In this document: positions 1-63,518 of the stretch, one piece after another
How positions within the stretch are numbered: the stretch's first letter is position 1
Layout: every line of letters starts with the position of its first letter
From: Microcystaceae cyanobacterium
GTDB lineage: Bacteria; Cyanobacteriota; Cyanobacteriia; Cyanobacteriales; Microcystaceae
Length of the DNA stretch: 63,518 bases
Reading direction: 5' to 3'
Assembly (NCBI GenBank): GCA_040398185.1
Contig: JBBAUO010000021.1
Coordinates: 1 to 63,518 of the forward strand
The notes under the pieces: model-generated
Told to the model about the DNA's origin: nothing
The model's input: the letters and a program-made list of their open reading frames with translations, nothing else
Database searches by the model: none
Program-made: the position numbers and the translations under genes

Positions 1-227
1 GTTCTTCTTCTGACTCTATCTCCCTAGCTGCCTGACCACCCCCTGAACGCTTACTCGGTAGGTGTGACCCATTGTTTTGTAGCGCTGGCAGAATTTAGCC
101 AAATGGGTATAGATTATCTAGCAGGGATAGCTGTTACCGCAAAAGAAGCCCTCAGACAAACCATAGCCGAAGGAGGTGGGGTGAGGATTTTTGAAACCAG
201 AGTACAGTATCGTTGTCTTAAACTTTA

Positions 228-1049
228 ATGGATATAAATATGGGGACAAAGGATCGACCTGTAAATATTTTGGTTAGTAATGATGATGGCATCTCGGCAC
301 TCGGGATTAGGACCTTGGCTAATACCCTCGCTAAAGCTGGTTATCAGATTACAGTGGTTTGTCCGGATGGAGAGCGCTCCGCTACGGGCCATGGACTAAC
401 CTTACACCAACCCATCTGGGCGGAAATTGTGGAAGGAGTTTTTCATCCCCAGGTGACGGCTTGGAGTTGCTCCGGCACCCCGGCTGACTGTGTGAAATTT
501 GCCCTAAGTGCGGTTTTAGAGCATCGTCCCGACTTTGTAATCTCAGGTATTAATCATGGCTCCAATTTGGGAACTGATGTCCTCTATTCAGGGACAGTTT
601 CGGCGGCCATGGAGGGAACAATTGACGGCATCCCCAGTGTAGCCATTAGTTTAGCCAGTTTTACCGAAAAGAACTTCCAACCGGCGGCGGATTTTGCCCT
701 AACCCTGGTCAATAAAATGAAAGAAACTCCCCTTCCCCAAGCAACTTTACTCAATGTCAATGTGCCCCCAGGTCCGATCGCCGGGGTCAAGATTACTCGC
801 CAAGGACTGCGCCGCTATACCGAAAAATTTGAAAAGCGACTAGATCCTCGGGGAAAAAGCTATTATTGGCTAGTTGGAGAAGTAATCGAAGAAATTGAAC
901 AACCAGATCATATTCATCTACCTTCGCAGATTATCACCGATGTCCAAGCCATTCGTGAAAATTTGATCACCGTTACCCCTTTGCAATATAACCTCAGTGA
1001 TGTAGTGGGACTGGAGTATTTACAGGGGACGGGATGGTTTAACCTTTAA
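228..1049 (+). CDS. surE: 5'/3'-nucleotidase SurE
   Basis: N-terminal '[18 protein letters not shown]' and '[18 protein letters not shown]' are SurE hallmarks. Length 273 aa. Alternative in-frame ATG at 240. Confidence 0.9.
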
Positions 1050-1149
1050 AAATTAAGAAAATCAGGGTCAACAATCGTGATATTCTGATCCAATCAATTT
1101 AAAATTTTTTTTGATTGACTCGGAAACACGCGCTTATTGATTTAACCCC

Positions 1150-1743
1150 ATGTCCTCATCTAAACTTAATCCAGACAGTAACTTTGATGAAGCTGAAAGA
1201 ATTGTCCTCCAAGATGAACAAGGGCGATCGCTAGAATGCTACATCGAAAATACCCTAGAAACTGATGACTTCGTTTATCTTTTGCTCACCCCTGTGGATA
1301 CCCCGGTCGTTATCCTTGCCTTTGATGATGACGAAGATGGTGACGAGGACGTTTCTGATGACGCGCTGATCCTCGAAGACAGCAAGGAAATAGACCCGGT
1401 TTTTGCCGATGCTAAGGCTGTTTTAAGCGAACAAAACCTAACGCTCCAGTACACGGCCTATAGTCTGACGGTGAGTGGGGAACTGCCCCCCATTGAAGAC
1501 GAAAGCATTCTCAGTCTAGAATTAGAATCCGACGAGGATGAGGAATCCGAAGAAACCGAAGAACTACAGTATTTGGCTAGTTTTTATTCTCAGGATCAGA
1601 AGTATTCTATTTATACTCCTCTAACGGCTCTCCTCTTCGTGGCCACCTACGATCAATTTGGTCAAGTCAAGTTAGTTTCTCCCGATGAAGAAGATATTCA
1701 GCCCATTCTTGAAGAACTTCTTTTTGAAGAGGGGGAACTGTAG
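1150..1743 (+). CDS. conserved acidic hypothetical protein (DUF1292/DUF3727-like)
   Basis: 197-aa ORF, very acidic (D/E runs), good codon usage, no recognisable catalytic motif. Confidence 0.5.
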   Translation: MSSSKLNPDSNFDEAERIVLQDEQGRSLECYIENTLETDDFVYLLLTPVDTPVVILAFDDDEDGDEDVSDDALILEDSKEIDPVFADAKAVLSEQNLTLQYTAYSLTVSGELPPIEDESILSLELESDEDEESEETEELQYLASFYSQDQKYSIYTPLTALLFVATYDQFGQVKLVSPDEEDIQPILEELLFEEGEL

Positions 1744-1744
1744 T

Positions 1745-2881
1745 TCAAATTTTCCCCAAAAACCCCAAGACGGCTCCCCCAAGGAGCAGCCAAGCAGCAT
1801 TAACTCGGTAACGGATCAGTAGGAGCATAGATAGGAGCATCAACAGAGCTCCTAAGGGATTAAAGGGGGCGAGAAAAGTCTCTTGGGCTAGTTGGTAGGT
1901 GACAACCCCCATCAGGGCTACAGCACTGACATTAACTGCATCTAAAAAAGCCCCCGCCCATTTAGATTGGCGCAAGCGGGGGATAAGGGGATTAAGGAGT
2001 AGAACCCAAAAGAAAGAAGGTAAAAAAATGCCGATCGTCGCCACTATCGCCCCAGGTATTCCTAGGATTAGATAACCTATAAAAGTAGCCGTAGAAAGCA
2101 CAGGGCCTGGGGTAAGTTGGCCTATGGCTATGGCATCTAGGAGTTGTGCTTGGCTTAACCATTGATATTTATCGACCAATTCCCCTTGTAGAAACGCGAC
2201 GAGGACATAACCACTCCCGAATAAAACCGAGCCAACTTTTAAAAAAAATAATCCCAGTTGTACCAGATTCGGTGGGGCGGGATGGGGGGTGGTAGCGGAG
2301 GAAAGGGTAATTAATCCTAGCCAAAGGGCAGAGGAAGAACGAGAGCCTAACCAAATCATGCCCAAACCACCGCCTAGGAGCAAAGCCAATAGTTCGTTCA
2401 TCCCCCCTAGGACTGCTATCCCTACCCCGAAACCAATCAGTAGTAGGGAACGATTTTTGATGGCTTTTTCGGCTAATTTCCAGACCGCTTGGGCAATAAT
2501 TGCCACTACAACGGGCTTAATTCCCCCCAGAAGAGGCGAGATTTCTGGTAAAGAGCCGAAACTTTGGTAAAGATAGGCCAAAAAAGCCGTAATTAAAACC
2601 GCAGGTACAATAAAACTAACTCCTGCTAAGACTAATCCGGCTAATCCCCCATAGATATAGCCAATGTGAATAGCCATTTCTGTGGAATTGGGTCCCGGGA
2701 TCAGATTCGTTGCCCCCACTAAATCCAGAAACTGCGATCGCTCCATCCAACCACGACGGCTCACTACTTCATCCTCCATCATGGCAATATGGGCCGCAGG
2801 TCCACCAAAGCCAATAATACCCAACTTAAGAAAAAGCCGAGTTAAAGTACCGAGAGATTTTTGGTCAGGCCTATTCTCCAT
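1745..2881 (-). CDS. chrA: chromate transporter (CHR family)
   Basis: Polytopic protein with 'GFGGPAAHIAMMEDEVVSRRGWM' and duplicated CHR halves typical of ChrA. Confidence 0.85.
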   Translation of the reverse strand: MENRPDQKSLGTLTRLFLKLGIIGFGGPAAHIAMMEDEVVSRRGWMERSQFLDLVGATNLIPGPNSTEMAIHIGYIYGGLAGLVLAGVSFIVPAVLITAFLAYLYQSFGSLPEISPLLGGIKPVVVAIIAQAVWKLAEKAIKNRSLLLIGFGVGIAVLGGMNELLALLLGGGLGMIWLGSRSSSALWLGLITLSSATTPHPAPPNLVQLGLFFLKVGSVLFGSGYVLVAFLQGELVDKYQWLSQAQLLDAIAIGQLTPGPVLSTATFIGYLILGIPGAIVATIGIFLPSFFWVLLLNPLIPRLRQSKWAGAFLDAVNVSAVALMGVVTYQLAQETFLAPFNPLGALLMLLSMLLLIRYRVNAAWLLLGGAVLGFLGKI

Positions 2882-2919
2882 AGTTCTACAATAGAGTCGG
2901 GACTTATTATCAAATCATC

Positions 2920-3954
2920 ATGACAATTGTAACGACAAACCCCCCCTTACTAGGTCAATCCCTGGAAGAATTAACCCAATGGATTCAGGAACAGGGACAA
3001 CCTAGTTATCGGGGTAAACAACTCTATCAATGGTTATACCAGCAAGGGGCGCACTCTTTGTTAGATATTTCCGTTTTTCCCAAGGCGTGGCGGGAAAATT
3101 TAGCCGATTATCCCCTCGGGCGCTCGGTGATTCACTACTCTAGCACGGCGAATGATCATACCCGTAAGTATCTTTTACAACTTGCGGATGGGTTAATTGT
3201 GGAAGCGGTAGGGATTCCTACCCCTAAACGTCTGACTGTTTGTGTTTCTTCTCAAATTGGCTGTCCGATGAATTGCGACTTTTGTGCCACAGGTAAAGGC
3301 GGATTCACGCGTAATCTGCAAGCCCACGAAATCATTGATCAAGTTTTGACCGTTCAGGAAGACTTTCAACGACGGGTTAGCCATATTGTCTTTATGGGTA
3401 TGGGGGAACCTTTGTTAAATATTGAAGAAGTGGTCAAAGCTATTCATTGTCTTAACAAGGATGTGGGCATCGGCCAGCGTTGTATTACGGTTTCTACGGT
3501 GGGATTGCCCAGAAAAATCCAAGAGTTTGCCCGTCATCATTTACAGGTTACTTTTGCGGTTAGTTTACACGCCTCTAACCAAGCTTTAAGGGAAAAATTA
3601 ATTCCCAGTGCTAGTCATTATTCCCTTAAACAATTGTTAAATGATTGTCGAGATTATGTGAATACTACGGGCAGAAGAGTTACCTTTGAATATGTGCTTT
3701 TAGGAAATGTTAATGATTCCCCAGAACAAGCCACAGAACTTGCCCAACAACTTAAGGGTTTTCAATCCCACGTTAATTTAATTCCCTATAATCCCATTGC
3801 CGATGCCGATTATGAGCGGCCTAATTCCCAACGGATTAATGAGTTTAAACATAGACTGGAACAGGAATATATCGCGGTCAGTGTCCGCTATTCTCGGGGC
3901 TTGGAAGCCGATGCGGCCTGCGGACAATTAAGGGCGAGCAATTCCCGCCCCTAA
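2920..3954 (+). CDS. rlmN: 23S rRNA (adenine2503-C2)-methyltransferase RlmN (radical SAM)
   Basis: '[11 protein letters not shown]' radical-SAM Cys motif, 'GMGEPL', C-terminal 'CGQL'. 344 aa. Confidence 0.9.
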
Positions 3955-3974
3955 CTATTGACATTTAGTTACTA

Positions 3975-5033
3975 TTATGCTAGGACTGCTACCGGTTCAG
4001 GCCAACGACCTACGGCCTTACCAATAACGGAAAGTTCTTGGGTCAGGCGATCGAAACGTTCTGGGGTCAAGGACTGAGGACCATCGGACAAAGCCTTAGC
4101 GGGATTGGGATGGACTTCAATCATCAGAGAATCGGTACCCGCAGCTAAAGCCGCCATAGCCATGAGGGGAACATATTCTGATTTACCCGTACCATGACTG
4201 GGATCGATCATAATCGGTAAATGGGTTAGACTTCTTAAAACAGGAAGCACCGATAAATCTAGGGTATTGCGGGTGTAGGTACCGTCAAAGGTGCGGATTC
4301 CCCGCTCACAGAGAATTACCCTGGAATTGCCCGCAGCCAGCAGGTATTCCGCCGCCATTAACCACTCGTCGATGGTGGCGGCCATTCCCCGTTTTAGGAG
4401 GACAGGTTTATTTTGAGCTCCCACTTTTTTCAAGAGAGAGAAGTTCTGCATATTTCTAGCCCCCACCTGAATAATATCAGCCACTTCCCCTAGTTTATCG
4501 AGATCCGCCGCGTCCATAATTTCGGTAATAATCCCCAACCCCGTCGCTTCCCGAGCCGAGGCCAATAATCCGAGGGCACTCTCTCCATGGCCTTGGAAAG
4601 CATAGGGAGAAGTCCGTGGTTTATAAGCTCCTCCTCTGAGAAATTGAGCACCTGCGGCTTTAACTCGCTGGGCTGTTTCAATGATCATTTCTTCATTTTC
4701 GACTGAGCAGGGACCCGCGACAATGACGACGGGATGAGTTCTACCAAAGGTAACGGGTCCATTGGGGGTGTCTACCACGACATCACTGAACTGCCCATGA
4801 CGGTATTCGATACTGGCGCGTTTGAAGGGTTTTTCCACTCGCAAAACCGTTTCAATCCAGGGACTAACTTCTTGGATTTGCAAGGGATCTCGCTCCGCTG
4901 TTTCTCCGACTAAACCAATGACAACTTTATGTTGACCCACAATTTTCTCAGGGGAGAGCCCCCAACTGGTAAATTCTTCGCTAACTCTTTGAATTTCGAC
5001 TTCCGGAGAACCGACTTTCATAACTACAATCAT
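3975..5033 (-). CDS. aroF: 3-deoxy-7-phosphoheptulonate (DAHP) synthase, type I-beta with N-terminal regulatory domain
   Basis: KDO8P/DAHP synthase (Ibeta) core ('GPCSVE', 'RGGAYKPRTSPYAFQG', 'ERGIRTF') preceded by a ~80-aa ferredoxin-like N-domain. Confidence 0.85.
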   Translation of the reverse strand: MIVVMKVGSPEVEIQRVSEEFTSWGLSPEKIVGQHKVVIGLVGETAERDPLQIQEVSPWIETVLRVEKPFKRASIEYRHGQFSDVVVDTPNGPVTFGRTHPVVIVAGPCSVENEEMIIETAQRVKAAGAQFLRGGAYKPRTSPYAFQGHGESALGLLASAREATGLGIITEIMDAADLDKLGEVADIIQVGARNMQNFSLLKKVGAQNKPVLLKRGMAATIDEWLMAAEYLLAAGNSRVILCERGIRTFDGTYTRNTLDLSVLPVLRSLTHLPIMIDPSHGTGKSEYVPLMAMAALAAGTDSLMIEVHPNPAKALSDGPQSLTPERFDRLTQELSVIGKAVGRWPEPVAVLA

Positions 5034-5084
5034 CTCAATCTTCCTTGAATTTAGATTTAACAGACTGACTAGGGCGGGTTTGAT

Positions 5085-5519
5085 TTAACCATTACGCCAT
5101 GCGGTAACGGTACGCCCAAAATTGACCTTAAATTCTTCCCATCCCCACCAACTTCCGAGACGCTCCTCATCCCAGGAGGCGGAAAAAATTCCATAACTCA
5201 ATCCCAGAAAACCTAGGCCAAATAGACCCAAAGTGGTTATAAAAACTAGGTAAGGGGGAATTTCTAGCCATTTTTGGCTAACAATCCCATAAAAAATAAA
5301 GAAGGATGCCATCCCTAACCCTGTGGGAATACCACAAAATACGGCCATCCTCTTGCCAATCCTTTTACTAACTTCTTCGGGAATAGCTTTGAGACTGGCT
5401 GCTTCCCGTTGGGTTTTGGGCTTAGGCAAATTGGCCGAAGTCGGGCGCCTGGGGTTTTTGGTCTTTTTTTGAGCGGGTTCAAAGGGAAGTCTCTCCCGCC
5501 CTGAAGGTTCAGAAGCCAT
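5085..5519 (-). CDS. PAM68-like photosystem II assembly protein (DUF3464)
   Basis: Basic Pro-rich N-terminus followed by two TM helices ('MAVFCGIPTGLGMASFFIF...'), the typical PAM68 architecture. Confidence 0.6.
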   Translation of the reverse strand: MASEPSGRERLPFEPAQKKTKNPRRPTSANLPKPKTQREAASLKAIPEEVSKRIGKRMAVFCGIPTGLGMASFFIFYGIVSQKWLEIPPYLVFITTLGLFGLGFLGLSYGIFSASWDEERLGSWWGWEEFKVNFGRTVTAWRNG

Positions 5520-5537
5520 AATAATAGAGATTTTGCT

Positions 5538-5807
5538 TTAACGGCGAATACCAAGGCGAGCAATCAAGGCTTGATAGCGAGATTGATCTTTTTTCTGTAT
5601 ATAGGCTAACAAATTTCTCCGACGGCCGATCATTTTCAGCAAACCCCGACGGGAAGAATGATCCTTTGGGTTAGCTTGCAGATGTCCGGTCAGTTGGGTA
5701 ATCCTCTCGGTTAACATCGCTACCTGTAGGTCCGATGAGCCTGTATCGGTTTCGTGGGCTTGGTATTGGGTGATCAGTTCTTGTTTTTTTGGTTGTGTTA
5801 GAGCCAT
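5538..5807 (-). CDS. rpsO: 30S ribosomal protein S15
   Basis: 89 aa. 'TGSSDLQVAMLTERITQLTGHL...HSSRRGLLKMIGRRRNLL' matches S15. Confidence 0.95.
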   Translation of the reverse strand: MALTQPKKQELITQYQAHETDTGSSDLQVAMLTERITQLTGHLQANPKDHSSRRGLLKMIGRRRNLLAYIQKKDQSRYQALIARLGIRR

Positions 5808-5944
5808 GGTCTTTGATGAACAGTGATGATTAAATGCTGCAATCTATGATCATACCATTATTTGACCCAATGGCAAAATAGGCTATCTAAAATGGCCTGC
5901 TTGTTGTAGATTGTATGAGTATCATGGCAATTGAGGAGTAATGA

Positions 5945-6313
5945 ATGACCCTTCAAGAATTTGGCTTATTGCTTATTTCAGTGTTATTAAGCGTTGTTGG
6001 TCAAGTTTTGCTGAAATTTGGAGCATTAAAACTAGGCAAGGTGACGGCGGGCAATTTAGTCGGCCATCTCATGGGAATTGTCACTATCCCCGAATTACTG
6101 CTAGGCTTATTTTTCTACGGGTTAGGGGCGATGGTTTACATTCTCCTGCTAACTAGGGTTAAGTTGAGTGTTGTTGGACCTTCTTCCTCGTTTATTTATA
6201 TTTTCTCGGTTTTGCTGGGCTATTTTATCTTTAAGGAAGCTATCCCTATACAGCGTATTTGGGGACTAGGGCTGATTGTCTTTGGGGTTGTTTTAGTAGT
6301 GTGGCAAAAGTAG
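5945..6313 (+). CDS. small DMT/EamA-like membrane protein (ArnE/ArnF-like 4-TM)
   Basis: 122 aa with four hydrophobic helices. 'GQVLLKFGALK' start resembles ArnE/EamA half-transporters. Confidence 0.5.
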   Translation: MTLQEFGLLLISVLLSVVGQVLLKFGALKLGKVTAGNLVGHLMGIVTIPELLLGLFFYGLGAMVYILLLTRVKLSVVGPSSSFIYIFSVLLGYFIFKEAIPIQRIWGLGLIVFGVVLVVWQK

Positions 6314-6325
6314 AATTACCCTCCT

Positions 6326-7591
6326 CTATTTCCGTTGCCTCCAGGACTCGATAATGGGGACGAGAATAGCGGCAACAATCCCCGCCGCAAAACCATTATT
6401 GTATAGGTTTAAACCTCCGTGTAATACCACTACACTTCGCACAACTGATGAATGGATAAATCCAGCTATAACTCCCCAAAGCCAGCCATACTTTCCGGCA
6501 ATGGGGGCCAGGGTTGTACCAAATAAGGCTGCTAACAACAGGGAGGGATCATGGGCATTTCCCTCTTTACTAAAAGCTCCTAAAGCAATTCCTAGGATTA
6601 TAGGTATAATATTTTTAGGGTGTTTACCAAAAGCAGAAAATCCGACTACAGTAAAAATTCCCCCGATTGTTGGCCCATTGAGATCGCCACCAACTAGCAA
6701 GACATAGAGGGTAACAACTACACCATTAATCCCCATATTAATTAGGGAAGCACCAAATCCTTCTAGAAGGACAAAATCTGTAACAAGTTGACCAGAATAT
6801 TTCCAGATATGCTTGAGTTTTGACCAGGGGGTTTTCTCTAAATAAATGCCCGTAATAATCATGGAAGTAAACATTAAAAATAAATACCAACCCAAGATTT
6901 CATTGTTCCCTGTAGTCCAGATCATTTGTGGCTTGGGAATAATGCCATAGGAATTAAGGAGTGCTACCACTAATGTTCCTACCATGCCAGCAGTAAATCC
7001 CATATTGTATAGATTAAAGCCCTGATGAACTTTTAATAAATGAACCGAAACAGGATGTAAAATAAAACCAATGGCTAAACTGATCAAAATTGCTAGGGGA
7101 ACTTTTATTGCTGAAGGAGATGTTGTACTAAATAGAATCTCCGTCATTATAGGAGCAAGAGCAGTGCCGAAAAAAGCAGGTAAAATTAAATCTTTAAAGC
7201 GTTTTTTTTGAATTTTGCAATATAAAAATACTCCCACAACAATAAACCATATATTTACAATATTTTTTCCAAATAGAGCAAATCCAGCAATGGTAAATAG
7301 ACAGGCAATGGCAACACCATTGATCTCAAGTTTGTAGCAATAAAATATACTGAGGACGATGAGAGTTAATAAACCTGAGTTTACGAAAGCAGCCCCTATC
7401 CCACCAATCCCCATATAATCAGAAATGAGTGTATCAGGGGATGTGAGGACTTTCTGGATTCCCCAAAATATTTCCTTGGGCGTATCTACCAAAAAACCAA
7501 ATATCACCAATGAGCAAGCATAGAGGGCTAAAATTAAATATTTGCCCTTTTCTGAGAGTTTACTTGTGTTTTTAACCTGTAGATAGGGCAT
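6326..7591 (-). CDS. polytopic membrane protein of unknown function
   Basis: 421 aa, ~12 predicted TM helices, AT-rich codon usage relative to neighbours, no HIP1. Confidence 0.5.
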   Translation of the reverse strand: MPYLQVKNTSKLSEKGKYLILALYACSLVIFGFLVDTPKEIFWGIQKVLTSPDTLISDYMGIGGIGAAFVNSGLLTLIVLSIFYCYKLEINGVAIACLFTIAGFALFGKNIVNIWFIVVGVFLYCKIQKKRFKDLILPAFFGTALAPIMTEILFSTTSPSAIKVPLAILISLAIGFILHPVSVHLLKVHQGFNLYNMGFTAGMVGTLVVALLNSYGIIPKPQMIWTTGNNEILGWYLFLMFTSMIITGIYLEKTPWSKLKHIWKYSGQLVTDFVLLEGFGASLINMGINGVVVTLYVLLVGGDLNGPTIGGIFTVVGFSAFGKHPKNIIPIILGIALGAFSKEGNAHDPSLLLAALFGTTLAPIAGKYGWLWGVIAGFIHSSVVRSVVVLHGGLNLYNNGFAAGIVAAILVPIIESWRQRK

Positions 7592-7730
7592 TTTTGGCTA
7601 GGGGCTCGTTTTGATCGGGATCTCTCACCGTTATTGTAAATCTTACCCTAACTACTGGGGCTAATTTAAATAAAGTAATAATAGGAAAATAATTAAAAAC
7701 CTTTAAACCCTCCTGCCCCCTGCCGTATGA

Positions 7731-9227
7731 CTAGGTACTTACATTGAGGGAAGATAAACCCTCGTTATAGATCCGGCGGGCGTAATCCGTCCAGGAACCT
7801 TGGCCCCAGTAACGAAAGCAACTGGTTTGCACCAGTAGGTTATACAAAAGAGCTTCTAGATAATCCGCTCGTTGTGTTACTGAAGGATCTTCTAGGAGGA
7901 GAGGATCATATTTTTCGTGGAACATGGCACTTAGACGGTTCATGGGTGTTAAAACATTTTCATAACCTTGTACCCAAGTAATATGATTAGTCCAAGAAGC
8001 TCCATCTATGTGAAATTGAGCATCGGTAGCTTTCACGTCGGCTATAGCTGCTTCTACAGCTTCTGGGGTAACATTGTCTAGATCAACCCGTTGCCAGATT
8101 TTGTGTTGATTAATAGCCTGACAAGGGGGATAATCCTGGGGATTAATACCGGCTGCTTCGATTAATTCTAAATATTCCGTACCATTAATAGCGACTATTC
8201 CACCCCCCTGTTGACCTATCTCTTGATTAATCCGCACAAAGTCCCGGGGAAATTCATTCATCATTACTCCACCATTCTCCCCATCGGCAATTTGAGTAAC
8301 TAGAGAGGGAATTAAAACATTACCTACTTGTTGTTTCCCCCGTCCTTTGGCCTCAAAATAGGGCTGCATTTGCGCCACCAGTTTTGTATCAGAACCTTGG
8401 GTTTTAACTAAAACAGTAATACTCAGAGTTTCGCCTTGGGAATTACGAGCTACTAAACGATTAGGAATGTATTTCAGGTCCTGGGCTAAACTAGAGCCAT
8501 CTAGATTTTCTACCGTATGCTCTTGTACCATTAACCAGCGATAACCGCATTCCTTGAGGGCTTTAATGTATTCGTACAAGGTATCAGGATGATTAGGAAG
8601 GTGCATTTCTGGGGGAGAAAATCCTTTTACCCGTTTGAGGGCATCGTAGCCAAAAATAGCCGCAAAATGATGTTGCCAAGCTTGGATATGCAGTTTGATA
8701 TCTGGGATAGGAGTTGAGGGTACAACCCCATGACTCCACATAGTTCCTAACCATTCAATATATGGCTGATATTGAGGATCGCAGGTAATACGACGGAGAT
8801 CATTAAGTACATCTTCCCTGCCCATTTGTCGCAGTCCCCAGAGCAAATTTCCCGAATAATCGAGCATAATCCGAGGATTACAACCTTGCGCGACTAAATC
8901 GGGGATAAATTGTCCCATTCGTCCATAGCACCAAGCAAAAACCCCCGCATTGTGGTTATCTCCTTCTCCCGAATGCTCGAACATATATTGCAAATTGCCG
9001 ATTAATTGTCCATTATTTCCTGCGGGAATGGTGGGTTGGTGCATGTGTAGAGCGCAAGCAAAACCCGCTGTGATATTTTCTAAGCGTAGATTGGTGTTTG
9101 CCAAAAAAACAGGCTCATTATAATTGACTATTTCGCTAATATAAGCTTCATATCCGCAAATATTGGGCAAACCCGAAGTTAATTCTCCGAGAATCGGCGG
9201 TTCTTGACGTGGGGAAGTAGCAATCAT
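7731..9227 (-). CDS. glycoside hydrolase family 57 protein
   Basis: 'ALHMHQP' N-terminal motif and overall GH57 layout. 498 aa. Confidence 0.8.
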   Translation of the reverse strand: MIATSPRQEPPILGELTSGLPNICGYEAYISEIVNYNEPVFLANTNLRLENITAGFACALHMHQPTIPAGNNGQLIGNLQYMFEHSGEGDNHNAGVFAWCYGRMGQFIPDLVAQGCNPRIMLDYSGNLLWGLRQMGREDVLNDLRRITCDPQYQPYIEWLGTMWSHGVVPSTPIPDIKLHIQAWQHHFAAIFGYDALKRVKGFSPPEMHLPNHPDTLYEYIKALKECGYRWLMVQEHTVENLDGSSLAQDLKYIPNRLVARNSQGETLSITVLVKTQGSDTKLVAQMQPYFEAKGRGKQQVGNVLIPSLVTQIADGENGGVMMNEFPRDFVRINQEIGQQGGGIVAINGTEYLELIEAAGINPQDYPPCQAINQHKIWQRVDLDNVTPEAVEAAIADVKATDAQFHIDGASWTNHITWVQGYENVLTPMNRLSAMFHEKYDPLLLEDPSVTQRADYLEALLYNLLVQTSCFRYWGQGSWTDYARRIYNEGLSSLNVST

Positions 9228-9282
9228 GGTTCATTCCTTGTAGGGACCTATTAGACCATAGTAGGGGAATCTGGTGTATCCC

Positions 9283-9978
9283 TCAAATTTCTTCTAATTC
9301 TGAATGCAGTTTTTGTAATTGTGGATCTAATTCTTGGGATTTTATCTTAGCCAGTTCCGCCTCAATGGTATCCTCTCCCTCTAGGGCACGAAATTGTTTT
9401 TCTATGGGGTCGATCGTTGCTCCCATTAACTCCGCATTAGTCTCCATCTGCAGGATTTTAGCTTCCATTTGCTCAAAGACCCCAAAGGACCCCCCCGCAT
9501 TAACATCCCCGACTAATTCCTGCAATCTTTGGGAAGCTGCGGCCGATCGCAAACGAGCCACATACAAACTTTTTTTGGCCTTGGCTTCGGTGTATTTCTG
9601 CTCAAGACGGAACAAGTCTTCTTTTAACTTACCGATAATTCCCCTTTGTTGTTCTAGTTGCGCCTGGAACGGACTAATATTCGTGCGGTAGGTTTGCCAT
9701 TTTAGCAAGGCCTCCTTCGCTAAGTCGTCATTTCCCTTAGATACAGCCATTTGAGCGCGATCGTGCCAGTCCTGGGCGATCTTTTGATGTTGGTGGATTT
9801 GCCTTTCTGTTCGCTTTTGGGTAGCGATCGCTTCAGCCAGGGCTGTTCGCATTTTAATGAGCTCTTGCTCCATTTCCGCCACAGCCTGCTCTAATATCTT
9901 TTCCGGATCCTCGGATTCGCTGACTAAACCATTGAATTGTGCGCGAATAACTCGCCCGAAGTTTTCTAACCAGCCCAT
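9283..9978 (-). CDS. pspA: PspA/IM30 family protein (PspA or Vipp1-like)
   Basis: 'MGWLENFGRVIRAQFNGLVSESEDPEKILEQAV...' is the conserved IM30 N-terminus. Coiled-coil throughout. 231 aa, so more PspA-like than Vipp1. Confidence 0.85.
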   Translation of the reverse strand: MGWLENFGRVIRAQFNGLVSESEDPEKILEQAVAEMEQELIKMRTALAEAIATQKRTERQIHQHQKIAQDWHDRAQMAVSKGNDDLAKEALLKWQTYRTNISPFQAQLEQQRGIIGKLKEDLFRLEQKYTEAKAKKSLYVARLRSAAASQRLQELVGDVNAGGSFGVFEQMEAKILQMETNAELMGATIDPIEKQFRALEGEDTIEAELAKIKSQELDPQLQKLHSELEEI

Positions 9979-10052
9979 AATCGTTATCCCTAAACAAAAA
10001 ACTTGTTTGGCAAATCACTTTGATTCTAACTATTTCTGGGGAATAAGCAAAA

Positions 10053-10895
10053 TCAGTAATTTACCTGAGAGCCATTCGGCCCAATGATAATTGAACTCGG
10101 TACTTTTTGCTGTTGCTCTTGCTGCATTTCTTGGATTAGAGGGGTAGGATCTTGGGCGTGGGTAGCAGCTCGCAGTCTGGCGCGAGTTTTATGATTAAAT
10201 CCCAAGGGTACTGGTTGTACTTCCCTGAGTCGGATTTCTTCTTGTAAACGTTCTTGCATTAGGTTAGGGGAAATAGTTGGTTGGGGTACTGTAGCTGGTA
10301 CTGCAGTATTAGTTCTAGGTTGGGATCTAGAACTTGGCACTGGTACTGCAGTATTGGCTCTAGATTGAGCAATCGTTGGAGACACTATAACTGGTACTGC
10401 AGTATTGGTCTGGGGTTTAAATATGGGTTGGGGTAGCGGTGCTAGTACTGCAGTATTGACCGTGGGTTGGAGTGGAGGAGTCCCTGGTATCCCTTGAACT
10501 TGCTTGGGTAACAGTGCTTGGGTGAGGGTTCTTGTTGGGGTAGGTGGTACTACTGGCTTGGCGATGCTCAGGGTAATCTGGCTTAAATTATCCATGGATA
10601 GATTATTAGTAGGTTGCATGGCTTGGTCCGGCTCAACCTTTGTCACCTTTTGCGGAGGCTCTGCTCTTTGTGCTTTTAACCCCTGGGCCAGACTCAGGAG
10701 GCCATTAGCACCTAGAAGTAAAAACAAAGCTACCATAGTCCAAGGGGTAAATAATTCTTCCTGCCACCAAGTCACTGCATTTTGATCCTCGGGGACAGTC
10801 TCTGCTACTATTTCCCCATTGAGATGGGATTGATAGACAATGCTCAAAGTTTCTTCTGAGGTATCGATCGGGTTTTTTGCTTCGGGGTAATTCAT
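10053..10895 (-). CDS. membrane-anchored Pro/Thr-rich repeat protein
   Basis: One TM near the N-terminus, then P/T/Q-rich low-complexity region with reiterated 'TNTAVP' units. Immediately upstream of pspA on the same strand. Confidence 0.5.
   Translation of the reverse strand: MNYPEAKNPIDTSEETLSIVYQSHLNGEIVAETVPEDQNAVTWWQEELFTPWTMVALFLLLGANGLLSLAQGLKAQRAEPPQKVTKVEPDQAMQPTNNLSMDNLSQITLSIAKPVVPPTPTRTLTQALLPKQVQGIPGTPPLQPTVNTAVLAPLPQPIFKPQTNTAVPVIVSPTIAQSRANTAVPVPSSRSQPRTNTAVPATVPQPTISPNLMQERLQEEIRLREVQPVPLGFNHKTRARLRAATHAQDPTPLIQEMQQEQQQKVPSSIIIGPNGSQVNY
10286..10470. repeat. intragenic imperfect tandem repeat (~45-50 bp period, core GGTACTGCAGTATTG x4-5)
   Basis: The core 'ggtactgcagtatt' recurs at ~10300, 10345, 10394 and 10446. 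It encodes the TNTAVP repeats on the minus strand. Confidence 0.6.
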
Positions 10896-10928
10896 AGGAA
10901 CATAAGGGCAAGCGGCATAGAATCTTCG

Positions 10929-11495
10929 GTGTTTTTGTTCAAGTCTACCTTAAGTTGTATGTCTTTTCAGAGTTTAGATGATATTTTCAGGGTTATTACG
11001 GAAAAACCTGAGTGGGAACTTTACCGCCAGCATTGTCACTTAGTTAATATTTGGCATCAGGTAGTTGCCGATAATGTTTCTCGTCAGACTAGGGTTTTAT
11101 ATATTTCTCGAAAGGTTTTGTGGGTGGCAACTTCTAGCGCTGTCTGGGCACAAAATTTGATGATGCAGCGTTATGAGTTGCTGAAAAAATTAAATCCCTT
11201 ACTTCCTGAGCCTTTGCTAGATATCCGCTTCTCCTCGGCCCATTGGCACAATTTAATGGAGTTACCAACTACCGAAACTGTCTCAGGACAAAATTTTACT
11301 GGTCATCCTAGTGATATTAGTGATCTTACCTACCAGGCAGTAGATGCTCCGTCCGAGGATGCTTTTAGGGCTTGGATTGCCCAAAGACGTTGGTATTTAG
11401 AGAATTTGCCTATCTGTCCCCAATGTTTAGCCCCTACTCCCAAGGGAGAATTAGCCCGTTGGTCCGTTTGTGTGATTTGTACTCAAAATTTCTAG
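10929..11495 (+). CDS. DUF721/DciA-like protein with C-terminal Cys cluster
   Basis: 188 aa. N-terminal region resembles DUF721. C-terminal 'CPQC...CVIC' zinc-ribbon-like motif. Confidence 0.45.
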   Translation: MFLFKSTLSCMSFQSLDDIFRVITEKPEWELYRQHCHLVNIWHQVVADNVSRQTRVLYISRKVLWVATSSAVWAQNLMMQRYELLKKLNPLLPEPLLDIRFSSAHWHNLMELPTTETVSGQNFTGHPSDISDLTYQAVDAPSEDAFRAWIAQRRWYLENLPICPQCLAPTPKGELARWSVCVICTQNF

Positions 11496-11557
11496 TTCAC
11501 CCTTGACAACCAAGTTCTTACTGGGTATATTTGTATTCAATTTAGTCATTATAATGG

Positions 11558-12106
11558 GTGATGGCGAGACTTTTAACAACACCGGAAAAGGGATTAACTT
11601 TACTCGAAACCCTGATCACTGTAGTCTTAATCGGTATTTTAGTGGCGATCGCCCTCGGTTTTTTTGCTCGTCTCCTGGCTTGGTTGCGCTTAAATATTGC
11701 TACAGCAGAACTTGCCCATCACTGGAAATACACGCGGCTAGATGCCACGGGAAGCGGTAGTAATGCCATCTCCTTATGTATGATTGAAATCAATGCCGAA
11801 CAGATTCAATACGCCCAAATTCGAGGCGATGATTGTATTACTGCTTCTAACTGGAGGTTCTTGACTAAGGGCGTGAAAATTGACACTAACAATTCTACCC
11901 TGCGAACAGTTCCAGGTCCCGCGGGTAATGGCGGCATGATTTATCGCGTTAGTTGGGCAGATACCCAAGGAGGCCAAGGTGGCTCCTGGGGACAGTTAGG
12001 ACGCTTGGTATTGACAGCCCCGGGCACTAGATCCACCAAATGCCTATTTTTATTTAATGTCGATGGCAGTTGGAATATTAGGGAAGATCGACGCTGCGAT
12101 CGCTAG
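11558..12106 (+). CDS. prepilin-type N-terminal cleavage/methylation domain protein (type IV pilin-like)
   Basis: 'KG|LTLLETLITVVLIGILVAI' matches the G-F/L-T-L-I/L-E prepilin peptidase site plus hydrophobic helix. Confidence 0.6.
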   Translation: MMARLLTTPEKGLTLLETLITVVLIGILVAIALGFFARLLAWLRLNIATAELAHHWKYTRLDATGSGSNAISLCMIEINAEQIQYAQIRGDDCITASNWRFLTKGVKIDTNNSTLRTVPGPAGNGGMIYRVSWADTQGGQGGSWGQLGRLVLTAPGTRSTKCLFLFNVDGSWNIREDRRCDR

Positions 12107-12512
12107 GACAATTATAAGTTTCCAAGCAACTCTTGAGGCTATTGGCATCAAAAATAATCGGTAAAAAATGAATGCTTTTTACTTCTTTAAAATAAAATAA
12201 AATCGGTATAGGATTCCAAAAAATCCGCCAATTTTCCCATTCTTCATAGGGAAAACTTCTGATCAAATTACCAGAACGATAGACTTCTAAATCCTTTGGG
12301 GTAAAGCGCAGACGAATAGTTACTGTTTGTAGTAGTAAAAAAAGTCCAAACACCGATAGAACCAATCCTAGGATCGGTTGCAACCACAAAAGGGGCAGGG
12401 AAATACCTACTAAAATTAAAGGTATCTTGTAACTAGGGGCGAGTTCAATAGTCGGTGAATTAGTCAGAGGTTGTAGAGAGGTCATGGATTTAGAGGATGA
12501 TATGGCGCTCAT
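12078..12512 (-). CDS. small membrane protein (DUF3119-like), co-oriented with the Crp-family gene
   Basis: 144 aa, two TM helices. Its start overlaps the stop of the upstream Crp gene by ~20 bp. Confidence 0.45.
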   Translation of the reverse strand: MSAISSSKSMTSLQPLTNSPTIELAPSYKIPLILVGISLPLLWLQPILGLVLSVFGLFLLLQTVTIRLRFTPKDLEVYRSGNLIRSFPYEEWENWRIFWNPIPILFYFKEVKSIHFLPIIFDANSLKSCLETYNCPSDRSVDLP

Positions 12513-13086
12513 TATCTATGGTAATTATATCCTGACGTTGGAACTCACCGAGTAAACGAGTCACAGTAACGCGGGTAGTACCGATCGCATTGGCAATATT
12601 TTGGTGGGTAAGACGAATGGAAATACGGGACCGCTCATCGGCGAAACTTTCTCCCATTTCTTGTTTGAGGAGCTTAAGGAGTTGTAGGAGACGATCTTCT
12701 ACCCGTCTTAAGCCAGCGATCGCCAGTATTGCCTCGGTTTGACGTATTCTTCTGGTAACTTGATTGAGCATTGTCTGAGTCAGTTGAGGAGAAGACTCAA
12801 TTTCAGTGAGATTATACCAACGTAAATAAATTTCCGATAGGGCCTTGGCTTGGTAGCCTTCCATGTAGGTTAACCATAAACCAAACACATAGCCCGGCTG
12901 CGCCCACCCCAAAAGAATCTCCTCCCCTGTACCCGAGACTTGGCTCAGTTGTGCAACACCTCGATAAACTTGCCAAACACCCCCCGCGACGAGGGGAATG
13001 GTTTCTCCTTTATCATAGTAATGGAGGCGACGACCTTCGATAACATCGTCTTTAAATAGGGGTTTAGCTTTTTCAGTTACCAGCAT
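12490..13086 (-). CDS. Crp/Fnr family transcriptional regulator
   Basis: cNMP-binding beta-roll followed by C-terminal HTH 'IANAIGTTRVTVTRLLGEF' (NtcA-like recognition helix, but not NtcA by length/N-terminus). Confidence 0.85.
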   Translation of the reverse strand: MLVTEKAKPLFKDDVIEGRRLHYYDKGETIPLVAGGVWQVYRGVAQLSQVSGTGEEILLGWAQPGYVFGLWLTYMEGYQAKALSEIYLRWYNLTEIESSPQLTQTMLNQVTRRIRQTEAILAIAGLRRVEDRLLQLLKLLKQEMGESFADERSRISIRLTHQNIANAIGTTRVTVTRLLGEFQRQDIITIDNERHIIL

Positions 13087-13237
13087 TGTCGGCGTGTTTT
13101 TTCCTGATTACGGATCTGATGGCCATCCTACACCCCGGAGGTAAAAATCAGGTAATGAAAAGATTAAGAGCAAAATTGCTAGATTTAATAGTGTTAATCG
13201 GGTAAAATTATCTGAATTATTTTGGCGACAAGAAAAG

Positions 13238-14296
13238 ATGCTGGATGCTTTGTCTCATCTCCCCCGTTGGTTAAAGGTAGCTCTGGTTTTCCCCCTAATT
13301 TTTCTCAACGCTTGGATACTATACCTTTTGGGTAGCTATTTTGAACCCCTAGTTAGTATTGTGGTAACAGCAAGTCTGCTGGCATTTTTGCTCGATTTTC
13401 CCATCAGGGGCTTACAAGACCGAAAAATTCCCCGTGTTTTAGCGATTACCTTAGTGCTAGGCAGTGCTTTACTGATTTTTGGTTTGTTAGTTTTTATTTT
13501 AGTACCCTTAATAGTGGAACAGTTAGGGGAATTAGTCAATAGTTTACCAAAATGGCTAGAGTCCGGAACTCAACAACTACAAAATTTAGAAAAATGGGCG
13601 ATCGCCCAGCAACTCCCCTTTGATATAAAAGATTCCCTAGCCGAAGTAACCACCAAGTTAACTAACCTCATCCAATCCCTTAGCAGTCGTCTATTGAACT
13701 TTATCCTAGGTACAATTGGTAGTTTAGCCAATGTGTTATTTGTTTTAGTTCTAACGGTTTTTTTGGTACTCTCAGGAGAGGAAGTCTGGGACGGAATTTT
13801 TAGCTGGCTTCCGGCTCCTTGGGACAATTATTTTCGGGATTCCATTCAAAATACCTTTGAAAACTACTTTGCCAGCCAAGCCATTTTAGCGGGAATTTTA
13901 AGCCTAGCCCAAACCTTTGTTTTCGGCATTCTCAATGTTCCCTACGCGGTTCTATTTGGTGTCACCATTGGCTTAACCACCCTAATACCCTACGCCAGTG
14001 CCTTAACGATTACCATCATTAGTGCTTTATTAATGCTGAAGGATTTTTGGCTCGGCTTAAAGGTATTGATAGCGGCGATTATTGTCGGACAAATTAATGA
14101 TAATGTGATTGCCCCTCGTTTAGTCGGCGGGATGATTGGACTTAACCCAGTTTGGATCATTCTCTCACTGCTAGTTGGCGGCAAACTCGCGGGGGTTTTA
14201 GGTTTATTAATTGCGATTCCCCTCGCAAGTGTCATCAAAAATGCTGCGGATACGTTGAGAACAAAATATACAACTAAGGTAGAGGAAGTAGCGTAA
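13238..14296 (+). CDS. AI-2E family transporter (PerM-like)
   Basis: 352 aa, 7-8 TM helices, conserved C-terminal 'GLLIAIPLASVIK' of the AI-2E/PerM family. Confidence 0.85.
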   Translation: MLDALSHLPRWLKVALVFPLIFLNAWILYLLGSYFEPLVSIVVTASLLAFLLDFPIRGLQDRKIPRVLAITLVLGSALLIFGLLVFILVPLIVEQLGELVNSLPKWLESGTQQLQNLEKWAIAQQLPFDIKDSLAEVTTKLTNLIQSLSSRLLNFILGTIGSLANVLFVLVLTVFLVLSGEEVWDGIFSWLPAPWDNYFRDSIQNTFENYFASQAILAGILSLAQTFVFGILNVPYAVLFGVTIGLTTLIPYASALTITIISALLMLKDFWLGLKVLIAAIIVGQINDNVIAPRLVGGMIGLNPVWIILSLLVGGKLAGVLGLLIAIPLASVIKNAADTLRTKYTTKVEEVA

Positions 14297-14297
14297 A

Positions 14298-16253
14298 CTA
14301 AGCCTTATCTGTCGTTGATTGTCCCTTTGTCACAGTTACTTCATTTTTACCATTGGATTTGGGTTCATTAGATTGATTGAGTAACATCATCCCCAGTAAA
14401 CCATCTACTAATCCTCCCCCCTGGGTATTGCCCGTGACAGCAACATCGGGAACAACTCGTACATTGCGATCGCCGATAACTTGCATCAATTGAATGGCTG
14501 TATAGGCTTGGGAGCCCAGGGCATTTACCCCGGCCCGATAGGCATCGGCTTTAGCTTCTCCCGTAATACGGATAGATTCTGCTTCCCCAGAGGCTTGTTT
14601 AACGCGAGCGTTGGCATTGAGTTGGGCAATATTCACCCCTTGATCCGCCTTAACGACCTCCTGCTGTATATCAGCTATAGCTCGTTCACGGAGTAATTCT
14701 TGGCGTTGGGTTTCTGCCATTTGTTGCACTTCGTAGGTTTTTTTCTGTTCTTCGGCAATTTTACGCTGGGTTAAAGGCTCCATCAACTCAGGGGGAGGCT
14801 TAATCAAACCAATCAAGGTATCCACTGCTTGTACATCGTAGGATCTTAAAGCTAAACGCACATACTCGGCGGCTTGGGCTTGGCGTTCGCTGCGATCGTT
14901 AATAAAGTCCAAAATAGTCGATTCCTGGGCAGAGTTGCGGAAATAGTTACCGACAATGGGGCGCAATACCTGATCGACTAAATTCTGCATAGAACCCAAG
15001 CGAGAAATCACCTTAGGTGCGTCTAGGGCGCCAATATGGATGATTTGGAAGATTTCCATATCAAAGGTAAAGCCATCAACGGAGAGTAATTTTAGGGCTA
15101 CTAACTTAGAATCATAACCATGTTCCCCGACAATACGTTCTGAGAAACTCAAGACTATATTAGTTGTCGGTACCAGCTCCATTTTCATAATGCGGGTATT
15201 AATGGGATGTTGCCCAGGATAGAGAGGAGTCACCCAAACCCCTTTATCACCCATTTTGACTAAATTCCCGTGGGTAAAGCCTTCTCCCGTTACATCTTTA
15301 TCCGATGTACCCACATAGGAAATAACAATTCCCACATACCCGATGGGAATCTCCGTCATCGGCACCTGTTCCACTTGTACAAACCAGGGGTTAAGATTCC
15401 AAGAACCCGAGAGAATTACCTGTTCCTGTAGTCCCCGTCTTCCTCCTTGGTTAATAAAGATTTGGGCATTTTGGAAATCATCATGGCCCGCAATCACAGG
15501 ACCTGCTATTTCTCCCCCCTCAATGGGAATACCATCTAAGGCGGTCACTATTCCCACCTGATTGGGTTCAACGGTGGCTAGTCTCAACTGATGGGGACTC
15601 ATACCATTTTTAACAGCATTGAGGGAAGTAATAACTGTAAACACCCCCGTATTAATACGGTAGTTCCCTGAGGTTAAAATCCCCAATTGTCGACCTTTTT
15701 CCCCACCCTTGGTCAGAAATTTACGGGCATCTTGATAGTCACTACAATCTACTACTTTGCCTAAAATCCTTTCGGAGGGAATGGTTTGTCCGTCATTAGC
15801 TACGATTAGACCAATTTCACCCTGGGGAACCGTCACAAGGGGTTCTTTTTTTATATGAAATTGCCAAGGCCAATAACCCCAATGCCATCCTGGGGGGAGG
15901 GTATCTGCCTGTAATCCTGCTTCTTGATTAAGGGCGACAAGTTTACCCGCAGCTAAACTTTTGGCGGCAAATTTTTTAATAATTAAACCGACTTCCTTGT
16001 CCCCAATTACGACTAACCCGAATAAAAATCCAAAATGGGGAATTAAGAAAATACTTCCCCCGAGCAATACAAAGGGCCATAACCAGTTGGGTAATCCGAA
16101 AAGATCGGCTTTTTGTAAGGTAGGTGATGCAGTCTGGTTTTGTACTATAATTGGCTCGGTTTTTCCTAGGGCCATTGTTGGCAAAACCGTACCAATAGTG
16201 TTAACACCTAGAATAGATGCTGCGATTAAGGCTGTTTTTTTGTTAAGTTGCAT
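14298..16253 (-). CDS. flotillin/SPFH-domain protein (YqiK-like)
   Basis: 651 aa. N-terminal TM, SPFH/band-7 region, then long Ala/Glu/Gln-rich flotillin coiled-coil ('AEEQKKTYEVQQMAETQRQELLRERA...'). Confidence 0.8.
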   Translation of the reverse strand: MQLNKKTALIAASILGVNTIGTVLPTMALGKTEPIIVQNQTASPTLQKADLFGLPNWLWPFVLLGGSIFLIPHFGFLFGLVVIGDKEVGLIIKKFAAKSLAAGKLVALNQEAGLQADTLPPGWHWGYWPWQFHIKKEPLVTVPQGEIGLIVANDGQTIPSERILGKVVDCSDYQDARKFLTKGGEKGRQLGILTSGNYRINTGVFTVITSLNAVKNGMSPHQLRLATVEPNQVGIVTALDGIPIEGGEIAGPVIAGHDDFQNAQIFINQGGRRGLQEQVILSGSWNLNPWFVQVEQVPMTEIPIGYVGIVISYVGTSDKDVTGEGFTHGNLVKMGDKGVWVTPLYPGQHPINTRIMKMELVPTTNIVLSFSERIVGEHGYDSKLVALKLLSVDGFTFDMEIFQIIHIGALDAPKVISRLGSMQNLVDQVLRPIVGNYFRNSAQESTILDFINDRSERQAQAAEYVRLALRSYDVQAVDTLIGLIKPPPELMEPLTQRKIAEEQKKTYEVQQMAETQRQELLRERAIADIQQEVVKADQGVNIAQLNANARVKQASGEAESIRITGEAKADAYRAGVNALGSQAYTAIQLMQVIGDRNVRVVPDVAVTGNTQGGGLVDGLLGMMLLNQSNEPKSNGKNEVTVTKGQSTTDKA

Positions 16254-16522
16254 ATAAAGAGAAAATGGTCAATAGGTTTTAATTACTGATCACTATAACA
16301 ATTTGTTTTAGAACTGGGGGGAACTTTATAAAGTATTAATTTTTGGGCAAGAAGAAAGGATATTAAGATGGATTTAGTGGGGTAACAAGATTTCTGATGA
16401 CTACTACTAACACCACTTTATAACCATATAGTTGAAGTCTCTTGTTTTCCTAGAGTCATCCCGTCACCTCGGGGGATAGGCAAAAGGTAAGATATTAATC
16501 ACAAATTATTGAGGATGGTTAC

Positions 16523-17011
16523 ATGGACAAAAATATTACCGTTGGACAAAAGGCTCCAGACTTTTTACTTAAGGATCAGACGGGGAAAGACATTAGTTTA
16601 AAGGATTTTTTAGGACAATGGTTAATCATTTATTTTTACCCTAAGGACAATACCCCTGGTTGTACCACAGAAGCCCTAGATTTCAGCCAATATCGGCAGA
16701 AATTTGCAGAATCAGGAGCAGCGATCCTCGGAGTTAGTCCCGACTCACAAAAGTCCCATTGTAAATTTATTGAAAAACACGATCTGTCAATTCAACTTCT
16801 GAGCGACCCTGAACATATTATGGCAGAAAGTTACGGTATCTGGGGACTTAAGAAATTTATGGGCAAGGAATATATGGGGATTATTCGCTCAACTTTTTTA
16901 CTTGATCCTAGGGGGATAATTGCCTATATTTGGCAAAATGTAAAAGTTAAAGGCCATGGTGAAAATGTTTGGAAAACCTTTATTGATTCCAAGAATCAGG
17001 CATCGAGTTAA
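16523..17011 (+). CDS. bcp: thioredoxin-dependent peroxiredoxin Bcp/PrxQ
   Basis: 'YFYPKDNTPGCTTEA' peroxidatic Cys motif. 162 aa. Confidence 0.9.
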   Translation: MDKNITVGQKAPDFLLKDQTGKDISLKDFLGQWLIIYFYPKDNTPGCTTEALDFSQYRQKFAESGAAILGVSPDSQKSHCKFIEKHDLSIQLLSDPEHIMAESYGIWGLKKFMGKEYMGIIRSTFLLDPRGIIAYIWQNVKVKGHGENVWKTFIDSKNQASS

Positions 17012-17277
17012 TATCCCAATCTGGAACGAATTCAACTATTTCTTCTAGTTCGGAAATCATTATATCCTGGGTAGCAGCAAATTCTTTTTTTAAGGGGAGA
17101 AACCACCGCAACTGGAATTTGAGATAAATTAGCTGGTAAGTAATCCGGTAAGATTCTCTCAACTTCCTCCCCTAAGAGTTCCCACAATTGCCGAGAAAGT
17201 TAACATGAGCTCACATACCAAAAAAAGGAGGCCTTTGATCGGCCCCCTCCAGACTAATTTTTCCGAAAAAACTTACC

Positions 17278-18294
17278 TCAAGCTTTCCATTTACGGGCGA
17301 CCAATTCCGCTAGGTCAACAACCCGTTGAGAATAACCCCATTCGTTGTCATACCAGGCAATCACCTTAACCATATCACCGCCCATGACCATAGTTAAACT
17401 GGCATCTACGATCGAAGAAGCGTCAGTCCCGCGATAGTCAGAGGAAACTAAGGGCAGGTCGTTGTATTCGAGAATACCCCGCAGCGAATTTTCGGCGGCA
17501 TCTTTGAGGACATCATTTAGTTGTTCGGCAATGGTACTATTTTCCACTTGGGCAACTAGGTCGACCACGGAAACATTAGGAGTCGGGACTCGCATGGCAA
17601 TACCATTAAGCTTTCCCTGCATGGCAGGAATGACTAGAGCCACCGCCTTGGCTGCTCCTGTCGAAGTTGGGACAATATTAACCCCCGCAGCGCGGGCACG
17701 ACGTAAATCCCGATGGCTAGAATCGAGAATCCGTTGATCTCCCGTATAGCTGTGAATAGTCGTCATTGTGCCTTTGATAATGCCAAAGTTTTCATGAATT
17801 ACCTTGACAATGGGAGCTAGACAGTTAGTTGTACAACTGGCATTGCTGAGAATATTGTACTGATCGTGGGTGTACTCACTATCATTTACCCCCATGACAA
17901 AAGTTCCTACTGCTGGCCCCTTTCCTGGCGCTGTAATGAGAACTTTCTTCGCCCCAGCAGCGATATGTTTGCCCGCTCCTTCCCCGTCGATGAATACCCC
18001 AGTTGCTTCAATCACTAGGTCAACTCCCCAGGCATTCCAAGGTAAATTCAGGGGATTGCGGTCGGAATAGCACTTGATGGTTTTGCCGTTAACGATAATG
18101 GAATTGTCGTCGGAGTCGATGTCTGCTGACAATTTTCCCAACATGGAATCGTACTTAAGTAGGTGAGCGTTGGTTTTCGGGTCAGATGTATCATTAATAC
18201 CCACAACCTCTAACTGGCTATTTTCTCTTCCTAGCCAGCATCTTAAAAAGTTACGTCCAATTCGCCCAAACCCGTTAATCGCTACTCTAATCAC
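17278..18294 (-). CDS. gap: glyceraldehyde-3-phosphate dehydrogenase (type I)
   Basis: 'INGFGRIGR', '[10 protein letters not shown]' catalytic Cys motif. 338 aa. Confidence 0.95.
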
Positions 18295-18536
18295 TGCTTC
18301 TTGCCCTCTATAGCTTCACTAGAATCAATTTAAAAATTATTAATGACCCCAATCATACCCCAAAGGGGTGTCACTTTTGATCTTTGTCAATTAAAAATTC
18401 TCAGAAAGTCCCTAGCTTTGGTACAAGAGTCCTAGAAAGCAATTGACAATTACGGAACTAAGTAGGAAAATTTGGTTTCTGATATGATAACTCGTATTAT
18501 TTGTTCTCTAAGCCAGTTTATTATTTATGTTGTGGT

Positions 18537-19967
18537 GTGTATGGAGAAGAACCAGTGAAAACGGTAGATTTTAGCGGGGAAAAACCCTTTCATTTTATTG
18601 GAATTGGCGGTATCGGTATGTCCGCTTTGGCCTATATTTTAGCTCAACGGAATTTTGCTGTTTCAGGCTCGGATCTCAAAAGCAGTGATATTACCCAACG
18701 CCTTAGCCAAGCAGGGGCGCAGATATTTCAAGGGCAATTGCCTGAGAATTTAGAAATTTTTCACAACCAGGAACAGCCACCGCAAATTATTTACTCTACA
18801 GCCATAGCCCAGACTAATTTGGAATACAAGGCGGCTCAGGAGTTGAATTATCCGACTTTTCACCGCTCGGAGGTTCTAGCGGGGTTGATTGCCCATTCCT
18901 GGAGCATAGCCGTAGCCGGTACCCATGGGAAAACTACCACTAGCAGTCTGATTGGTTATGTTCTTTGTCAGGCTGGTTTAGATCCAACTATCATCGTTGG
19001 GGGTGAGGTGGAGGCTTGGTCTGGCAATGCTCGTCTAGGCGCGAGTGAGTTTTTGGTAGCCGAAGCCGATGAATCCGATGGCTCTTTGATTCAACATCAC
19101 CCGAAAATAGGCGTAATTACGAATATTGAACTAGATCACCCTGACCATTACCAAACCCTGGCGGAAGTAGTTACCATTTTTAAGACCTTTGCCCAACAAT
19201 GCGGGCTAGTGGTGGCCTGTCTTGACTGTCAGACAACAGCCCAAAATATCGCCGCCGATTTGACCTATAGCCTTAATCCCCATAGCTCGGCTGATTATAC
19301 GGTTCAAGCCATAACCTACCATGCCCAGGGCAGCACGGCTCAGGTCTGGGAAAAAGGTGTCTATTTGGGCACTATGGATCTAAAAATCCCTGGGGAACAT
19401 AATATTAGTAATGCTCTAGCAGCCGTGGCTGTGGCTCGTTTCCTCGGAGTTGAGTTTGCGGTTATTGCCCAAGCGATCGCCAATTTTAGAGGGGCTAAAC
19501 GCCGTTTTGAGTACTACGGCGAAGCTAAGGGGATTACTTTTATTGATGACTATGCCCATCATCCTAGTGAACTAGAAGTTACCCTCAAGGCTGCCCGTCT
19601 TACCCTACAACACAATCAATACCAGAGGGTGGTGGCGATTTTCCAGCCCCATCGCTATAGTCGCACCAGCACTTTTTTAGAGGAGTTTGGGCGAGCTTTT
19701 GCCGATGCGGATCTAGTGGTTTTAACGGATATCTACAGCGCGGGGGAAACTAATACCCATAATATTACGGGGGCATGCTTGGCCGCTATTGTTGGACAAA
19801 ACCACCCCCAGGTCTTTTATCATCCGGATCTGCAAACTTTAAACCATTTCCTTGAGGAATTGCTCCAACCAGGGGATCTAGCTCTTTTTCTCGGAGCCGG
19901 CAATCTTAATCAAAAAATTCCCGAAGTTATGACCTTATTAATGACCCCAGTTAGTAAGATTGCTTAA
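18537..19967 (+). CDS. murC: UDP-N-acetylmuramate--L-alanine ligase MurC
   Basis: 'HFIGIGGIGMSALA' and 'GTHGKTTTS' Mur ligase motifs. The ORF-track start (18501) is a TTG. A GTG at 18537 or 18555 is more plausible from MurC N-terminus alignment, so the start is uncertain. Confidence 0.88.
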   Translation: MYGEEPVKTVDFSGEKPFHFIGIGGIGMSALAYILAQRNFAVSGSDLKSSDITQRLSQAGAQIFQGQLPENLEIFHNQEQPPQIIYSTAIAQTNLEYKAAQELNYPTFHRSEVLAGLIAHSWSIAVAGTHGKTTTSSLIGYVLCQAGLDPTIIVGGEVEAWSGNARLGASEFLVAEADESDGSLIQHHPKIGVITNIELDHPDHYQTLAEVVTIFKTFAQQCGLVVACLDCQTTAQNIAADLTYSLNPHSSADYTVQAITYHAQGSTAQVWEKGVYLGTMDLKIPGEHNISNALAAVAVARFLGVEFAVIAQAIANFRGAKRRFEYYGEAKGITFIDDYAHHPSELEVTLKAARLTLQHNQYQRVVAIFQPHRYSRTSTFLEEFGRAFADADLVVLTDIYSAGETNTHNITGACLAAIVGQNHPQVFYHPDLQTLNHFLEELLQPGDLALFLGAGNLNQKIPEVMTLLMTPVSKIA

Positions 19968-20072
19968 GAAATTTACTTTTTTGGTACAAACTCGACTACC
20001 TTAGAAACAAAGCCCAGGTAATTGTAGTCCTTCAATCAATCTTTCGCTTACACCCCCATACCCGTCTCTCCC

Positions 20073-20972
20073 ATGACCGAGAAAATGGCTTATTTACGCC
20101 CCGACATTGCCCTAGCTCCTCTGACTACCTACCGTGTCGGCGGAGTAGCCCAGTGGTATGCCGATCCCCGCAATGAGGAAGAACTCAGAGCTACCTTTGC
20201 TTGGTTTCGCTCCCAAAACTTACCCCTCACCCTCCTAGGCGCCGGTTCCAATCTTTTAATTAGCGATCGCGGTTTACCAGGACTTGTGATCAGCACTCGC
20301 CATCTACGTCGTTGTACCCTAGACTCCGTAAGAACACAGATTACAGTCGCTGCGGGGGAATTTCTGCCAAAAGTTGCCTGGAAAGCCGCCAGGCGTGGTT
20401 GGAAGGGCTTGGAATGGGCTGTAGGTATCCCCGGCAGTGTGGGGGGGGCGGTAGTCATGAATGCGGGAGCCCATGGCAGTTGTATTGCTAATAGTTTGGT
20501 GGAGGCTGTGGTTCTCTGTCCTGACGGTAGTATAGAAATACTGACTCCCGAAGAATTAAATTATAGTTACCGCACTTCTTCTTTGCAGGGTTCAGGGCGA
20601 TTAGTGGTGGAAGCGACATTTCAACTAGAGCCTGGTTTTTCTGGCGTTAAAATGATGGAAGTGACCCAAAACAATCTCAACCAGCGCAAAATCTCTCAAC
20701 CCTACGATCGCCCCAGTTGTGGGAGTGTCTTTCGCAATCCTACCCCCTACGCTGCGGGTAAGTTGATTGAAGAATTGGGCTTAAAAGGCTACCGCATTGG
20801 GGATGCTGAGGTTTCCCATCGCCATGCTAATTTTATTTTGAACTGCGGTCAAGCCAAAGCCGAAGATATTTTGCGTCTAATTCGTCATGTTCAAGAGCAA
20901 GTCTCAAACCGCTGGTCCTTGGAGCTAGAGCCAGAGGTTAAAATTTTAGGAGATTTTGAATTAGTCTCCTAA
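20073..20972 (+). CDS. murB: UDP-N-acetylenolpyruvoylglucosamine reductase MurB
   Basis: FAD-binding 'GAGSNLL', C-terminal 'SCGSVFRNP'. 299 aa. Downstream of murC. Confidence 0.9.
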   Translation: MTEKMAYLRPDIALAPLTTYRVGGVAQWYADPRNEEELRATFAWFRSQNLPLTLLGAGSNLLISDRGLPGLVISTRHLRRCTLDSVRTQITVAAGEFLPKVAWKAARRGWKGLEWAVGIPGSVGGAVVMNAGAHGSCIANSLVEAVVLCPDGSIEILTPEELNYSYRTSSLQGSGRLVVEATFQLEPGFSGVKMMEVTQNNLNQRKISQPYDRPSCGSVFRNPTPYAAGKLIEELGLKGYRIGDAEVSHRHANFILNCGQAKAEDILRLIRHVQEQVSNRWSLELEPEVKILGDFELVS

Positions 20973-21023
20973 AAACGTGGCAATATTAAGATCAGTCTCA
21001 CCCATTTAATAATCAATCGCAAT

Positions 21024-21365
21024 ATGTCACAGCAAGGATTTGGATTCGGTTTAGGAAAAATTAAAGAACTTCAGGAAGCCTTCAAAAAAGCCCAACAGGT
21101 CCAAGAAGGGGCTAAGGTACTACAGGAAGAACTAGAACAGATGGTGGTGACGGGGAAAAGCTCCGATGGCTCCGTGACGGTTTCCATGAGCGGCAATCAA
21201 GAGCCCCGCGGTGTAGAAATCGCCCCCCAAGCTCTAGAGAAAGGGGCCCAAGTGCTAGGTGAGTTGATCACAGAAGCTATGCACAACGCCTACATAACTT
21301 CTACGGAAACTATGCGCGCCAAGATGGAAGACCTCACCAGTGGCTTAAATCTCCCTGGACTCTAG
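21024..21365 (+). CDS. ybaB: YbaB/EbfC nucleoid-associated protein
   Basis: 113 aa. 'KIKELQEAFKKAQQVQEGAKVLQEEL...VTGKSSDGSVTVSMSGNQE' matches YbaB. Confidence 0.9.
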   Translation: MSQQGFGFGLGKIKELQEAFKKAQQVQEGAKVLQEELEQMVVTGKSSDGSVTVSMSGNQEPRGVEIAPQALEKGAQVLGELITEAMHNAYITSTETMRAKMEDLTSGLNLPGL

Positions 21366-21413
21366 AATCTGTTCAAGGGGGCAGAGAAAAAACTAGCTTC
21401 TTCTCTGTTGCCC

Positions 21414-22814
21414 TTAATCTTTTAAATAGAAGTTCTCCGGGATAATCTGCATTTTTTCCCAATTCGTGAGGGTATTGTAAAACTCAAGGGCGATCGCTTG
21501 GTTAGCCTTGTCGCTCAGATGAATAGTCCCCGTGAAGGAATTTTTAGGAAGATTTGGGCCCGGTCCGTAGAAGTTTTTAACTTTAACCTGATTGGGATAG
21601 TTTTTAGCAATAGCAGAACCTTCTTGAATCAACTTTTTATAAGCCTTAGGCATTCTTTGTAAATAGTCTTTTTCCAACTGTTGCTGTAGGGCTTTTTCTT
21701 GGGGAGATAGCTGTTCAACCCGACGACCTGTAATCTCAGGTTGAAAAGCAATCACAACGGGAATATTCAATCTAGCACCTAGCTGAACTAGGGCTTTTTG
21801 CTGTTGTTTATAACGCTCAATGCGTCGTTTTAACTCGGCATCATCCTTCGGTAAAGACTGGGACAAAGAGCCATTTATCACGGTCATAGGTAGAGTCTGT
21901 TGGGCTAGACTTGGCTGAGGTTTAAAAGCCAAATAGTTGAAAGTTTTGACAATATAAGTATTATCAAACCAGTGAAATAAAGAGAGGTTAAATGCTGATT
22001 TGAAATGCTCTTGGGCATTAGCCAAGAAACCATCTATATGGGGAATATCTGCCTGTTCCTGTTGGCTGGATAACAACAAATCCGTATAGCCCCCTAGCAC
22101 AATAATCACATCCGGTTGATAGGGAAGTACCTTTAAAGCCAATTGAGAGAGATCATTACCCATGGTATAGCCAGGCACCCCCCCATTAATCACCCGATAT
22201 TCTCCTGGGTGAATTTTAGCGGGTAATGGTAATAACTTAGCTCGGTCGGGTTTAAAAAACGGAAAAACATCCGGGCGAAACTTCTCCGGAGAATTGACTT
22301 GGCTAGAAATGCGTTGTTGTAGGAGTTTTTCTAAGTGATGACTGATAGTTTCCTCATTTTTGGCTAATCCCTGACCAAAAACGGTGGAATTGCCGAGAAC
22401 AAAAACACGAATTTCATTTTTAGGCTTAACTAAACCTAGGGATTGACTATCCCTAAAACCCTGGGGATTGATGCCAATAAATTGATTTTTTTGGTTTTCA
22501 ACTAACTCATAGCCCACCGAGGAACTGCGTTTGACCTGTAAATCACCGTCTTGGGGGATTCCTTGAATAGCTTTTTCGTTTTGAGTGACAAATTTGAGGC
22601 GATAGGCATCATCTAGGGGAGAGTTGCCCTTTAAATCGCTGTTGGGACTCGTAATCCCCAGATACATCCGTGCCCCTAGCTCTAACAGTAAAATTAAGAC
22701 CGGAATAGATAAACCTAACCACCAGGCGGGAATTTTTTGATATTGTTTGGGTTTTCGGTAATAGGGACTCCTGTAGGATGAGTAGGTAGGACGACGACGG
22801 GGTAATTTTAGCAT
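21414..22814 (-). CDS. SGNH/GDSL-type hydrolase with N-terminal membrane anchor
   Basis: TM segment 'WWLGLSIPVLILLLEL', block I 'VFVLGNSTVFGQG' and later 'GGVPGYT' / 'IVLGGYTDL' SGNH blocks. Confidence 0.55.
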   Translation of the reverse strand: MLKLPRRRPTYSSYRSPYYRKPKQYQKIPAWWLGLSIPVLILLLELGARMYLGITSPNSDLKGNSPLDDAYRLKFVTQNEKAIQGIPQDGDLQVKRSSSVGYELVENQKNQFIGINPQGFRDSQSLGLVKPKNEIRVFVLGNSTVFGQGLAKNEETISHHLEKLLQQRISSQVNSPEKFRPDVFPFFKPDRAKLLPLPAKIHPGEYRVINGGVPGYTMGNDLSQLALKVLPYQPDVIIVLGGYTDLLLSSQQEQADIPHIDGFLANAQEHFKSAFNLSLFHWFDNTYIVKTFNYLAFKPQPSLAQQTLPMTVINGSLSQSLPKDDAELKRRIERYKQQQKALVQLGARLNIPVVIAFQPEITGRRVEQLSPQEKALQQQLEKDYLQRMPKAYKKLIQEGSAIAKNYPNQVKVKNFYGPGPNLPKNSFTGTIHLSDKANQAIALEFYNTLTNWEKMQIIPENFYLKD

Positions 22815-22966
22815 TTAGATATGTTCCTCAAATTAATCTGGGGTTCCATGGGCATAGAAACCGCAATAAGATAGGTGGTTTGGAAATCTCGACCGATCCC
22901 TTAGTTATGTTGACGTAAAATCTCGCTATAATTCTTCAATCCGAGAGAATTTTTTTTTGATCATCC

Positions 22967-23440
22967 ATGGCCTATAAAATATTGTTCGTTTGTCTAGGCA
23001 ATATTTGCCGCTCCCCAACGGCTGAGAACATCATGAATCATCTGATTGGGCAAGCTAACTTACATTCTGAGATTATCTGTGACTCGGCTGGCACATCTCG
23101 TTATCATATCGGTTCTGTACCCGATCGCCGAATGACATCAGCAGTCCTAAAACGGGGAATACCGATGAATGGTACAGCTAGACAGTTTAAAGCTACTGAT
23201 TTTCAACAATTCGACTTAATTTTGGCTATGGATCGCCAGAACTACCAAGATATTCTTGACCTCGATCCCCAGGGGCTCTATAAAGATAAAGTCCGCATGA
23301 TGTGCGACTACACTCGCCAATCTACTCTTAAGGAAGTACCTGATCCCTACTATGGCGGACAAGAAGGCTTTGAGCGGGTGATAGACCTTCTTCTCGATGC
23401 CTGTGGGGGTTTACTAGACGAGGTAAAAACCCAAGTTTAA
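22967..23440 (+). CDS. low-molecular-weight protein-tyrosine phosphatase
   Basis: 'VCLGNICRSP' P-loop and 'DPYY' motif. 157 aa. Confidence 0.9.
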   Translation: MAYKILFVCLGNICRSPTAENIMNHLIGQANLHSEIICDSAGTSRYHIGSVPDRRMTSAVLKRGIPMNGTARQFKATDFQQFDLILAMDRQNYQDILDLDPQGLYKDKVRMMCDYTRQSTLKEVPDPYYGGQEGFERVIDLLLDACGGLLDEVKTQV

Positions 23441-24747
23441 GGCTGCTCCATAAAGGTTCTCACCGTGCGATCGGGACTTAAAACTAGGCGAATTTCTGGA
23501 TTTTGTTGCAGAGATGGTTCTAGCTCCGAGACAAAAGGCTCTCCTAAGAGGGGCATAGCCGTCCGATCTAAATAGATTTTAGCCGCCTGACCTAGGGGGG
23601 TAACACGCTCAAGGGAGCCGTCCTTACTAAGGGTTAAACGATATTCTAGGGTTTGTTTTAAGCTTTCTGGGGGCTGCCACCGGGCTTGGAAATACTGCCG
23701 AACTTCCGCTACCTGGGGGATAGTATCCAACAAACTGGGTTGCGTTACCTTTGCCCGTTGATCAGCACTTGGTAGATTAGTCGTCTCAGACTTGGGCGCT
23801 TGTAAAGAGGGTAGTTTGGGCAGGGTAGGCAGAGGCGGGTTAAGGTTGACAGTCCCAGGGGTAAGCTCGGCTGGTGCCCTTGTTGTCCCACCCTGGGCAG
23901 GAACGGGGGGTAGAGGGGCAATCACTATGGCCGTTGGCGCAGGAGAAATCCCAGGGGGTGGGGGAAGTACGGGCGGGGGCGGCACAGTTATAGCAATATT
24001 CGGATTGCGAGCAGGACTGGGTAAGGGTTGAATCCCCCCAGGAGGTGGTAGGGGTTTGATGTCAGAAATTGTCGGGGGAAGCGTCGGGGAAGGTAGGGGA
24101 GCGGGGGGTAGGGGAACGGAGGGAATTTCTAAACTCTCGGGATTTATATTCCTAGGGACAGGTGGCAGGGTATTTTTAGCAATTCGAGCTAATTGGGTTT
24201 GTTGCCAATAACGAACGCCAAGGGGTAGCCCGAAGGCAAGGATCAACGCGGCGGCAGTTGCAGACCAAGTTAAAAGGGCTTTGCGGGGTAGGCTTTTGTC
24301 AAGTTTTGGTAGGACTGCTGATTCTTGGCTATATTCGTCTAGGGCGTTGGCTAAATCAAATAATTGGGTAATACTCAGGTTGAGGGTTTCTGGAGGGGTA
24401 CTCAGGGCTAGGGAGTCTAGGGATAATTGGTGTTGCGTTAGTTCTTGGATCGGGCTAGTCATATTTTCCCGAAACTGAAGTAAGTTCTGCGTATAATTGC
24501 TGACAACATCGCAGAGGCTTTGCAATTGATAGCTAGAGCCTTTAATTACTAGGGGTTCTCGTTCTGTTTGTCTGGGATCGTCTAGATATAACTGGAAACC
24601 CACGTCTTTTAGGAGATTCCGTCCTGCCCACAGGGATAAAGGCGATCGCTTTCCCCAAATTTCTAGGGTACAGGTTGGCGGGGTATAGCGGCGAATGAGG
24701 GCGTTAGTAGACAGCATAGGGTAATTTATGGGAGTAGGGCTAACCAC
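23437..24747 (-). CDS. DUF4335-like protein with long Pro-rich linker
   Basis: Conserved N-terminal domain ('YTPPTCTLEIWGKRSPLSLWAGR'), one TM, Pro-rich low-complexity stretch, conserved C-terminal domain. Confidence 0.45.
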   Translation of the reverse strand: MVSPTPINYPMLSTNALIRRYTPPTCTLEIWGKRSPLSLWAGRNLLKDVGFQLYLDDPRQTEREPLVIKGSSYQLQSLCDVVSNYTQNLLQFRENMTSPIQELTQHQLSLDSLALSTPPETLNLSITQLFDLANALDEYSQESAVLPKLDKSLPRKALLTWSATAAALILAFGLPLGVRYWQQTQLARIAKNTLPPVPRNINPESLEIPSVPLPPAPLPSPTLPPTISDIKPLPPPGGIQPLPSPARNPNIAITVPPPPVLPPPPGISPAPTAIVIAPLPPVPAQGGTTRAPAELTPGTVNLNPPLPTLPKLPSLQAPKSETTNLPSADQRAKVTQPSLLDTIPQVAEVRQYFQARWQPPESLKQTLEYRLTLSKDGSLERVTPLGQAAKIYLDRTAMPLLGEPFVSELEPSLQQNPEIRLVLSPDRTVRTFMEQP

Positions 24748-25310
24748 AACCGACGATGACCGTTGCGGCTACTGTAAAAAAGCAGATCGATCATCAGTTT
24801 AAAAGCAATCTCTGTCAGTTGACCAGAAGTGAGGCTTTCTCCCTGTTCAATTCGTTCTTGGTATAGCTGGCTAAAACTATCCAAATAATCCCCCAGTAGA
24901 GCAATGCGGTGGGGTGCTTGCCCCTGGTTGCCTACCTGCTCTAGTAGGGATACAGAACGCCGAATTAACTCCTGATTTTGACTCGCCAAATGGCAAATAA
25001 TCAAAACCAGCGATCGCGCTTCTTCTACATCTAGTTTCTTGCGTCCGCCTGAGCCTTTGCGTAAAGGGTTGGACTGTCTAAGCCGCCAGAGAGCCACCCG
25101 ATCAGCTACCATACCCTCTAAATTGAGGACTTGGGCTGCTTGTAGTATGGCTTCTGAGCCTATTTTAGCCAAGGCTTCCAGAGCCATCAAAAGCAGATCC
25201 AGATGGGTTTTAATATTGTCCAACTGTCCCTCATCCGGGGGGGACTCCAGGGGCAATTGTTGCCATTGACTGACAGGGGACGAGGTTTTGACCGTTGGGT
25301 ACATAGACAC
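24726..25310 (-). CDS. DUF3038-like conserved cyanobacterial protein
   Basis: 194 aa, helical. Its stop overlaps the start of the DUF4335-like gene by 22 bp, suggesting a translationally coupled pair. Confidence 0.45.
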   Translation of the reverse strand: MSMYPTVKTSSPVSQWQQLPLESPPDEGQLDNIKTHLDLLLMALEALAKIGSEAILQAAQVLNLEGMVADRVALWRLRQSNPLRKGSGGRKKLDVEEARSLVLIICHLASQNQELIRRSVSLLEQVGNQGQAPHRIALLGDYLDSFSQLYQERIEQGESLTSGQLTEIAFKLMIDLLFYSSRNGHRRLWLALLP

Positions 25311-25379
25311 TCAGGCGGGGATTCAACTATTCTAAACTGAGTCTATATTAGATCATGGTACTTTATCTGGAGCTATTAG

Positions 25380-26954
25380 ATGGGTTTTGAATCTGCCGCC
25401 GACGTAACCATTAAACAAAGTTTAGAACAATTTCTAGTCGTCCTTGCTGTTTCTTTGAGTGTCGCCACTGTTTCCCGTATTTTTAGCTGGTTACGTCAGA
25501 TTCCCTACACCTTACTCCTAGTTATCGTCGGCTTAGGGTTATCTTTTATTGATATTCGTCTGGTTAACCTCTCCCCGGAATTAATTCTCGAAATTTTTCT
25601 ACCCCCGCTTTTATTTGAAGCAGCCTGGAATACTCGCTGGCGGGATCTCAAAAGCTATTGGATACCTGTCACACTTTTTGCCATAGGTGGTGTGATTATT
25701 TCCATTGCCGGAGTCGCTTTTCCTTTGAGCTTTTTTACATCCTTACCCATCACCATCTCCCTCCTAGTTGGGGCTAGTCTTTCTTCTACAGATCCCATTG
25801 CTGTGGTCGCTCTTTTTAAGGATTTAGGTGCTAGTAAAAAACTCCTGACTTTAATGGAAGGTGAAAGTTTATTTAATGATGGTGTTGCCGTCGTTGCCTT
25901 TGTGGTATTAGTCGGCTTAACTATGGGGATGAAGGGCATTTCTGTTGCCAATACCGTCTCCTCGGTTCTGGCTTTTATTGGCATTGGTGCCGGGGTTGGT
26001 TTATTAATTGGCTTTGGTATTTCCTATCTTACCCAACGTTTAGATTTACCCCTAGTTGAGCAGTCTTTAACTTTAGTTTCTGCCTACGGAACCTATCTAA
26101 TAACCGAAGAGTTTGGCGGCTCAGGGGTTATTGGAGTCGTCACCCTAGGGATTATTTTAGGAAATTTTGGCTCTCGGATTGGCATGAATCCCCGTACCCG
26201 TTTATTGGTGTCTGAGTTTTGGGAGTTTCTAGCTTTCTTTGTTAATTCGATTGTTTTTTTGTTGATTGGCGATCAAATTCAAGTAATTAGTTTACTAGAT
26301 AATTTTAGACTAATTCTGATTGCTATTGCGGCGGTTATAGTTTCTCGATTGGTTACTATTTTTGGCTTGGGAGCGATTAGTAACCTAATTAGTGCTACTA
26401 AAATTGAAGGCAAAGAAGCCACGGTTTTGTGGTGGAGTGGATTAAGGGGCTCTGTTTCCATTGCTCTAGCTTTGAGTGTTCCCGAAACCCTACCTGGGAG
26501 ACAGTCAATTATTGAAACGGTTTTTGGTGTGGTTTTATTTACTTTATTAGTTCAGGGTTTAACCACCCAATGGCTTTTAGAAAAACTAGATTTAGTTGGG
26601 GATAATCCTATTCGTCAAACCTATTCGGAACTCCTAGCACGGCGAGTGGCTTTAAAGCGAGTTTTGGACTATATTGAAAAGCTAGATAAATCCCCTGATA
26701 TTGACGGAGAATTTTATATATATGAGCAGAAATTAGTTGAGGAACAATTGAAAATTATAGAGGAAAAGATTCGAGAATGTAATGCCAAATATCCGCAATT
26801 GCAGTTTTTAATGATGGAACAATTCCGAGAAACCTTGTTAGATATTGAAGCAGACACCTACGCTGAGTTTATCAGGTCAGGGCGCTTGAATAGTAATCTT
26901 TCTACTGTTTTACAAGATATTTTAGTGGATTCCCAAGAAAAAGTAGAATACTAA
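25380..26954 (+). CDS. Na+/H+ antiporter, CPA1 (NhaP-type) family
   Basis: ~11 TM helices with 'LSSTDPIAV' and 'ESLFNDG' CPA1 motifs plus a cytoplasmic C-terminal regulatory tail. Confidence 0.85.
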   Translation: MGFESAADVTIKQSLEQFLVVLAVSLSVATVSRIFSWLRQIPYTLLLVIVGLGLSFIDIRLVNLSPELILEIFLPPLLFEAAWNTRWRDLKSYWIPVTLFAIGGVIISIAGVAFPLSFFTSLPITISLLVGASLSSTDPIAVVALFKDLGASKKLLTLMEGESLFNDGVAVVAFVVLVGLTMGMKGISVANTVSSVLAFIGIGAGVGLLIGFGISYLTQRLDLPLVEQSLTLVSAYGTYLITEEFGGSGVIGVVTLGIILGNFGSRIGMNPRTRLLVSEFWEFLAFFVNSIVFLLIGDQIQVISLLDNFRLILIAIAAVIVSRLVTIFGLGAISNLISATKIEGKEATVLWWSGLRGSVSIALALSVPETLPGRQSIIETVFGVVLFTLLVQGLTTQWLLEKLDLVGDNPIRQTYSELLARRVALKRVLDYIEKLDKSPDIDGEFYIYEQKLVEEQLKIIEEKIRECNAKYPQLQFLMMEQFRETLLDIEADTYAEFIRSGRLNSNLSTVLQDILVDSQEKVEY

Positions 26955-26955
26955 T

Positions 26956-27744
26956 CTAAGCTCCCATGCCTGAATAATGTTGTAATCCCTTACGCCAGAG
27001 CCAACGATTCAGAAAATAAAAGATCATTCCCCAGGCAATTATAATTAAAAATCCCTTGCCTACAGCAACGGGGAAACCCACCAATAATGCTGCGGGAAAG
27101 TAAACAAGATAGGGTAAAGGAGTCCAAAGAATAAACTCTCTTACCCCTGGGGGGAAAACCGTCAAGGGCGCAATGATTCCCGATAAAAACACATAGAATA
27201 AAAACCAAAAACTTTCAATGGCATTAGCTCTTTCTGTCCAAAAAGCTAACATGGCAAAGGTATATTGAATAATAAAACGCAGAGCAAAAGCCATAACTAT
27301 AGCTACTATACCTAAAACTAAGTTTTGGAAGTTAGGAATCCAAAAAGCTTCGGGATAGAGACAGAAAAAAATCAAAATAAAGCCTAACATAAATGGAAAT
27401 CTGGTTACTTTTTCAGCTATATGACTACTAATATGATGCCAAACTGGATCTAGGGGTTGTAGTAGGTGGAAAGATAGTTTTCCTTCTGTGATTTCTTTTT
27501 CAAACTCCCAAATTACCCAAACAATAGTAAATTGACGTACCAGAAAAACTGCAAAAAAATAGCGAGCAAATTCTGTAGAAGTCAGAGCAAAATTACCACT
27601 TTGTGCTGCTTTTATCCAAACACCCATTAAAATAATTGGCAGGGAACCAGCAAGAGCCCAAAGAAAGATTTCAGCCCGGTACTCTAACATATTGGCATAG
27701 TAGGTAACGAAGAAAGCTCTTGCTTTTTTGTAAATTCCGTACAT
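26956..27744 (-). CDS. ABC-2 family transporter permease
   Basis: 262 aa, six TM helices in ABC-2 arrangement. AT-rich codon usage. Confidence 0.6.
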   Translation of the reverse strand: MYGIYKKARAFFVTYYANMLEYRAEIFLWALAGSLPIILMGVWIKAAQSGNFALTSTEFARYFFAVFLVRQFTIVWVIWEFEKEITEGKLSFHLLQPLDPVWHHISSHIAEKVTRFPFMLGFILIFFCLYPEAFWIPNFQNLVLGIVAIVMAFALRFIIQYTFAMLAFWTERANAIESFWFLFYVFLSGIIAPLTVFPPGVREFILWTPLPYLVYFPAALLVGFPVAVGKGFLIIIAWGMIFYFLNRWLWRKGLQHYSGMGA

Positions 27745-27805
27745 TAGACCTCTCGCATAAGTTAAATATCAACAGCTGTGGCTTTTACAGTTAAATTAAT
27801 CGTCA

Positions 27806-28168
27806 TTAGGCACAAATCACGTCAGCTTCTTCAGCTTGTTCTGTCAACACCATATCTACCGCTTGTCGGAAGGTAGCATCGGAGTAGTAGCGTTTAGCAT
27901 TTTCAATCACTACCTTGAGTACCTGCATCCCAACGGGGTTAAGGTTGGAGATGGATAAAAGACGGTTTAGTGCCTTGGGTTGAATATCCCGCAGTAGTTG
28001 CCCAATAGCAAAGTTGAAAAAGGTCGAAATACAGACTTTCACCCCAGTAAAATCCAGTTCTACGGGGATATTGTCTACTAACTGAGGATGAATGAGGTCA
28101 TAGATTTTTTGCCCCTCGTCGGGAGTCATGCAGTTTTCACCGATGATAGTGTGAATCTTGTATCCCAT
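27806..28168 (-). CDS. STAS-like domain protein (DUF4325)
   Basis: 120-aa soluble ORF preceded by GGAGGA SD. STAS-like alpha/beta pattern. No partner ATPase/kinase nearby, so it is an orphan. Confidence 0.45.
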   Translation of the reverse strand: MGYKIHTIIGENCMTPDEGQKIYDLIHPQLVDNIPVELDFTGVKVCISTFFNFAIGQLLRDIQPKALNRLLSISNLNPVGMQVLKVVIENAKRYYSDATFRQAVDMVLTEQAEEADVICA

Positions 28169-28396
28169 GTTCTTTATCCTCCTTTTAGGATGTTGTTTGG
28201 CAAACGGAGTGCGGAAGTAACGCTGTGTGTACAGTTAGAATTATGTAATTATATTATCACAACTTAAGCAGAGGACTTATTCGCCAAAGGCTTTAGTCAT
28301 ATCAAACTCATAACAATCCTAGGGATTAATCTGTTCAGAAAGAGCCGAAAATAGAGGAGGAAATCTACTTTATTAACAACTGAAGCTATCTAATTA

Positions 28397-28620
28397 ATTA
28401 GGAAGCATCTTCGGTATAAGCTTATATGTTGCTTCATTTTGTTCTTGAGCTTCCTGCAAATCGTATTGAGCTTGTAAATTGAGCCAGAATTGAGCACTGT
28501 ACATCAGTCTGATAAGCGGTAATCAAAAAACCATCTCCATTTAGGCGGCGAGCAACGGCAACCGCCCATCGTCTTTCCTTGAGGACGAGGTAAAAAAGCA
28601 ATACATTAGGGTCGCAGCTA
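28397..28620 (-). pseudogene. HigA-family (XRE-type) antitoxin remnant
   Basis: Minus-strand translation gives '...RRLNGDGFLITAYQTDVQ[C]SAQFWLNLQAQYDLQEAQEQ...*'. The C-terminal 'SAEFWLNLQ.NYDL' signature of HigA antidotes is intact. The HTH part is shortened, with in-frame stops further upstream. No recognisable higB. Confidence 0.35.
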
Positions 28621-28627
28621 CTGCGAC
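28611..28627. repeat. perfect 7-bp stem hairpin GTCGCAG-cta-CTGCGAC
   Basis: Seen directly, at the upstream edge of the higA-like remnant. Could be a terminator/REP-like element. Confidence 0.4.
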
Positions 28628-28998
28628 TTAGTGTAAGCTATTGGGAGATTTACCCTAACGTTAGAGCTCCTGAGCCACGCCATTTTTAACAATGGCATTA
28701 ACAAATTTACAACAACATCCCCAATTCATGCAACACCAAGAACCTCAGTTTCTCATAAAACTGGCGAGGTTCAAATTGAGGTAACACTTTGGTGAAAAAA
28801 TCCCCTTCATCCAGAACATTCGTCCTAAGTAATTGGACTGATGAAGGAAACCCGCAACCGGTTGCAAAAAAGAAAATGGGTCACTTGGGAGTAATATCTC
28901 AGTCTGGTGACACGAACCCGATATTTACACCTTGTTGATATCCCTCCCAAATAGTGCTACATTAAAGTTCTTGCTAAATAAGTCTAGGTAGGATAATC

Positions 28999-29313
28999 AT
29001 GAATACCAAAGTTTTGGGGATAAGTGTTTTTGTTACGACGATTTTAGCCCCACAAGTTGCTATAGCGGGCCCTATTTTAGTGCATCAATTTGAGAGAACT
29101 CCATATGGACCTCTGATATGCGCTGACAGGGCTGTTAATATACTTGGCAATATCGGTGCAACTAAAATATCAAATATAGCACCTGGTTTCTTCATCGCAC
29201 GTCTTCAAAATGCCTCAATCGAGATTATTTGTAGAGGTGGAGAAGTATTAGTTATTGTGGCTGGGCCTCCTTATGCTGAAGCAATTTTAAGAGATTTAAT
29301 TAGGGTATTCTAA
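28999..29313 (+). CDS. small secreted protein of unknown function
   Basis: 104 aa. N-terminal signal peptide 'MNTKVLGISVFVTTILAPQVAIAG|P', two Cys. Located in an AT-rich patch. Confidence 0.5.
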   Translation: MNTKVLGISVFVTTILAPQVAIAGPILVHQFERTPYGPLICADRAVNILGNIGATKISNIAPGFFIARLQNASIEIICRGGEVLVIVAGPPYAEAILRDLIRVF

Positions 29314-29349
29314 ATTGGGATATGTAAAGTCTTATAAAAGTATAAAACA

Positions 29350-29580
29350 ATGACACGGATTCCCTTAACAGAAGCTCAACTCCGTTTACCCGAATTGATT
29401 GCCAGTCTGCAACCCGGTGAAGAAGTGCAGATTTTTTCCGGCGATCGCACTGTCGCCAGACTGATTAGCGAACTCCAACCACCCCGGAAGCCTCGCCAGC
29501 CTGGTAGCGCAATTGGAACCCTAACCATCCTCTCCGAAGACGAAATCCACTTGGAAGCCTTACCAACCTCACTGGTGTAG
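29350..29580 (+). CDS. Phd/YefM-VapB-type antitoxin (orphan)
   Basis: 76 aa. 'IPLTEAQLRLPELIASLQPGEEVQIF..DRTVARLI' N-domain and C-terminal 'RQPGSAIGTLTILSEDEIHLEAL' match the cyanobacterial Phd-like antitoxin family that normally precedes a PIN/VapC toxin. No toxin follows here. Confidence 0.6.
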   Translation: MTRIPLTEAQLRLPELIASLQPGEEVQIFSGDRTVARLISELQPPRKPRQPGSAIGTLTILSEDEIHLEALPTSLV

Positions 29581-29628
29581 TCTGAAAGTCTGATAATCCC
29601 ACTTTCCCACTTGACTCTATAAATCAAA

Positions 29629-29943
29629 GTGGGAGATAATAGCAATATGGATCAAGAACAGATAGAACAACAAACTAAAAACGTAGACTCTAAGGGACGG
29701 ATTGCCCTTGGTCGGGAATTCGCCAACCGGACTGCTATCGTCCAATACCAGGGAGATGGAGAGATCCTGATCAGACTCGCCAGGGTCATTCCCGAGAAGG
29801 AAGCTTGGCTGTACCAGAATGAGCGGGCGCTCGCTTTAGTGCGACAGGGACTCAATGAAGCGCAACGCAACGAATTCAGCACCACCCCGCCTAATCTCCA
29901 GGAATCGTTCTCCTTTGCCGAGCAGATTCCCGATGAGGAGTAA
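29629..29943 (+). CDS. AbrB/MazE/SpoVT-type antitoxin
   Basis: 'DSKGRIALGREFANRTAIVQ' swapped-hairpin motif. Its stop TAA abuts the ATG of the next gene. Confidence 0.6.
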   Translation: MGDNSNMDQEQIEQQTKNVDSKGRIALGREFANRTAIVQYQGDGEILIRLARVIPEKEAWLYQNERALALVRQGLNEAQRNEFSTTPPNLQESFSFAEQIPDEE

Positions 29944-30294
29944 ATGGGTTTCAAAGTAGTGTGGACTAAAGCTGCTGACGGAACATTTCGTCAGATCGAG
30001 GCTGATGCACGGACAGCTTTTGAGAGTCGCTTGCGGCTCAAGAAGGAAAAAGTCTCAAAGCAGGAGGGGCTGTTTAAACAAGTCAGAAAAGCGATTGAAC
30101 TTCTCCTGGAGAATCCGCGTCATCCTGGACTTCATACCCACGAATACGACTCTATCCCTCATCCCTTTGTCAAAGATGGCAAGGTCTTTGAAGCGTATGC
30201 CCAAAATCGCACACCCGGTGCGTACCGGATTTTCTGGTGTTACGGACCGGAGAAGGAACAGATTACCATCATTGCCATTACTCCCCACCCCTGA
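29944..30294 (+). CDS. RelE/ParE-superfamily toxin
   Basis: 116 aa. 'FKVVWTKAA...', 'KAIELLLENPRHPG', C-terminal 'AYRIFWCYGPEKEQITIIAITPHP' follows the RelE/ParE fold pattern (YRI.Y ... I.I..I..H). Tight coupling to the upstream AbrB-type gene. Confidence 0.55.
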   Translation: MGFKVVWTKAADGTFRQIEADARTAFESRLRLKKEKVSKQEGLFKQVRKAIELLLENPRHPGLHTHEYDSIPHPFVKDGKVFEAYAQNRTPGAYRIFWCYGPEKEQITIIAITPHP

Positions 30295-30327
30295 GGCTTC
30301 CTATGTCCACAGTTGAATGGGATAATG

Positions 30328-30891
30328 CTAATTAACGTCACACCCTCTGCGATCAATATAGGGGTGATAAAAGGTTAACGCCGTATTTCCATAAACTTTG
30401 GTACGGGAAACCACCAAAGGATCAATAGTCACCGGTTGCCATTGTTTGCTCTTGTGCTCCACGGCGATTTCTCCCCCTGGGGCTAAAAGTTGATAACCGG
30501 CGATCGCCTCTAAAACGGGTTGATACAACGGACTTTCGTAGGGTGGATCAAAATAAATATAATCAAAGGATTGACCCGATAAAGTCGCCAACTCAGTTAA
30601 AACATTCCCGCGCAGGATACGGAAACTCTGGTCAGGGAGGGCTATTTTTTGCCAATTTTCTCGAATAATATCACAGGCTCGCCCTGATTGCTCAATTCCC
30701 ACCACCGATTTAGCACCCCGACATAAAGCTTCGGCTCCCATCGAGCCATTTCCTGCACATAAATCTAACCAGCTACACCCTAAAATATTAGCTTGCCAAA
30801 TATTAAACAATGCCTCTCTTACCCTAGCAGTAGTGGGGCGAGTCAAGGGGCCTGGCAAAGTTTTTAGGGGACGATTTCCATAAATTCTCAT
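30328..30891 (-). CDS. rsmD: 16S rRNA (guanine966-N2)-methyltransferase RsmD
   Basis: 'LDLCAGNGSMGAEALCRGA' SAM motif and 'DPPY' motif. 187 aa. Confidence 0.85.
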   Translation of the reverse strand: MRIYGNRPLKTLPGPLTRPTTARVREALFNIWQANILGCSWLDLCAGNGSMGAEALCRGAKSVVGIEQSGRACDIIRENWQKIALPDQSFRILRGNVLTELATLSGQSFDYIYFDPPYESPLYQPVLEAIAGYQLLAPGGEIAVEHKSKQWQPVTIDPLVVSRTKVYGNTALTFYHPYIDRRGCDVN

Positions 30892-31815
30892 TTAATGTTT
30901 AGGAAATAAGGTTTCTGATTGATAATCGGGAGGTTCTACATGAATCAGCACTCGTACAGGGCGAAATTTCTCATCTAAGTGGGCTTCAATGGTTTCGGTA
31001 ATTTTATGGGCTGATTCTACATCTTGAACATCAACAGTCAAGTGCATTTCAATAAAAACCTGTCGTCCGACAACTCCCCGAGAGGCAATGTCATGACAAT
31101 TAATTACCCCTGGTACTTGCATAACTATCTGGGAAATAGTTTCCGGTGGGATAGCCATTTCATCCACAAGCCAAGGAACATTTTCCTTTAGTACCATCCA
31201 ACCACTCCGCAGCACCATCAGGGCAACGGGGAAGGCTAAAATGGTATCTAACCATTGAAGTTGGGGAAGTTTCTCGATATTTCCCCACCAAATGCCCACC
31301 AAGCCTACTAAAACCGTAATCGTCACCCAGATATCACTCATGGTATGGTAAGCATCGGCGATCAGGATTGGACTGTTAAGTTTTTGTCCCATCCATCTCT
31401 CGTAGTAGGCGACGAAAATATTGATCCCCAAGACTAATAATATTACCCATAACTCAGGGCCTGCAACCTCGACCGATTTCCCTCCTTGTAAGAGTCGCGT
31501 GACGGCACTTTGGAGAATTTCAAAACAAGCTAAGAGTAAAAACGCCGCAATCCCTAAAGCAGCAACCCCTTCAAATTTTTGATGTCCGTAGGGATGATCC
31601 CGATCTGGGGTAGGATCGGAAAGACGGTTAGCCACTAAACCAACTACATTGTTCGCGCTGTCGGTGACGCTGTGGAGGGCATCGGCTTGTAAACTTAAAG
31701 AACCAATTTGTACGCCGACAATAGCTTTAAGGGCCATGACAACAAGATTCAACGCCAGGGTAATCAGCAGGACTTTTTTTACTTGGGATTGACGAGTTGG
31801 TATCATGGAAGTCAC
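30892..31815 (-). CDS. cation diffusion facilitator family transporter
   Basis: Six TM helices with 'HSVTDSANNVVGL' and 'AYHTMSDIW' His/Asp metal sites plus C-terminal cytoplasmic domain. Confidence 0.9.
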   Translation of the reverse strand: MTSMIPTRQSQVKKVLLITLALNLVVMALKAIVGVQIGSLSLQADALHSVTDSANNVVGLVANRLSDPTPDRDHPYGHQKFEGVAALGIAAFLLLACFEILQSAVTRLLQGGKSVEVAGPELWVILLVLGINIFVAYYERWMGQKLNSPILIADAYHTMSDIWVTITVLVGLVGIWWGNIEKLPQLQWLDTILAFPVALMVLRSGWMVLKENVPWLVDEMAIPPETISQIVMQVPGVINCHDIASRGVVGRQVFIEMHLTVDVQDVESAHKITETIEAHLDEKFRPVRVLIHVEPPDYQSETLFPKH

Positions 31816-31928
31816 TGGGGCTAGAATTGCCGATCTTCCTATATTCTAAGGTAACTAAAGTTTCCTAGGTCAATAAAGACACAAAAGCGTAGGATTATAA
31901 TATATAACTAAGCCCTCAAGGTCAATCA

Positions 31929-32645
31929 ATGATGAGTAAGCCTCTTTATCAAGAAAAACAACAGAAATTAGCAGAATTAATGCAAAATGCGGGGATTCAT
32001 ACCCTAGATGAACTCAGCGATCGCTCCGGGGTGTCTGCATGGCAACTGGCCAGGGTACAGCATGGACTTCTGAACAAAATGCCGACAGAAATTCTCCTGA
32101 AACTCTCCCAAGCCCTAGGGGTGTCTCCCAACGATATCCTGGGACAATTGCTACCTGAGGCAAATTTAGAGCCAAAAATCAGCCAAAAAGCCCAAATATA
32201 CTCGTCAGAGCCAGAGAATGAATCCCTAGAGGAGAGATTAGGTAAGGATCGGCAAATTATCGAGCAGGAATTTCAGCAATCTAGTCTCGAAGTCATTGAA
32301 TCTTGGATGTTACAATGGCCTACTGCTGTCGCCCTAGCCAAGAAAAACCCCGAACTATCTGCCGCAAAACTACTAACTTTGGTTAAACCCGTTATGGATT
32401 TGCTAAAACGATGGGGTGTTGAACCTCTTTGTCAGGTAGGGGAGCAAATTGCCTACGATCCTATGTACCATGAACTGATGGAAGGAGAAGCCAGCGTCGG
32501 GGACATAGTTTCGGTGCGCTATATTGGCTATACCCAAGGCTCTAAACTGCTCTATCGTGCTAAGGTTAGTGCCCTTCAATCCCCGGAAACTCCCGTCGTT
32601 GAAGAAGAGGCAAAAACCGATTTTTCCACTATTATCTACGGTTGA
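31929..32645 (+). CDS. HTH (XRE-like) domain fused to GrpE-like C-terminal domain
   Basis: N-terminus 'LDELSDRSGVSAWQLARVQHGLLNKMPTEILLKLSQALGVSPNDI' is an XRE-type HTH. C-terminus 'WGVEPLCQVGEQIAYDPMYHELMEGEASVGDIVSVRYIGYTQGSKLLYRAKVSA' matches the GrpE beta-domain pattern. Stop codon TGA overlaps the IS right-end 'TTGA'. Confidence 0.5.
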   Translation: MMSKPLYQEKQQKLAELMQNAGIHTLDELSDRSGVSAWQLARVQHGLLNKMPTEILLKLSQALGVSPNDILGQLLPEANLEPKISQKAQIYSSEPENESLEERLGKDRQIIEQEFQQSSLEVIESWMLQWPTAVALAKKNPELSAAKLLTLVKPVMDLLKRWGVEPLCQVGEQIAYDPMYHELMEGEASVGDIVSVRYIGYTQGSKLLYRAKVSALQSPETPVVEEEAKTDFSTIIYG

Positions 32646-32656
32646 CTCTCCCACGC

Positions 32657-33976
32657 CTAAAGGCATGGGATTCTTTCGGACAAGAATTTAGACTTAGGCA
32701 TTGCCCAAAGTTTGATTCTGCTTACGGTGGTCAAACACCGTCTACCCAGTCTACTTAAATCAATGTCTAAGTTTCTGGCTACCTTACGCAAAATATTCGC
32801 GGAACCGTTTAAATCTGAGTTGATAAAACTTCCAGCACTCGTTTTATACAAGCCCCTCTTTATTCTTTGTCCTGATGCTTTCCACCCTTGGGGCTTTTGG
32901 CCATATTCGGGTAGGGAGTCTTCATCAAGATAGGAAGCGCAAGAGGTATTAGCTTCTTCAGTTTGGACAAAACGAATATTATAGATAGAACACAATTGCT
33001 CAAGACGTACTTTCAGTTTTGCTAAAGGTATTTGAACGAATTGCTGATTATTCTTATCTCCCATGTTGACACCATCTTTGATGCCCTTATTCCACCCAAC
33101 TACGATTGTCCCAATCTCATATTTAAGGCAATGATTAATGACTATTCGCGCGGCTTTATTCACCATGTCACGCATCTGATGATTACGCTTTCTGGTAATT
33201 CCATCTAAAACCCTGTCCCAATAATCTTTAGGTTTACCTTCTTTACGTTGAGCAACTCGTTTGTTGTAAAGTTGATTCATCGCTTTGGCTTGACGAGAAT
33301 CAACTAAAAAGGAATTTCCCAAGGTATCAACACAAGCCATTAGATTTGCTGAAGTTCCTAAATCAATAGATAGAGCTTGTTCTGGAGCTAATTGAGGAGC
33401 TTCAACTTTCTCGATTTCATAGGCTAGAACCAAGTAAAATGCCCCATTTTTAGGCAGAATTGTCAATTCTTTGACCTTATCGAATTGAAGGTTAGCAGGG
33501 CAAGGCAGAAAGAACTCTTTAACACCAAACCAACGGCCTACCTGTAATCCTAGGGGAAATCTAATCATTCCTTCTCGGTAGGTCGGTTTACCAGCACCTG
33601 TATTCGGAAATGAGATTTTAAATAATCCACCTGATTTCCTATAGCTCGGTGGTAATGGTTTTTGCTCTAATTCTCCTTTTAAAAACAATTGGCGCAGTTC
33701 CCTGAAAGACTTAAACGCCTCGGAGACACTTAACAAAGTTTGTTGGGCGGTCACTGATGGTAAAGCCTGGGCATGAATATTTTTACCCACTTCATAGATT
33801 GGGTCATATTTGGAAATAATCCGATTGGTTTTGAAGAAGATTTGCCGCGCCCAATAGACTCCGCAGTTGTATAAACTATTTGATTGTTCCGTTAAGTAGG
33901 TCAGAATAGCTAGAGTCTCAGCATCACAATGAATCTGGTTTTGCTGAACTCCCATTAGACGACTTGCTTTTGTCAT
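32657..33976 (-). CDS. tnpB: RNA-guided endonuclease TnpB (IS605 OrfB family)
   Basis: OrfB_IS605 N-domain, RuvC-like motifs ('SIDLG', 'TSCASY' zinc finger 'C..C'), C-terminal 'SDLNGSANI'. Start set at ATG 33976 (MTKASRL), because the upstream extension in the ORF track is probably non-coding. Confidence 0.85.
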   Translation of the reverse strand: MTKASRLMGVQQNQIHCDAETLAILTYLTEQSNSLYNCGVYWARQIFFKTNRIISKYDPIYEVGKNIHAQALPSVTAQQTLLSVSEAFKSFRELRQLFLKGELEQKPLPPSYRKSGGLFKISFPNTGAGKPTYREGMIRFPLGLQVGRWFGVKEFFLPCPANLQFDKVKELTILPKNGAFYLVLAYEIEKVEAPQLAPEQALSIDLGTSANLMACVDTLGNSFLVDSRQAKAMNQLYNKRVAQRKEGKPKDYWDRVLDGITRKRNHQMRDMVNKAARIVINHCLKYEIGTIVVGWNKGIKDGVNMGDKNNQQFVQIPLAKLKVRLEQLCSIYNIRFVQTEEANTSCASYLDEDSLPEYGQKPQGWKASGQRIKRGLYKTSAGSFINSDLNGSANILRKVARNLDIDLSRLGRRCLTTVSRIKLWAMPKSKFLSERIPCL

Positions 33977-34031
33977 AGATTTTCCTCCTCTATCTATGTT
34001 ATCATATCTATAGATTTTAGCAATAGGTGGC

Positions 34032-34430
34032 ATGGGACAAAATTACTGGCACGAAAATACATCAGTCAGCCTCATCAACTATCACTTCGTTTGGATAGTC
34101 AGAAAACGGAAGAGAATACTATACGGGGAGATGGATGCTAGGGTTCAACAGCTAATTAGAGAAGCGGTTATTGCCTTAGAATGTGAAGTTATAGCCTTGG
34201 AAACAGATCAAGATCATGTTCATCTGTTCATACAATCTAAGCCAATCTATTCCCCTGCCCAAATCATGCACAATATTAAAGGCTCAGTTTCTCATCAAAT
34301 CAGGATTGAGTTCCCTTGGGTAAAAGAAAAGTTATCAAGTTTGTGGACGCGAAGCTATTTCTGTGGGACTACTGGAAGTGTTTCAGGAGATACTGTTAAG
34401 AGGTATATTGAAGCACAAAAAATTAAATAG
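34032..34430 (+). CDS. tnpA: IS200/IS605 family Y1 transposase TnpA
   Basis: 'NYHFVW', HuH motif 'DHVHLFI', catalytic Tyr region 'WTRSYFCGTTG'. 132 aa. Confidence 0.85.
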   Translation: MGQNYWHENTSVSLINYHFVWIVRKRKRILYGEMDARVQQLIREAVIALECEVIALETDQDHVHLFIQSKPIYSPAQIMHNIKGSVSHQIRIEFPWVKEKLSSLWTRSYFCGTTGSVSGDTVKRYIEAQKIK

Positions 34431-34479
34431 TTTGTTCGCTTTGCTCACCGCCTTATATCCCACGCTTAAAAGCATGGGT

Positions 34480-34703
34480 TTTACGGCGGTTTCTATAAAA
34501 TCGTACTGCTGTCTGGGAACATCATCTAAGGTTGCGGGAGTGGGATCAAAAAAGGTATTTCCGACCCAATCTCGCCCACCGACAAAAATCACTAGATCAT
34601 CTATTTCTGGCTCATAGGTAAATTCCGCCCTCGGCCTGTCTGGCCGCCCTTCCCTGGACTTTTGATGGGTCAAAAAAGCCGTTTTGATCAAATCTATAGT
34701 CAA
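34480..34703 (-). other. short ORF abutting/entering the IS left end (possibly a 3'-truncated gene)
   Basis: Reading frame from ATG 34703 runs straight into the IS hairpin. About the first 75 aa lie outside the IS and have no recognisable family. Confidence 0.3.
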
Positions 34704-34794
34704 ATTGAATATTAAAACCAGAATCCATTTATACAGCCCAACCGAGGCGATTTTAGCTCTAGGTGCAATGACTGAATTTTGGGGAATAGAGTTC

Positions 34795-36150
34795 CTAGCG
34801 TCTACGCCACCAGCTTATCCCCGCCAGGAGAAACCCTAATAAGGGAAAAACCACAATCGACAACCAAAACACCAAACTAGCCGTGAGGGGAGTTAAATTA
34901 ATCCTACGGTTTTTAGCTTCCCTAGGACGAATTGAGAGAGTTGGCGGCTCTTTGAGGGCTAACCATTGCACCGCATTGAGAAACACATCCCCATTTAGCT
35001 GCTGCTGAAAGAGGCCATCGGTGGCAAAGGTGGAATTACCAATGATCACTAATTTGTTCCCCCCAGTACGAGTTAAAGCCACACCTAAATCAAATGGACC
35101 AGGTAAATCCTTACTAGGATCAAAGGTTAATTCAGAATTGAACTCACTTTCGGCCCACATTTGTCCACTCGTTACCAACAGAGAAACCGCCTCAACTCCA
35201 GGAATAGGAACGGTAGCGATCGCCCGAGACACGGGAAAAACCGTAATGCCATTGGCAAAATCTTGGGTAATGGGATGTTGTCCATAGCTGGTAATTATCG
35301 GAGTTGCAGGACCTAAACCTAGGGCTTGACCTGCCCCGGAGCCATCTACGACAATACGATTATCTAACTTAACTCCCCAAGTCTTTAAAAGGGGATCTAA
35401 TCCTGCATCCACTTCTGGATCAATTAAAATCAGTAAATTCCCCCCTTTTTGTAGGTAATTTTCCAAAGCCGTAACTTCTTGGGGAAATAACTTACGTTTA
35501 GGTCCTGCTATGACAAGAGCATCTGTATCTTCAGGAACGACTGTTTTTTCGGCTAAGTTCCAAGGTTGTACCAGATAACCCTTATCTTCTAGGCTATTAA
35601 CGGCTTGTAGGAGTCCCCCCTGGGCAGATTTGAGAGGATATTCCCCATGGCCTTGTAAAAAATAAACCTTGGGAATTTGATTTCTTTGTAGGCTTTGCAT
35701 CCCGTCGGTTAACTGAGCTTCTGATAGGGATGTTCCTTCTTGAACAGTCCGAATCGGCTGCTTTTTGTCCTTAGTATCCAGATAAACCCGATAGAGTTTA
35801 CCCTGGGAAAGCTCTTTAAATTGTTGGGCTAATCCTGGGCTTTTATCTGGGTCTATGATTTGATAGGAGAAGTTTTGACTTTTTTCTTGATACTTTTGTA
35901 ATAGTTCCTCCTCGCTCAAGTTAGCATTGGCATCCCGTTGAAAAATCCAGACTTTAAGGGGAGCATTTAAACTTTTAAGCAGCTTTTGAGATTCTGGAGA
36001 TAGGGTAAATAATTGATTTTCCGTTAGATCAATACGTTGGGAATAGCGCAGTCCTAAAAAATTAATCAATCTGAACAGCACTAAAGCCACTAGGATCGCC
36101 AAGAGAGCATTAGTACCAACTTTAGTTGAACGTCGTTGCCAAAATTCCAT
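34795..36150 (-). CDS. GldG-like ABC-transporter auxiliary protein
   Basis: N- and C-terminal TM anchors flanking a large periplasmic domain. The 'ABC-type uncharacterized transport system' architecture. Confidence 0.65.
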   Translation of the reverse strand: MEFWQRRSTKVGTNALLAILVALVLFRLINFLGLRYSQRIDLTENQLFTLSPESQKLLKSLNAPLKVWIFQRDANANLSEEELLQKYQEKSQNFSYQIIDPDKSPGLAQQFKELSQGKLYRVYLDTKDKKQPIRTVQEGTSLSEAQLTDGMQSLQRNQIPKVYFLQGHGEYPLKSAQGGLLQAVNSLEDKGYLVQPWNLAEKTVVPEDTDALVIAGPKRKLFPQEVTALENYLQKGGNLLILIDPEVDAGLDPLLKTWGVKLDNRIVVDGSGAGQALGLGPATPIITSYGQHPITQDFANGITVFPVSRAIATVPIPGVEAVSLLVTSGQMWAESEFNSELTFDPSKDLPGPFDLGVALTRTGGNKLVIIGNSTFATDGLFQQQLNGDVFLNAVQWLALKEPPTLSIRPREAKNRRINLTPLTASLVFWLSIVVFPLLGFLLAGISWWRRR

Positions 36151-36438
36151 AGGAGGGAGTTGAGGGTTGGGGATTCTCGTGATCTATATCACCTATAGTT
36201 AGTGACAAATTCACCCTTTTATTGTGACAGGGATGATGGTAAAGATGTATAAAAAGGGGAAGAATAGGACTAGGATTCAAAAAGCGGATGCATAGCATAA
36301 GAAATGGTTAGTTGTTGGAGAGATTCTGATCACTGACCATAATTTCTCTTTTTTTGGAGTTTTTTTAAGTTATGAAAGTCTTTTCTCCTAGCGTTTCCAT
36401 ATCATACTAAATCCTGTTTTAATACCATAGTTATTCTT

Positions 36439-36454
36439 CGACCGCCGACCGCCT
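36439..36454. repeat. 16-nt motif CGACCGCCGACCGCCT (tandem CGACCGC heptamer), copy 1
   Basis: Identical 16-mer found again, inverted, at 41235-41250. Both copies are intergenic. Confidence 0.5.
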
Positions 36455-36611
36455 AGCCTCCACGATAATATATTTACCTAAGCAGATTTGGTATTATGTG
36501 GTTAATCACCCGCCTTTTGAGTATGGACAAGCAAGCTCAATAGACCTCTCCAGAAATCAGGCTGGAAGCCTGAACTACCAAGACAAAATCTTAAATGTGG
36601 TCGATGTCTAA

Positions 36612-37025
36612 TCAAGCCAAGGTTTCCGGGCAATAACCTAATCCGCGCGTAAACTGTTGACGAAAAGCTTCGATGTCACTAACATCCGGGGTACCGTGGG
36701 AAACAATAGCCACCTGATAACGACGCATCACATCCAGGGGAGATTGCCCAGTCTCTAAACTCCAAAAAACCATCTGTAAGCGCATTTCCGGCTGGTAAGG
36801 AATCCCCAACTCACCCATAAAGGCTCTAAAGTTCCCGTGCTGTCGGGGTTCGAGGGCAGACTCAAACTTTACTTTAACAATCCAACCATTAATCTGATGA
36901 ATGACCGTCAAGGAGGAGTTAGGTAGATGCTCCATCCGTCGAAGATATTCAGTGACTCTAACAGTCAAGGTGGCATTAGCGAGAAAATAGAGATAGTCCA
37001 TAGGGTTGCCTTGGCTAACACTCAC
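36612..37025 (-). CDS. conserved hypothetical protein
   Basis: 137-aa ORF with good codon usage. No recognisable motif. Confidence 0.45.
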   Translation of the reverse strand: MSVSQGNPMDYLYFLANATLTVRVTEYLRRMEHLPNSSLTVIHQINGWIVKVKFESALEPRQHGNFRAFMGELGIPYQPEMRLQMVFWSLETGQSPLDVMRRYQVAIVSHGTPDVSDIEAFRQQFTRGLGYCPETLA

Positions 37026-37129
37026 AATAAGTGCTATATCTTATAGTTTGTCAGCAAATACCCTTGTTTAGCTAGGGGAAAAGCCCCCTGTTTCCCTGGG
37101 TAAAATCCCCCTATCTTTGAGTTTTCCCT

Positions 37130-38227
37130 ATGATTCCCATTGCTTTTGATCAATTACTTAGTTCCTACGACTATAGGCTACCGGAGGAGTTAATCGCCCA
37201 AAATCCAGTTATTTCTAGGGATAGTTCGCGTATGTTGGTCGTTGATTCACCCTTAACTCATATTCATGGTATTTTTCGGGATTTACCTAACTGGTTAAGG
37301 CCTGGGGATTTATTGGTTCTCAATAATACTCGTGTCCTTCGAGCTCGTTTGTCTGGGCGCAAATCTACGGGCGCTCCCGTGGAAATTTTACTCCTTGAGG
37401 AAAAGTCTCTTCATTGTTGGTTATGTCTAGTTAAACCGGGGAAACGCTTTAAGATTGGTTCGGAACTTTGGTTTTATCCTCCCACGGATAGGGAACAAGC
37501 AGGAGAACAAATTCTCAAGGCTAGGGTAATTGACCGAGATGGAGAGACAGGAGGGCGGATTATTGCCTTTGATATCCCAAATGGTGCGTCTTTTTACGAT
37601 GTTTTAGAGCAATTTGGGGAAATTCCCCTACCTCCCTATATCACCCATTCCCAAGCCGAAGGGACTCAATATCAAACCATTTACGCCCAATACCCCGGAG
37701 CGGTTGCAGCCCCCACCGCAGGACTTCATTTTACTGATCAACTTTTGCAAACTCTACAGGATAAAGGGGTGCAATTAGCATTTGTAACTCTCCATGTGGG
37801 AGTGGGTACTTTTCGCCCCGTGGAGGTAGAAAATATTACTCAGCACCAGATGCACCAGGAATGGATTGATATACCCCCCTCTACGGTGGCAATGATTAAA
37901 AGCACTCAAGCCCAAGGAGGACGGGTTTTTGCGGTGGGGACTACGGTAGTACGTTCCTTGGAAGGCGCAATGCAGGGACAATCCGAGTTGTCTGTCTTTC
38001 AGGGAAAAACTGATTTATTTATCTATCCTGGTTATCAGTGGCGTTTAATTGATGGCTTGATTACTAATTTTCATTTACCCCGCTCTAGTTTACTGATGCT
38101 AGTTGGTGCTCTCATCGGACGGGAAAGATTATTGGAGTTGTATCAAATAGCGATTCAGGAACGTTATCGCTTTTATTCCTTTGGGGATGCTATGTTAATT
38201 TTACCTGAAGCTTGTTCTCGGATCTAA
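37130..38227 (+). CDS. queA: tRNA preQ1(34) S-adenosylmethionine ribosyltransferase-isomerase QueA
   Basis: '[14 protein letters not shown]', 'GLHFT', C-terminal '[12 protein letters not shown]'. 365 aa. Confidence 0.95.
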
Positions 38228-38268
38228 ATCTTGAGTAAGATGGGAGTAAAAACATATTCCCCAATATT

Positions 38269-39135
38269 ATGGCCTCTCAAGATACTCTCTGGGAAAGATT
38301 CCTCAAGCCTGTTTTTGGGCTAATAGTGGATAAAAAAGCCCTAACGGAGCTTTATGAATCCAGGGATTGGCAAAAAGAAAGTGACGCACTGAGCCAAGCC
38401 AACTTTATTTATCCCGAATATTACCGAGCGCAAAACTTCCATGGTATTGAGGGGGGATATCTAACGATAGAAGCAGCGATAAGTTACGATGCAATTACCC
38501 AATACGCCCTTCCCCCTAACGAGATATGGGTACGTCAAGAGCTACTCAAAGCCATTCAAGTCAAACCTAGGCGTATACTGGATATAGGATGCGGTACGGG
38601 TTCAACGACCATACTGCTTAAACAAGCCTATCCCGAAGCGGAGGTAGTGGGTATAGATTTATCCCCCTATATGTTGGCGATGGCTAAGGACAAAGCCGAA
38701 AAAGTAGGATTGGAAATTAACTGGTTACACAAAAGAGCAGAAAGAACCCTGTTGAACGAGCTTTCGGTGGACTTGATTACCGTTTCCCTTGTCCTCCATG
38801 AAACCCCTCCCTACGTTTCCTGGGCTATTATTCAAGAAGCTTTTCGGTTATTAGTACCAGGGGGACAGATAGTTATTTTAGATGGCAATCAGCAGATGTT
38901 GCGCCAGACACAATGGCTAACGGAAATCTTTGAAGAACCCTATATCAAAGTCTATAGCCAGGAAAATCTGGAAACTTGGTTAGATTTAGCGGGTTTTAGG
39001 GCAATTAAAACTGATATATTCTGGATGATTCATCAAATTACCCAGGGAGTCAAACCCCTAACCAAGACAAAACCCAGTCAAGCTCCAGAAGAATCCGACT
39101 TTTTCACTAATTCCACCATGAATCCGGCTTTTTAA
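38269..39135 (+). CDS. class I SAM-dependent methyltransferase
   Basis: 'ILDIGCGTGSTT' motif I, 'GIDLSPYML' motif II. Confidence 0.8.
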   Translation: MASQDTLWERFLKPVFGLIVDKKALTELYESRDWQKESDALSQANFIYPEYYRAQNFHGIEGGYLTIEAAISYDAITQYALPPNEIWVRQELLKAIQVKPRRILDIGCGTGSTTILLKQAYPEAEVVGIDLSPYMLAMAKDKAEKVGLEINWLHKRAERTLLNELSVDLITVSLVLHETPPYVSWAIIQEAFRLLVPGGQIVILDGNQQMLRQTQWLTEIFEEPYIKVYSQENLETWLDLAGFRAIKTDIFWMIHQITQGVKPLTKTKPSQAPEESDFFTNSTMNPAF

Positions 39136-39142
39136 GATTTCT

Positions 39143-39841
39143 ATGCTCAAAGTTGTTTTATTTGATTTTAATGGAGTCATTATTAATGATGAACCCATCC
39201 ATAAAGAACTGATCGAAGAATTACTCCTCGGTGAAAACCTACCGCCTTCCTCTGCTAATTTTCAACAACTCTGTCTAGGGAGAAGCGATCGCGTTTGCCT
39301 CAGGGATATTTTGGCCGCAAAAGGTCGTAGTGTTAGTGAAGACTATTTAACCAAATTAGTTGACAAAAAAGCCCTAGCTTACCTCAAAAAACTAGAGGAA
39401 TTAGACTCCTTGCCCATCTATCCCCATCTAGAAAAATTTTTACAAATTATTCAACAAAACGGTTTAAAAATAGGTTTAGTTACAGGAGCTTTAAAGTCAG
39501 AAGTAGAATTTGTTTTAGAAAAGAGTCACTTAGAAAAATATTTTAATGTCATTGTGGCGGGGGATGAAGTCAGCACCAGTAAGCCCGAACCCAATGGCTA
39601 TCTACTCGCTATTGAAAGGTTTAATCGTTGGGACTTTAACTTACAATTACAACCCAAGGAATGCCTAGCGATCGAAGACACTCCCCCGGGTATCGAAGCA
39701 GCTAAACGGGCAGGAATTAAAGTGGTAGGAATCGCCCACACCTACCCCTTCCATTTTATGCAAAGGTTGTCAAATTGGGCCATAGATTACTTTGTAGATT
39801 TAGAGATCGATCGCGTCGCCCAGACGATGAATAGGAGCTAA
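39143..39841 (+). CDS. HAD-superfamily hydrolase (beta-phosphoglucomutase-like)
   Basis: '[12 protein letters not shown]' motif I (DxD...), 'GLVTGA' motif II, '[14 protein letters not shown]' motif III/IV. Confidence 0.8.
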
Positions 39842-40563
39842 CGGTAGTTAACAATCTGAGCAAAAGCAACGGGATCTAGACTTCCTCCTCCTACGAGAGC
39901 GCCATCAATTTCTGGTTGGGACATAATCGCATCAATATTATCGGGTTTAACCGAACCACCATATTGAATCGGGACATTTTGATTATCTAGTTGCGAGCGA
40001 ATAACACTAATGACATGATTGGCTTCTTGGGGTTCGCAGGTATCTCCTGTACCAATCGCCCAAATCGGTTCGTAGGCAATCACCAGATTACTTTGGTCTA
40101 TATCAACTAAACCACGTTTAATCTGGCTAATAATTACCTTTTCCGTTTCTCCTGCCGACCTTTGGGATTTGCTTTCACCTACACAGAGAATGGGAGTAAT
40201 CCCGTGCTTTTGCGCCGTTAATGCCCTTAAATTAGCTGTTTCGTCAGTTTCTCCGAAATACTGCCGCCGTTCACTATGGCCAACGATGACATAATGGGCA
40301 CCTAATTCCTTGAGCATTGAGCCAGAAATCTCCCCCGTATAGGCCCCGCTCTCTTCCCAGTGAATATTTTGCGCTCCCAAGCGAATTAAGCCGCCATGTA
40401 GGTTTTTTGAGAGTATCCCCAAGGCCGTAAAAGGGACACAGAGGACTGCTTCTCTATCATCTTCTAGTTCCTCTGACTTGGATTTGAATACCTGTAAAAA
40501 CTCCAAAGCCTCAGCCTGAGTCTTGTGCATTTTCCAGTTACCCGCAATAATAATTTTTCTCAC
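39838..40563 (-). CDS. tpiA: triose-phosphate isomerase
   Basis: '[11 protein letters not shown]', 'VIVGHSERR', '[12 protein letters not shown]'. 241 aa. Confidence 0.95.
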
Positions 40564-40566
40564 AAC

Positions 40567-41194
40567 TTACTCTTGATCTTGGAATGAAATATCAGTATCA
40601 AGATTCATTTTAAGCCCTAAAGGGTTCAATCCGTTAGACTTGAGGTACAGACAAGCTAAGAAAAAACTGGTTATGGTTTTAGAGTCTATAGCTACTCCAG
40701 AAGCGATCGCCTCTTGAAACTCCCTAAAGCTCATCAGCACGACTTCCATATCTTCATCCTCATCTTGCTCTAAAGTATGTTCTAGTTTTTCTAAATCCGT
40801 TGCTAAAAAGGCATAAATGTATTCATCGGAATAACCAGGAGCGAGGGGAAATTTCCCTAAGGGGGCCCATTGTCCGGCACGATAGCCCGCCTCTTCTTCT
40901 AGTTCCCGTTTTACTGTAAAGGATGCTGTCTCCCCAACTTCTAAAGTGCCGGCGGGAAATTCTAACAATCTCCCCCCTAGGGCGAAGCGGTATTGACGTA
41001 CTAATACTAATTTTCCCTCGGCGGTGATAGGAACGGCTAAAGCTCCCCCAGGATGGCGTACACATTCCCATTCCCCCTCTACTCCCTTGGGAAGACGCAG
41101 TTTATTGACTTCAAAGGCAAAAACCCGCCCTTGATAAAAAAGACGTTTTTGGAGAAATTCTGGAGGCTCTTGCTCAAAGTACATGGTTGACATA
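40567..41194 (-). CDS. NUDIX hydrolase (ADP-ribose pyrophosphatase-like)
   Basis: Nudix box 'GGRLLEFPAGTLEVGETASFTVKRELEEEAGY'. Start placed at internal ATG 41194 (MSTMYFEQ). The longer ORF (to 41292) would overlap the upstream gene. Confidence 0.8.
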
Positions 41195-41234
41195 GCAGTT
41201 CTCGATATTAGTGAGGTACAAAGATCCTCGTTTG

Positions 41235-41250
41235 AGGCGGTCGGCGGTCG
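41235..41250. repeat. 16-nt motif AGGCGGTCGGCGGTCG, inverted copy 2
   Basis: Reverse complement of the 36439-36454 motif. Lies between the NUDIX start and the UPF0182 stop. Confidence 0.5.
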
Positions 41251-41278
41251 GCAGGATTCGGTCACTAGGGAAATATTT

Positions 41279-44110
41279 TCAAGAATCACCAAAAATAGTG
41301 TCTAGGGCTTTTGTCAGAGTTTCCGCCATCACAATTTTATTATTGTAAACGACTATTACCCTTGCTAAAGTCGGCACACTATTTTGGTCGGCAACAATAT
41401 ATAAAGGTTCAACGTACAATAGGGACTGTTCGATAGGAATAACTAACAAATTGCCCTGCTTGACCTTCGATCCTTCCCGACTCCAAAGGGAGATTTGTTG
41501 AGAAATCTGCGGATTTTGGTTAATTAAAGCTTCTATTTGATTAGGACCATAGATCAACTCTTGTTTCGGGAATTGATAGAGTAGTAATTTACCATAGTGG
41601 GGATCATCGGAACGAGCCGCAAGCCAGGCAATTAAATTAGGACGACCAGCAGGGTTGTAGGGTTGTAATAAAATAAATTCCTCAGAATTGGCTTCCGGAA
41701 GTTTCATAATGAGATAGTAGGGTTCAACTACCTTGGCTTCATTCCCATAGATTTCCTGGGGAATTTGCCATTGATCTTCACGGTTGTAGAAGACCTGAGC
41801 ATCTTTCATGTGATAGGTTAAAAGTCTTTCTGATTGGATTCTAAATAAGTCCTCCGGATAACGAATATGTTGGCGCAGGGAGGAAGGCATTTCGGCAAGG
41901 GTTTTGAACTGTTTAGGGAAAATCCGCTTCCATGTTTGTATCAGGGGATCATTACCATCGGTGATATAAAAATCAACATCCCCATTATAGGCATCGACCA
42001 CAATTTTAACCGAGTTACGGATATAGTTAAAATTTCCCTGACCGGGATCGGAATAGGGATAGTGATCACTACTGGTATAAGCATCAATTATCCAAAACAA
42101 TTTACTCGATTTTTCGCCAATATCCGCCGCCACTAGGTAGGGATTGCGATCGTAGTTTAAAAAAGGAGCGATCGCTTGGATTCTGGCTGAGACTGTGCGC
42201 CGAAATAATAGTTTAGTATCTGGGGTAAAATCTTGGGTAAAAAGTAGTTTCTGATCCCTTAGATAGGCAGAAAATAATAGTTTACGCCAGGGAGAGCCAA
42301 TATTAATACCCCCCGTCCCATCGTAGGTATTATAGGCATTGTCATTGCGATCGGGATAATCTAATTCTTTAACCTTAGTCGAAGTCATGATATAGTTATC
42401 GGTCAATTCCCCAAAATAAATACGGGGTTTACCGATGGGAATACTATAGCGAATGGATTCACTAGAGGTTTTCAAAGCCCCTTGATCCTCATTAGTGCCG
42501 ATATCTTGAACAAAATAATAGGGTAATCCCCCTTCATCAACCAAATTAACAGGGGAAAGGGTAAAGCCGTAACCGTGGGTATAAATTAGATGTTGATTTA
42601 CCCAAGTTTTGGCACTTTCTGGAACAGTACTATAGTCTAACTCCCGGGCTGAAATAATAACCTGTTGACTGTTAGAAGTATTTTCGTAGGGAGCTTTCTG
42701 AAGATCAATATTAACTCGATATCGATCAATATCAGCATCAAAAAACTTATAGTATAGACGAATTTGCTGTAATTGGCGATTGGTTTCTAGGAGTGGTTTA
42801 GTGTCCCAAAGTCGAATATTATCAATAGTTAAGGCATTTTTTTTCAGAACCTCTAAAGTTAGATTACCCTGGGGATTAAAAACTTTTGCTTCAATTTTAT
42901 CTAAACCAAAACCAGCACGGGTATGGAAAATATTGCGCTCAATATAGGGCTTTTCTTGGGCTAATTCATTGGGTTGTACGATAGTTTTTTGCACTATAGT
43001 CGTGAGTAAAAATCCACCCAAAAGGATCATGAGGTACAGATAAACGGGAGCAAAATAAAAAGTTTTGCGCCGAGTCTTTCCCGTTAGGGCTTTCCCAAAT
43101 AACCAAAAACTAATGACGGCAGCTAGAACCGCTAAAACAACTTGTAAAGGCTCTTGAATATGAATATCTGTGTATCCCCCACCATACACCACCCCCCTGG
43201 GGGAATAGAGCAACTCAAAACGAGCTAAACCATGGCGAAAGACTAAAACCGCCATCAAAAAGCCCCAGAGTCCGTAAAGGTGACGTAATTGGGCATGGGA
43301 AAACCCTGGGAACTTACCCTGGGAGAGACTATTAGCAGATAGGATATAGGTTAAAATCGTACTAATTAAGGCATATAGGGCTAAACCCCAGAGCCAAAGG
43401 TTTAATAGCTGTAGAAAAGGTAAAGTAAATACATAAAACCCGATATCTAAGCCATACTGGGGATCTAATTCACCGAAGGCAGTGGGATTAAAAGCTTTGA
43501 GGAGTGTTGTCCAACGCTGGGAAAAAATTAATCCCAACAGAAGACTAAAGCCAACAGCTATCCCTGGGAATAAAAAGCGCGATCGCAGGAGTACCAAGGC
43601 AAGGAGTAAGCCAATTAAGGCGAGTGTTACCAATCCCATCCTGCCTGGGGAATCCAGGGCTTTAGGGGAAGTAAGAGGAGATAAATAATAATCCCGATAC
43701 CAGCCTTGCCAGACTATTTGACCATAGTAAATCAGCATCAATCCCAGAACCGTAGCCATTGCCAGGACTACAAACAGCAGCCAAGGCAAAGAAAGGGGGG
43801 GAGATTGGGGATTAATTCGTTCTGGGTTGCCTCCTTGGGCTAGACGAGATGTAGAGGGAATTGGCACTTCTTGCCATTGCAGTCGACGGGCTAAACGGAT
43901 ATTAAGGACAAAAAAGGCCAGGGATAGGCTAGTAATCTCTAAGCCCAGGCCCATTTGCCAACCGAGTCTTTTGAAAAAGGCATCTAGATAACCAACCTCC
44001 CCAAACCAGAGACTCTCCCCCCAAAACCGTACTATTAGCCCTACCCCTAAAGCCAGAGCTAGGAGTCCTAAAAACCACCCGAATAGCGATTTTGTCAAGC
44101 TTTTGGACAT
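41279..44110 (-). CDS. UPF0182 family large membrane protein
   Basis: 943 aa. N-terminal cluster of ~7 TM helices followed by large extracytoplasmic domain. Layout and conserved blocks ('WDTKPL', 'YYLIMKLP', 'LLVIPIEQSLLYVEPLY') typical of UPF0182/COG1615. Confidence 0.8.
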   Translation of the reverse strand: MSKSLTKSLFGWFLGLLALALGVGLIVRFWGESLWFGEVGYLDAFFKRLGWQMGLGLEITSLSLAFFVLNIRLARRLQWQEVPIPSTSRLAQGGNPERINPQSPPLSLPWLLFVVLAMATVLGLMLIYYGQIVWQGWYRDYYLSPLTSPKALDSPGRMGLVTLALIGLLLALVLLRSRFLFPGIAVGFSLLLGLIFSQRWTTLLKAFNPTAFGELDPQYGLDIGFYVFTLPFLQLLNLWLWGLALYALISTILTYILSANSLSQGKFPGFSHAQLRHLYGLWGFLMAVLVFRHGLARFELLYSPRGVVYGGGYTDIHIQEPLQVVLAVLAAVISFWLFGKALTGKTRRKTFYFAPVYLYLMILLGGFLLTTIVQKTIVQPNELAQEKPYIERNIFHTRAGFGLDKIEAKVFNPQGNLTLEVLKKNALTIDNIRLWDTKPLLETNRQLQQIRLYYKFFDADIDRYRVNIDLQKAPYENTSNSQQVIISARELDYSTVPESAKTWVNQHLIYTHGYGFTLSPVNLVDEGGLPYYFVQDIGTNEDQGALKTSSESIRYSIPIGKPRIYFGELTDNYIMTSTKVKELDYPDRNDNAYNTYDGTGGINIGSPWRKLLFSAYLRDQKLLFTQDFTPDTKLLFRRTVSARIQAIAPFLNYDRNPYLVAADIGEKSSKLFWIIDAYTSSDHYPYSDPGQGNFNYIRNSVKIVVDAYNGDVDFYITDGNDPLIQTWKRIFPKQFKTLAEMPSSLRQHIRYPEDLFRIQSERLLTYHMKDAQVFYNREDQWQIPQEIYGNEAKVVEPYYLIMKLPEANSEEFILLQPYNPAGRPNLIAWLAARSDDPHYGKLLLYQFPKQELIYGPNQIEALINQNPQISQQISLWSREGSKVKQGNLLVIPIEQSLLYVEPLYIVADQNSVPTLARVIVVYNNKIVMAETLTKALDTIFGDS

Positions 44111-44176
44111 ATTTTTTGCCTCGGTAAGTGGGAGGAGAGAATGATGGGAATGGGATCATCCTCTCTTCGCGGATTT

Positions 44177-44608
<432 letters not shown>

Positions 44609-44624
44609 TTATTATGCGATCGCT

Positions 44625-45353
44625 TTAACCTAAATCTAGCATTGCCAAACCCAAATAGCGAATCCCCTGGGGACTGACTTGAAAACGACAGGGTAAAACC
44701 CGGATACCTTTTTCGACACCAAGGCGTAAAAGCGAACCGTAGTCTGGATCGTAGGCATCCCCCGCCCCAAAATGAAGACAATCTTCCCGATTAATAAAAT
44801 AAAGCATTACCGCTTGGGAGTCGGGTAAAATCCCCATCAACTCTCGGAGGTGTTTTTGCCCCCTTGTCGTCACTGTATCGGGAAAAAGGGCGGTAGAACC
44901 CTCGGCTAGGGTGGTATTTTTGACTTCTATGTAGGTCAATGGGGAAGGGGATAGGGGTTCGGTGAGTAAAAAGTCAATGCGGCTTTTTTTCCCCTCTCCG
45001 TAGGCAACTTCAGGGGAGATGAGGGTATTTTCCCCAACCAAGTCCCTAAAAATTCGCTTTTCCAAGGCTAATTTAATGACTCGGTTCGGTAAGCTGGTAT
45101 TGATACCTACCCAAATGTCATGGATTTGAATCATTTCCCAAGTGTAGGCCAGTTTTCTTTTGGGGTTATCGCTAGAGGAGACATAGACGGGGTTATTGAC
45201 AAGACAAACTCCCGTCATCGGTCCTGTATTGGGACAATGGGCGGTGATGATTTCTCCGCTATCTAGTTCAATATCTGCAAAAAAGCGTTTGTAGCGCTTC
45301 AGCAGTTTACCCTTGAGCAGGGGAGGATAGGTATAGAGAAAATCTTCAGACAT
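44625..45353 (-). CDS. sfsA: sugar fermentation stimulation protein SfsA
   Basis: 'GKLLKRYKRFFADIELDSGEIITAHCPNTGPM' conserved SfsA N-terminus. 242 aa. Confidence 0.9.
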   Translation of the reverse strand: MSEDFLYTYPPLLKGKLLKRYKRFFADIELDSGEIITAHCPNTGPMTGVCLVNNPVYVSSSDNPKRKLAYTWEMIQIHDIWVGINTSLPNRVIKLALEKRIFRDLVGENTLISPEVAYGEGKKSRIDFLLTEPLSPSPLTYIEVKNTTLAEGSTALFPDTVTTRGQKHLRELMGILPDSQAVMLYFINREDCLHFGAGDAYDPDYGSLLRLGVEKGIRVLPCRFQVSPQGIRYLGLAMLDLG

Positions 45354-45398
45354 AATCTTAGTGATAGAATGGGTTGGGAATTTTATACAGAATCAGTC

Positions 45399-46298
45399 AT
45401 GAATTATTATAGATTTTCTGGGTTACTTTTATTTTTATTATTGCTATTTAGTTGTACAAGGTCGCCCCAGATTAAAGTTCTGAAAGATATTGAGTATGGC
45501 ACCTATCCTCCCCATCAAGGCACCCAAAAATTATTACTGGATCTCTACTTACCCCCTACTAATCCCCAAAAACCTTTACCTATTATTCTCTACATTCATG
45601 GGGGAGGTTGGCTCAAAAATAGTAAGGAACATTGTCCTGCTCCTGTCCTTGTACCCAAGGGTTATGGTGTTGCTTGTATTAATTACCGTTATAGTAGCGA
45701 AGCTCTATTTCCCGCCCAAATTAAAGATGTAAAAAAGGCTGTAGTTTGGCTAAAAAATAATGCCCAAAACTATAACTTAAATCCTAATAAAATTGGAGTT
45801 TTAGGCGATTCTGCGGGAGGATATTTAAGCGCCTTATTAGGTACTTCTGCGGGGGTGCAAGCCTGGGAGGATACAAAAAATCTTACCCTAGACTCTACTA
45901 GAGTACAAGCAGTAGTTAGTTTATATGCTCCTACGGATTTTAGTCAGGTTACTCCTGCACAGAATAAGGATCAACCTTGGTTTCACTATACCCAAGTTAC
46001 CACGCTCTTGCTCGGCGGTCCTATTTCCCAAAAAAAGGCAGAAACTAAACTCGCTAATCCCCTTACCTATATTGATAGTAATGACCCACCATTTTTATTA
46101 ATTCATGGCGAATTAGATCGGGTAGTTCCCCTTAGCCAAAGTGAGATATTGTACGAGGCTTTAAAGACTCAAAAAGTACCCGTAAAGTTTATTAAAATCC
46201 CTGATCTAAAGCACAATTTTAGAAACAAGGATGGAGAGGGGATTAACCCTGAAATTTTGGAGCCAATGTTGGACTTTTTTCGGGAGCATCTAAACTAA
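45399..46298 (+). CDS. alpha/beta hydrolase (esterase/lipase family), probable lipoprotein
   Basis: Signal/lipobox 'LLLLFSC', oxyanion 'IHGGGW', nucleophile elbow 'GDSAGG', C-terminal 'HGELD...H'. Start moved to ATG 45399. Confidence 0.7.
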   Translation: MNYYRFSGLLLFLLLLFSCTRSPQIKVLKDIEYGTYPPHQGTQKLLLDLYLPPTNPQKPLPIILYIHGGGWLKNSKEHCPAPVLVPKGYGVACINYRYSSEALFPAQIKDVKKAVVWLKNNAQNYNLNPNKIGVLGDSAGGYLSALLGTSAGVQAWEDTKNLTLDSTRVQAVVSLYAPTDFSQVTPAQNKDQPWFHYTQVTTLLLGGPISQKKAETKLANPLTYIDSNDPPFLLIHGELDRVVPLSQSEILYEALKTQKVPVKFIKIPDLKHNFRNKDGEGINPEILEPMLDFFREHLN

Positions 46299-46300
46299 AG

Positions 46301-48577
46301 TTAATATTCCCCTTCTACCTCGCGGATACGCCGAATTGCCAGAATGTCGCTCATATTTTTAATTTGCTGCATACTTTGCTCTAGCTGATTACAGTCTCGA
46401 ATGTCTAAACAGAGGGAAATTAGGGCGGGTTTTCCGAGGCTAGTTTTTACCTTAGCATTGCCAACGTTAATATTGTGGTCACTCAGACGGGAGAGAATAT
46501 CTTTTAAAACCCCAACTCGATCTATCGCTTCAATTTGTAAATTGACGGGATAGGTTTGACATCGTCCGTGACTGTCTACGGGATTCCAACTGACGGGAAT
46601 GAGGCGATCGCCCTCCACATTACCGACATTTAAACAACCTTGGCGATGAATGGAGATCCCTTTTGCTCCCCTGGTTACTACACCAATAATGGATTCCCCC
46701 GGTATGGGGTTACAACAACCCGCTATGTGGTACATAAGCCCCTCAACGCCCGCAATGGGGTATTTACTGCTGAGATTGGCTAAATTGGGGGAAGAAGAAG
46801 GCCTTTCTCCAGAAACAGCAGCTAGGAGAATATCTTCGTCATTTTGTTGGGTTTTGACGGTTTCTCGTAATCGGTTAACTACTTGTTTGAGGGTGATTTC
46901 CCCATACCCTAGCCCGGCTAACATATCATCCACGTTTTGATAGTTACATTGTTTAGCGGTTGTGTACATCCGCTCCGATTTTAAGAGAGCATCAAACCCG
47001 GTTTTTCCTAATTCTTTTTCTAATAGCTCTTTACCGCGACTGACATTTTCATCCCGACGCGATCGCTTATACCATTGACGGATACGGTGACGAGCACTAG
47101 GAGTTACGGCAAAATTGAGCCAATCCAGACTAGGGTGGCTATTTTTGCTGGTAATAATTTCGACAATATCCCCATTGTGTAGGGGTTTATCCAAAACTGT
47201 CCAGCATCCATTTACCCTAGCACCTTTCATGTGGTGGCCGATTTCCGAATGAATATGATAGGCAAAATCTACGGGAGTTGATCCCTTCGCCAGAGCCATC
47301 ACATCGCCCTTAGGAGTAAAGACATAGATAACATCTTCGGCAAAGAGATCATCCCTGACATTATCCATGTATTCTTCGGCATCACTGAGGTCTTTTTGCC
47401 ATTCTAGGAGTTGACGTAACCAGGTAAATTTTTCATCACTTTTATTGAGTTGTCCAAAATTAGAACTCCCGGCTTCCTTGTACTTCCAATGGGCAGCAAT
47501 TCCATATTCAGCGATATGGTGCATTTCTAGGGTACGGATTTGTACTTCTAAGGGGCGACCATTTAAAGCAATTACAGTAGTATGTAGGGATTGATAGCGA
47601 TTGGGTTTCGGTAAGCCGATATAGTCCTTGAATCTTCCTGGGATGGGAGTAAACTGATCGTGGACAATAGCCAAGGTTCGGTAACATTCTTCGTTACTGT
47701 TAACAATTATTCTCAAGGCGGCAATATCATAAATTTCGTGAAATTCCTTTTGTTGGCGGGACATTTTATGGTATATCCCGTACAGGTGTTTGGGTCTGCC
47801 TTGGAGTTCCACCACAGAAATCCCGATTCTATTTAGGCGTGTGTTGAGAATCTCGGTAATTTTTTGAATTTTTTCTTCCCTGTCTATACGTTTCTCAGAG
47901 ACTAGGGATTGTATTTCTCGATATTTATCATTTTCTAAATATTTAAAGGCTAAATCTTCTAATTCCCACTTAAAGCGTCCAATCCCCAAGCGATTAGCTA
48001 GGGGGGCAAATATTTCCCTTGTTTCTAGGGCAATGCGTTGTTGTTGCTCCGGTTTCAGGTGTTCTAGGGTTCTCATATTGTGGAGTCTATCGGCGAGTTT
48101 CACCACTATCACCCGAATATCTTGAGCCATGGCCAGAAACATCCGCCGAAAATTCTCCGCCTGACGCTCTCTTTTGCTAGAAAAGTTAAATTTAGAGAGT
48201 TTTGTCACCCCCTCCACCAACATCCGCACTTCTTCCCCAAAATTTTCTTGGATTTCCTCTGGAGTCACCTCGGTATCTTCCACCACGTCATGGAGAAAAC
48301 CCGCAGCAATCATGGCCGTATCTCCCCCTAAGTCCCTCAGTAAACCCGCTACAGCGACAGGATGGGCAATATAAGGCTCTCCAGACTTGCGGTATTGTTC
48401 CCCGTGGAGTTGGTAAGCGAAATTAAACGCCCGACAAATCAAACCCATGGCCTCATTTTCTGGCTCCGATTGGTAGGTAATCAGACATTGACTCAGCCAT
48501 TGGGGGGGGACAAAAACAGGAAGCTCGGTTTTTGAGGGAGCGTTCGGGGTGGTTTCGGGTATGGTGATGGCTTTCAT
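46301..48577 (-). CDS. spoT: bifunctional (p)ppGpp synthetase/hydrolase RelA/SpoT family
   Basis: HD hydrolase domain ('HDVVEDT'), synthetase domain ('RIKDYIGLPKPNRYQSLHT'), TGS and C-terminal ACT domain. 758 aa. Confidence 0.95.
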   Translation of the reverse strand: MKAITIPETTPNAPSKTELPVFVPPQWLSQCLITYQSEPENEAMGLICRAFNFAYQLHGEQYRKSGEPYIAHPVAVAGLLRDLGGDTAMIAAGFLHDVVEDTEVTPEEIQENFGEEVRMLVEGVTKLSKFNFSSKRERQAENFRRMFLAMAQDIRVIVVKLADRLHNMRTLEHLKPEQQQRIALETREIFAPLANRLGIGRFKWELEDLAFKYLENDKYREIQSLVSEKRIDREEKIQKITEILNTRLNRIGISVVELQGRPKHLYGIYHKMSRQQKEFHEIYDIAALRIIVNSNEECYRTLAIVHDQFTPIPGRFKDYIGLPKPNRYQSLHTTVIALNGRPLEVQIRTLEMHHIAEYGIAAHWKYKEAGSSNFGQLNKSDEKFTWLRQLLEWQKDLSDAEEYMDNVRDDLFAEDVIYVFTPKGDVMALAKGSTPVDFAYHIHSEIGHHMKGARVNGCWTVLDKPLHNGDIVEIITSKNSHPSLDWLNFAVTPSARHRIRQWYKRSRRDENVSRGKELLEKELGKTGFDALLKSERMYTTAKQCNYQNVDDMLAGLGYGEITLKQVVNRLRETVKTQQNDEDILLAAVSGERPSSSPNLANLSSKYPIAGVEGLMYHIAGCCNPIPGESIIGVVTRGAKGISIHRQGCLNVGNVEGDRLIPVSWNPVDSHGRCQTYPVNLQIEAIDRVGVLKDILSRLSDHNINVGNAKVKTSLGKPALISLCLDIRDCNQLEQSMQQIKNMSDILAIRRIREVEGEY

Positions 48578-48782
48578 GGTTTAATGATGTTGGGGGAATA
48601 CGGGCTAAAATATTGGAGTGTGAGGTTTATATAGGTTATTGTTTAGCACTAAGTCCAGAGCTATCTGCAAAAAATGCTTGTATATCTTAAGGTTTTAAGA
48701 GAATATAAAAAGCTTGTCCTTGTTTTGGATCACAAGAGGACTAAAACTTTAGTCTAACAAATTGTCACGCGGTTAGTGTTCT

Positions 48783-49118
48783 ATGTTACCGTTATTTCAC
48801 CGAGAAGTCTATCATATTTGGTTAAATTTTTTGCAAGTTTTGCATAATCAAGCGGATCAAGCCAACTTTGAGCAAGTACAAAGGTATTTCTATGATGTGG
48901 TAATGGGGTTAGATGATGGGGAAATTGAGCCAATATACTTATCCCGTTGGCGCTCTCTGCAAACCGAACTACATCGCTTGGTACGTTTATTGGAGACAGA
49001 TTGGTTATTTTGTGGCTCGGCTCGTCAAAGTTCCACAAGGGAGAAAAGATTACAGGGATTTAGGGGGCGAATTGAGAAAATAATGGAGTATTGTCGGATT
49101 TTAGTCCAAGAAAGCTAA
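48783..49118 (+). CDS. small conserved cyanobacterial protein, possibly PatD-like
   Basis: 111 aa. Family assignment from memory of the PatD N-terminus only, so weak. Confidence 0.3.
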   Translation: MLPLFHREVYHIWLNFLQVLHNQADQANFEQVQRYFYDVVMGLDDGEIEPIYLSRWRSLQTELHRLVRLLETDWLFCGSARQSSTREKRLQGFRGRIEKIMEYCRILVQES

Positions 49119-49458
49119 TATTTTTTGTAAATCTGCCTGAAATAGACCAATATTACGGGAATTGACCAAGGGAACGTGGAGAAATAAACACCGAGACTGG
49201 GTTGTATGTTTTAAGACTTGGTAGTAGAGTCATGCTCTCCTATTCTTTGATAAACTTCCCGTGACATTTCACTTGTCATCTTAACTTGTGGCCAATGAGT
49301 CGCAGGTATAGGGCGGCGGGTGTTCTTTGCTTACCTAGCCCAAAAGTAGGAATCGAGCCAGATTTTTGAATCTCGCCGCAAGGTGTGCAGGAAATACAGG
49401 AGTAATCCTTTTGTGGGATAGTTTTATAATAACATCCCGCTCTTTTTCCAGGTAAAAA

Positions 49459-50691
49459 ATGAAAATTGCCATAATCAGTTCAGGATTCTTCCCCGTTATT
49501 GATGGTGTAACAGTGACTCTCTTTCATCGATTACGCTATCTTAGTCAATATGGTCATCAAGTTTTATTGTTTTGTCCAGATTATAGTTCGCTGGGTTCAA
49601 TTTATCCAGATTGGCAAAAATATACAGGGGAAATCTTTCCTAATGTTAGAACAATTAATCTTCCTAGTACTCCTTTTATGGGTCTAGAATTTGAACAAAA
49701 TGTTAGTCAAAAATCCTATTCAGTGGTCTTACAAGAATTACAATTGTTTCAACCAGATATTATCCATGTTGATGAACCTGAGAGACTATGGTTAGGCTTC
49801 TTAAAACGAGCGGGGCTTGATTTTTCCAGACAAGCTAAAATTCCTTGTGTTAGCTTTTTTCACACCAATTTTATTGAATATCTAGAAGATTATTTACCTC
49901 TTCCCCAATGGGGTTTAAAAATTCTTCAATTCTTAGCGAAATATCATCGTAATTGGATCTATAATGGCTACGACTTGACCTTAATTTCCAGTAAAACGAC
50001 GGCTCATAAAGTCACCAGTCTAGGGTTTAAAAATGTAGTAATCGCTGATTTATTAGGAGTTGATATTGAGCCGTATAAAAATTTAGTCAAAGAATCTAAC
50101 TACTTTGCGACAAAGTATAATATTAAAGACATTAATCAAAAACTAAAATTAGTCTTTTTAGGGAGATTAACCCCTGATAAAGGTTGGCATTTTACCTTAG
50201 ATGCTCTGACTCGGTTTTCTTCTCAGATTAATTTTGACAATCTTGCCTTTATTATTGCAGGAGAAGGAACAATGAAAGCAGAAATTCAACAAAAAATCCG
50301 TAATTTAACTTCTCATATTTATCTATTAGATCGCATTTTGCCAGAACACATTCCCCCATTACTGATCAATAGTGATATTTATGTCACCACCTCTGAAAAA
50401 GAGACAAAAGGGTTGACTATTTTAGAAGCCTTAGCCGCAGGACTTCCCATCCTTGCCCCCCATGCAGGAGGGATTATTGATACTATTCAAAATAACTATA
50501 ATGGTCTACTCTTTACTCCAAAAAATGCGGTAGAATTTATCCAAAAATTAAATTTGTTATTAGAGAATATGGCTTTAAGACAGAAGATAAGTGCCAATGC
50601 GAAAGTAAGTATTCATCGCGGATGGGAAGAAAGTGTTAATAATCTTATCAATATTTGGCAAGAAACAAGGCGTTCTGTAGACGTTGAATGA
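49459..50691 (+). CDS. glycosyltransferase family 4 (GT-B, group 1)
   Basis: N-terminus 'MKIAIISSGFFPVIDGVTV' and C-terminal 'TSEKETKGLTILEALAAGLPILAP' (E-x7-E region) typical of GT4. Confidence 0.8.
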   Translation: MKIAIISSGFFPVIDGVTVTLFHRLRYLSQYGHQVLLFCPDYSSLGSIYPDWQKYTGEIFPNVRTINLPSTPFMGLEFEQNVSQKSYSVVLQELQLFQPDIIHVDEPERLWLGFLKRAGLDFSRQAKIPCVSFFHTNFIEYLEDYLPLPQWGLKILQFLAKYHRNWIYNGYDLTLISSKTTAHKVTSLGFKNVVIADLLGVDIEPYKNLVKESNYFATKYNIKDINQKLKLVFLGRLTPDKGWHFTLDALTRFSSQINFDNLAFIIAGEGTMKAEIQQKIRNLTSHIYLLDRILPEHIPPLLINSDIYVTTSEKETKGLTILEALAAGLPILAPHAGGIIDTIQNNYNGLLFTPKNAVEFIQKLNLLLENMALRQKISANAKVSIHRGWEESVNNLINIWQETRRSVDVE

Positions 50692-50965
50692 CGAGGTAGG
50701 GCGTTAGTAGCATAAAGTCGCCAACCACAGTCTCTCTTAAAGGTAGCTATCTCTGACGGGCACTAATGATACGTTAAAATCAGTACCGTTTGATGAACAC
50801 GACGGCTAGGACTGTTAGTAGTGGGACGACCCCCGTTTTCATAAACTTTATCATAATGAATTTCCGACACAATTGAGGTAGGAATATAGCCATTAACTCA
50901 ATAACGCTTCAGAATTTCTGCTACTAAAGTATCTTTTCCTGGTCGGTCAGCCGAGAGATAGAGTA

Positions 50966-51799
50966 TCATTTATTTGTTTTGCGACTAGCTTTACTAATAA
51001 TACTATCAAAATATTTATTAATAGGTGTTCCTAATAAGCTATGAAATTTTGCCAAAAAAGCCATGGCAAAACCAGGTGTTATAATAAAAATTTTTTGCTC
51101 AATTCCTTTGAGAATTTCTATTGCAACCGATTCTGGACTCCATATTTTTACTTGACCAGTAATCGCTTTTGTTTCTGGTGGTTTTGTTATATTTTCTTGT
51201 GCTAGTTGCGGCGTATCCGTATCTGAAGGATAAACAATTGATAGATTAATTCCTAACATTTTTAACTCTGGACGTAAAGATTCCGCTAATCCTCTAATTG
51301 CAAACTTAGTAGGACTATAGGCAGTATAACCATAAATTCCCATTAATCCAGCCCCAGAAGAAATTAATACAATATGGCCTTTCCCTTGTTCTTGCATGGC
51401 AGGCAATACGGCTTTAATACAATATAGAGAGCCAAAATAATTAACCGCCATCGTTTGTTCAAAAACTTCGATCGGTAAGTTTTGAAAATAGTCTGGATAA
51501 ACAATTCCTGCGGAGTTAATTAATAAGTCTGGTGGGCTAATATTATTAATTACTTGTTCAAGAACTTGTTCAACTTGTTGACGATTACTCACATCAGCTG
51601 TATAAGTTAAAATTTGTTGACTTTTCCGAATTTTTATAGCGTCAAGTTCTGATTTGACCTGTTCTAACTTGAGAGAGTTACGGGCAATTAGAGAAAGATT
51701 ACTTCCAGATAAGGTCAATTCTTTCGCCAATGCTCTCCCGATGCCGCTTGACCCTCCTGTAACAATAGCATGGGAGTAGTGAGATTTTATTAAGATCAT
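50966..51799 (-). CDS. SDR-family oxidoreductase, 3-ketodihydrosphingosine reductase (KDSR)-like
   Basis: 'HAIVTGGSSGIGRALAKEL...LSLIARN' Rossmann motif, catalytic 'YSPTKFA' (YxxxK), hydrophobic C-terminal tail as in KDSR-type SDRs. Confidence 0.75.
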   Translation of the reverse strand: MILIKSHYSHAIVTGGSSGIGRALAKELTLSGSNLSLIARNSLKLEQVKSELDAIKIRKSQQILTYTADVSNRQQVEQVLEQVINNISPPDLLINSAGIVYPDYFQNLPIEVFEQTMAVNYFGSLYCIKAVLPAMQEQGKGHIVLISSGAGLMGIYGYTAYSPTKFAIRGLAESLRPELKMLGINLSIVYPSDTDTPQLAQENITKPPETKAITGQVKIWSPESVAIEILKGIEQKIFIITPGFAMAFLAKFHSLLGTPINKYFDSIISKASRKTNK

Positions 51800-51821
51800 T
51801 ATTAATTATGATAATAGGACA

Positions 51822-52484
51822 TTAACGCGTACCAGAAAGTCTAGCTGATTCTTGCGAAACAACACCTAATGTTTTCTCAACAGTATCTTCATAAACAGTG
51901 AAAAATAAGCCCCGATTAAAACTTGATTGGATATCAGGTTCTACACTAACTTGGTGAGTAATTAAATATTTATTAGAACCCATGGAGTCAATTTGCCAGG
52001 AACCTTGTAGACTTTTCACTTCCCCTTCAACAACTTTGAATTTAATTTGTTTAGGATAATCTTCGTTGACAACAATCTTCACTTTCGCCTTTCTAGAGAA
52101 GGTTAAAAGCTGAAAAACTTGCACTTGTTCAAACACTTTGTAATTCCCTCGATTTTCCAGCAGATTGCTTTCAACTACATTAGGCATATATTTCTCAAAA
52201 TTGTCGTAATCGGTTAAAACTTTCCAAATTACTGATAAATCACCTTTGGCAATCACATATCCTGTGTATTGTCCTTTACTTCCGTTAAGAATGACCTGTC
52301 CTTCTTTTAGGTTAAGCGTAGCCGCCGAAGAATTTTGTTTAACTCTATAGTCATGAACTTGTGCAAGGACAGGAGAATTGGCAAACGATGTGAGAGTGCC
52401 TTTTGAGACTGCTATTGTTGCTAGTGTGATGAATAACAGCCTTCTCATCCATTGTAGATGTTGTTTTTGCCAAGGTTGAATCAT
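51822..52484 (-). CDS. secreted SRPBCC (START/polyketide-cyclase-like) lipid-binding-fold protein
   Basis: Signal peptide 'LLFITLATIAVSKGTLTSFA' followed by ~180-aa SRPBCC-like beta-grip pattern. Confidence 0.5.
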   Translation of the reverse strand: MIQPWQKQHLQWMRRLLFITLATIAVSKGTLTSFANSPVLAQVHDYRVKQNSSAATLNLKEGQVILNGSKGQYTGYVIAKGDLSVIWKVLTDYDNFEKYMPNVVESNLLENRGNYKVFEQVQVFQLLTFSRKAKVKIVVNEDYPKQIKFKVVEGEVKSLQGSWQIDSMGSNKYLITHQVSVEPDIQSSFNRGLFFTVYEDTVEKTLGVVSQESARLSGTR

Positions 52485-52608
52485 GGATTTTGCTAAAATT
52501 TCTAAAAGCCTCTTTTATTTTAACTTAATTGCTAAAAAAGGCAACTTATCTCTTTCCTCTTACTTTAGATAGAGGCTAAGTGAAAGTCATTAATTTGCAG
52601 TTTTTTGA

Positions 52609-53496
52609 TTAAATCTGCCTTCTTAGGTCGTATTGATAATATTTCTGACAGAAGATAAGCCAGTTATGAATAACTTGGCGATACTCAGCTTTAGCTTTAT
52701 ATTGTATGTTGGCGTGGTTAGCTCCTTCGACTAAAATCAAAGATTTAGCCCCTGAAGCTTTTTTATATAAGTCTTGACTCATTGTATAAGGAATAGTTTT
52801 GTCGGCTGTTCCATGAATAATTAAAATTGGCATTTTTAGGGAGCTTATCTTAGATAAAGAATCAAATTTTTGCGTTAAAATTAGCGATTTTGGAAATAGT
52901 TGAATGGGCAAATAATAGTCGATTACTGCTGACATTGAAGTAAAAGAACTTTCTATTATTAAACCGCCCATCGTCGGATATCGAGTGGCTAAATTAATGG
53001 CTATTGCGCCTCCCAATGAATATCCATAAACAAATATATTCTGTGGCAAAATTTGTTTTTTTATGGTTAAATAAGACCAACTTGCTTCCGCATCTTCATA
53101 CAAGCTAATTTCATTAGGAAATGCACCTTGGCTTTTTCCATAACCTCGATAGTCAATCAGTAATATTGAAACGCCTAAGTCATGAAAAAACTCCACTTTA
53201 TCTAGTAAATCCCCTAAGTTACTACTATTACCATAAAAATATAATACTGTGGGACTCTTGAGGAGATTTGAATCAATCCACCAACCATACAATTGTCCTT
53301 TAGGCATAGTAATCCATATCTCCTCATAATTTAACTTTATATCTTTTGGGGTATTATTAATCGCAGAAGAAGGGAAAAATATAAGATGAGTTTGCCCAAT
53401 TCTTAAGCCAATTATTAAGCCCAAATAAAGGCATAAAAAAATACTACTTAGAAACAGGTATTTTTTAGATAGGGCTAAAATAGTTCGCTTGGCCAT
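52609..53496 (-). CDS. membrane-anchored alpha/beta hydrolase (ABHD/Bem46-like)
   Basis: N-terminal TM anchor, 'GYSLGGAIA' nucleophile elbow, 'IIHGTADKTIP' and 'GANHANI' acid/His blocks. Start placed at ATG 53496. Confidence 0.7.
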   Translation of the reverse strand: MAKRTILALSKKYLFLSSIFLCLYLGLIIGLRIGQTHLIFFPSSAINNTPKDIKLNYEEIWITMPKGQLYGWWIDSNLLKSPTVLYFYGNSSNLGDLLDKVEFFHDLGVSILLIDYRGYGKSQGAFPNEISLYEDAEASWSYLTIKKQILPQNIFVYGYSLGGAIAINLATRYPTMGGLIIESSFTSMSAVIDYYLPIQLFPKSLILTQKFDSLSKISSLKMPILIIHGTADKTIPYTMSQDLYKKASGAKSLILVEGANHANIQYKAKAEYRQVIHNWLIFCQKYYQYDLRRQI

Positions 53497-53897
53497 AGAG
53501 TTAAAAGGAAGATTATGCATGCTACAATGGGGTTCGAGTAGCAACGTATACTGTTGGATGACTTGAAAAAAGAAGCCTCGGTTCACAAAAAGCTCGTTAT
53601 CGAAGTTTAGCGACCGCTACTAATTTACTGTGTATGATAGCTTGGTTTAATGATACACGGGAGCAAGTCAGTTCTACAGAACAAATGAACTACAACAGAA
53701 AGCAGCAAAATTGAGTAAAATGAATATCGAAGTCAAGCCGAGTCCTAAAATGAACCCAGAGACCGAAAAAAAACTCCAAGAACATCTGCGAGAAATGTTA
53801 AGTAGAACAACTGCATCTAATTCTACCAAGAACTGGTAGTCTTTACGACAGCCTGCTAGTAAATTTGTTCTGTATTTTAATTAAACTAGAGACGCAA

Positions 53898-55502
53898 ATG
53901 TTACAAAAATATTATCGACAATGGGCATTAAGAAGTCTTGTCTTAGGAATTTTGGTCCCGATACTAACTACTTTACCGGCTTACGGATCTGAAAAAATAA
54001 TTCTAATTTATGGAGGTTTAAATTTCTCTATTCCTGTAAAATCTTTGGAACGATTTGTTCAAAATGGAACAGTTGACCATAGTTTAAAATTCTATTTTCG
54101 TTTTTTAAATGCTCAACAAAAAGCTAATTTACAAGAATTTTTACGCACCCGCTACGCAGTGAAAACCTTCGCATTACATCAGTTAGGACAAACCTATGCG
54201 GGAGAGCAATTATTAACTACCTTAGGTAAGGGAATTCAAATTCCAGGTGGTCGTAATGGTCATTATGCTATTCGAGGCTCGATGATACAAGCTTCAGCAA
54301 CACCTGAAGGTCTGAGTGTGATCAATGTTATCCGTCATTTTCCAACTGATATACAATTAAACATTACATATCTTCTAGCATCTACTAAGCACATTTTTAG
54401 TCTCGTTCAGGACACACAACATTTTATGAAATCGTTACCACAAACGGAGGTGATTAACTCAACGAAAACAATCTCTATTCTACCTAGTTTGGACTTAGAA
54501 AAGACAGATGTGTTTAAAATCAGTAAAAAAGTTTTTTCTTTACATGATTACAAACGCAATCGTCAGTTAAAAATAGCATTCTATTTTCCTAAAACTGAAC
54601 AAAATAAATTTCCTGTAATTGTTATTTCTAACGGTTTGGGAGCACATCTAGATAGATTTAGTAAGTTAGCAGAACATTTAGCTTCTCATGGATTTGCGGT
54701 AATAATTGCCGACCATCCCAATAGTAATGACGAGAGACAAAACGCTTTTTATGCAGGATTATACTCAGAACCTTTTGATGCTACTGAATTTGTTGATCGC
54801 CCTTTAGATGTTACATTTATTCTTGACCAATTTGAGAAATTAAATTCTACTCAGTTTGACCATAAACTCAATTTACAAGAAGTAGGAATTTTGGGTTATT
54901 CTTTTGGGGGAGCCACTGCTTTTGCGTTAGCAGGAGCAAAAATTAACTTTCAGCAACTAGAAAAAGATTGTAAATCTCCTAATGGATTTTATAATATATC
55001 TATCTTATATCAATGTCGGGCTTTAGAGCTTCCTCAAAAATCTTACGATTTAAAAGATCAGCGAATTAAAGCCATATTTGCATTTTTTCCTTTTAGTCGT
55101 AGTCTTTATGGACAATCAGAAATGAATCAGATTAAAATTCCTGTGTTTTGGCAAGCCACAGATGCGGATGTAATTACACCATTATTAACTGAACAAGTCC
55201 CTCCCTTTACTTGGTTACAATCTCGTGACAAATATCTGGCTATTGCTGAAAAACTTCCCCACACTCGTATCATTTTAAATGCCACCAGTAAACTAATTAA
55301 TCAACAAATTACGGAGGAGCAGATAATTCAAACAACTCACCATTATCTAAGCACTTTAAGTTTAGCTTTTTTCAAAACCTATATTGCCCATAATAATCTT
55401 TATTATTCCCATTTACAGCCCCCTTATATATTATCCATTAGTCAGGAACCTTTTAGGTTACATTTAACGCAAAAAGTTCAATTTTCCGTAAATAAAAAAT
55501 AG
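53898..55502 (+). CDS. secreted alpha/beta hydrolase with N-terminal DUF1400-type domain
   Basis: Signal peptide 'LVLGILVPILTTLPAYG'. N-terminal ~200 aa resembles cyanobacterial DUF1400. C-terminal hydrolase with 'GYSFGGATA' nucleophile elbow. Start moved to ATG 53898. Confidence 0.6.
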   Translation: MLQKYYRQWALRSLVLGILVPILTTLPAYGSEKIILIYGGLNFSIPVKSLERFVQNGTVDHSLKFYFRFLNAQQKANLQEFLRTRYAVKTFALHQLGQTYAGEQLLTTLGKGIQIPGGRNGHYAIRGSMIQASATPEGLSVINVIRHFPTDIQLNITYLLASTKHIFSLVQDTQHFMKSLPQTEVINSTKTISILPSLDLEKTDVFKISKKVFSLHDYKRNRQLKIAFYFPKTEQNKFPVIVISNGLGAHLDRFSKLAEHLASHGFAVIIADHPNSNDERQNAFYAGLYSEPFDATEFVDRPLDVTFILDQFEKLNSTQFDHKLNLQEVGILGYSFGGATAFALAGAKINFQQLEKDCKSPNGFYNISILYQCRALELPQKSYDLKDQRIKAIFAFFPFSRSLYGQSEMNQIKIPVFWQATDADVITPLLTEQVPPFTWLQSRDKYLAIAEKLPHTRIILNATSKLINQQITEEQIIQTTHHYLSTLSLAFFKTYIAHNNLYYSHLQPPYILSISQEPFRLHLTQKVQFSVNKK

Positions 55503-55518
55503 TATTGAGTTAGGAATA

Positions 55519-57132
55519 ATGAATAAGTTTTTATTTGCTTTTATGTCGAAAGTCTCTAAAAGATACTTGCTGATAACGATTATTATTCTAGTTTTAGGAC
55601 TCTATTTTAGAATCACAAATCTGAGTAATAAAATTTATTGGGTTGATGAAGTTGCAACTTCTTTGCGCGTGGCAGGGTTTACAAAACAAGAATTAATTCA
55701 GGATGTTTTAAATCTAGGCGTGATAGAGATTAAATCCTTGCAATATTATCAAAAAATTACGCTAAAAAAATCTTTTTATGATTTAGTAAAAGCTTTAATT
55801 AAAAGTCCAGAACATGCACCGCTTTATTTTATCGTTGCTAGAATATGGACTGAGTTTTTTGGCAGTTCAATTTTCTCAATTAGAAGTCTATCTGTGATAT
55901 TTAGTATCCTAAGTTTACCATCTATTTATTGGTTATGTAGACTATTATTTCAATCTTCAAAACCTGGATGGATTGCGGTTTTGCTTTTGGCAATTTCTCC
56001 TCTATACGTAGCCTATGCTCAAGAAGCTCGACCTTATAGTTTATGGCTCGAAATAATTCTTCTATCCCAGATTACTCTTTTGGTATGTTTACGTTCCAAT
56101 TCTTTACTAAATTGGTTTTACTACACTATTATTTTGATTCTTAGTCTTTATACTTCTTTACTATCAATTTTACTAATTATTGCCCAGAGCGCCTACGTAA
56201 TTATAATTAATAAACTTCGAGCTGAATCACAAGTTATTTTCCAATTAATCGCCGTCGGAATTGCCTTAATATTTTTTAGCCCCTGGTTAATCATCATGGC
56301 TCAAAATTGGCAACAATTTCAAGACAACACAACTTGGATGAAAGTCCACTTAAATCTAGGCGCTATGGCGGTAATTTGGTTTTATAGCATGGCTACGATT
56401 TTTATTGAAACACCAATTTATCTAAATTTTGATGCTATGATTTTGACTCGAATCATTATCGACATTAATTTATTTATTTTAGTAATTTTTTCTCTATGTT
56501 TTATTTATCGTAAAACTAATAAAAGTGTTTGGTTATTTGTTTTATTGCAGATACTGATTCCTTTAATAATCATGAGAGGATTAGACCTAACATTAGGAGG
56601 ACAGCGTTCAACAGCTATTAGATATATGATGCCCAGTTATTTATTGGTTCATGTGACAGTTGCTTACTTATTTTCAAGTAAAATTTTAACCGCTTCCAAG
56701 GGTTTTTTTCAAACCAAAAAACAATGGATAGTGCTACTTTTTCTGATTTTGTTTATTGAAGTATCTTCCTGCACTTTTATGTTGAATAAATCTCCCCAGT
56801 ATCAAAAAACTCGCAATCTCCATAATCCTGAGATCGCTCAAATTCTTAATCATAATCCTTTGGCAATTTTACTGACTGAGCCATCCAATATACTTGACGC
56901 TATTTCTATTAGTTATTTACTCAAACCATCTATTCAATTTCAGTTAATTTCTAATCCTTCTCTACTAACACTTTTACCTCTCAGTAGAACTCTTTATGTT
57001 TTAAATCCTTCCTTAGACTTAATCAATCAAATCCGACAGAAGCTAGGGGATTTTGAAATCGAACAAGTCTATCAACCTAAGTTATTAACAGAAGGGGAAA
57101 TTCATTTATCACTTTGGCAGTTAAAAACTTAG
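55519..57132 (+). CDS. glycosyltransferase family 39 (PMT_2/ArnT-like GT-C membrane glycosyltransferase)
   Basis: 'YWVDEVATSLRVAG', 'EHAPLYFIVARIW', 'RSLSVIFSILSLPSIYWLCR' match the ArnT/PMT N-terminal loop and helices. ~12 TM. Translationally adjacent to the upstream hydrolase. Confidence 0.75.
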   Translation: MNKFLFAFMSKVSKRYLLITIIILVLGLYFRITNLSNKIYWVDEVATSLRVAGFTKQELIQDVLNLGVIEIKSLQYYQKITLKKSFYDLVKALIKSPEHAPLYFIVARIWTEFFGSSIFSIRSLSVIFSILSLPSIYWLCRLLFQSSKPGWIAVLLLAISPLYVAYAQEARPYSLWLEIILLSQITLLVCLRSNSLLNWFYYTIILILSLYTSLLSILLIIAQSAYVIIINKLRAESQVIFQLIAVGIALIFFSPWLIIMAQNWQQFQDNTTWMKVHLNLGAMAVIWFYSMATIFIETPIYLNFDAMILTRIIIDINLFILVIFSLCFIYRKTNKSVWLFVLLQILIPLIIMRGLDLTLGGQRSTAIRYMMPSYLLVHVTVAYLFSSKILTASKGFFQTKKQWIVLLFLILFIEVSSCTFMLNKSPQYQKTRNLHNPEIAQILNHNPLAILLTEPSNILDAISISYLLKPSIQFQLISNPSLLTLLPLSRTLYVLNPSLDLINQIRQKLGDFEIEQVYQPKLLTEGEIHLSLWQLKT

Positions 57133-59481
57133 TCACTTGTACCAATAAGCATCACGCTGAAATGGATAGTTCGGTAGGATAATGGGAGAGAATAAGTTTT
57201 TTTCTTCAAAATTTGACCAATTAATTGAGCCACCTAGACTGTAAAATTTGGCTAAGTAGCCACACAAACAAGACCAAATATCTGGAAATTGAAAATCAAT
57301 AGAAATCATCAAATCATAGTCTTCTTGATTTAAAATTTCGAGAGCCTTCTCATTGGATACTTGAGAAGATATTGGATCTGGAAAAAACAGATGTCTATTT
57401 AGATAACTTAATAAAGGAACTTTACCAGGAAAATAAGTGACAGCATCCGATTTTTTTTGTCCAGCTAAGACCATTAAGCTATCTTTTAAACTGACAATTT
57501 CTGCAACAGTCATAGCCACCCAATGTCCAACACCATAACCGATAACGGCTGTGGGAAGAATGCCCCAAGACTCCAAAAGCTTGAATAGGGCATATTCTAA
57601 TATGAAGAGAATGAGCATTAGCTCAGAACTTGTCTGATTTTCTTGTTCAAAAAAGTTACCTAAATCAATCTTCAGGCAAAGTAGAATTTCTTGTTTACAA
57701 TCATCAATTGACTTTTGAAAAACGGATTGAGTTTGATATAAAAACAATGCCTTTTTCCAAGATTTAGAAACATCTTGACAAAATAGAAAAGGAATTTTTA
57801 AGGAATGATTTCTGCTAACTTGTCCAAAGAAGAGATCAAGGGTGAATTGTTCATTCAGAAAGTCTATCAGTTTTTGCTGCAGTGTCGCCAAAGAAAACGT
57901 GACAACCGCTAAACGATAATTAAAATCTGAGCGGCTAGTGTTTGCTGTTCCACAAACATTAGCCAAAGATAAATAGGGATGGGTGGTCAAAAAATCACAA
58001 TATTTCTCAACTAAGACTGTCCTGGCTGATTGACTTTTAGCAGAAAGGGTAAATAAGTAAGCAGGATATTTGACCATTTCCTGAGCCGATACAACGGGAG
58101 TTGAAGCAGGAAATTGAGAAACAATAACATGGGCATTTGTTCCACTAAAGCCAAAAGAACTTACTCCCGCCACTTTTGAATGATTATCTCTTGGCCAAGA
58201 CATATTTTTGGTGGGAATTACCAACGGCAGTTGTGACCAATTAATATTTGGATTAGGATTTTTAAAATGAATTTGAGGAGGAATAGCTTCATTTTGAAGA
58301 CATAAGATAACTTTGATTAAGCTAACAATGCCAGCGGCAGCTTCCAAATGGCCAATATTAGCTTTAACCGAGCCTACAATTAAAGATCCAGAACTTTTTT
58401 GGCTAAAAACTTGCCCCAGTGCTCCAATTTCGATGGAATCGCCCAGTATTGTTCCTGTTCCATGGGCTTCCACATAACTAACGTCATCTGCCTTTATATG
58501 AGCATTTTTAAGGGCTTGTTGAATAACAGCTTGTTGAGCAAGTCCATTAGGAGCCGTTAAGCCATTACTACGACCGTCTTGATTGATAGCCGACCCCCGC
58601 AGAACTGCTAAAATATTATCCTGAGCAGTGATAGCCTCTTGTAACCGTTTGAGAACTACGACACCACATCCCTCTGAGCGCACAAAGCCATTGGCAGAGG
58701 CGTCAAAGGTCTTACAATGACCATCAGGAGATAACATTCGTGCTTTTGAAAAACTAATACTAATTTCAGGGGAAATAATACGATTGACCCCTCCAACAAT
58801 TGCTAAATTACACTCTTGGTTACGGAGACTAGCCATTGCTAAATGAATTGCCACTAGAGAGGATGAGCAAGCTGTGTTCACTGAGAGGCTTGGACCATTT
58901 AGCCCTAAAAAATAGGATAAACGACCTGATGCAGTGCTGTGGGTATTACCTGTTATCAGATAAGCATCAATTTCATTAGGATCTCTTTTTAATAGTTGAT
59001 GCCAGTAATCATTACCACAAATTCCCACAAAAACACCTGTTGAACTGCCACTTAAATTATCGGGAGGAATTCCTGAATTTTCTAGTGCTTCCCAACATAC
59101 TTCTAAAAGGACTCTTTGCTGAGGATCTAAACTAATAGCTTCTCGCGGGGCAATATTAAAGAAATGAGCATCAAAGGTTTGAAGATGTGGAATAAATCCG
59201 CCATAAAACGTACATATTTTCCCTGTTTGATTTAGATCAAGATCGTAGTAAGATGCTAAGTTCCAATGTTCTGGAGGAATTTCGCTGATTCCGTCTTTAC
59301 CATCTCGTAAAAACTGCCAGAAATCATCAGGATTATTAATGCCTCCAGGCAGACGACAACCCATTCCAATTACCGCTATCGGCTCACTTTTAGCTTGCTC
59401 TAAATCATTCAATTTATCTTGCAATTGTTTGATCGCAACTAAAGCTTGTTTTGTCGTAGATAACTCTTGGCTCGATGACAT
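57133..59481 (-). CDS. type I polyketide synthase fragment: ketosynthase (active) + KS-AT linker + truncated inactive acyltransferase; no ACP
   Basis: KS Cys 'NTACSSSLVAIHLA', His 'EAHGTGT' and 'NIGHLEAAAG' all present. AT GHSxGE site replaced by 'GYGVGH'. Gene ends with post-AT motif 'LPNYPFQRDAYWYK'. Stop codon abuts the convergent GT39 stop (TAGTCA). Confidence 0.8.
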   Translation of the reverse strand: MSSSQELSTTKQALVAIKQLQDKLNDLEQAKSEPIAVIGMGCRLPGGINNPDDFWQFLRDGKDGISEIPPEHWNLASYYDLDLNQTGKICTFYGGFIPHLQTFDAHFFNIAPREAISLDPQQRVLLEVCWEALENSGIPPDNLSGSSTGVFVGICGNDYWHQLLKRDPNEIDAYLITGNTHSTASGRLSYFLGLNGPSLSVNTACSSSLVAIHLAMASLRNQECNLAIVGGVNRIISPEISISFSKARMLSPDGHCKTFDASANGFVRSEGCGVVVLKRLQEAITAQDNILAVLRGSAINQDGRSNGLTAPNGLAQQAVIQQALKNAHIKADDVSYVEAHGTGTILGDSIEIGALGQVFSQKSSGSLIVGSVKANIGHLEAAAGIVSLIKVILCLQNEAIPPQIHFKNPNPNINWSQLPLVIPTKNMSWPRDNHSKVAGVSSFGFSGTNAHVIVSQFPASTPVVSAQEMVKYPAYLFTLSAKSQSARTVLVEKYCDFLTTHPYLSLANVCGTANTSRSDFNYRLAVVTFSLATLQQKLIDFLNEQFTLDLFFGQVSRNHSLKIPFLFCQDVSKSWKKALFLYQTQSVFQKSIDDCKQEILLCLKIDLGNFFEQENQTSSELMLILFILEYALFKLLESWGILPTAVIGYGVGHWVAMTVAEIVSLKDSLMVLAGQKKSDAVTYFPGKVPLLSYLNRHLFFPDPISSQVSNEKALEILNQEDYDLMISIDFQFPDIWSCLCGYLAKFYSLGGSINWSNFEEKNLFSPIILPNYPFQRDAYWYK

Positions 59482-59502
59482 AGTAGTAACCAGTAACTAA
59501 TA

Positions 59503-60270
59503 TTAATTGATTTGATCCTTCCAAGCTTCTAAATTTTGCTTACCTTTTTGGACATAGGGAGAAATAGAGACGAGCTTAATAATAAATTGATTAACTAGAG
59601 AAAGAGGAAACTTGAGAGGGCGTAGAAAATCTACAAAGAGGACGACGCGAATATCATTAGTTTGGTTCCAAGCTTCGTGGGGAAAAGTGTCATCAAAAAT
59701 TAAGCTTTTTCCTTCTTGCCAATGCCGAATTTCATTACCTACCCGAATTTGACAATCCGTTGAGGAATGGGGAACTTTTAAGGCAAGATGATAACGAATA
59801 ACCCCTTTGTAAGGGCCACAATGCTCAGGGATGTGTTTATGGGGTAGTAAAATTGAAAAAAATGCAGTTTTCATACCAGGGATTTGTTCAACTAATTGGG
59901 TAGTTTGAGGACATTTCTGACAATTTTGCTCTGCCTTTAGTCCATAGGCATAGAAAAAGAAAGTCTTCCAACGATGATCTTGAGTAATATCGAGCTGATC
60001 AGGGGAAATATCTTGAAAATTTGGAATATTATTTAAACTTTTTAAAAGTTCATCTAGTTCTTGTCGAATAATTAACCAGTTTTCTTCTAAATTTATGACC
60101 CAGTTAAATTGTCGGCAATCAAAAAAGACTTGATTTTCTACTAAGGAATGCCTATCTAATAAGCCTTCTAGTTTTCGGAAATACTTCTCACCTTGAGTAA
60201 CCACAAACTGATGATGTTTATCACCCATCTTTGAGATAATTTCCTTAATGTTTTTAGCAATAATGTTCAT
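59503..60270 (-). CDS. aspartyl/asparaginyl beta-hydroxylase family (AspH/LpxO-like) Fe(II)/2OG oxygenase
   Basis: 'LLPHKHIPEHCGPYKGVIRYHLALKVP' and 'FDDTFPHEAWN' match the pfam Asp_Arg_Hydrox 2-His-1-carboxylate region. Confidence 0.75.
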   Translation of the reverse strand: MNIIAKNIKEIISKMGDKHHQFVVTQGEKYFRKLEGLLDRHSLVENQVFFDCRQFNWVINLEENWLIIRQELDELLKSLNNIPNFQDISPDQLDITQDHRWKTFFFYAYGLKAEQNCQKCPQTTQLVEQIPGMKTAFFSILLPHKHIPEHCGPYKGVIRYHLALKVPHSSTDCQIRVGNEIRHWQEGKSLIFDDTFPHEAWNQTNDIRVVLFVDFLRPLKFPLSLVNQFIIKLVSISPYVQKGKQNLEAWKDQIN

Positions 60271-60466
60271 AAGTTATTAGAAGCCGATTTCCGTCTCGTA
60301 ATTACTAGCCACTAATCTAGTATATCCAATAATATAGCTCTTGTATTTAGATTGTCAACTTACTGTAAGGATAAGGCCCTTTGACTTCACTCAGTACAAG
60401 CTGCTCAGTGACCACAGGTAACAAATATCGTTCGGAAATTATTGAGGATTGCTATAGCAACATTTA

Positions 60467-62797
60467 TTAGCGTAATTTCACCTTAATTATATGGGGATAA
60501 CCATCAGTCTTAGGATCAAGGGGTGAACCGCTTACCCAAACTTGGTTATCTTGAATCTGAAGAATTTGACGACTTCCACTGCCAGAAAAGTCAAGATTCA
60601 TCTTGGGATACAGATTCGATAAAATGGTTTTATCATCAATCATAACACCTGTTTGATCTGGATGTTGAGAATTTGAAAAAATTCCATTTTTCCAATCTAA
60701 ATTATTAATATTAGAGGGAAGAATTTGACGAGTTAAAGCAAAGTCATTTAAGGAAATTAATAGCTGCGCCTGACAAGATTTAACAGTCAATTTTGCTCGT
60801 TCCTCAGGATAAGCTTTCATCTCTAAAATTGACTCTGTTCCCTTTTGATGTTCAAGAGAAATATGCCAATTGGAGTGACTAGAAGGTGCGCCATAACTGT
60901 AGTTGCCTTTTTTTCCAATAGATTTTTGGTGATCTGTTTTTCGTTCAATAATATTCACTAATCCTCGATTTCCTATTAGAGGAATAGACGTAGGTTTAAC
61001 GGTTAAATAATAATTGAGAGTTATATCAGCATAGTAGATATTATGTTCTTCTTTATTCACCGATTGAGGTGTATTAATTATTAATTTTACTACATCATTT
61101 TTTTCTTGAATAATTTGGCAAATAATGGGTAAAGAATTTAGATGTTTCGGTTGCTCTAGGCGTTGCCAAATTAAGTTATAGAATGTCGCTTCGACCAATT
61201 GGTAGTCCTTAATAAATTCTCTATAAAACCACCAATTTGTTCGTCTTACCCAAGTTTCCCATAAATAAGCATCTTCTCGCAATGTAGTAATATATTCAGG
61301 TTTAAATTGTTCCCAGTTACTTAAATATTGATATCTAGATTTATCTCCTAAAGCATGAATGATATAATCAGTTCCAGTGGGATTGAGCGCTCCGATAATC
61401 ACATCCATTCCCGTTGAGTAAGTAGATAATATTTTTTGTAAGGAAGGTTTATTTTGTAGTTCTTGTTTTAACGTTTTAGCTATTTCAATACTTGATTTCC
61501 ATTTAGGGGATAACCATCCGCCTAACTCTGCTACTTTAATAAATCCTTTTTCTGGTGAAGGAATAGGATAATAAATATAATAGTTAATCACATGAATTAA
61601 AGGAGCAATGACAAAGATTAACATCATAAATAGAGATGCCTGCCGAAAAATAAAGTGAATATTAATTCGTGCTAAAAATCGCTGAATTTTTCCATGGAAT
61701 AATAAATAAATAGACAAAGGAATGGTGAAAAGGGAAACAATACCACTTAACAGAAAATAACGAACACTCATAGTCCCTCCCACGGACGAGAGAATCCCTG
61801 CTGTGTAAACGGTTAAGCTAAGATAGATTAAAAGTAGGTGTTGAATGGTATAAGTTTTAAAATATCCTCGTAAGATAATGATGATAATACTCACCAAATA
61901 AATGCAAGAAAATCCCAAAAATAAAGGATGTTTTAAGAAGTCTTGAGGTGCAAGTATCTTATTATAATTTTCAAACCATACATAATACCAAAATTGATCT
62001 CCAACTACTCCACTAAAATTACTTTTTAACCACTCAGGTAGATGTCCTTGGGTCAACAGCATTCCCATTATATAAAAAGTTGTTGCAGCAGATAATATCG
62101 TTAAGAAAATTTTCCTTAATCTTCTTTTTCTATCTTGGGTAATCGCATAAATAATTGTCAAAAAAATTAAATTAAAAGTCGAGGGAATGCCATAATCATT
62201 CGACCAAAGGGGTTGCATTCCCATTAAGCCACCTATTCCTAAATAAAGTAACCATGAATGAGAGAATGATAGCAAGAGAACTAATAAAATTAAGCTTGTC
62301 AAAAAAGGCAAGGAACTCCGAACATTCAAATTACTTGTTCCAGGGCCGACAATTTCATTAATTAAATGAGAATTCTCGAAAAGAAAAGAAACAATAGTCA
62401 TCACAAAAGAAGCCCAAATTAAAGAAGAATATTTTGTCAGTCCCGAGCAAAAAAATAAAGTCCATAAAACTAAAAAATGCAAGCTTAAAGCGATTGAATA
62501 AATACTGAATTGAGAAGATGCAAAATCCCTCCCTGTCAGAAACGTAAAAAAAGCATTGAGATAGGTCGGACCCAAACCTAAATAAGGATTAAATTCTCTT
62601 CCAGGAATCTGCCCTAATAAAATTCTACGCACTGGGTTAAAGGTTTGAAATGCGCCATTGAGTGGGATATAGTCTAAATTTAATCGATGATAACTTGCTA
62701 TACAATAAATAGACAAAATAACAGATAAAAGAGCGACAAATGGTAAATATTTTTGCCATTCAATACCGAGAAAAATTGTTTTGCGTTCTATTCTCAT
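60467..62797 (-). CDS. large polytopic membrane protein with C-terminal extracytoplasmic domain (possible GT-C-like)
   Basis: 776 aa. ~12-14 TM helices in the first ~420 aa, then ~350-aa hydrophilic domain. First gene of the minus-strand operon with the AspH-like and KS genes. Confidence 0.5.
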   Translation of the reverse strand: MRIERKTIFLGIEWQKYLPFVALLSVILSIYCIASYHRLNLDYIPLNGAFQTFNPVRRILLGQIPGREFNPYLGLGPTYLNAFFTFLTGRDFASSQFSIYSIALSLHFLVLWTLFFCSGLTKYSSLIWASFVMTIVSFLFENSHLINEIVGPGTSNLNVRSSLPFLTSLILLVLLLSFSHSWLLYLGIGGLMGMQPLWSNDYGIPSTFNLIFLTIIYAITQDRKRRLRKIFLTILSAATTFYIMGMLLTQGHLPEWLKSNFSGVVGDQFWYYVWFENYNKILAPQDFLKHPLFLGFSCIYLVSIIIIILRGYFKTYTIQHLLLIYLSLTVYTAGILSSVGGTMSVRYFLLSGIVSLFTIPLSIYLLFHGKIQRFLARINIHFIFRQASLFMMLIFVIAPLIHVINYYIYYPIPSPEKGFIKVAELGGWLSPKWKSSIEIAKTLKQELQNKPSLQKILSTYSTGMDVIIGALNPTGTDYIIHALGDKSRYQYLSNWEQFKPEYITTLREDAYLWETWVRRTNWWFYREFIKDYQLVEATFYNLIWQRLEQPKHLNSLPIICQIIQEKNDVVKLIINTPQSVNKEEHNIYYADITLNYYLTVKPTSIPLIGNRGLVNIIERKTDHQKSIGKKGNYSYGAPSSHSNWHISLEHQKGTESILEMKAYPEERAKLTVKSCQAQLLISLNDFALTRQILPSNINNLDWKNGIFSNSQHPDQTGVMIDDKTILSNLYPKMNLDFSGSGSRQILQIQDNQVWVSGSPLDPKTDGYPHIIKVKLR

Positions 62798-63518
62798 AAA
62801 TCTTTAAGGATTGATAGGATTAAACTGACTCAAAGTAAGCTATCTCGTCCGAAAGGGACGAGGCTTTGAATAGCCTGAATCTATTGGATAAGCCAATAAA
62901 CTCGAAGCTTTAGGTTGGCTTACATTCAACCCCACTAAAGCAAAATTATTTCAGAAGTGTTTTGTCTCCATCCTCAGTCCATCCAGGCACTTTATTACTA
63001 CAATTTCTGTTGCTCTATACTGACTTGAAGCTTGACGACTAGGGTTAGGACTTTGTCCTATGGCTCTAAAAACTTGCTACTATGATTATACTTTAGAAGG
63101 GGATAGAATTAAAGCTTTTCTGAGATTTTAAACTGAGCATCGTCGAAGAGCGGGGGTTCAGACCCAATCTTTTCTTTTCTGAGCAAGTTTTGCTTTCATC
63201 TTATTGCCAGAGATCATGGGCAAATTCTTTTAGATAAAAGGGTTTGGAGAGTAATAAGTGGGTACACAAAATAAATTACCCAAAATTAGTAGAAGCGGGT
63301 TTAGCCAGAAGCCTTGTCAAATAAACGATATGATTCGCTCAAAACCCACCCACTTCCGTGTAGTTAATTGTGTTTCTTACTTTTCCCGCTAAGTTCAAAA
63401 TGCAGTCTGTAAGGGCATTATAGCCTTGGGGTAGTTTTAGTGATATAGTACAGAAAAGTTTTTGGGTGGAGGTCAAAAAATGTTGGAATGGTGGGTGAAA
63501 AATTTTGCCAGTTGCGCC

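Follow-up and report, generated by a model that had tools for sequence, protein, structure and literature searches.

The combination of an AbrB-type antitoxin with a RelE-type toxin is already known, i.e., from PrlF-YhaV of E. coli and from its annotated counterpart slr0724/slr0725 of Synechocystis PCC 6803 (PMC2701414, PMC7781912, PMC4963859). In PrlF-YhaV, the partner of the AbrB-type antitoxin is a ribosome-dependent mRNA interferase of the RelE superfamily (PMC7781912, PMC4963859). A preliminary description of the locus presented here had called the AbrB-RelE pairing less common than the canonical combinations. Such pairs are indeed under-represented; the combination itself, however, is not new, and the comparisons below do not demonstrate an AbrB fold for the antitoxin in question.

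Here, we analyse an islet of about 2 kb (28170-30316) within a stretch of 63,518 nt from the chromosome of a freshwater cyanobacterium (in the following, the window). It is located between a DUF4325/STAS-like gene and rsmD, varies between strains, and holds one intact toxin-antitoxin (TA) pair, one antitoxin without toxin and one deleted pair (Table 1). That is, all three TA elements that had been claimed to lie within 2.1 kb are present where they had been placed. The region is an ordinary TA islet that contains an uncurated RelE/ParE-fold family. As an overall explanation, we consider it probable that the islet was built and eroded stepwise and that a RelE-like type II TA cassette survives within it.

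Table 1. Features of the islet with their positions in the window, strand and supporting evidence.
Feature	Position	Strand	Evidence
higA remnant (last 34 codons + stop; HTH_3 antitoxin gene)	28394..28500	-	TIGR02607, L054 identity
39-bp filler	28501..28539	.	BLASTN breakpoints vs L054-L057, junction sequences
higB 5' remnant (first 10 codons, 28540-28569) and upstream region	28540..28627	-	L054 identity
707-bp segment with ORF 28999-29313 (+)	28628..29334	.	no homology to L054-L057
Orphan Phd/YefM-like (VapB-type) antitoxin gene	29350..29580	+	homologues named Phd/YefM by NCBI
728-bp antitoxin-toxin cassette (predicted promoter/operator + two genes)	29577..30304	+	homology to L048-L050
Candidate operator: TCCCACTTT (29597-29605), CCCACTTGAC (29606-29615), inverted AAAGTGGGA (29626-29634)	29597..29634	+	9-bp inverted repeat
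Predicted sigma-70-like promoter TTGACT-N18-GATAAT	29611..29640	+	10/12 consensus matches
Antitoxin, 98 aa	29647..29943	+	upstream of toxin in family loci; alignments A2, A5
Toxin, 116 aa, RelE/ParE superfamily fold	29944..30294	+	predicted structure

The surviving pair and its relation to described systems

For the toxin, no Pfam or NCBIfam family was found at E-values up to 1, no match in PADLOC and no PDB sequence at E-values up to 10. Accordingly, none of the curated RelE/ParE models (PF05016, PF06769, PF15738, PF11663, PF05015, PF05973 and those of NCBIfam) recognizes it, and sub-threshold matches to PF05016 or Gp49 appear in 5/10 remote relatives. Its place in the RelE/ParE superfamily fold is given by the structure model (pLDDT 93), which shows the beta-alpha-alpha-beta-beta-beta topology of microbial RNase-like folds. 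The toxin gene is the second of a two-gene operon with a small, apparently translationally coupled antitoxin gene, and an antitoxin homologue is found directly upstream of the toxin in 78/78 loci that leave room for one. The preliminary description had reported an AbrB/SpoVT antitoxin abutting a RelE/ParE-like gene. The abutment of TAA and ATG holds, the RelE/ParE assignment does so by fold only, and the AbrB/SpoVT label is left without confirmation, the HMM matches being at noise level.

When the toxin profile was compared with known prototypes by hhalign, YhaV (sequence verified against NC_000913) was the best among those tested, with a score of 24.6 relative to a shuffle mean of 11.8 (sd 2.5, maximum 19.3). 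This amounts to about 5 sd above the shuffles, with an E-value of 0.0014 over 61 columns and a probability of 18%, i.e., to a remote similarity only. The respective comparisons with E. coli RelE, YoeB and YafQ and with RK2 ParE, for which approximate sequences were used, are insignificant.

In the antitoxin, a predicted beta-rich N-terminal domain carrying a VDSKGRIxLG motif is followed by a helical, acidic C-terminal half; conservation places its start at the ATG at 29647 and not at the GTG at 29629. Searches in Pfam, NCBIfam, PADLOC and PDB, including those with profiles of 15 and 67 members, did not provide a significant match. With regard to the AbrB clan, the antitoxin of the window shows no match to PF04014 and reaches an E-value of 0.11 with the MraZ model of NCBIfam. 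MazE_antitoxin and PrlF_antitoxin each matched 1/67 members, with E-values at noise level (0.021 and 0.17, respectively). Using hhalign, the stretch NVDSKGRIALG aligns with NLDSKGRLSVP of MraZ (E 0.002) and also with VDELGRVVIP of AbrB; with the exception of the MraZ motif, the antitoxin profile gives insignificant results against AbrB, MazE, VapB, PrlF, RelB and YefM. An AlphaFold2 monomer model places strands at residues 18-21, 28-35 and 39-44, followed by helices; the model is unreliable (pLDDT 46) and the respective Foldseek result is meaningless. Most likely, the antitoxin would dimerise via its beta-rich, AbrB/MraZ-like N-terminal domain, while the acidic helical half may wrap around the toxin and neutralise it.

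The pair resembles PrlF-YhaV in the order of antitoxin and toxin, in an antitoxin with a beta-rich, putatively DNA-binding N-terminus and an acidic tail, in a toxin of RelE/ParE fold and in a palindromic candidate operator within the promoter (PMC7781912, PMC4963859). On the other hand, neither Toxin_YhaV nor PrlF_antitoxin from Pfam matches, no alignment was obtained between PrlF and the antitoxin, and the toxin, with an invariant ...ITPHP at its end, comprises 116 aa, compared to 154 aa for YhaV. Nor are the CCCAC operator or the predicted leaderless design taken from PrlF-YhaV. Compared to YefM-YoeB and RelB-RelE, toxin identity is 10-14% with no HMM or profile match, about 20 inserted residues separate helix 2 and strand 2 of the toxin, and its basic helical hairpin is longer; the antitoxin is of neither Phd/YefM nor RelB type. 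In contrast to ParD-ParE, the toxin has a conserved His/Arg/Tyr/His set not expected in ParE and the antitoxin is not a ribbon-helix-helix protein like ParD. HigB-HigA and Phd(VapB)-PIN(VapC) are the ordinary families of the two decayed neighbours, of which the window retains fragments only.

At 90% identity, the toxin family comprises more than 5,000 clusters from cyanobacteria, planctomycetes, Bdellovibrio-like bacteria, actinomycetes and lactobacilli. A full-text literature search with peptide motifs of the family returned no paper. The suggestion of a distinct TA subfamily finds agreement here: curated families match neither of the two proteins, although the family of the toxin is huge.

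Cassette, promoter and operator

On the nucleotide level, the cassette is 94.8% identical to the copy in L048-L050, which is located between abiEi/abiEii and a phage-type integrase, and the homology has sharp ends on both sides. Its left end at 29577 follows closely on 29561, where the homology of the Phd gene to L058 ends. Judged from these sequences, the 728-bp cassette is a horizontally mobile unit. Among the family loci, integrases, abiE genes and other TA pairs are found nearby, and some copies reside on plasmids. According to a repeat search, neither the cassette nor the 707-bp segment has convincing terminal or flanking repeats, and an Rfam scan of 28100-30400 gave no match.

Upstream of the antitoxin genes, CCCAC/GTGGG pentamers are enriched, i.e., we observe on average 2.54 of them per 70-nt upstream region (63 distinct family loci) vs. 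0.12 in control windows. Both promoter and operator are predictions from consensus match and enrichment only. The antitoxin ATG begins 6 nt after the end of the -10 box, so that a leaderless antitoxin mRNA is predicted. This spacing is found in 20/63 family loci, and loci that have it almost never show a Shine-Dalgarno-like site. The antitoxin may bind the CCCACTT/AAGTGGG repeats, which share positions with the -35 box and border on the -10 box, and would thereby repress its own operon. Translation of the two genes would be coupled: the stop codon TAA of the antitoxin directly abuts the ATG of the toxin in the window, and TGATG or TAATG overlaps are present in L001, L002 and L005.

Decayed neighbours and sister alleles

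Contigs of sister strains, which are 97-98% identical to the window, reveal the history of the islet directly. The gene order common to L054-L057 is NhaP, ABC2, DUF4325, HigA, HigB, Phd, antitoxin, toxin and RsmD. Relative to these, BLASTN and the junction sequences provide breakpoints at 28500/28540, 28627/29335 and 32641/34495. The synteny data stem from exact-protein look-ups in metagenomes, and both alleles were found in the same lake metagenomes. The comparison upstream of rsmD that had been proposed for the locus shows that one co-occurring allele still has the complete higBA pair, which the allele of the window has lost by deletion. When genome contigs were scanned for RsmD, we obtained 42 loci, the best about 70% identical (Microcystaceae), none of which has a neighbour in common with the window.

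In L054, the HigB-HigA pair is intact, with HigB assigned to PF05015 (4.6e-17) and HigA to PF01381 (2.9e-8). In the window, just 34 higA codons and 10 higB codons are left of it. The ORF 28394-28504 (-) matches TIGR02607 at positions 62-80 of 81, i.e., the last 19 positions of the HigA model (E 5.9e-5), and the remnant shares 94% identity with residues 66-99 of the intact 99-aa HigA. Nucleotide homology to L054 stops at 28500. Here, the filler sits in place of 481 bp of L054 that comprise the 5' two thirds of higA, the spacer and most of higB. Homology resumes with 94.3% identity to L054 9604-9691, and a tblastn search of the window with HigB residues 1-10 gives 90%. This upstream remnant terminates in a GTCGCAG-CTA-CTGCGAC hairpin. 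The C-terminal higA remnant is thus present as first described, while the region upstream of it is not 'disrupted by stops', since the comparison with L054 shows a deletion. In terms of events, the neighbouring higB-higA module has lost 481 bp in the allele of the window, with both breakpoints directly visible. The ORF 28434-28601 (-), which superficially looks like the C-terminus of a small toxin, crosses the filler junction and is taken as a chance ORF.

The 707-bp segment occupies the site of 294 bp in the sister allele and recurs in L061-L064 at 99.2-100% identity. Its ORF encodes a 104-aa protein with a signal-peptide-like N-terminus that forms a singleton cluster and has no match in Pfam, NCBIfam, PADLOC or, using tblastn, plasmids. 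The replacement beside higBA is evident from the two alleles; we describe it as a gain of the segment with its orphan ORF at the expense of the 294 bp, but the order of events could run either way.

The Phd/VapB-like antitoxin had been described as lacking a downstream toxin, and indeed no toxin gene follows ORF 29350-29580. The ORF belongs to a cyanobacterial family with homologues 87-93% identical over residues 1-71. Its PF02604 score is sub-threshold (15 bits vs. a cut-off of 29.8, E 0.022), and both the adjacent toxin and the C-terminal motif are absent in the window. Intact homologues in L058 and L060 overlap a PIN toxin gene by 4 nt. The C-terminus leaves the family consensus at residue 71, which is the point where the nucleotide homology to L058 ends. 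Given the intact relatives, the first state was presumably a module of a Phd/YefM-type antitoxin and a PIN (VapC) toxin. The 728-bp cassette would then have displaced the PIN gene and the last Phd codons, as the breakpoints indicate, and left an orphan antitoxin that is now probably decaying. In summary, the comparison with sister contigs agrees with the earlier proposal that successive insertion and decay produced one intact, one orphan and one decayed module.

The flanking DNA at 28.2-29.3 kb had also been noted as AT-rich and free of HIP1 sites, with one such site inside the Phd gene (29441-29448). This is true as stated (zero sites, GC 0.35-0.44) but has no evidential value, given that HIP1 is sparse (24 sites per 63.5 kb, i.e., about 1 per 2.6 kb) and that the core genes at 26.5-27.7 kb have just as high an AT content (GC 0.34-0.39). 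Since density and GC are within the local range, neither HIP1 nor AT content was accepted as a sign of foreign DNA.

Alternative readings and implications

By its sequence, the surviving cassette looks like an active type II TA module, and its 116-aa protein is most likely a ribosome-dependent mRNA endonuclease. It would enter the ribosomal A site and cleave mRNA using His66, Tyr85, Arg95 and the C-terminal His115. The toxin of the window carries all residues conserved in the family (H60, H66, E83, Y85, R95, Y100, H115). Among 71 diverse members, H66, Y85 and R95 are found in 93%, 97% and 99%, respectively; H115, which was pre-selected in this set, occupies the penultimate position and does not vary in alignment A1. 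In YoeB, acid-base catalysis and phosphate binding are provided by E46, R65, H83 and Y84. The conserved set of the toxin resembles the respective sets of YoeB, YafQ and HigB; hhalign did not yield a residue-by-residue match to known RelE-type active sites. To our knowledge, ParE toxins lack such a set, and this family-wide conservation argues against the alternative that the protein is a ParE-type gyrase poison instead of an mRNA endonuclease, which would leave the rest of the module unchanged. The same holds for the Y-R-x-F/Y motif in strand beta3, which matches RelE (GYRLVY) and YoeB (HRLVY), as well as for the best prototype match, i.e., the RNase YhaV. PF05016, to which remote relatives show their weak matches, includes RelE-like members too. 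We thus regard a gyrase poison as unlikely. The toxin and its 94-99-aa partner might also form a new, very widespread type II TA family that differs from RelE, YoeB, YhaV and ParE jointly in its target or mode of cleavage, in a non-classical-AbrB antitoxin domain that reads CCCAC repeats and in leaderless antitoxin translation as a means of control. This joint claim is doubtful; if true, a separate target or cleavage mode would explain the conservation of the toxin across phyla, including its basic helical hairpin and the ...ITPHP end.

Such conservation is unusual for a TA toxin, with proteins from different phyla being 60-68% identical and uniformly 116 aa long. Together with the many chromosomal copies of the family, it would also fit a pair that is no TA system at all, i.e., a RelE/ParE-fold protein that serves a small transcription factor as non-toxic partner (a co-repressor or domesticated regulator). 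We consider this very unlikely in view of the strict two-gene architecture, in which the stop codon of the first gene abuts or overlaps the start codon of the second, the patchy and variable contexts (integrases, abiE genes, other TA pairs, plasmids), the 94.8%-identical cassette in two unrelated contexts and the catalytic appearance of the conserved residues. Inactivated toxin copies point in the same direction. L052 possibly carries a frameshift, although an assembly error could also account for it, and in P0126 the toxin has an in-frame deletion and is fused to the antitoxin. A further alternative concerns the Phd-like gene, which might be retained rather than decaying, either as antitoxin or regulator acting in trans on a distant PIN toxin or as a second regulator of the cassette. 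Its ORF stays open in all alleles, over the N-terminal 70 residues it shares 87-93% identity with intact homologues, and 66 nt separate it from the cassette, which follows downstream on the same strand. The toxin-binding end ...DFxDYMP of intact relatives is gone, however, and replaced by LPTSLV; three different in-frame deletions (5, 7 and 3 codons) have accumulated in close strains, and no PIN homologue is present in the whole window. Moreover, the cassette has its own candidate promoter and operator and does without Phd in other contexts. Retention is therefore quite improbable compared to the decay of an orphan antitoxin.

The islet is a clean natural case of chromosomal TA modules that accumulate, displace one another and decay, with the 'before' and 'after' alleles living side by side in the same lake populations. 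Its surviving pair represents a large and strongly conserved family with thousands of copies that are invisible to standard surveys of TA systems and defence islands, because Pfam, NCBIfam and PADLOC have no model for it and RefSeq labels its members as hypothetical proteins. The predictions for the family concern a RelE/ParE-fold toxin with a defined set of candidate catalytic residues, an operator of conserved CCCAC repeats and an antitoxin that is translated from a leaderless mRNA.

Islet layout and allelic variation

The window's host is a cyanobacterium, and HIP1 (GCGATCGC) occurs at 24 sites compared with 0.26 expected by chance, i.e., about once per 2.6 kb, such that a HIP1-free stretch of 1.1 kb is unremarkable. 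The preliminary description had read the HIP1-free, AT-rich DNA at 28.2-29.3 kb as a pointer to TA insertion. This reading is dropped, since the true HIP1 gap runs from 25017 to 29441 across conserved core genes and the GC of 0.35-0.44 compares with 0.34-0.39 in the ABC-2 membrane gene (26.5-27.7 kb). The HIP1 site within the Phd-like gene encodes a conserved G-D-R. HIP1 and GC composition thus give no information on the age or source of the islet DNA. Elsewhere, the last 16.4 kb (47067-63518) hold no HIP1 site compared with about one per 2 kb before, and GC is 0.32-0.39 from 48 kb onward compared with about 0.44 in the remaining window; this part may be a horizontally acquired island.

Features of the islet, its alignment with sister-strain contig L054, and further loci (window coordinates unless another molecule is named)
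Feature	Position	Strand	Basis or remark
DUF4325/STAS-like gene	27806-28168	-	Pfam 5e-17
36-codon ORF, HigA-like end	28394-28504	-	ORF list and sequence
104-aa ORF	28999-29313	+	ORF list and sequence
76-aa Phd-like ORF	29350-29580	+	ORF list and sequence
98-aa ORF (putative antitoxin)	29647-29943	+	ORF list and sequence
116-aa ORF (putative toxin)	29944-30294	+	ATG directly after TAA of 98-aa ORF
rsmD	30328-30891	-	TIGR00095 1e-53
TnpB (OrfB_IS605)	32657-34033	-	within IS200/IS605-family element
Y1 transposase TnpA	34032-34430	+	within IS200/IS605-family element
Homologous	21372-28500		L054 1991-9122
Replaced	28501-28539 (39 bp)		L054 9123-9603 (481 bp: first two thirds of higA, spacer, most of higB)
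Homologous	28540-28627		L054 9604-9691 (first 10 higB codons and upstream DNA)
Replaced	28628-29334 (707 bp, with 104-aa ORF)		L054 9692-9985 (294 bp)
Homologous	29335-32641		L054 9986-13277
Shorter toxin branch, L145	Crinalium plasmid pCRI9333.02, 1429-2270		
Shorter toxin branch, L146	Lactobacillus helsingborgensis plasmid, 1692-2306		

Exact-protein look-ups yielded metagenomic sister-strain contigs (L054-L057) with 97-98% nucleotide identity to the window and the same gene order, plus intact HigA (99 aa, HTH_3) and HigB (100 aa, PF05015) on the minus strand. Given the BLASTN breakpoints between window and L054, the 94% identity of HigA residues 66-99 to the window remnant, and the GROS21-1 metagenome series, which includes samples with the window-type and samples with the intact-higBA allele, the higBA decay is a real deletion polymorphism. 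That is, the decay claimed for a higA-type remnant stands, while its supposed disruption by stops is in fact the deletion from 481 to 39 bp. The window-type allele is common (L061-L064, 99.2-100% identity across the entire islet).

The 104-aa ORF, a putative gene, was found in window-type alleles only; it has a signal-peptide-like N-terminus (MNTKVLGISVFVTTILAPQVAIAG), no family match and a singleton cluster at 90% identity. The left breakpoint of its 707-bp segment is the exact end of a hairpin common to both alleles (GTCGCAG-CTA-CTGCGAC, perfect 7-bp stem, 28606-28627), which may act as a terminator or favour recombination. An IS200/IS605-family element (32642-34494), located immediately after the HTH_26 gene, is an insertion polymorphism, missing from L054 with contiguous flanks; a further window-specific stretch comprises 68 bp (36542-36609).

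The orphan Phd-like gene and the mobile cassette

Most members of the Phd-like family are 76-aa cyanobacterial proteins (NCBI name Phd/YefM) with 87-93% identity to the window protein across residues 1-71 and the C-terminal end ...HLEDFxDYMP. In each of two intact examples (L058 and Scytonema hofmannii L060), the Phd-like stop overlaps by 4 nt with the gene of a 128-aa PIN-domain protein. We found no cognate PIN gene within the window, and the window and all sister-strain proteins diverge after ...HLEA into LPTSLV or LPTSRV, which bears out the claim of a Phd-like antitoxin without downstream toxin. In-frame deletions also occur (5 codons in L054-type contigs; 7 and 3 codons in L052, which is 97.4% identical to the window). 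Judged by these alignments, the gene is truncated and orphaned, and constraint on it is probably relaxed.

Nucleotide homology to the intact Phd-PIN locus ends at 29561, followed by about 15 nt (29562-29576) with no assigned source. From there on, positions 29577-30304 show 94.8% identity with abrupt ends to L048-L050, where abiEi/abiEii flank the gene pair on one side and a phage-type integrase on the other. Because of this sharp-ended copy in another context, we consider the 728-bp cassette a self-contained unit of promoter, antitoxin and toxin, which has moved between contexts; its arrival in the window presumably replaced the PIN gene and the Phd 3' end. In the 3' half of the Phd-like gene (29486-29569), a 17-nt unit is repeated imperfectly in three direct copies (GGAAGCCTCGCCAGCCT, GGAACCCTAACCATCCT, GGAAGCCTTACCAACCT), the third of which runs across the end of the homology to intact Phd genes. 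They may be tied to the junction-forming event or reflect chance.

The putative toxin family and its antitoxins

The toxin matches nothing in Pfam, NCBIfam, PADLOC or among PDB sequences, and has at least 5,103 relatives at E ≤0.001 (90% clusters). Clustering at 50% identity gives 560 clusters, among them a shorter branch (about 98 aa). The 120 relatives listed span 111-126 aa (most exactly 116 aa), mostly with 62-68% identity, and belong to Cyanobacteriota, Phycisphaerales and Bacteriovoracaceae. 'Hypothetical protein' is the annotation of 12/12 relatives on RefSeq plasmids as well as of the exact window toxin in an NCBI metagenome-assembled genome, while the JGI COG-based pipeline calls cluster mates 'RelE'.

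Residues H66, Y85, R95 and Y100 are 93-99% conserved in 71 diverse members, and H115 is invariant in another family alignment (A1). Established active-site residues are R61 in RelE, R65/H83 in YoeB and H87 in YafQ. Since the Y-R-x-F motif (strand beta3) and the His at the C-terminus resemble these residues, we favour a putative mRNA endonuclease activity rather than gyrase poisoning of the ParE kind. In hhalign, E. coli YhaV was the sole tested prototype above shuffles (score 24.6; shuffles mean 11.8, sd 2.5, maximum 19.3).

Signs of inactivated toxin genes occur in two relatives. In L052 (762-1136), a frameshift after residue 102 removes strand beta4 and His115, which could signal inactivation or an assembly error. 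Single frameshifts in these metagenomic contigs call for caution: rsmD is called as a truncated 137 aa in L056 (10964-11377) and L063 (1818-2231) compared with 187 aa in the window, either by frameshift polymorphism or by assembly error. In the relative P0126, an in-frame fusion joins the antitoxin to only the final five codons of the toxin gene (…ITPHP), i.e., nearly the whole toxin gene was deleted.

Of the metagenomic loci with room for an antitoxin homologue, 78/78 have one (28-72% identity) immediately upstream of the toxin gene, and loci L001, L002 and L005 carry one, too. No curated model matches the antitoxin; when 15 and 67 members were scanned, all matches were at noise level (single MazE_antitoxin, PrlF_antitoxin and MraZ matches beside small beta-barrel families), and profile searches of PDB found nothing. 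Its N-terminal K-N-V-D-S-K-G-R-I-x-L-G motif is invariant and can be aligned with the signature of MraZ and AbrB, and the predicted secondary structure runs from strands through two helices to an acidic tail (monomer model unreliable, pLDDT 46). Thus, of the proposed AbrB/SpoVT antitoxin abutting a RelE-like gene, the abutment (TAA then ATG) is confirmed, while the AbrB/SpoVT label, lacking a model match, is plausible but unproven. The shorter toxin branch occurs on plasmids beside tyrosine recombinases (L145, L146) with unrelated, unannotated upstream partners (184 aa and 79 aa) without Pfam match, so antitoxins have been exchanged within the toxin family.

Predicted regulation and relation to known systems

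Upstream of the antitoxin start (ATG 29647) we find the repeats TCCCACTTT, CCCACTTGAC (holding a TTGACT -35 box) and inverted AAAGTGGGA, and then GATAAT, separated from the ATG by 6 nt. Among 63 distinct family loci (genome GC 0.41 to 0.70), the 70-nt upstream regions contain on average 2.54 CCCAC/GTGGG pentamers compared with 0.12 in control windows, and 37/63 have at least three copies (0.1% of controls). In 26/63 loci, the end of a -10-like hexamer lies 4-9 nt ahead of the ATG (6.9% of random positions), and 20 of these loci have a spacing of exactly 6 nt, while Shine-Dalgarno-like sites occur in 24/63 loci, only two of which are shared with the -10-like class. This enrichment and the near-exclusive classes point to a conserved candidate operator that the antitoxin presumably recognises, and to two different kinds of 5' architecture in the family. 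The window antitoxin mRNA is predicted to belong to the leaderless class. Leaderless TA transcripts are reportedly common in M. tuberculosis; they are also known from Synechocystis (PMC4963859).

The AbrB-RelE pairing itself is not new, given the 27 pairs of AbrB-type antitoxin and RelE-type toxin catalogued in 2009, the characterised prototype PrlF-YhaV (PMC7781912) and Synechocystis slr0724/slr0725, annotated MazE(AbrB)/YhaV (PMC4963859). It is less common, as had been stated: the 2009 catalogue lists it as under-represented and evenly distributed (PMC2701414). A full-text literature search for family peptide motifs found nothing. The islet is a well documented case of ordinary TA accretion and decay. 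What is new, in agreement with the suggested distinct TA subfamily, is a family without a studied member that is abundant, conserved and outside all curated models.

Follow-up and report, generated by a model that had tools for sequence, protein, structure and literature searches.

Organization and Ends of the Element

The analyzed sequence (hereafter, the window) is a stretch of 63,518 nucleotides from contig JBBAUO010000021.1 of Microcystaceae cyanobacterium. It contains a complete IS200/IS605-family element of the IS605 type at positions 32642 to 34494 on the minus strand. The element is 1853 bp in length, and its active (top) strand is the minus strand of the window. Two divergent genes, tnpB on the minus strand (32657 to 33976, 439 aa) and tnpA on the plus strand (34032 to 34430, 132 aa), encode proteins matching Pfam OrfB_IS605 and Y1_Tnp, respectively. 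An Xre-type HTH gene of the host (31929 to 32645, plus strand, 238 aa; Pfam HTH_26) is convergent with the element. The scan for sigma-70 and terminator signals showed nothing above the shuffle expectation.

The ends were determined by comparing empty and occupied junctions. Three metagenome contigs (L003, L009, and L010) carry the same locus without the element and read ...tctacgg|ataaaatcg, while the occupied site reads ...tctacgg|TTGACTC...GGTTTCT|ataaaatcg. The boundaries are thereby fixed at exactly 32642 and 34494. They are unambiguous, and there is no target-site duplication. The "empty" alleles might stem from precise excision instead of representing sites that were never occupied, and the boundaries are unaffected either way. 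The initial annotation, which described an IS605-type element with IS608-like ends and divergent tnpA and tnpB, is borne out by the Pfam matches and the end mapping. Its right end at 32642 is correct, and the TCAA that it placed at 32642 to 32645 is proved by the empty sites; its left end at 34485 is 9 nt away from the true end at 34494.

There are no terminal inverted repeats. The element is inserted 3' of a short specific target that adjoins its left end. Each end carries a similar subterminal hairpin, and the two are on the same strand and directly oriented; matching hairpins at the ends had been noticed initially. A 24-nt direct repeat with 88% identity was found, each copy of which forms a hairpin. 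The search of the window with the hairpin pattern returned two matches, against 0.00 expected by chance. The right hairpin IP_R, CCCATGCC-TTTA-GGCGTGGG, is at 32650 to 32669 on the minus strand and includes a G:T pair on that strand. The stop codon of tnpB (TAG, 32659 to 32657) spans its loop and stem. The left hairpin IP_L, CCCATGCT-TTTA-AGCGTGGG, is at 34459 to 34478 on the minus strand. It is surrounded by an outer stem, in which ACCGCC (34485 to 34490) pairs with GGCGGT (34447 to 34452; both in minus-strand letters). The outer stem is also seen in L011, L013, and L021, with different sequences.

The right end has the order GAAT-hairpin-AGAG-TCAA. The last four nucleotides of the element, TCAA (32642 to 32645, minus strand), are the cleavage tetranucleotide C_R as mapped by the junctions. 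The putative right guide tetranucleotide G_R is GAAT (32670 to 32673, minus strand), which adjoins the foot of IP_R on its 5' side. This arrangement of GAAT, hairpin, and TCAA is kept in 19 relatives from diverse cyanobacteria, whose TnpB proteins are 50–78% identical. TCAA terminates the right end in all 19 relatives, and G_R is GAAT in 17 of them. The helix of IP_R shows compensatory changes in 7 of 9 pairs (alignment A2). At the left end, the putative guide tetranucleotide G_L is AAAA (34479 to 34482, minus strand), which adjoins the foot of IP_L on its 5' side. Using the right-hairpin arm to search relatives for left ends was mostly unsuccessful; left ends were located in only a few of them, by their position beside tnpA.

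TnpA and the Predicted Transposition Reaction

TnpA is a HUH/Y1 single-strand transposase. It matches Pfam Y1_Tnp (1.9e-36; 125 bits, cut-off 23) and the NCBIfam equivalog transpos_IS200 (128.8, cut-off 55). In the comparison with ISHp608 TnpA in PDB (1e-22), the HVH and ..KRYIE motifs are aligned; the HUH motif and the C-terminal Tyr align with those of TnpA proteins whose structures have been solved. TnpA looks intact.

If the element follows the IS608 mechanism, TnpA would bind both subterminal hairpins on single-stranded DNA, and the four nucleotides 5' of each hairpin would select the cleavage sites through base contacts. At the left end, AAAA, which resembles AAAG, would pair with TTAT, and at the right end, GAAT would pair with TCAA. 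TnpA would then excise a single-stranded circle and re-insert it 3' of another TTAT, as in peel-and-paste transposition. Excision would leave ...TACGG|ATAAAATCG as the donor joint, and RE and LE would meet in the circle as ...GTCAA|AGAAACC.

Host Gene, Target Sites, and Mobility

The HTH gene ends inside the element. The insertion separates GG from A-TAA in the last two codons of the gene, so that base 32642 and the stop codon (32643 to 32645) are IS DNA. The complement of C_R, TTGA, constitutes the third base of the final Gly codon and the TGA stop. The empty allele reads ...TAC GG|A TAA and the occupied allele ...TAC GG|T TGA, and both encode Tyr-Gly-stop. The insertion is translationally silent because the complement of the last four bases of the element rebuilds Gly and the stop codon. 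The junctions confirm that this TGA is supplied by the element, as noted initially. The gene had also been labeled "HTH-GrpE-like"; the HTH part is supported by Pfam HTH_26, while matches to GrpE are below the thresholds of both Pfam (22.2 bits, cut-off 25.8) and NCBIfam (18.6, cut-off 184).

The target, 5'-TTAT on the minus strand (34495 to 34498; ATAA on the plus strand), belongs to the flanking DNA outside the element and is present in the empty sites. The comparison with empty sites, proposed initially as a way to define the target motif, gives TTAT as the TAM: it adjoins the left end at all eight distinct, independent insertion sites of the same IS. Near-identical copies are present at at least seven other sites in lake metagenomes. 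The element was described as a single copy, which holds for the window but not beyond it. The locus is occupied in seven contigs (L001, L002, and L004 to L008) and empty in the three mentioned above. Some contigs break 29–54 nt into the IS. This presence/absence polymorphism at ~99–100% flank identity, together with the broken contigs, indicates recent activity. The element is probably mobile, which agrees with the earlier suggestion. Scanning metagenome DNA for the shared hairpin pattern yielded 80 loci, none of which is a further copy of this IS. They are other, mostly non-cyanobacterial, IS200/IS605 ends carrying the same hairpin, and were used only as a wider comparison set.

Two other readings of the locus were considered. 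Physically, the IS contributes the stop codon together with one base of the final sense codon, and the insertion might therefore have altered the host gene, with the native C-terminus replaced by IS-derived sequence and a stop, as proposed in the initial annotation. That annotation had itself named an identical C-terminus in the absence of the IS as the observation against this reading. The three empty alleles show exactly this: with GGA TAA in place of GGT TGA, they encode the same 238 residues as the occupied allele. Members of the 90% cluster of the HTH protein are also nearly all 238 aa in length. The replacement is thus refuted, and we regard it as almost certainly wrong. The other reading is that the element is a fixed relic that is no longer mobile, and that the polymorphism comes from different species or assembly artefacts. 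It is in line with the only copy in the window, with the source being a metagenome-assembled contig, and with the 27 differences in 1853 bases between IS alleles at the same site. However, both ORFs and both ends are intact, the flanks of the empty and occupied alleles are nearly identical, and eight different TTAT sites hold the same IS with identical TnpA protein. It is therefore unlikely that the element is a relic, and a mobile element inserted silently in the HTH gene is the preferred interpretation.

TnpB and the Predicted Omega-RNA

TnpB matches the NCBIfam model guided_TnpB from end to end (residues 13–398; 139.9 bits, cut-off 100). The start codon at 33976 is preceded by a GAGGAGG Shine-Dalgarno sequence. 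An alternative start yielding 458 aa, with an ATG overlapping the ATG of tnpA, was rejected, as the start in homologues corresponds to 33976, the codon with the Shine-Dalgarno sequence. The RuvC D/E/D triad (D205, E340/E341, and D388) is invariant (alignment A3). The C4 zinc finger, located between RuvC-II and RuvC-III and typical of TnpB but not universal, was not observed: residues 341–388 contain no Cys pairs in any of the 20 aligned members of the clade. The top Foldseek matches of the TnpB model were Cas12f and TnpB. This AlphaFold model, built from a shallow alignment of 20 sequences, is of low confidence (pLDDT 57.8) and uninformative for the part that corresponds to the zinc finger (pLDDT ~30). 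The phmmer search of the single TnpB sequence against PDB sequences gave no match at E <= 0.01; weak matches to Cas12f were obtained only with a profile. Exact look-ups of the TnpB of the window, in both the 439-aa and 458-aa versions, and of P0005 found no record. TnpB, like TnpA, looks intact.

From ~32780 downward, conservation at the third codon position rises and codon periodicity disappears; the constraint changes around this position from the coding type to the RNA type. The predicted scaffold of the omega-RNA (reRNA) is 141 nt in length (32642 to 32782, minus strand) and covers the right end together with the final ~42 codons of tnpB. Four helices in this region show strong covariation in 17 relatives, with compensatory changes in 19 of 26 pairs (alignment A2). 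Paired cells account for 85.9%, against 69% in shuffles, and none of 500 shuffles reached the observed value; slid-partner controls were also far lower. The fold z-score is -2.57. RNAalifold alone missed helix 3, so the structure was defined manually and then assessed by counting pairs. No match was found in Rfam 15 at E <= 1 for positions 32000–35000.

The four covarying helices are consistent with the scaffold of an omega-RNA; the corresponding guide would read as the reverse complement of 32626 to 32641. The predicted 16-nt guide is 5'-CCGUAGAUAAUAGUGG on the minus strand, and it may extend to 32622 if it is 20 nt long. Its position immediately 3' of the right end, as also predicted initially, follows the TnpB/omega-RNA model, which was reportedly established by Karvelis in 2021 and Meers in 2023. 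The predicted guide is antisense to the final codons of the HTH gene. The guide sequence directly follows TTAT in the empty allele and TCAA in the occupied window. Under this model, transcription through the 3' end of tnpB into the right end would yield the structured scaffold of ~141 nt followed by ~16 nt of the flank. Guided by this RNA, TnpB would cleave an allele that is empty or has been resealed, at TTAT-CCGTAGATAATAGTGG, and the element would then be restored through recombination with a chromosome copy that still carries it. The occupied allele would be safe from TnpB, since TCAA, not TTAT, precedes the guide match.

The conserved structure could alternatively be a single-stranded DNA signal for TnpA only, with TnpB having an accessory or regulatory role and no nuclease activity. 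In IS608, TnpA binds the terminal hairpin, and the covariation of this hairpin could be explained by single-stranded DNA recognition by TnpA alone, so that only the three upstream helices argue specifically for RNA. The absence of the zinc finger from the whole clade and the negative result in Rfam also favor this alternative. Against it, the three further covarying helices lie 85–140 nt from the end. In IS608, TnpA worked with RE oligonucleotides of 45–56 nt, and RE45 did so without any sequence 5' of GR (PMC3201880). The three upstream helices are thus outside the span of these oligonucleotides. The invariant RuvC triad and the end-to-end match to guided_TnpB also speak against the alternative, and the loss of the zinc finger has been reported in large TnpB branches thought to be active (PMC10691335). 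A signal used by TnpA alone is thus improbable, and a putative omega-RNA is the preferred interpretation.

Comparison with Characterized Elements

The ends resemble those of IS608 (ISHp608) from Helicobacter pylori. Neither element has terminal inverted repeats or target duplications. In both, the subterminal hairpins are on a single strand, the left guide adjoins the hairpin foot on its 5' side, and a T-rich target of 4 nt lies outside the element. Their TnpA proteins belong to the same fold family (PDB 2a6m, 1e-22). IS608 has C_R TCAA and G_R GAAT (PMC5934647), both identical to those in the window. The code at the left end is different. The target TTAC is combined with G_L AAAG in IS608 (PMC3201880, PMC5934647), whereas TTAT is combined with AAAA here; both partners change at position 4. 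C_R, G_R, and the relation of G_L to the target thus correspond to the IS608-type end code, with the base contacts predicted by analogy. The distance from C_L to the hairpin foot is 16 nt here and 19 nt in IS608, and C_R ends 8 nt past the foot here and 10 nt in IS608. Unlike in IS608, tnpA is divergent from tnpB, and the host is a cyanobacterium.

The divergent layout, with tnpA antisense to the active strand and tnpB pointing at the right end, is that of IS605 from H. pylori. The comparison with IS605 concerns target and layout; IS605 targets TTTAA or TTAAC (PMC13565253), not TTAT. The predicted omega-RNA resembles that of ISDra2, in which the tnpB 3' end and the right end jointly encode the scaffold, the DNA flanking the right end on its 3' side supplies the guide, and the TAM is the target site of the transposon. 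The modeled fold of TnpB appears similar to ISDra2 TnpB (8h1j and 8exa; Foldseek E 5e-12 and 6e-09). The TAM is TTAT here but TTGAT in ISDra2, and TnpB in the window differs in lacking the C4 zinc finger and in its RuvC-III motif (N(A/S)DLN versus DRDxN).

Taken together, it is very likely that this is an intact IS200/IS605 insertion sequence with the IS605 gene layout and an IS608-like end code, inserted in a translationally silent manner and acting through the TnpA and TnpB mechanisms proposed above. It is an ordinary, apparently active cyanobacterial IS, and its biology is otherwise that of the textbook.

Stop-Codon Donation

Among the relatives and other TCAA-ended elements, a TGA stop is donated to a convergent gene in 5 of 28 insertions. 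Of 19 right-end flanks, namely that in the window and those of 18 relatives, three (the window, L017, and L023) have a long convergent ORF whose stop is exactly the TGA donated by the IS. The same is observed in two of nine other TCAA-ended elements (L060 and L074). Reconstruction of the empty site of L017 likewise yields TAA in frame. By comparison, stop codons in that register make up ~3% of the non-ORF ATAA sites of the window. TCAG-ended elements do not show the pattern (0/11). The end code itself would account for it: with the target TTAN (complement NTAA) and the right tip TCAA (complement TTGA), a codon pair split as NN|N-TAA would be rebuilt in frame as NNT-TGA. It is conceivable, yet doubtful, that elements with the IS608 end code are pre-adapted for landing harmlessly on TAA stops of convergent genes. 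If the enrichment is real, this "safe-harbour" property could have been selected in the end code rather than being its by-product.

Implications

For annotation, this locus indicates that a stop codon can belong to a mobile element while the protein is unchanged, and that replacement of a C-terminus should not be inferred without an empty site. The element is also a natural illustration of the guide-tetranucleotide rule of IS608, in which both partners have changed from AAAG/TTAC to AAAA/TTAT. It offers a cleanly mapped natural TnpB system, with exact ends, the TAM TTAT, a predicted scaffold, and a predicted 16-nt guide. Its TnpB clade, which has no zinc finger and occurs widely among cyanobacteria, could be tried as a compact editor.

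Boundaries of the element and its insertion site

Exact protein look-up found 10 metagenome contigs encoding the 238-aa host protein. The element is present at the same place in seven of them (L001, L002 and L004-L008) and absent in three (L003, L009 and L010). On the + strand, with a slash for the junction, the empty site reads ...tctacGG/ATAAaatcgtactg and the occupied site reads ...tctacGG/TTGACTCTCCC...GGCGGTTTCT/ATAAAatcgtactg. Flanks and ends have no bases in common; thus, the element spans exactly 32642-34494. It is 1853 bp long, and comparison of empty and occupied sites shows no target duplication. The right end TCAA (32642-32645) in the initial annotation is correct to the base, and the left end, placed there at 34485, lies 9 nt further out. 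The order on the top strand is 5'-...GATTTTAT/AGAAACCGCCGTAAAA-hairpin...GAAT-hairpin-AGAG-TCAA/CCGTAGATAATAGTGG... Four contigs end 29-54 nt into the element, which is typical of repeated or polymorphic sequence.

The element carries tnpB on the minus strand (32657-33976; 439-aa ORF, Pfam OrfB_IS605) and tnpA on the + strand (34032-34430; 132-aa ORF, Pfam Y1_Tnp, 1.9e-36). The sequence CATG at 34031-34034 lets the tnpA ATG (34032) overlap an upstream minus-strand ATG (34033-34031), so some gene callers report a TnpB of 458 aa. Comparison with homologues and a Shine-Dalgarno sequence, GAGGAGG, favour the start at 33976 (439 aa).

A 24-nt direct repeat is found at 32649-32672 and 34458-34481, and both copies form hairpins. 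The shared hairpin pattern has two matches in the window against 0.00 expected. Both hairpins pair better on the minus strand, where G:T replaces A/C mismatches; read from the sequence, the active (top) strand is therefore the minus strand, as for tnpB. The left hairpin lies inside an outer stem, ACCGCC/GGCGGT (34447-34490), so that the putative left guide (G_L) falls within an internal loop. At the left ends of relatives (L011, L013 and L021), the stem reads GAGAACCC/GGGTTCTC, with the structure kept and the sequence not.

In its anatomy, the element is much as initially annotated, right end included; the left boundary and the consequence for the host protein had to be revised. It is a well-behaved and probably active IS200/IS605 element of a known kind.

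The host gene and its stop codon

The host gene (31929-32645, + strand, 238 aa) ends in TAC GGA TAA in empty alleles and in TAC GGT TGA in occupied alleles. The T of GGT and the whole TGA are IS-derived; the IS does supply the stop codon, as had been proposed. In both alleles this reads ...Tyr-Gly-stop, and for that reason one exact-protein look-up retrieved occupied and empty contigs alike. The further proposal that the native C-terminus was replaced is refuted by the empty alleles, which encode the same end without the IS, an outcome that the initial annotation had itself named as refuting. Nearly all members of the 90% cluster of this protein are 238 aa long. In the label "HTH-GrpE-like", the N-terminal Xre-type HTH is solid (Pfam HTH_26, above threshold), and the GrpE-like part falls below threshold in both Pfam (22.2 vs 25.8 bits) and NCBIfam (18.6 vs 184). 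JGI names the product "DNA-binding Xre family transcriptional regulator".

Comparison of the ends with IS608

In IS608, the left cleavage site (C_L), TTAC, lies 19 nt from the hairpin foot and outside the element; the right one (C_R), TCAA, is part of the element and 10 nt away from the foot. The guide tetranucleotides, AAAG on the left (G_L) and GAAT on the right (G_R), recognise these sites through base contacts (PMC3201880; PMC5934647). Here, G_R GAAT (32670-32673) and C_R TCAA (32642-32645) are identical to those of IS608; C_R ends 8 nt past the foot. G_L is AAAA (34479-34482), with the target TTAT at a distance of 16 nt from its foot. Guide and target both depart from IS608 at position 4. 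Such a paired change is what the IS608 rule would predict, if the same base contacts are presumed by analogy.

Other copies and possible gene conversion

The exact TnpA protein and its close variant P0139 also occur on further contigs, where the flanks differ, and a 97% identical TnpB (P0001) is found at locus L163, again with different flanks. Eight distinct insertion sites were observed (the window, L156, L157/L169, L160, L161, L162, L163/L165 and L168). Each of the eight has ATAA (5'-TTAT on the top strand, the target and predicted TAM) as the first bases of the + strand flank at the left end, and the next base varies. The right end at L163 is ...GGGAGAGTCAA, followed by unrelated flank. 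One copy, seen in three samples (L166, L167 and L171), is cut short within the left hairpin (...TATATCCCACG/TTATGTCG...). The break lies ~30-35 nt past the tnpA stop and adjoins a DUF6262 gene; this copy is probably immobilised.

Compared with the window, the same-site IS in L001, L002 and L004 shows 27 differences over 1853 positions, and the flanks about 6 over 5458. The IS differences form blocks alternately matching the L163 copy, for example 33029-33065 versus 33095-33212. Such a mosaic suggests gene conversion among IS copies.

TnpA and TnpB proteins

TnpA scores above the cut-off for the NCBIfam IS200 equivalog. It can be aligned with TnpAs of solved structure, including that of ISHp608 (1e-22), and keeps the HUH motif and the C-terminal Tyr. 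TnpB residues 13-398 match NCBIfam guided_TnpB (139.9 bits against a cut-off of 100). There are 1335 TnpB homologues at E <= 1e-10, and source-named relatives are labelled "RNA-guided endonuclease InsQ/TnpB family protein". The AlphaFold model of TnpB is of low confidence (pLDDT 57.8); all its Foldseek matches in PDB are Cas12f and TnpB, with E down to 1e-14.

In an alignment of 20 sequences, D205 (SIDLG), E340/E341 (TEEA) and D388 (N[AS]DLN) are invariant. RuvC-III of the clade is N(A/S)DLN rather than DRDxN, with the catalytic D/E/D triad retained. The same alignment shows no C4 zinc finger between RuvC-II and RuvC-III anywhere in the clade; that region (TnpB ~341-388, window 32958-32815) has TSxAS(Y/F)LDGDSLP...GWKASGKR.KRGLY instead. 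Loss of the zinc finger has been reported in some large TnpB branches (PMC10691335).

Relatives and conservation of the hairpin

Scanning genomes with TnpB gave 24 loci, at 50-78% TnpB identity, in diverse cyanobacteria, including Pseudanabaena, Tolypothrix, Calothrix, Stigonema, Rivularia and Microcoleus. Divergent tnpA genes or their remnants accompany most of them; L013 apparently has tnpB only. All 19 right ends that were delimited, that of the window included, follow (G/T)A(A/C)TC-hairpin-...TCAA. The three closest relatives (L011, L013 and L021) share with the window the left end TTAT/AGAA... and an outer stem around the hairpin.

The 21-nt hairpin CCCATGCYTTTARGCGTGGGA is letter-identical in many IS200/IS605 left and right ends (L035-L114) from unrelated, apparently non-cyanobacterial sediment and groundwater metagenomes. 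Their right ends are of the type gagaat-hairpin-gtgtcaa and their left ends of the type TTTCAT-aaaatcgtaggctggata-hairpin-ggaaagccg. Conservation of this putative TnpA recognition hairpin far exceeds that of the proteins.

Predicted omega-RNA and guide

For the predicted omega-RNA, 16 relatives were aligned to the terminal 141 nt of the element (32782 to 32642, minus strand), and a four-helix structure was evaluated on this alignment. Paired cells amount to 85.9%, versus 69.0% in shuffles, and compensatory changes are seen in 19 of 26 pairs. The covariation score is 0.491 versus 0.203; none of 500 shuffles attains the observed values, and slid-partner controls give 0.04-0.14. The terminal helix is ambiguous because it doubles as the TnpA hairpin. 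The three upstream helices, 85-140 nt from the end, argue for an RNA.

Two more results would fit the predicted omega-RNA. Third-codon-position identity is 0.32-0.58 along tnpB and climbs to 0.62 at 32776-32717, downstream of which codon periodicity vanishes. In addition, the tnpB stop codon falls within the right-hairpin loop and its position shifts among relatives, so the last ~40 codons are likely to be mainly RNA-constrained. Rfam has no family matching the predicted region, and a covariance model from the alignment has this copy as its sole match in the window.

Under the TnpB model, CCGUAGAUAAUAGUGG would serve as the guide; it is the flank located 3' of TCAA and corresponds to 32626-32641 in reverse complement. 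In the empty allele, TTAT stands immediately before this sequence. Its match in the window is preceded by TCAA, as would be expected for self-avoidance.

Possible recurrent landing on stop codons

In three of the 19 right-end flanks, the TGA donated by the IS is precisely where a long convergent ORF stops: the window, L017 (right end 2844) and L023 (right end 1093). The same is observed in two of nine unrelated TCAA-ended elements from a metagenome scan (L060 and L074). Altogether, the TCAA tip (complement TTGA) gives a long convergent host ORF its in-frame TGA in 5 of the 28 independent insertions with a TCAA end; the remaining two frames have 0 and 1 long ORFs. The reconstructed empty site of L017 has an in-frame AAA TAA.

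In the IS-removed window, 3 of 783 ATAA sites are long-ORF stops in that register, or 3 of 103 (~3%) when sites within long ORFs are set aside. Compared with this rough baseline of about 3%, 4 of 27 insertions without the window suggests enrichment, in small samples. TCAA-ended elements may recurrently make a "silent landing on TAA stops".

Follow-up and report, generated by a model that had tools for sequence, protein, structure and literature searches.

An AT-rich, HIP1-free genomic island of a freshwater cyanobacterium probably carries part of a PKS-AOS sphingoid-type glycolipid cluster

The locus raises two questions: where did the AT-rich end of this DNA come from, and what do its genes make? 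The window, by which we mean the whole 63,518-nt stretch analysed, contains 24 copies of the HIP1 octamer GCGATCGC, against 0.26 expected from shuffles, and all 24 lie no later than 47,059-47,066. With 0.49 copies per kb in the host part, 6.9 would be expected in the final 14.2 kb, where there are none, so the probability of finding zero is about 1e-3. The HIP1-free tail is 16.5 kb long, compared with 7.1 kb for the widest upstream gap, and from host part to island the counts of CGATCG fall from 41 to 1 and those of GCGATC from 36 to 0. GC drops from 0.437 (positions 1-49,270) to 0.348 in the remainder of the window, and GC3 is 0.22-0.30 in the nine island genes versus 0.31-0.49 in 43 upstream ORFs. 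In GC-corrected tetranucleotide usage, island chunks correlate with host chunks at r = 0.68-0.77, and host chunks with one another at 0.89-0.96. The island thus differs from the host in GC, HIP1 and tetranucleotide profiles, which bears out the HIP1-free, AT-rich tail reported in a preliminary description of this DNA.

We found that six sister-lineage contigs (L040-L045) share 98.2-98.8% nucleotide identity with the window over 36.2-49.2 kb and diverge exactly past 49,231; at the equivalent positions beyond, they hold unrelated, HIP1-bearing genes. Since the match stops there, the island starts at 49,232, and it occupies at least 14.29 kb (49,232-63,518), its right end lying beyond the window. 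The island is therefore a true indel, absent from close relatives. Sister-contig divergence and composition together place the left break at 49,232-49,270 rather than at the earlier estimate of about 50.7 kb, and the gene at 49,459-50,691 (GC3 0.255), omitted from the original list of eight, belongs to the island. In a deletion haplotype, contig L017, which is 99.99% identical to window positions 41,226-49,270, the first 39 bp of the island (49,232-49,270) are retained and are followed by a truncated response regulator and then a histidine kinase. Two further contigs, L018 and L019, break off at 49,259/60. Sister lineages lacking the island inhabit the same lakes as the L017 deletion haplotype. 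The final host gene ahead of the island, a patD homologue (48,783-49,118, plus strand; NCBIfam het_cyst_PatD, 82.9 bits vs a cut-off of 50), is found in relatives both with and without the island and serves as a flank marker.

The composition break, together with unrelated HIP1-bearing genes at the same site in close relatives, upholds the proposal of horizontal acquisition: the island is a horizontally acquired, strain-variable element whose host is a freshwater cyanobacterium rich in HIP1 and whose insertion site lies just 3' of patD. We considered whether low GC and HIP1 absence might instead stem from the residues that membrane proteins favor, with no transfer at all. Of the nine proteins, three are polytopic in the membrane and have a high content of Ile, Leu, Phe, Lys and Asn, and GC is as low as 0.38 in some host genes. 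However, the drop in GC3 extends to every one of the nine genes, those for soluble proteins too, tetranucleotide usage differs after GC correction, and a homologous cluster (L020) has 13 HIP1 sites. The absence of the region from relatives that are 98.5% identical contradicts this explanation, and we regard it as extremely improbable.

The first island gene (49,459-50,691, plus strand) encodes a cytoplasmic GT4-family (Glycos_transf_1) glycosyltransferase of 410 aa (Pfam PF00534, E = 1.8e-29). Its best NCBIfam models, both under cut-off, are the lipid glycosyltransferases GlcNAc-PG synthase and MGlcDAG synthase, and we predict a lipid acceptor. Orthologues in L020, L024 and L025 (75, 57 and 56% identity) adjoin a PKS with an alpha-oxoamine synthase domain (PKS-AOS). 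The second gene (50,966-51,799, minus strand) encodes a classical SDR of 277 aa (Pfam adh_short, E = 1.5e-49) with TGxxxGxG and YxxxK motifs. It scores below the curated NCBIfam cut-off and matches the 3-ketodihydrosphingosine reductase TSC10 (PDB 8jat) over its full length (residues 9-263, E = 3.7e-25), in agreement with its earlier description as KDSR-like. We predict that it is a 3-keto long-chain-base reductase; orthologues adjoin an AOS in L027 (53%), L021/L038 (65%) and Moorena L046 (65%).

The third gene (51,822-52,484, minus strand) encodes a secreted SRPBCC/START-like protein of 220 aa (Pfam Polyketide_cyc, E = 3.1e-13). A signal-peptide-like N-terminus is kept in five of five cluster homologues and the gene adjoins KS-AT°, described below, in L021, L022, L023 and L024; the protein is a predicted periplasmic lipid carrier. 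It is followed by a membrane-anchored alpha/beta hydrolase (52,609-53,586, minus strand; Pfam Hydrolase_4 and Abhydrolase_1), whose nucleophile elbow (GYSLG) and TM helix at the N-terminus are both kept in homologues. Its start probably gives a protein of 295 aa (52,609-53,496), the form called by gene callers on metagenome contigs. A second, secreted hydrolase (53,865-55,502, plus strand) combines DUF1400 (E = 1.2e-35) with a lipase-like domain (PAF-AH_p_II, E = 1.1e-10). It has a GYSFG motif, and its conserved signal peptide ends in LPAYG; its start is probably 53,898, giving 534 aa. The island has these two hydrolases and not three, the third previously counted (45,369-46,298) being a host gene.

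A 537-aa GT-C glycosyltransferase of the PMT_2 (GT39/GT83) type with about 11 TM helices is encoded at 55,519-57,132 on the plus strand. It matches Pfam PMT_2 with 52.4 bits (cut-off 26.1), carries a DE motif at residues 43-44 and gave no match in NCBIfam or PDB sequence searches. The gene converges on the next with abutting stops (TAG|TCA), which are real and lie at 57,130-57,135. This neighbor (57,133-59,481, minus strand), formerly described as a stand-alone ketosynthase, encodes a 782-aa protein, KS-AT°, whose Pfam domains comprise a KS, a linker and a degenerate AT with no ACP. Its layout is an N-terminal docking helix, an active ketosynthase (C205/H340/H378 invariant in alignment A1), a KS-AT linker, a truncated inactive acyltransferase and a post-AT linker. 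The AT of each family member is missing about 80 aa, HAFHS among them, and has G(Y/H/C)GxG in place of GHSxG. The C-terminal docking tail of the L021 FAAL-PKS can pair with KS-AT° and not with the N-terminus of the PKS-AOS.

An Asp_Arg_Hydrox dioxygenase of 255 aa, OlsC/LpxO-like, is encoded at 59,503-60,270 on the minus strand (Pfam, E = 1.3e-57). Its best curated model is NCBIfam OlsC (265.6 bits against a cut-off of 450, E = 3.6e-79), and LpxO scores 132.4 bits (cut-off 500). Since OlsC is the best model, the substrate is probably a lipid acyl chain, and we predict a lipid acyl 2-hydroxylase; orthologues lie inside AOS clusters in L020 (81%), L021 (69%) and Moorena L046 (52%). The last complete gene (60,467-62,797, minus strand) encodes M776, a 776-aa protein with about 10 TM helices and a 365-aa beta-rich periplasmic domain. 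M776 had no Pfam, NCBIfam or PDB sequence match; it is a GT-C glycosyltransferase, a fold shown in the present analysis.

Orthologues of all nine genes co-occur in clusters of 30-36 kb in other cyanobacteria, with 52-81% identity in the two fullest, as expected if the genes form a coherent set. One JGI contig carries AP_endonuc_2, PMT_2, FAAL, GT4, AspH, KS-AT°, PMT_2, DUF1400, ABH, SRPBCC, PKS-AOS, FAAL-PKS, DAO, GT2, GT2, M776 and SDR; seven window orthologues are 63-81% identical by tblastn and M776 is 66% identical. GCA_041743025.1 carries the same gene set, SDR included. Gloeocapsa sp. PCC 73106 and Chlorogloea sp. CCALA 695 are examples of strains that have the cluster in full. The cluster core is a FAAL-loaded reducing PKS with a terminal AOS domain, and the PKS-AOS of the relatives reads DH-ER-KR-ACP-Aminotran_1_2. 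The best PDB matches of the AOS are SPTLC2 (4e-70) and Sphingobacterium SPT (2e-67); AONS/KBL-annotated chains score nearly equally (5e-67), so that the AOS appears serine-palmitoyltransferase-like, with serine assigned at the level of best hits. In relatives the M776 gene shares an operon with two GT2 genes and with genes for an FAD oxidoreductase and a short SDR, an arrangement resembling a polyprenyl-P-sugar synthase plus an epimerase pair. The Moorena bouillonii locus contains FAAL, AspH, ACP-AOS, the SDR and a GT2/GT21-like glycosyltransferase. A cerebroside has been reported from the genus Moorena, and sphingolipids from two cyanobacteria only; they were not found in Nostoc punctiforme (PMC8895605). 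The cluster family is widespread among cyanobacteria yet unstudied, and a product has so far been observed for no member.

These clusters bear on a possible role of the island in decorating lipid A, O-antigen or other glycans, with only a loose link to the PKS-AOS. ArnT, LpxO and PagL are envelope and lipid A modification enzymes, and the GT-Cs, the LpxO-like hydroxylase and the hydrolases would fit such a role. However, Pfam and NCBIfam detect no arnA-F, lpx or O-antigen genes in the island, the OlsC score is double that of LpxO (both under cut-off), and at least five genomes have the same genes within or next to PKS-AOS clusters. Lipid A remodelling leaves no role for KS-AT°, the KDSR-like SDR or the GT4, and we judge this alternative improbable. 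The island dioxygenase has the same fold as OlsC, an ornithine-lipid acyl 2-hydroxylase, and LpxO, a lipid A 2-hydroxylase, but falls below both equivalog cut-offs and has no ols or lpx genes nearby. ArnT/PMT-type GT-Cs and mycobacterial Emb/Aft/PimE, the latter using polyprenyl-phospho-sugar donors, share with the island enzymes a polytopic GT-C fold and a periplasmic domain; in contrast, the predicted acceptor is a lipid rather than lipid A, protein or arabinan, and the FAD enzyme of the relatives' operon is DAO-type and not DprE1-type.

We favor, with moderate confidence, the reading that the island is the half of a PKS-AOS sphingoid-type glycolipid cluster that serves tailoring, glycosylation and export, present in the window as an incomplete, rearranged copy. 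The product of the family is most likely an envelope glycolipid built on a PKS-derived long-chain amino alcohol of the sphingoid type. We infer the following order for complete clusters. A fatty acid would be activated by FAAL and elongated by reducing type I PKS modules, with KS-AT° docking on the FAAL-PKS ACP as a putative additional condensing enzyme. The terminal AOS would join acyl-ACP and an amino acid into a 2-amino-3-keto long-chain base, whose 3-keto group the SDR would reduce, and the OlsC/LpxO-like dioxygenase may then 2-hydroxylate an acyl chain. The GT4 would add the first sugar in the cytoplasm; after flipping, PMT_2 and M776 would attach sugars drawn from polyprenyl-phosphate donors that the DAO, GT2, GT2 and SDR genes supply. 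In the periplasm the lipid may be handled by the SRPBCC carrier and the two exported or anchored hydrolases.

The nearest characterised system is SgaABC of Pseudomonas fluorescens MYb115 (PKS, AOS and KDSR-like SDR), which makes C24-C28 sphinganines (PMC12134224, 2025); cyanobacteria go unmentioned in the accessible text and supplements of that report. In both, a reducing type I PKS feeds a long acyl chain to an SPT-like AOS and the cluster encodes a eukaryote-like KDSR-type SDR. A PKS fused to an SPT-like AOS in the relatives follows the logic of this pathway, so the earlier statement that the genes fit no described pathway, sphingolipid included, is unsupported. The cyanobacterial family differs in fusing the AOS to the PKS or having it as ACP-AOS, in FAAL loading, and in having at least two PKS proteins plus KS-AT° with its dead AT. 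It also adds the GT4, OlsC-like hydroxylase, two GT-Cs, polyprenyl-sugar operon, secreted SRPBCC and hydrolases. Of the three core SgaABC functions, the SDR alone is present in the window. The canonical bacterial route of Caulobacter and Sphingomonas (Spt, bCerS, CerR, Sgt1/2) likewise runs from AOS condensation through a 3-keto base to reduction, N-acylation and GT4-type glycosylation, yielding an outer-membrane glycolipid. In contrast, the cyanobacterial family showed no stand-alone Spt, GNAT-type bCerS or CerR homologue; its acyl donor is PKS-bound and it has no obvious ceramide synthase candidate.

The clusters might instead make a different polyketide lipid: a non-sphingoid amino-polyketide, or one that is heterocyst-glycolipid-like or mycolate-like. 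1-deoxy bases would result if the AOS used alanine or glycine; alternatively, KS-AT° could perform a Pks13-type head-to-head condensation with SDR reduction as by CmrA. Serine as the AOS substrate is read from best matches; among the best matches of the KS is Pks13 (564 bits), and a mycolate reductase model hits the SDR (1.6e-30). However, the Pks13 and CmrA similarities are generic to KS and SDR and below cut-offs, the top solved relatives of the AOS are SPTs, the SDR aligns with TSC10 along its length, and the Moorena locus has its GT2/GT21-like enzyme. The heterocyst glycolipid (hgl) island of Nostocales also pairs a PKS-made long-chain lipid with GT4-type glycosylation and deposition outside the cytoplasmic membrane, and the host carries patD; but no HglE/D/C/B-type genes were seen, an AOS replaces the terminal reductase, and the cluster occurs in many non-heterocystous genera (among them Okeania, Gloeocapsa, Hydrococcus and Leptolyngbya). 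We therefore consider such a product rather doubtful.

At the right end, a non-coding stretch (62,836-63,479) replaces the operon 5' of the M776 gene. Several assemblies break at 62,835, and contigs L002, L004 and L005 stop 38-42 bp past the M776 gene start. The window closes with the first 13 codons (MLEWWVKNFASCA...) of an IS4/Tn5-type transposase (63,480-63,518, plus strand), cut off by the contig end; L001 runs 261 bp further and bears a Tnp_DNA_bind fragment. No FAAL, PKS, AOS, DAO or GT2 gene was found in the whole 63,518-nt window, an absence of backbone enzymes that the preliminary description overlooked. The copy is therefore incomplete as seen, and the island can work only if the backbone genes lie elsewhere in the genome.

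This arrangement would also suit a decaying remnant, in which a rearrangement driven by the IS deleted the genes for PKS-AOS, FAAL and the sugar donors, leaving nine genes with no substrate or function. The IS occupies the exact place where DAO-GT2-GT2 precede the M776 gene in relatives, the KS-AT° docking helix has no partner in the window, and the deletion haplotype and island-free lineages of the same lakes indicate that the island is dispensable. However, none of the nine ORFs is broken or shortened against homologues, SNPs are few (pN/pS about 0.22 from 18 SNPs, too small a number for a firm selection test), and the island is present in at least six independent metagenome assemblies. The contig ends inside the IS, so the missing genes may sit just past it. 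We regard decay as possible though unlikely, and retain the incomplete glycolipid cluster as our reading. In Hydrococcus (L022), KS-AT° and SRPBCC occur with one hydrolase only, apart from the remaining genes, which indicates that the gene set is modular and not obligatorily linked.

We found that L040-L045, six island-free loci of a sister lineage that belong to the same 90% RelA cluster and lie on contigs of up to 197 kb, match the window at 98.2-98.8% identity from 36.2 kb to exactly base 49,231 and then diverge. The island therefore starts at 49,232, directly 3' of a patD homologue (48,783-49,118, + strand), the last host gene before it. Beyond 49,231 the sister contigs carry a Peptidase_C15-like gene, GATase, GGACT, DUF2301, a C39-ABC exporter and a P450, and this replacement stretch has a GC content of 0.42 and seven HIP1 sites. 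The same island was found on contigs with an identical RelA/SpoT protein from several lake metagenomes (L014-L016; L001-L005). The preliminary description had argued for horizontal acquisition from the break in composition, and we observe an indel: the locus exists without the island in close relatives and the composition of the island deviates from that of the host. We are close to certain that the stretch from 49,232 to the contig end is a horizontally acquired genomic island. The PatD homologue scores above its NCBIfam cut-off (82.9 bits against 50); PatD controls heterocyst frequency, and its presence beside the island hints that the host is filamentous and possibly heterocystous.

The HIP1 octamer GCGATCGC occurs 24 times in the window, against 0.26 expected from shuffles, and all 24 copies lie between 1,224 and 47,066. 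None is seen in the island, where 6.9 would be expected at host density (P(0) ~1e-3). In 2-kb windows GC is 0.40-0.50 up to ~49 kb and 0.32-0.39 thereafter (overall 0.437 for the host part and 0.348 for the island). GC3 is 0.22-0.30 in the nine island ORFs (49,459-62,797) against 0.31-0.49 in 43 upstream ORFs, so amino-acid composition does not account for the GC shift. After correction for base composition, tetranucleotide usage gave r of 0.89-0.96 between host chunks and 0.68-0.77 between host and island. These profiles bear out the earlier impression of an AT-rich, HIP1-free region; its left boundary had been placed wrongly, at ~50.7 kb, since the GT4 gene at 49,459-50,691 shares the composition of the island and is part of it. 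The homologous cluster in the related locus L020 contains 13 HIP1 sites whereas the island has none, which points to a recent transfer from a donor with few HIP1 sites and low GC. The best matches of the island are all cyanobacterial.

A further contig, L017, is 99.99% identical to window positions 41,226-49,270; beyond this it enters a response-regulator gene that is cut off at ~residue 50, and a histidine kinase with a HIP1 site comes next. Since L017 retains the first 39 bases of the island (49,232-49,270), its most fitting interpretation is a derivative, by deletion, of the haplotype with the island. Two more contigs end at 49,259/60. The lake populations hold three haplotypes at this locus: the island, the deletion derivative (L017 1-690) and the sister-lineage arrangement of L040-L045. 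The neighbourhood of patD resembles a plasticity hotspot, and the island belongs to the flexible genome of the lake population. Speculatively, cells with and without the island may differ in their surface, which would matter for grazers and phages. An 88-bp insertion polymorphism lies between the GT4 and SDR genes (window 50703-50706; L014 7784-7871); it is present in L002, L014 and L016, absent from the window and L015, flanked by TAAC, and resembles a small MITE.

The right end of the island lies beyond the window. Positions 62,798-63,479 are non-coding, several assemblies break at 62,835, and the last 39 bases of the window (from 63,480) begin an IS4/Tn5-type transposase that runs on in L001. 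At the island borders we found no tRNA, tmRNA, integrase or Rfam family, no flanking repeats and no meaningful direct or inverted repeats, and the 720 bp at the right end have no second copy within the window.

The island genes were annotated by Pfam, NCBIfam, hydropathy and motifs. The GT4 glycosyltransferase (+ strand) has lipid glycosyltransferases as its top curated models, below cut-off. The classical SDR that follows (50,966-51,799, - strand) aligns over its full length to the yeast-type 3-ketodihydrosphingosine reductase TSC10 (8jat; E = 3.7e-25, residues 9-263 against 9-264), and its orthologues adjoin an alpha-oxoamine synthase (AOS) in three genomes. By sequence it is KDSR-like, as in PKS-derived sphingolipid (Sga-like) clusters. 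Next come an SRPBCC/START-like protein (51,822-52,484, - strand) with a signal peptide that is kept in all homologues, and an alpha/beta hydrolase (52,609-53,586, - strand) that has a GYSLG motif and is anchored in the membrane at its N-terminus. A second hydrolase, lipase-like and joined to a DUF1400 domain (53,865-55,502, + strand), has a signal peptide and a GYSFG motif; the island holds these two alpha/beta hydrolases rather than the three first counted. For DUF1400 a literature search gave no description, which is weakly informative since few subscription journals were covered.

The PMT_2 GT-C protein (55,519-57,132, + strand) has ~11 TM helices, and its loop 1 carries a DE motif. Its gene and that of the 782-aa KS protein (KS-AT°; 57,133-59,481, - strand) have abutting stop codons, TAG|TCA, as had been noted for the GT39 (PMT_2) and KS genes and as can be seen in the sequence. 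PDB sequence searches with the PMT_2 and GT4 proteins gave no useful match. The Asp_Arg_Hydrox dioxygenase (59,503-60,270, - strand) matched the NCBIfam model OlsC (ornithine-lipid acyl 2-hydroxylase) best, at 265.6 bits against a cut-off of 450, and then LpxO, at 132.4 against 500. These scores are below both equivalog cut-offs and point only to fold and superfamily membership. The last gene (60,467-62,797, - strand) encodes a 776-aa membrane protein that falls in no family.

The preliminary description had called the gene set coherent, and comparative synteny in other cyanobacteria agrees. The closest homologues of KS-AT° (P0002, 71%) and of the 776-aa protein (P0122, 66%) are both encoded on a single JGI contig of 64 kb. 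The gene order on this contig is AP_endonuc_2, PMT_2, FAAL, GT4, Asp_Arg_Hydrox dioxygenase, KS-AT°, PMT_2, DUF1400 hydrolase, hydrolase, SRPBCC, a PKS (2,564 aa), a FAAL-ACP-KS-AT...PKS (2,773 aa), a DAO-type FAD oxidoreductase, GT2, GT2, the 776-aa GT-C and a short SDR. Seven window proteins share 63-81% identity with their equivalents on this contig (tblastn). A second genome, GCA_041743025.1, has the same gene content, with the KDSR-like SDR (65% identity) included. Parts of the set recur as KS-AT°, SRPBCC, PKS and PMT_2 in L023; as PMT_2, DUF1400, PKS, PMT_2, GT4, SRPBCC and KS in L024; as the 776-aa GT-C, DAO, GT2, GT2, PKS and GT4 in L025; as a PKS followed directly by the SDR in L027; and as PKS, DAO, GT2, GT2 and GT-C in Chlorogloea (L011).

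The PKS adjoining these genes has the C-terminal domain order DH-ER-KR-ACP-Aminotran_1_2 and thus terminates with an AOS domain, as does the PKS of L038. We found the AOS in the orthologous clusters L020, L023, L024, L025, L027, L038 and L046. Its best solved relatives are human SPTLC2 (4e-70) and Sphingobacterium serine palmitoyltransferase (SPT; 2e-67), and chains annotated as AONS/KBL are close behind (~5e-67). Members of the same AOS family occur in many cyanobacteria as ACP-AOS or stand-alone AOS. In Moorena bouillonii the AOS is flanked by two FAALs, orthologues of the window hydroxylase (52%) and SDR (65%), and a GT2/GT21-like glycosyltransferase. The island genes are very probably members of this PKS + SPT-like lipid cluster family. 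Two sequences carry a Legionellales label: L009 (JACCVJ010000406.1, a 'Tatlockia sp.' MAG) has the gene order of Chlorogloea sp. CCALA 695 L011 from GT2, GT2, GT-C and HATPase onwards, and the AOS protein P0185 is also labelled Tatlockia. These are probably mis-binned cyanobacterial DNA rather than a transfer to Legionellales.

The KS-AT° family consists of cyanobacterial stand-alone proteins of 733-828 aa. In our alignment the KS triad (C205, H340, H378) is invariant. However, every stand-alone member aligned (11/11) has lost ~80 residues of the AT part, the small subdomain with HAFHS, and in the same 11 proteins the catalytic Ser of GHSxG is Gly (GYGVGH in the window protein), whereas the normal KS-AT-ACP synthases in the alignment retain both. 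The window protein begins with a coiled-coil docking helix and ends directly after the post-AT linker (LPNYPFQRDAYWYK), with no ACP. With a KS triad but neither a functional AT nor an ACP, KS-AT° does not look like an active modular PKS module.

In the related locus L021 the FAAL-PKS (1649-9859, 2736 aa) ends in a typical C-terminal docking tail and the PKS with the terminal AOS (PKS-AOS) begins directly with its KS, which makes KS-AT° the most plausible docking partner of the FAAL-PKS. The AT of this FAAL-PKS also looks degenerate: its Pfam match covers positions 2-121 of 319 and we found no GHSxG. The only full AT seen is that of the L023 PKS-AOS (positions 2-317 of 319), and an AT of this type may serve the other modules in trans if the pattern holds within one cluster. 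We infer that KS-AT° could be an extra condensing enzyme that acts on the FAAL-PKS ACP and lengthens the chain; the alternative is a role in acyl transfer instead of condensation. In Hydrococcus sp. C42_A2020_068 (L022, 8923-13146) a hydrolase, KS-AT° and SRPBCC stand together with no other cluster gene within 10 kb. The gene set is therefore modular, and KS-AT° and SRPBCC may be a functional pair of their own.

For the 776-aa protein, AlphaFold2 with 46 homologues gave a model (pLDDT 90.8, pTM 0.90) in which ~ten TM helices precede a beta-rich domain. The predicted structure is a GT-C glycosyltransferase fold, with an N-terminal polytopic module and a periplasmic domain. A candidate for the conserved acidic residue that GT-C enzymes have in their first periplasmic loop is column 68 of the alignment, where at least 90% of the 46 homologues have Asp and the window protein has Glu. 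At first we viewed this gene as unrelated to the other island genes, as its homologues in genome scans sat with DAO and GT2 genes. This view was overturned when the same contigs were found to carry PKS-AOS and KS-AT° a few kb away. In the relatives it comes fourth in an operon, DAO-GT2-GT2-GT-C, whereas in the window the region upstream of it is non-coding and leads into the IS. The 776-aa GT-C proteins and the KS-AT° proteins with their systematically deleted AT define two unannotated protein families.

The window lacks the AOS, FAAL, PKS-AOS, DAO, GT2, second PMT_2 and short SDR. When the FAAL, PKS-AOS, DAO, GT2 and SDR proteins of L020 and L037 were searched against it by tblastn, only KS cross-matches were obtained. 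Of reducing type I PKS the window has only the ACP-less KS-AT°, with a docking helix and no partner, whereas the relatives have full PKSs. A scan of metagenomes for the AOS domain gave no contig from the island-carrying samples. A 71%-identical AOS fragment (P0277/L039) was considered as the missing AOS and rejected, as it comes from a different JGI sample, contains HIP1 and could not be tied to this genome. Since the backbone genes were found neither in the window nor in the same metagenomes, there are two readings: the genome completes the window copy with genes past the IS or at another site, or the copy is an orphaned half-cluster. All nine island ORFs are full length, and 18 SNPs between population variants give a pN/pS of ~0.22, which is weak evidence for constraint. 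We consider it improbable that the window copy is functional on its own.

In Pseudomonas fluorescens MYb115 the PKS SgaA, the SPT-like AOS SgaB and the KDSR-like SDR SgaC produce C24-C28 sphinganines (PMC12134224); cyanobacteria go unmentioned in the text of that report and in the supplements examined. Sga and the cyanobacterial family have the PKS, AOS and KDSR logic in common. The cyanobacterial family differs in the fusion of the AOS to the PKS, in FAAL loading, in the presence of KS-AT° and in a large extracytoplasmic arm made up of two GT-C, a polyprenyl-sugar-type operon, a secreted START-like protein and exported hydrolases. The preliminary description had seen no described pathway in the island. 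This does not stand because the set belongs to the PKS + SPT-like family; among characterised systems, the Pseudomonas Sga system of 2025 stands nearest to that family. In the literature searched we found no description of a cyanobacterial PKS-AOS or sphingolipid cluster, which is weak evidence as subscription journals were poorly covered.

Two other systems can be set aside. For the Arn (lipid A Ara4N) system we found only a generic PMT_2 domain, with no NCBIfam ArnT match and no arn genes in the island; with no arn or lpx genes and scores below cut-off, this is not an Arn/LpxO lipid A system. Nor is it an hgl island, because no HglE/HglD/HglC/HglB-type synthase genes occur in the window or the related clusters examined and the cluster is present in non-heterocystous genera.

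We think it fairly probable that the cluster family makes a long-chain amino-alcohol. That its product is specifically a serine-derived sphingoid glycolipid is plausible, a little short of probable. Our wider proposal is tentative and on balance unlikely: that many cyanobacteria hold an undescribed FAAL-primed PKS-SPT-like pathway to a sphingolipid-based envelope glycolipid, whose tailoring and export half moves between strains. In such a pathway a FAAL-primed PKS fused to an SPT-like domain, with a dedicated ACP-less KS-AT° docked on the PKS, would make very-long-chain sphingoid bases. These would be hydroxylated and then glycosylated in the cytoplasm, after which two GT-C enzymes would extend the glycolipid in the periplasm and the secreted START-like protein would shuttle the lipid. 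If true, oxygenic phototrophs would have a sphingolipid-based envelope glycolipid, and the window would hold the tailoring and export half of the pathway, moving horizontally as a unit between strains.

Only two sphingolipids have been reported from cyanobacteria, both in old chemical work: a Moorea producens cerebroside and an acetylsphingomyelin of Scytonema. The one genetic study dealt with Nostoc punctiforme and had a negative outcome (PMC8895605). A 571-aa second AOS of Moorea was a candidate left untested in that study (PMC8895605); it matches the ACP-AOS family found here. An easily recognised, conserved cluster is present in the cultured strains Gloeocapsa PCC 73106, Chlorogloea CCALA 695, Hydrococcus and Moorena. 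It combines an SPT-like enzyme with a PKS, a KDSR-like reductase, a lipid hydroxylase and unusually much periplasmic glycosylation machinery, thus the question of cyanobacterial sphingolipids is directly testable.

Some observations concern the host region. A stretch of ~2 kb (window 28200-30320) holds only small ORFs of 76-116 aa, for example 29,350-29,580, 29,629-29,943 and 29,944-30,294, which look like toxin-antitoxin pairs; it has no Rfam match. An IS605 OrfB/TnpB-type gene (458 aa, 32657-34033, - strand) lies within otherwise housekeeping genes. The UPF0182 gene (41,279-44,110, 943 aa) is represented in L015 (14419-17308) by two ORFs of 568 and 408 aa, possibly through a frameshift or an assembly error.

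Follow-up and report, generated by a model that had tools for sequence, protein, structure and literature searches.

The stretch of cyanobacterial DNA analysed here (63,518 nucleotides, hereafter the window) encodes a PMT_2 glycosyltransferase and a hydroxylase of the AspH type, both of which may tailor the product of an envelope-lipid pathway that is conserved in cyanobacteria. This product would most likely be a polyketide-derived, sphingolipid-like amino-lipid that is acylated, 2-hydroxylated and glycosylated. As the best explanation of the gene content we tentatively favour a cluster that makes and tailors a sphingolipid-like, 2-hydroxyacylated envelope glycolipid. A sphingolipid-like glycolipid is preferred to lipid A because in relatives the cluster adjoins a PKS fused to an SPT-like domain. 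The original prediction of a module that builds or decorates an acylated envelope glycolipid is therefore retained in part, with lipid A, the target that it suggested, becoming a weaker rival.

Three ORFs, whose positions were checked, span 55519–60270 end to end, and the PMT_2 glycosyltransferase, ketosynthase and AspH-family hydroxylase predicted in this segment are all found there. The many conserved homologues (1115 matches for the glycosyltransferase, nearly 8000 for the ketosynthase and 3853 for the hydroxylase) indicate that all three are true genes and not chance ORFs. They lie within a nine-gene block (49.4–62.8 kb) of low GC content (0.345 in 49459–62797 versus 0.437 in 1–49000), so that the island assumed earlier is real in composition. 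The glycosyltransferase and hydroxylase genes had been described as a pair; both are real, but they are not direct neighbours in the window, where they belong to two convergent operons with the ketosynthase gene in between.

The glycosyltransferase gene (55519–57132, forward strand) encodes a 537-residue protein that matches Pfam PMT_2 (PF13231) with 52.4 bits (cut-off 26.1) and combines a polytopic membrane fold with a conserved acidic motif in loop 1 on the extracytoplasmic side, the features that define GT-C enzymes. Its predicted structure (pLDDT 88.7) displays a GT-C fold with a small periplasmic α/β domain at the C-terminus and no MIR insert. The sequence has the DE motif of loop 1; in the family, W41-x-D43-E44 in the first periplasmic loop is invariant, as are S96-P97-E98 and Q168-E169-A170-R171. 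The model superposes on ArnT, which we take to belong to Pfam PMT_2, with a TM score of 0.54 and with the same length and architecture, but the identity is only 10–12%, AglB, ALG12, STT3B and Pmt4 reach equal or higher scores, and no arn genes were seen in the scanned part of the window or among the genes called at the syntenic loci. With ArnT, PMT, STT3 and ALG proteins about equally close, the protein fits GT39 and GT83 alike. The label 'ArnT-like GT39' given to it originally is imprecise, since ArnT is a GT83 enzyme and the label mixes two CAZy families. HMM classification upheld the PMT_2 match and not the GT39 assignment: only PMT_2 matched in Pfam, and neither PMT (PF02366) nor a MIR domain was detected. 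There was likewise no match to an ArnT-specific model, the only NCBIfam score being 15.8 bits to an unrelated mannosyltransferase model, and comparison with the sequences of PDB chains gave only a 15-bit match to an ABC ATPase.

The hydroxylase gene (59503–60270, reverse strand) encodes a soluble 255-residue Fe(II)/2-oxoglutarate hydroxylase of the AspH superfamily (Pfam Asp_Arg_Hydrox, 194.5 bits, cut-off 22.6), which the Pfam and NCBIfam matches place in the OlsC/LpxO branch. In the alignment with human AspH (89 bits), residues S139, H150, R159, H161, H198 and R208 coincide with S668, H679, R688, H690, H725 and R735, which we take to be the iron- and 2OG-ligand residues, and by this comparison every position that binds iron or 2OG in AspH is conserved. 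The best curated family is OlsC (NF052565; 265.6 bits, with residues 35–253 aligned to positions 30–248 of the 259-position profile), yet the score remains under the 450-bit equivalog cut-off, while that against the LpxO model (NF033391) is 132.4 bits, below a cut-off of 500 bits. The former description as an LpxO-like enzyme thus holds as far as a lipid-type hydroxylase of the AspH family is concerned, but 'OlsC-like' fits better (266 versus 132 bits). That the oxygenase stands closer to lipid than to peptide hydroxylases is supported by the threefold difference between the OlsC and AspH scores and by the absence of the TPR substrate-binding domain of AspH proper, the protein consisting of the oxygenase domain only. 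With OlsC, which 2-hydroxylates the ester-linked acyl chain of ornithine lipid in Rhizobium tropici, it shares this domain, all of the ligands and a nearly full-length match. It differs from both OlsC and LpxO in scoring below their curated cut-offs, in belonging to a cyanobacterial clade of its own (the best 120 matches are at least 55% identical, and every match with an organism name is cyanobacterial) and in having no ornithine-lipid or lipid A genes nearby; no olsB/olsA or olsF was noticed among the 39 scanned ORFs of the 63.5 kb window. No 19-residue stretch reaches a Kyte–Doolittle mean of 1.6, and from this lack of hydrophobic segments the enzyme is predicted to be cytoplasmic.

Between the two lies the gene for a 782-residue type I PKS ketosynthase (57133–59481, reverse strand) with ketoacyl-synt N- and C-domains, a KS-AT linker and an Acyl_transf_1 remnant that scores below threshold, but no PP-binding (ACP) domain in Pfam. 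The ketosynthase triad Cys205/His340/His378 is intact; in the AT remnant, GHSxG has become GYGVG, around 100 residues have been lost, and there is no HAFH motif. Judged by these domains, the protein (KS-AT0) is a stand-alone ketosynthase with a dead AT and not a full type I PKS elongation module. We read its coiled-coil-like N-terminal leader as a docking domain.

The first gene of the block (49459–50691, forward strand) specifies a GT4 glycosyltransferase (Pfam, NCBIfam) that is predicted to be cytoplasmic because it has no membrane span, its sole hydrophobic stretch (residues 3–21) being the N-terminal strand of the fold; its best NCBIfam matches, GlcNAc-phosphatidylglycerol synthase and monoglucosyl-diacylglycerol synthase, are both far below their cut-offs. 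A short-chain dehydrogenase/reductase (SDR; 50966–51799, reverse strand; Pfam adh_short, 168.6 bits), with orthologues in two relatives, is a candidate KDSR/Tsc10-like 3-keto reductase of an amino-ketone intermediate: among PDB chains it matches the 3-ketodihydrosphingosine reductase TSC10 (8jat) over its full length with 92.4 bits, a near-tie with the best FabG (93.4 bits). It is followed by an SRPBCC/Polyketide_cyc lipid-binding protein (51822–52484, reverse strand; Pfam, 50.5 bits) with a signal-peptide-like N-terminal leader, which is probably a periplasmic lipid carrier. The acyl-hydrolases that the original prediction placed nearby correspond by Pfam to an α/β hydrolase that has a single membrane anchor at the N-terminus and GYSLG as its nucleophile motif (52609–53586, reverse strand), orthologues of which occur in four relatives, and to a DUF1400 plus α/β hydrolase protein (53865–55502, forward strand; DUF1400, 123 bits) that starts with a signal-peptide-like leader and has the nucleophile motif GYSFG. 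The gene for the latter lies 16 bp from the PMT_2 gene and probably shares a transcript with it. Upstream of the hydroxylase and ketosynthase genes and on the same strand, a gene at 60467–62797 (reverse strand) encodes a polytopic membrane protein of 776 residues with no Pfam family. Its predicted structure suggests another glycosyltransferase of the GT-C-like type, in which a large periplasmic domain is rich in β-strands, a kinship visible only in the fold, as its profile gave no match to PDB sequences. It was also considered as a diverged PMT_2 paralogue or as a match of a 748-residue neighbour of the Nostoc hydroxylase, and both were rejected (hhalign probability, 0.3%; BLASTP, E = 0.5).

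Relatives of the block were collected with an alignment-based PMT_2 scan of metagenomes, which gave 58 loci screened by tblastn for cluster proteins only; gene tables were read for the clusters of five relatives, and a single-protein PMT_2 scan of genome contigs returned one locus. The gene set recurs in many cyanobacteria, culturable carriers being, for example, Aphanothece hegewaldii CCALA 016, Gloeocapsa PCC 73106, Chroococcus FPU101 and Thermoleptolyngbya. In the closest syntenic relative, L002, the order hydroxylase, KS-AT0, PMT_2 (convergent), DUF1400, then α/β hydrolase and SRPBCC protein is the same as in the window, with 63–80% protein identity between shared genes, and a GT4 orthologue (75% identity) adjoins the hydroxylase. 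Directly after the shared genes of L002 lies a PKS that ends in KR-ACP-Aminotran_1_2, and a PKS with such an α-oxoamine synthase (AOS) domain is also found at most 10 kb from the cluster in L008, L041, L062 and L073, the last of these a complete genome; a giant PKS with an SPT-like C-terminal domain therefore adjoins the cluster in five independent relatives. The best PDB match of the AOS domain is Sphingobacterium SPT (7e-71, 242 bits), followed by bifunctional AONS/KBL (about 230 bits) and then by human SPTLC2 and plant LCB2. In the window, tblastn revealed neither an AOS nor a FAAL or ACP gene; as the PKS-SPT gene is absent from it, the link to such a synthase is drawn wholly from the synteny of the relatives.

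Among the ten loci with a close PMT_2 homologue, DUF1400 is present in nine, KS-AT0 in eight, the SRPBCC protein in seven and the hydroxylase in five. In ten independent loci no more than 3 kb separates the hydroxylase gene from a PMT_2 homologue, and it is usually found 24–60 bp downstream on the same strand, and the two are directly adjacent in seven loci in which the PMT_2 identity is 40–52%. Paralogous PMT_2 genes have a GT4 gene directly downstream in many loci and often a PagL-like barrel beside them (PagL Pfam, 62.3 bits in L008). This conservation bears on the idea that the two enzymes are uncoupled, with a general cyanobacterial lipid hydroxylase that only sometimes sits beside the cluster and a PMT_2 enzyme that glycosylates a polysaccharide or a protein. 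The hydroxylase is indeed widespread and occurs apart from the cluster in Stanieria, in Nostoc and in the ERZ25070591 genomes (two contigs, 5.2 and 5.4 Mb), from which it follows that its substrate may be more general; moreover, the two genes are in separate operons in the window, and the GT-C fold, for which STT3/AglB, Pmt4 and ArnT score alike, is compatible with different acceptors. We nevertheless regard uncoupling as unlikely, since same-strand adjacency at 24–60 bp in many divergent loci is hard to explain without co-function, and the PMT_2 gene is almost always beside those for an exported lipid-type hydrolase and the SRPBCC protein.

For the favoured sphingolipid-like glycolipid a pathway can be proposed, the order of which is inferred, the domain assignments excepted. 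A FAAL would activate a fatty acid that a type I PKS extends; in the relatives this is a KS-AT-DH-ER-KR-ACP megasynthase, the terminal SPT-like AOS domain of which would condense an amino acid and the chain carried by the ACP into a 2-amino-3-keto long-chain base. The chain-building PKS-SPT, absent from the window, would have to be encoded elsewhere in the genome. The SDR of the cluster may then reduce the 3-keto group in the manner of KDSR/Tsc10, and KS-AT0, apparently suited to dock on the carrier protein of an upstream PKS, may handle or supply the second acyl chain. On the cytoplasmic side, the OlsC/LpxO-type dioxygenase would hydroxylate an acyl chain of the lipid at C-2 and the GT4 enzyme would attach the first sugar; after flipping, the PMT_2 and 776-residue GT-C enzymes would add periplasmic sugars from polyprenyl-phosphate donors. 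Finally, the SRPBCC protein, together with the pair of α/β hydrolases that are exported or membrane-anchored, might carry the lipid towards the outer membrane or re-acylate it, potentially together with the PagL-like barrel that many relatives possess.

Tailoring of lipid A, as the original prediction had it, would instead involve ArnT-like transfer of a sugar to lipid A or its core, LpxO-like 2-hydroxylation of a secondary acyl chain and remodelling of its acylation by the hydrolases and, in relatives, by the PagL-like protein. PMT_2, the LpxO/OlsC branch of hydroxylases and PagL are all families of lipid A modification that occur together in the relatives, the PMT_2 model agrees with ArnT in length and architecture, and several proteins of the cluster are exported. 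Against this, the hydroxylase scores twice as high with the OlsC as with the LpxO model and is devoid of hydrophobic segments, whereas LpxO, the lipid A secondary-acyl 2-hydroxylase of Salmonella, is anchored in the inner membrane by hydrophobic helices; OlsC is soluble. Furthermore, no lpx, arn or polyprenyl-phosphate-sugar synthase genes were found in the scanned ORFs of the window or among the genes called in the clusters of five relatives. The reported lack of an ArnC-like GT2 enzyme agrees with this, as no Glycos_transf_2 domain was detected in the 39 window ORFs scanned, a set that leaves out the smaller ORFs and one of 651 residues. Among the relatives, L071 and L072 have a gene for a 242-residue GT2 protein near that of the hydroxylase. 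The closest partners are instead parts of a PKS (KS-AT0 in eight of ten loci and PKS-SPT in five), for which lipid A modification has no need, and lipid A is thus an improbable target.

A second lipid to be weighed is a non-amino polyketide glycolipid resembling the heterocyst glycolipids (HGL), in which a long hydroxy- or keto-alkyl chain made by a PKS is glycosylated by the GT4 and GT-C enzymes and hydroxylated by the dioxygenase, the SPT-like domain of the relatives then being part of a variant pathway irrelevant to the window. The missing AOS of the window accords with such a product, as do the neighbours of the Nostoc hydroxylase, namely genes for a FAAL, a polysaccharide flippase and an ABC exporter (FtsX, ABC ATPase and membrane-fusion-like) that we read as DevBCA-like. 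The hgl island of Nostocales is likewise a cyanobacterial PKS-linked envelope-glycolipid cluster that includes an SDR along with a glycosyltransferase (PMC4247773). Its PKSs are, however, of the PUFA type, and there is no amino-transfer step. The present cluster also occurs in the presumably non-heterocystous Aphanothece and Thermoleptolyngbya, and to our knowledge the hgl island includes neither a GT-C enzyme nor an AspH-type hydroxylase. The location of the PKS-SPT beside the shared genes of L002, the full-length resemblance of the window SDR to Tsc10 and the action of the nearest characterized hydroxylase relatives on the acyl chains of amino-lipids or of lipid A all argue against a non-amino product, to which we assign a low probability. 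Protein modification, that is GT39-type O-mannosylation combined with Asp/Asn β-hydroxylation of a secreted protein, is highly improbable given the absence of PF02366, MIR and TPR domains, a lipid-model score three times that of AspH, the predicted cytoplasmic location of the hydroxylase and the lack of a candidate EGF-like or repeat substrate gene in the cluster.

The sphingolipid-like reading can be set against known bacterial routes. In Caulobacter and Sphingomonas, ceramide is made by Spt, bCerS and CerR and converted by Sgt glycosyltransferases into an outer-membrane glycolipid. SPT-type condensation, a reductase and cytoplasmic glycosylation leading to an outer-membrane glycolipid would be common to both systems, but the cyanobacterial cluster has no free-standing Spt, no CerR and no bCerS-type N-acyltransferase, its chain being made by a modular PKS; no ceramide synthase or other obvious N-acyltransferase was found in it. 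We know of no periplasmic GT-C enzymes in the bacterial ceramide and glycosphingolipid pathways. PKS-based synthesis of sphingolipids in bacteria was first shown in 2025, in Pseudomonas fluorescens MYb115, with the PKS SgaA, the AOS SgaB and an SDR that resembles KDSR (Peters et al., 2025; PMC12134224). The relatives' PKS with its SPT-like domain and the Tsc10-like SDR of the window parallel this system; by contrast, the cyanobacterial AOS is fused to the C-terminus of the PKS, the window itself has no PKS-AOS, and there are additional components, namely the stand-alone KS-AT0, a FAAL, one or two GT-C enzymes, a GT4 enzyme, the OlsC-like hydroxylase, the SRPBCC protein, exported hydrolases and often a PagL-like barrel.

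Two cyanobacterial sphingolipids have been reported, whereas according to a 2022 study the biosynthetic genes were not known and a putative Nostoc SPT showed no activity (PMC8895605); sphingolipids without known genes are also described for cyanobacteria elsewhere (PMC6272925). No published description of the cluster was found in the literature searched, including a phylum-wide survey of PKSs (PMC4247773). It is possible, albeit rather doubtful, that part of this missing genetic basis is a phylum-wide pathway in which a PKS-SPT fusion would supply the long-chain base, an OlsC-type dioxygenase would 2-hydroxylate the acyl chain, and periplasmic GT-C enzymes and a PagL-like barrel would tailor the product. 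Sphingolipids would then be a new acceptor class for GT-C glycosyltransferases, and the tailoring of lipopolysaccharide would have a parallel on a non-LPS outer-membrane glycosphingolipid. Confirmation would also provide functions for large families that now bear the generic names 'glycosyltransferase family 39', 'beta-hydroxylase' and DUF1400. The outer-membrane lipids of cyanobacteria being poorly known, a cluster in which a PKS-SPT fusion, a lipid 2-hydroxylase, GT4 and GT-C enzymes and a PagL-like protein are linked across many cyanobacteria offers concrete targets for knock-out and lipidomics.

Two further systems were considered and rejected. In L003, a neighbouring gene encodes a 2736-residue FAAL-ACP-KS-AT protein, which suggested an olefin synthase (Ols), but the synthases of L002, L008, L062 and L073 end in an AOS domain and not in a sulfotransferase/thioesterase. 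A mycolic-acid-like Claisen condensation was discarded because the NCBIfam matches to Pks13 and 'mycolate reductase' are those of a generic ketosynthase and SDR, far below the cut-offs, and because the relatives' PKS has an SPT-like end. Contigs nearly identical to the window occur in JGI 3300045443 and in ENA ERZ28593897 and ERZ19570864. Three near-identical metagenome contigs have the same borders as the window, and in one of them a transposase remnant lies beyond the gene for the 776-residue protein.

The genes at 55519-60270 lie within a nine-gene block (49459-62797), which is most economically read as encoding a dedicated envelope-lipid pathway, the specific mechanism being advanced tentatively. 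The segment is filled by exactly three ORFs, which have thousands of conserved homologues and are therefore not chance ORFs: a PMT_2 gene (55519-57132, + strand, 537 aa), a ketosynthase (KS) gene (57133-59481, − strand, 782 aa) and a hydroxylase gene (59503-60270, − strand, 255 aa), with Pfam domains matching the glycosyltransferase, condensing enzyme and hydroxylase originally predicted there. They occupy the sixth to eighth places in the block and are preceded, according to Pfam and NCBIfam, by genes for a GT4 glycosyltransferase (49459-50691), a short-chain reductase (SDR; 50966-51799), an SRPBCC/Polyketide_cyc protein (51822-52484), an α/β-hydrolase (52609-53586) and a DUF1400 α/β-hydrolase (53865-55502); the ninth gene (60467-62797, − strand) encodes a 776-aa polytopic protein without a Pfam or NCBIfam family.

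The spacing of the genes suggests two convergent operons, one with DUF1400 followed by PMT_2 after a 16 bp gap and the other with the 776-aa protein, the hydroxylase and the KS in that order, spaced 196 and 21 bp apart. At 57132/57133 the PMT_2 stop codon directly adjoins that of the KS gene (0 bp gap), leaving no space for separate terminators between the operons. The GC content of the block (0.345 versus 0.437 for positions 1-49000), together with a transposase DNA-binding fragment just past the 776-aa gene in the near-identical metagenome contig L011 (106-300), suggests that the block was acquired or rearranged as an island. The last 720 bp of the window (62798-63518) hold no ORF of at least 80 aa, and a 111-aa ORF without a family (48783-49118, + strand), also predicted as a gene in L010 and L012, two near-identical contigs, lies between SpoT and GT4. 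To the left of 48.6 kb the window carries housekeeping genes, including QueA, TIM, UPF0182, PII, SfsA and SpoT. Amid these are an IS605-family OrfB/TnpB-like ORF (32657-34033, − strand, 458 aa) and, elsewhere in the window, four ORFs without a Pfam match at E ≤ 1e-8: 7731-9227 (−, 498 aa), 10053-10895 (−, 280 aa), 21414-22814 (−, 466 aa) and 31929-32645 (+, 238 aa).

The hydroxylase matches Pfam Asp_Arg_Hydrox with 194.5 bits. In NCBIfam its highest-scoring model is that of the ornithine-lipid ester-linked acyl 2-hydroxylase OlsC (265.6 bits, with nearly the whole profile covered), followed by LpxO (132.4 bits); both scores are below the curated cut-offs of 450 and 500, respectively. Its only relatives of solved structure are human AspH oxygenase domains (at most 89 bits), in the alignment with which all the AspH iron and 2-oxoglutarate ligand positions are conserved (Ser139, His150, Arg159, His161, His198 and Arg208). 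The protein is thus assigned to the lipid-acyl 2-hydroxylase branch as an intact dioxygenase, nearer to OlsC than to LpxO and formally a member of neither; OlsC-like would describe it better than the proposed LpxO-like. LpxO is membrane-anchored; no hydrophobic segment was found in the hydroxylase, which also differs from AspH in having no TPR region. Its best 120 database matches are at least 55% identical, and all those with an organism name are cyanobacterial.

The PMT_2 protein exceeds the Pfam PMT_2 cut-off (52.4 versus 26.1 bits) with no other notable match; neither PF02366, a MIR domain nor an ArnT model was matched in Pfam and NCBIfam, and no arn operon was found with the gene. Across 45 homologues (37-68% identical to the window protein; all named ones cyanobacterial), Trp41-x-Asp43-Glu44 in the first periplasmic loop, Ser96-Pro97-Glu98 and Gln168-Glu169-Ala170-Arg171 are invariant. 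The protein is modelled as having a GT-C fold, which does not settle its CAZy family or acceptor; of the earlier designation as an ArnT-like GT39, which mixes GT83 and GT39, the fold is retained and GT39 is not. The 776-aa protein appears to represent an undescribed glycosyltransferase-like family of more than 1000 representatives: its sequence matches nothing in Pfam, NCBIfam or the PDB, its confident AF2 model (pLDDT 89.8) resembles GT-C enzymes and includes a large β-rich C-terminal domain, and the invariant positions of the family include Gly48, Phe50, Gln51, Asp201 (in a WSND motif), Ile480 and His481. The best NCBIfam matches of the GT4 are membrane glycolipid synthases, far below the cut-offs. 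None of the 39 window ORFs scanned encodes a GT2 polyprenyl-phosphate sugar synthase, in agreement with what was originally noted.

The KS protein is a type I polyketide synthase (PKS) ketosynthase, with both ketoacyl-synt halves, KS-AT linker families, a sub-threshold Acyl_transf_1 remnant and no carrier-protein domain in Pfam. The Cys205/His340/His378 triad is intact here and in all orthologues examined. In the acyltransferase (AT) remnant the nucleophile motif GHSxG is replaced by GYGVG (GCGVG, SHGIG or GEDIG in orthologues), approximately 100 residues have been deleted and no HAFH motif remains; in some orthologues the remnant has disappeared entirely. The N-terminus resembles a docking domain of the coiled-coil type, and the protein is a stand-alone KS, probably fed by a carrier protein encoded elsewhere.

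Neighbourhoods of hydroxylase homologues, of the KS and of 58 metagenome loci found via the PMT_2 alignment were compared by tblastn. The closest syntenic relative, L002 (63-80% protein identity), preserves the order hydroxylase, KS with its AT remnant, convergent PMT_2 and DUF1400, then α/β-hydrolase and SRPBCC. Around PMT_2 homologues at least 44% identical to the window protein (group A; ten independent loci of at least 8 kb), DUF1400 was present in nine loci, the KS in eight, SRPBCC in seven and the hydroxylase in five. When all PMT_2 homologues are considered, ten independent loci have the hydroxylase no more than 3 kb from PMT_2, in most cases on the same strand and 24-60 bp downstream. 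Group B homologues (32-43% identity) are as a rule flanked upstream by a divergent gene for a PagL-like outer-membrane barrel and immediately downstream by a GT4; this unit recurs in cyanobacterial metagenome contigs, namely L008 (5405-6043), L025, L028-L030, L032-L034, L049 and L060, sometimes followed by a FAAL or PKS-SPT gene. In Aphanothece hegewaldii (L001), a 362-aa protein with nine WG-containing β-repeats (11620-12708) is encoded between PMT_2 and the hydroxylase, which is followed by a Haem_oxygenas_2-type iron enzyme.

A PKS of approximately 2300-2700 aa adjoins the cluster in L002, L008, L041, L062 and L073, the last from a complete 5.2 Mb genome; those of L041 and L073 were identified through tblastn matches alone. 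Its domain order is KS-AT-DH-ER-KR-ACP-Aminotran_1_2 in L008 and L062, and the C-terminal part in L002 ends KR-ACP-Aminotran_1_2. For the last domain the closest match is serine palmitoyltransferase (SPT) of Sphingobacterium (7e-71, 242 bits), followed by a bifunctional AONS/KBL enzyme (∼230 bits) and then, at 216-226 bits, by human SPTLC2 and plant LCB2, which rank above dedicated KBL, ALAS and AONS enzymes. In L062 an upstream PKS ending DH-ER-KR-ACP immediately precedes the stand-alone KS, and FAAL genes are present in several relatives' loci. By tblastn the window contains no α-oxoamine synthase (AOS), FAAL or PagL. The metagenome contigs L010-L012, with cluster proteins at least 99% identical to those of the window, reach SpoT on one side where long enough. 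A chain-building megasynthase, if existing, must therefore be encoded elsewhere in the organism.

In the proposed pathway, the PKS-SPT would form a 2-amino-3-keto long-chain base, which the SDR would reduce; over its full length the SDR scores about as well against the 3-ketodihydrosphingosine reductase Tsc10 (92.4 bits) as against the best FabG (93.4 bits), which is only suggestive. A second acyl chain would then be attached, possibly with participation of the KS, and the OlsC-type dioxygenase would hydroxylate C-2 of an acyl chain on the cytoplasmic side. The GT4 would add the first sugar and the GT-C enzymes would build the head group further on the periplasmic side, after which the exported hydrolases, SRPBCC and, in relatives, PagL might handle the lipid en route to the outer membrane. 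Signal-peptide-like N-termini are present in the DUF1400 and SRPBCC proteins and a single membrane anchor in the other α/β-hydrolase; both hydrolases retain a GxSxG nucleophile. The domain assignments and synteny are direct results of the searches, from which we infer the order of steps, substrates and product. A direct precedent for PKS-derived sphingolipid logic is found in Pseudomonas fluorescens, in which the PKS SgaA, the AOS SgaB with SPT activity and a KDSR-like SDR produce sphingolipids (PMC12134224). Sphingolipids reported from cyanobacteria include an acetylsphingomyelin of Scytonema and mooreaside A, a glucosylceramide of Moorea (PMC6272925), and no biosynthetic genes for cyanobacterial sphingolipids were known as of 2022 (PMC8895605). 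No description of the cluster was found in the literature searched, which did not reach most subscription journals, and the combination of this logic with periplasmic GT-C, PagL-like and SRPBCC partners is unprecedented.

The coupling of the hydroxylase to the cluster may be only loose, as the gene occurs alone in Stanieria and Nostoc and lies approximately 600 kb from the cluster in one complete genome, surrounded there by other lipid genes, namely FA_hydroxylase, a 242-aa GT2, a CMAS-like methyltransferase, patatin and FAAL. Since the window has no AOS, its cluster could possibly make a non-amino, HGL-like glycolipid, the SPT-like domain being linked in relatives. Tailoring of lipid A, the target originally proposed, is possible because PMT_2, LpxO/OlsC-branch hydroxylases and PagL belong to families known to modify it; however, this would leave unexplained why PKS parts and an SPT-like domain are so tightly linked, and the cluster has no linked lpx or arn genes. 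An envelope glycolipid with a lipid-type hydroxylase is retained, probably not lipid A. A protein-modification system is unlikely; the oxygenase does not group with peptide hydroxylases, which was originally named as a sign of such a system.

On two contigs of 5.2 and 5.4 Mb (L071 and L072, ERZ25070591), the region at ∼11.8-20.7 kb holds a cluster-unlinked hydroxylase beside other lipid-themed genes, namely FA_hydroxylase (PF04116), a 242-aa GT2 as a candidate polyprenyl-phosphate sugar synthase, a CMAS-like methyltransferase, patatin, a dynamin-like GTPase and FAAL.
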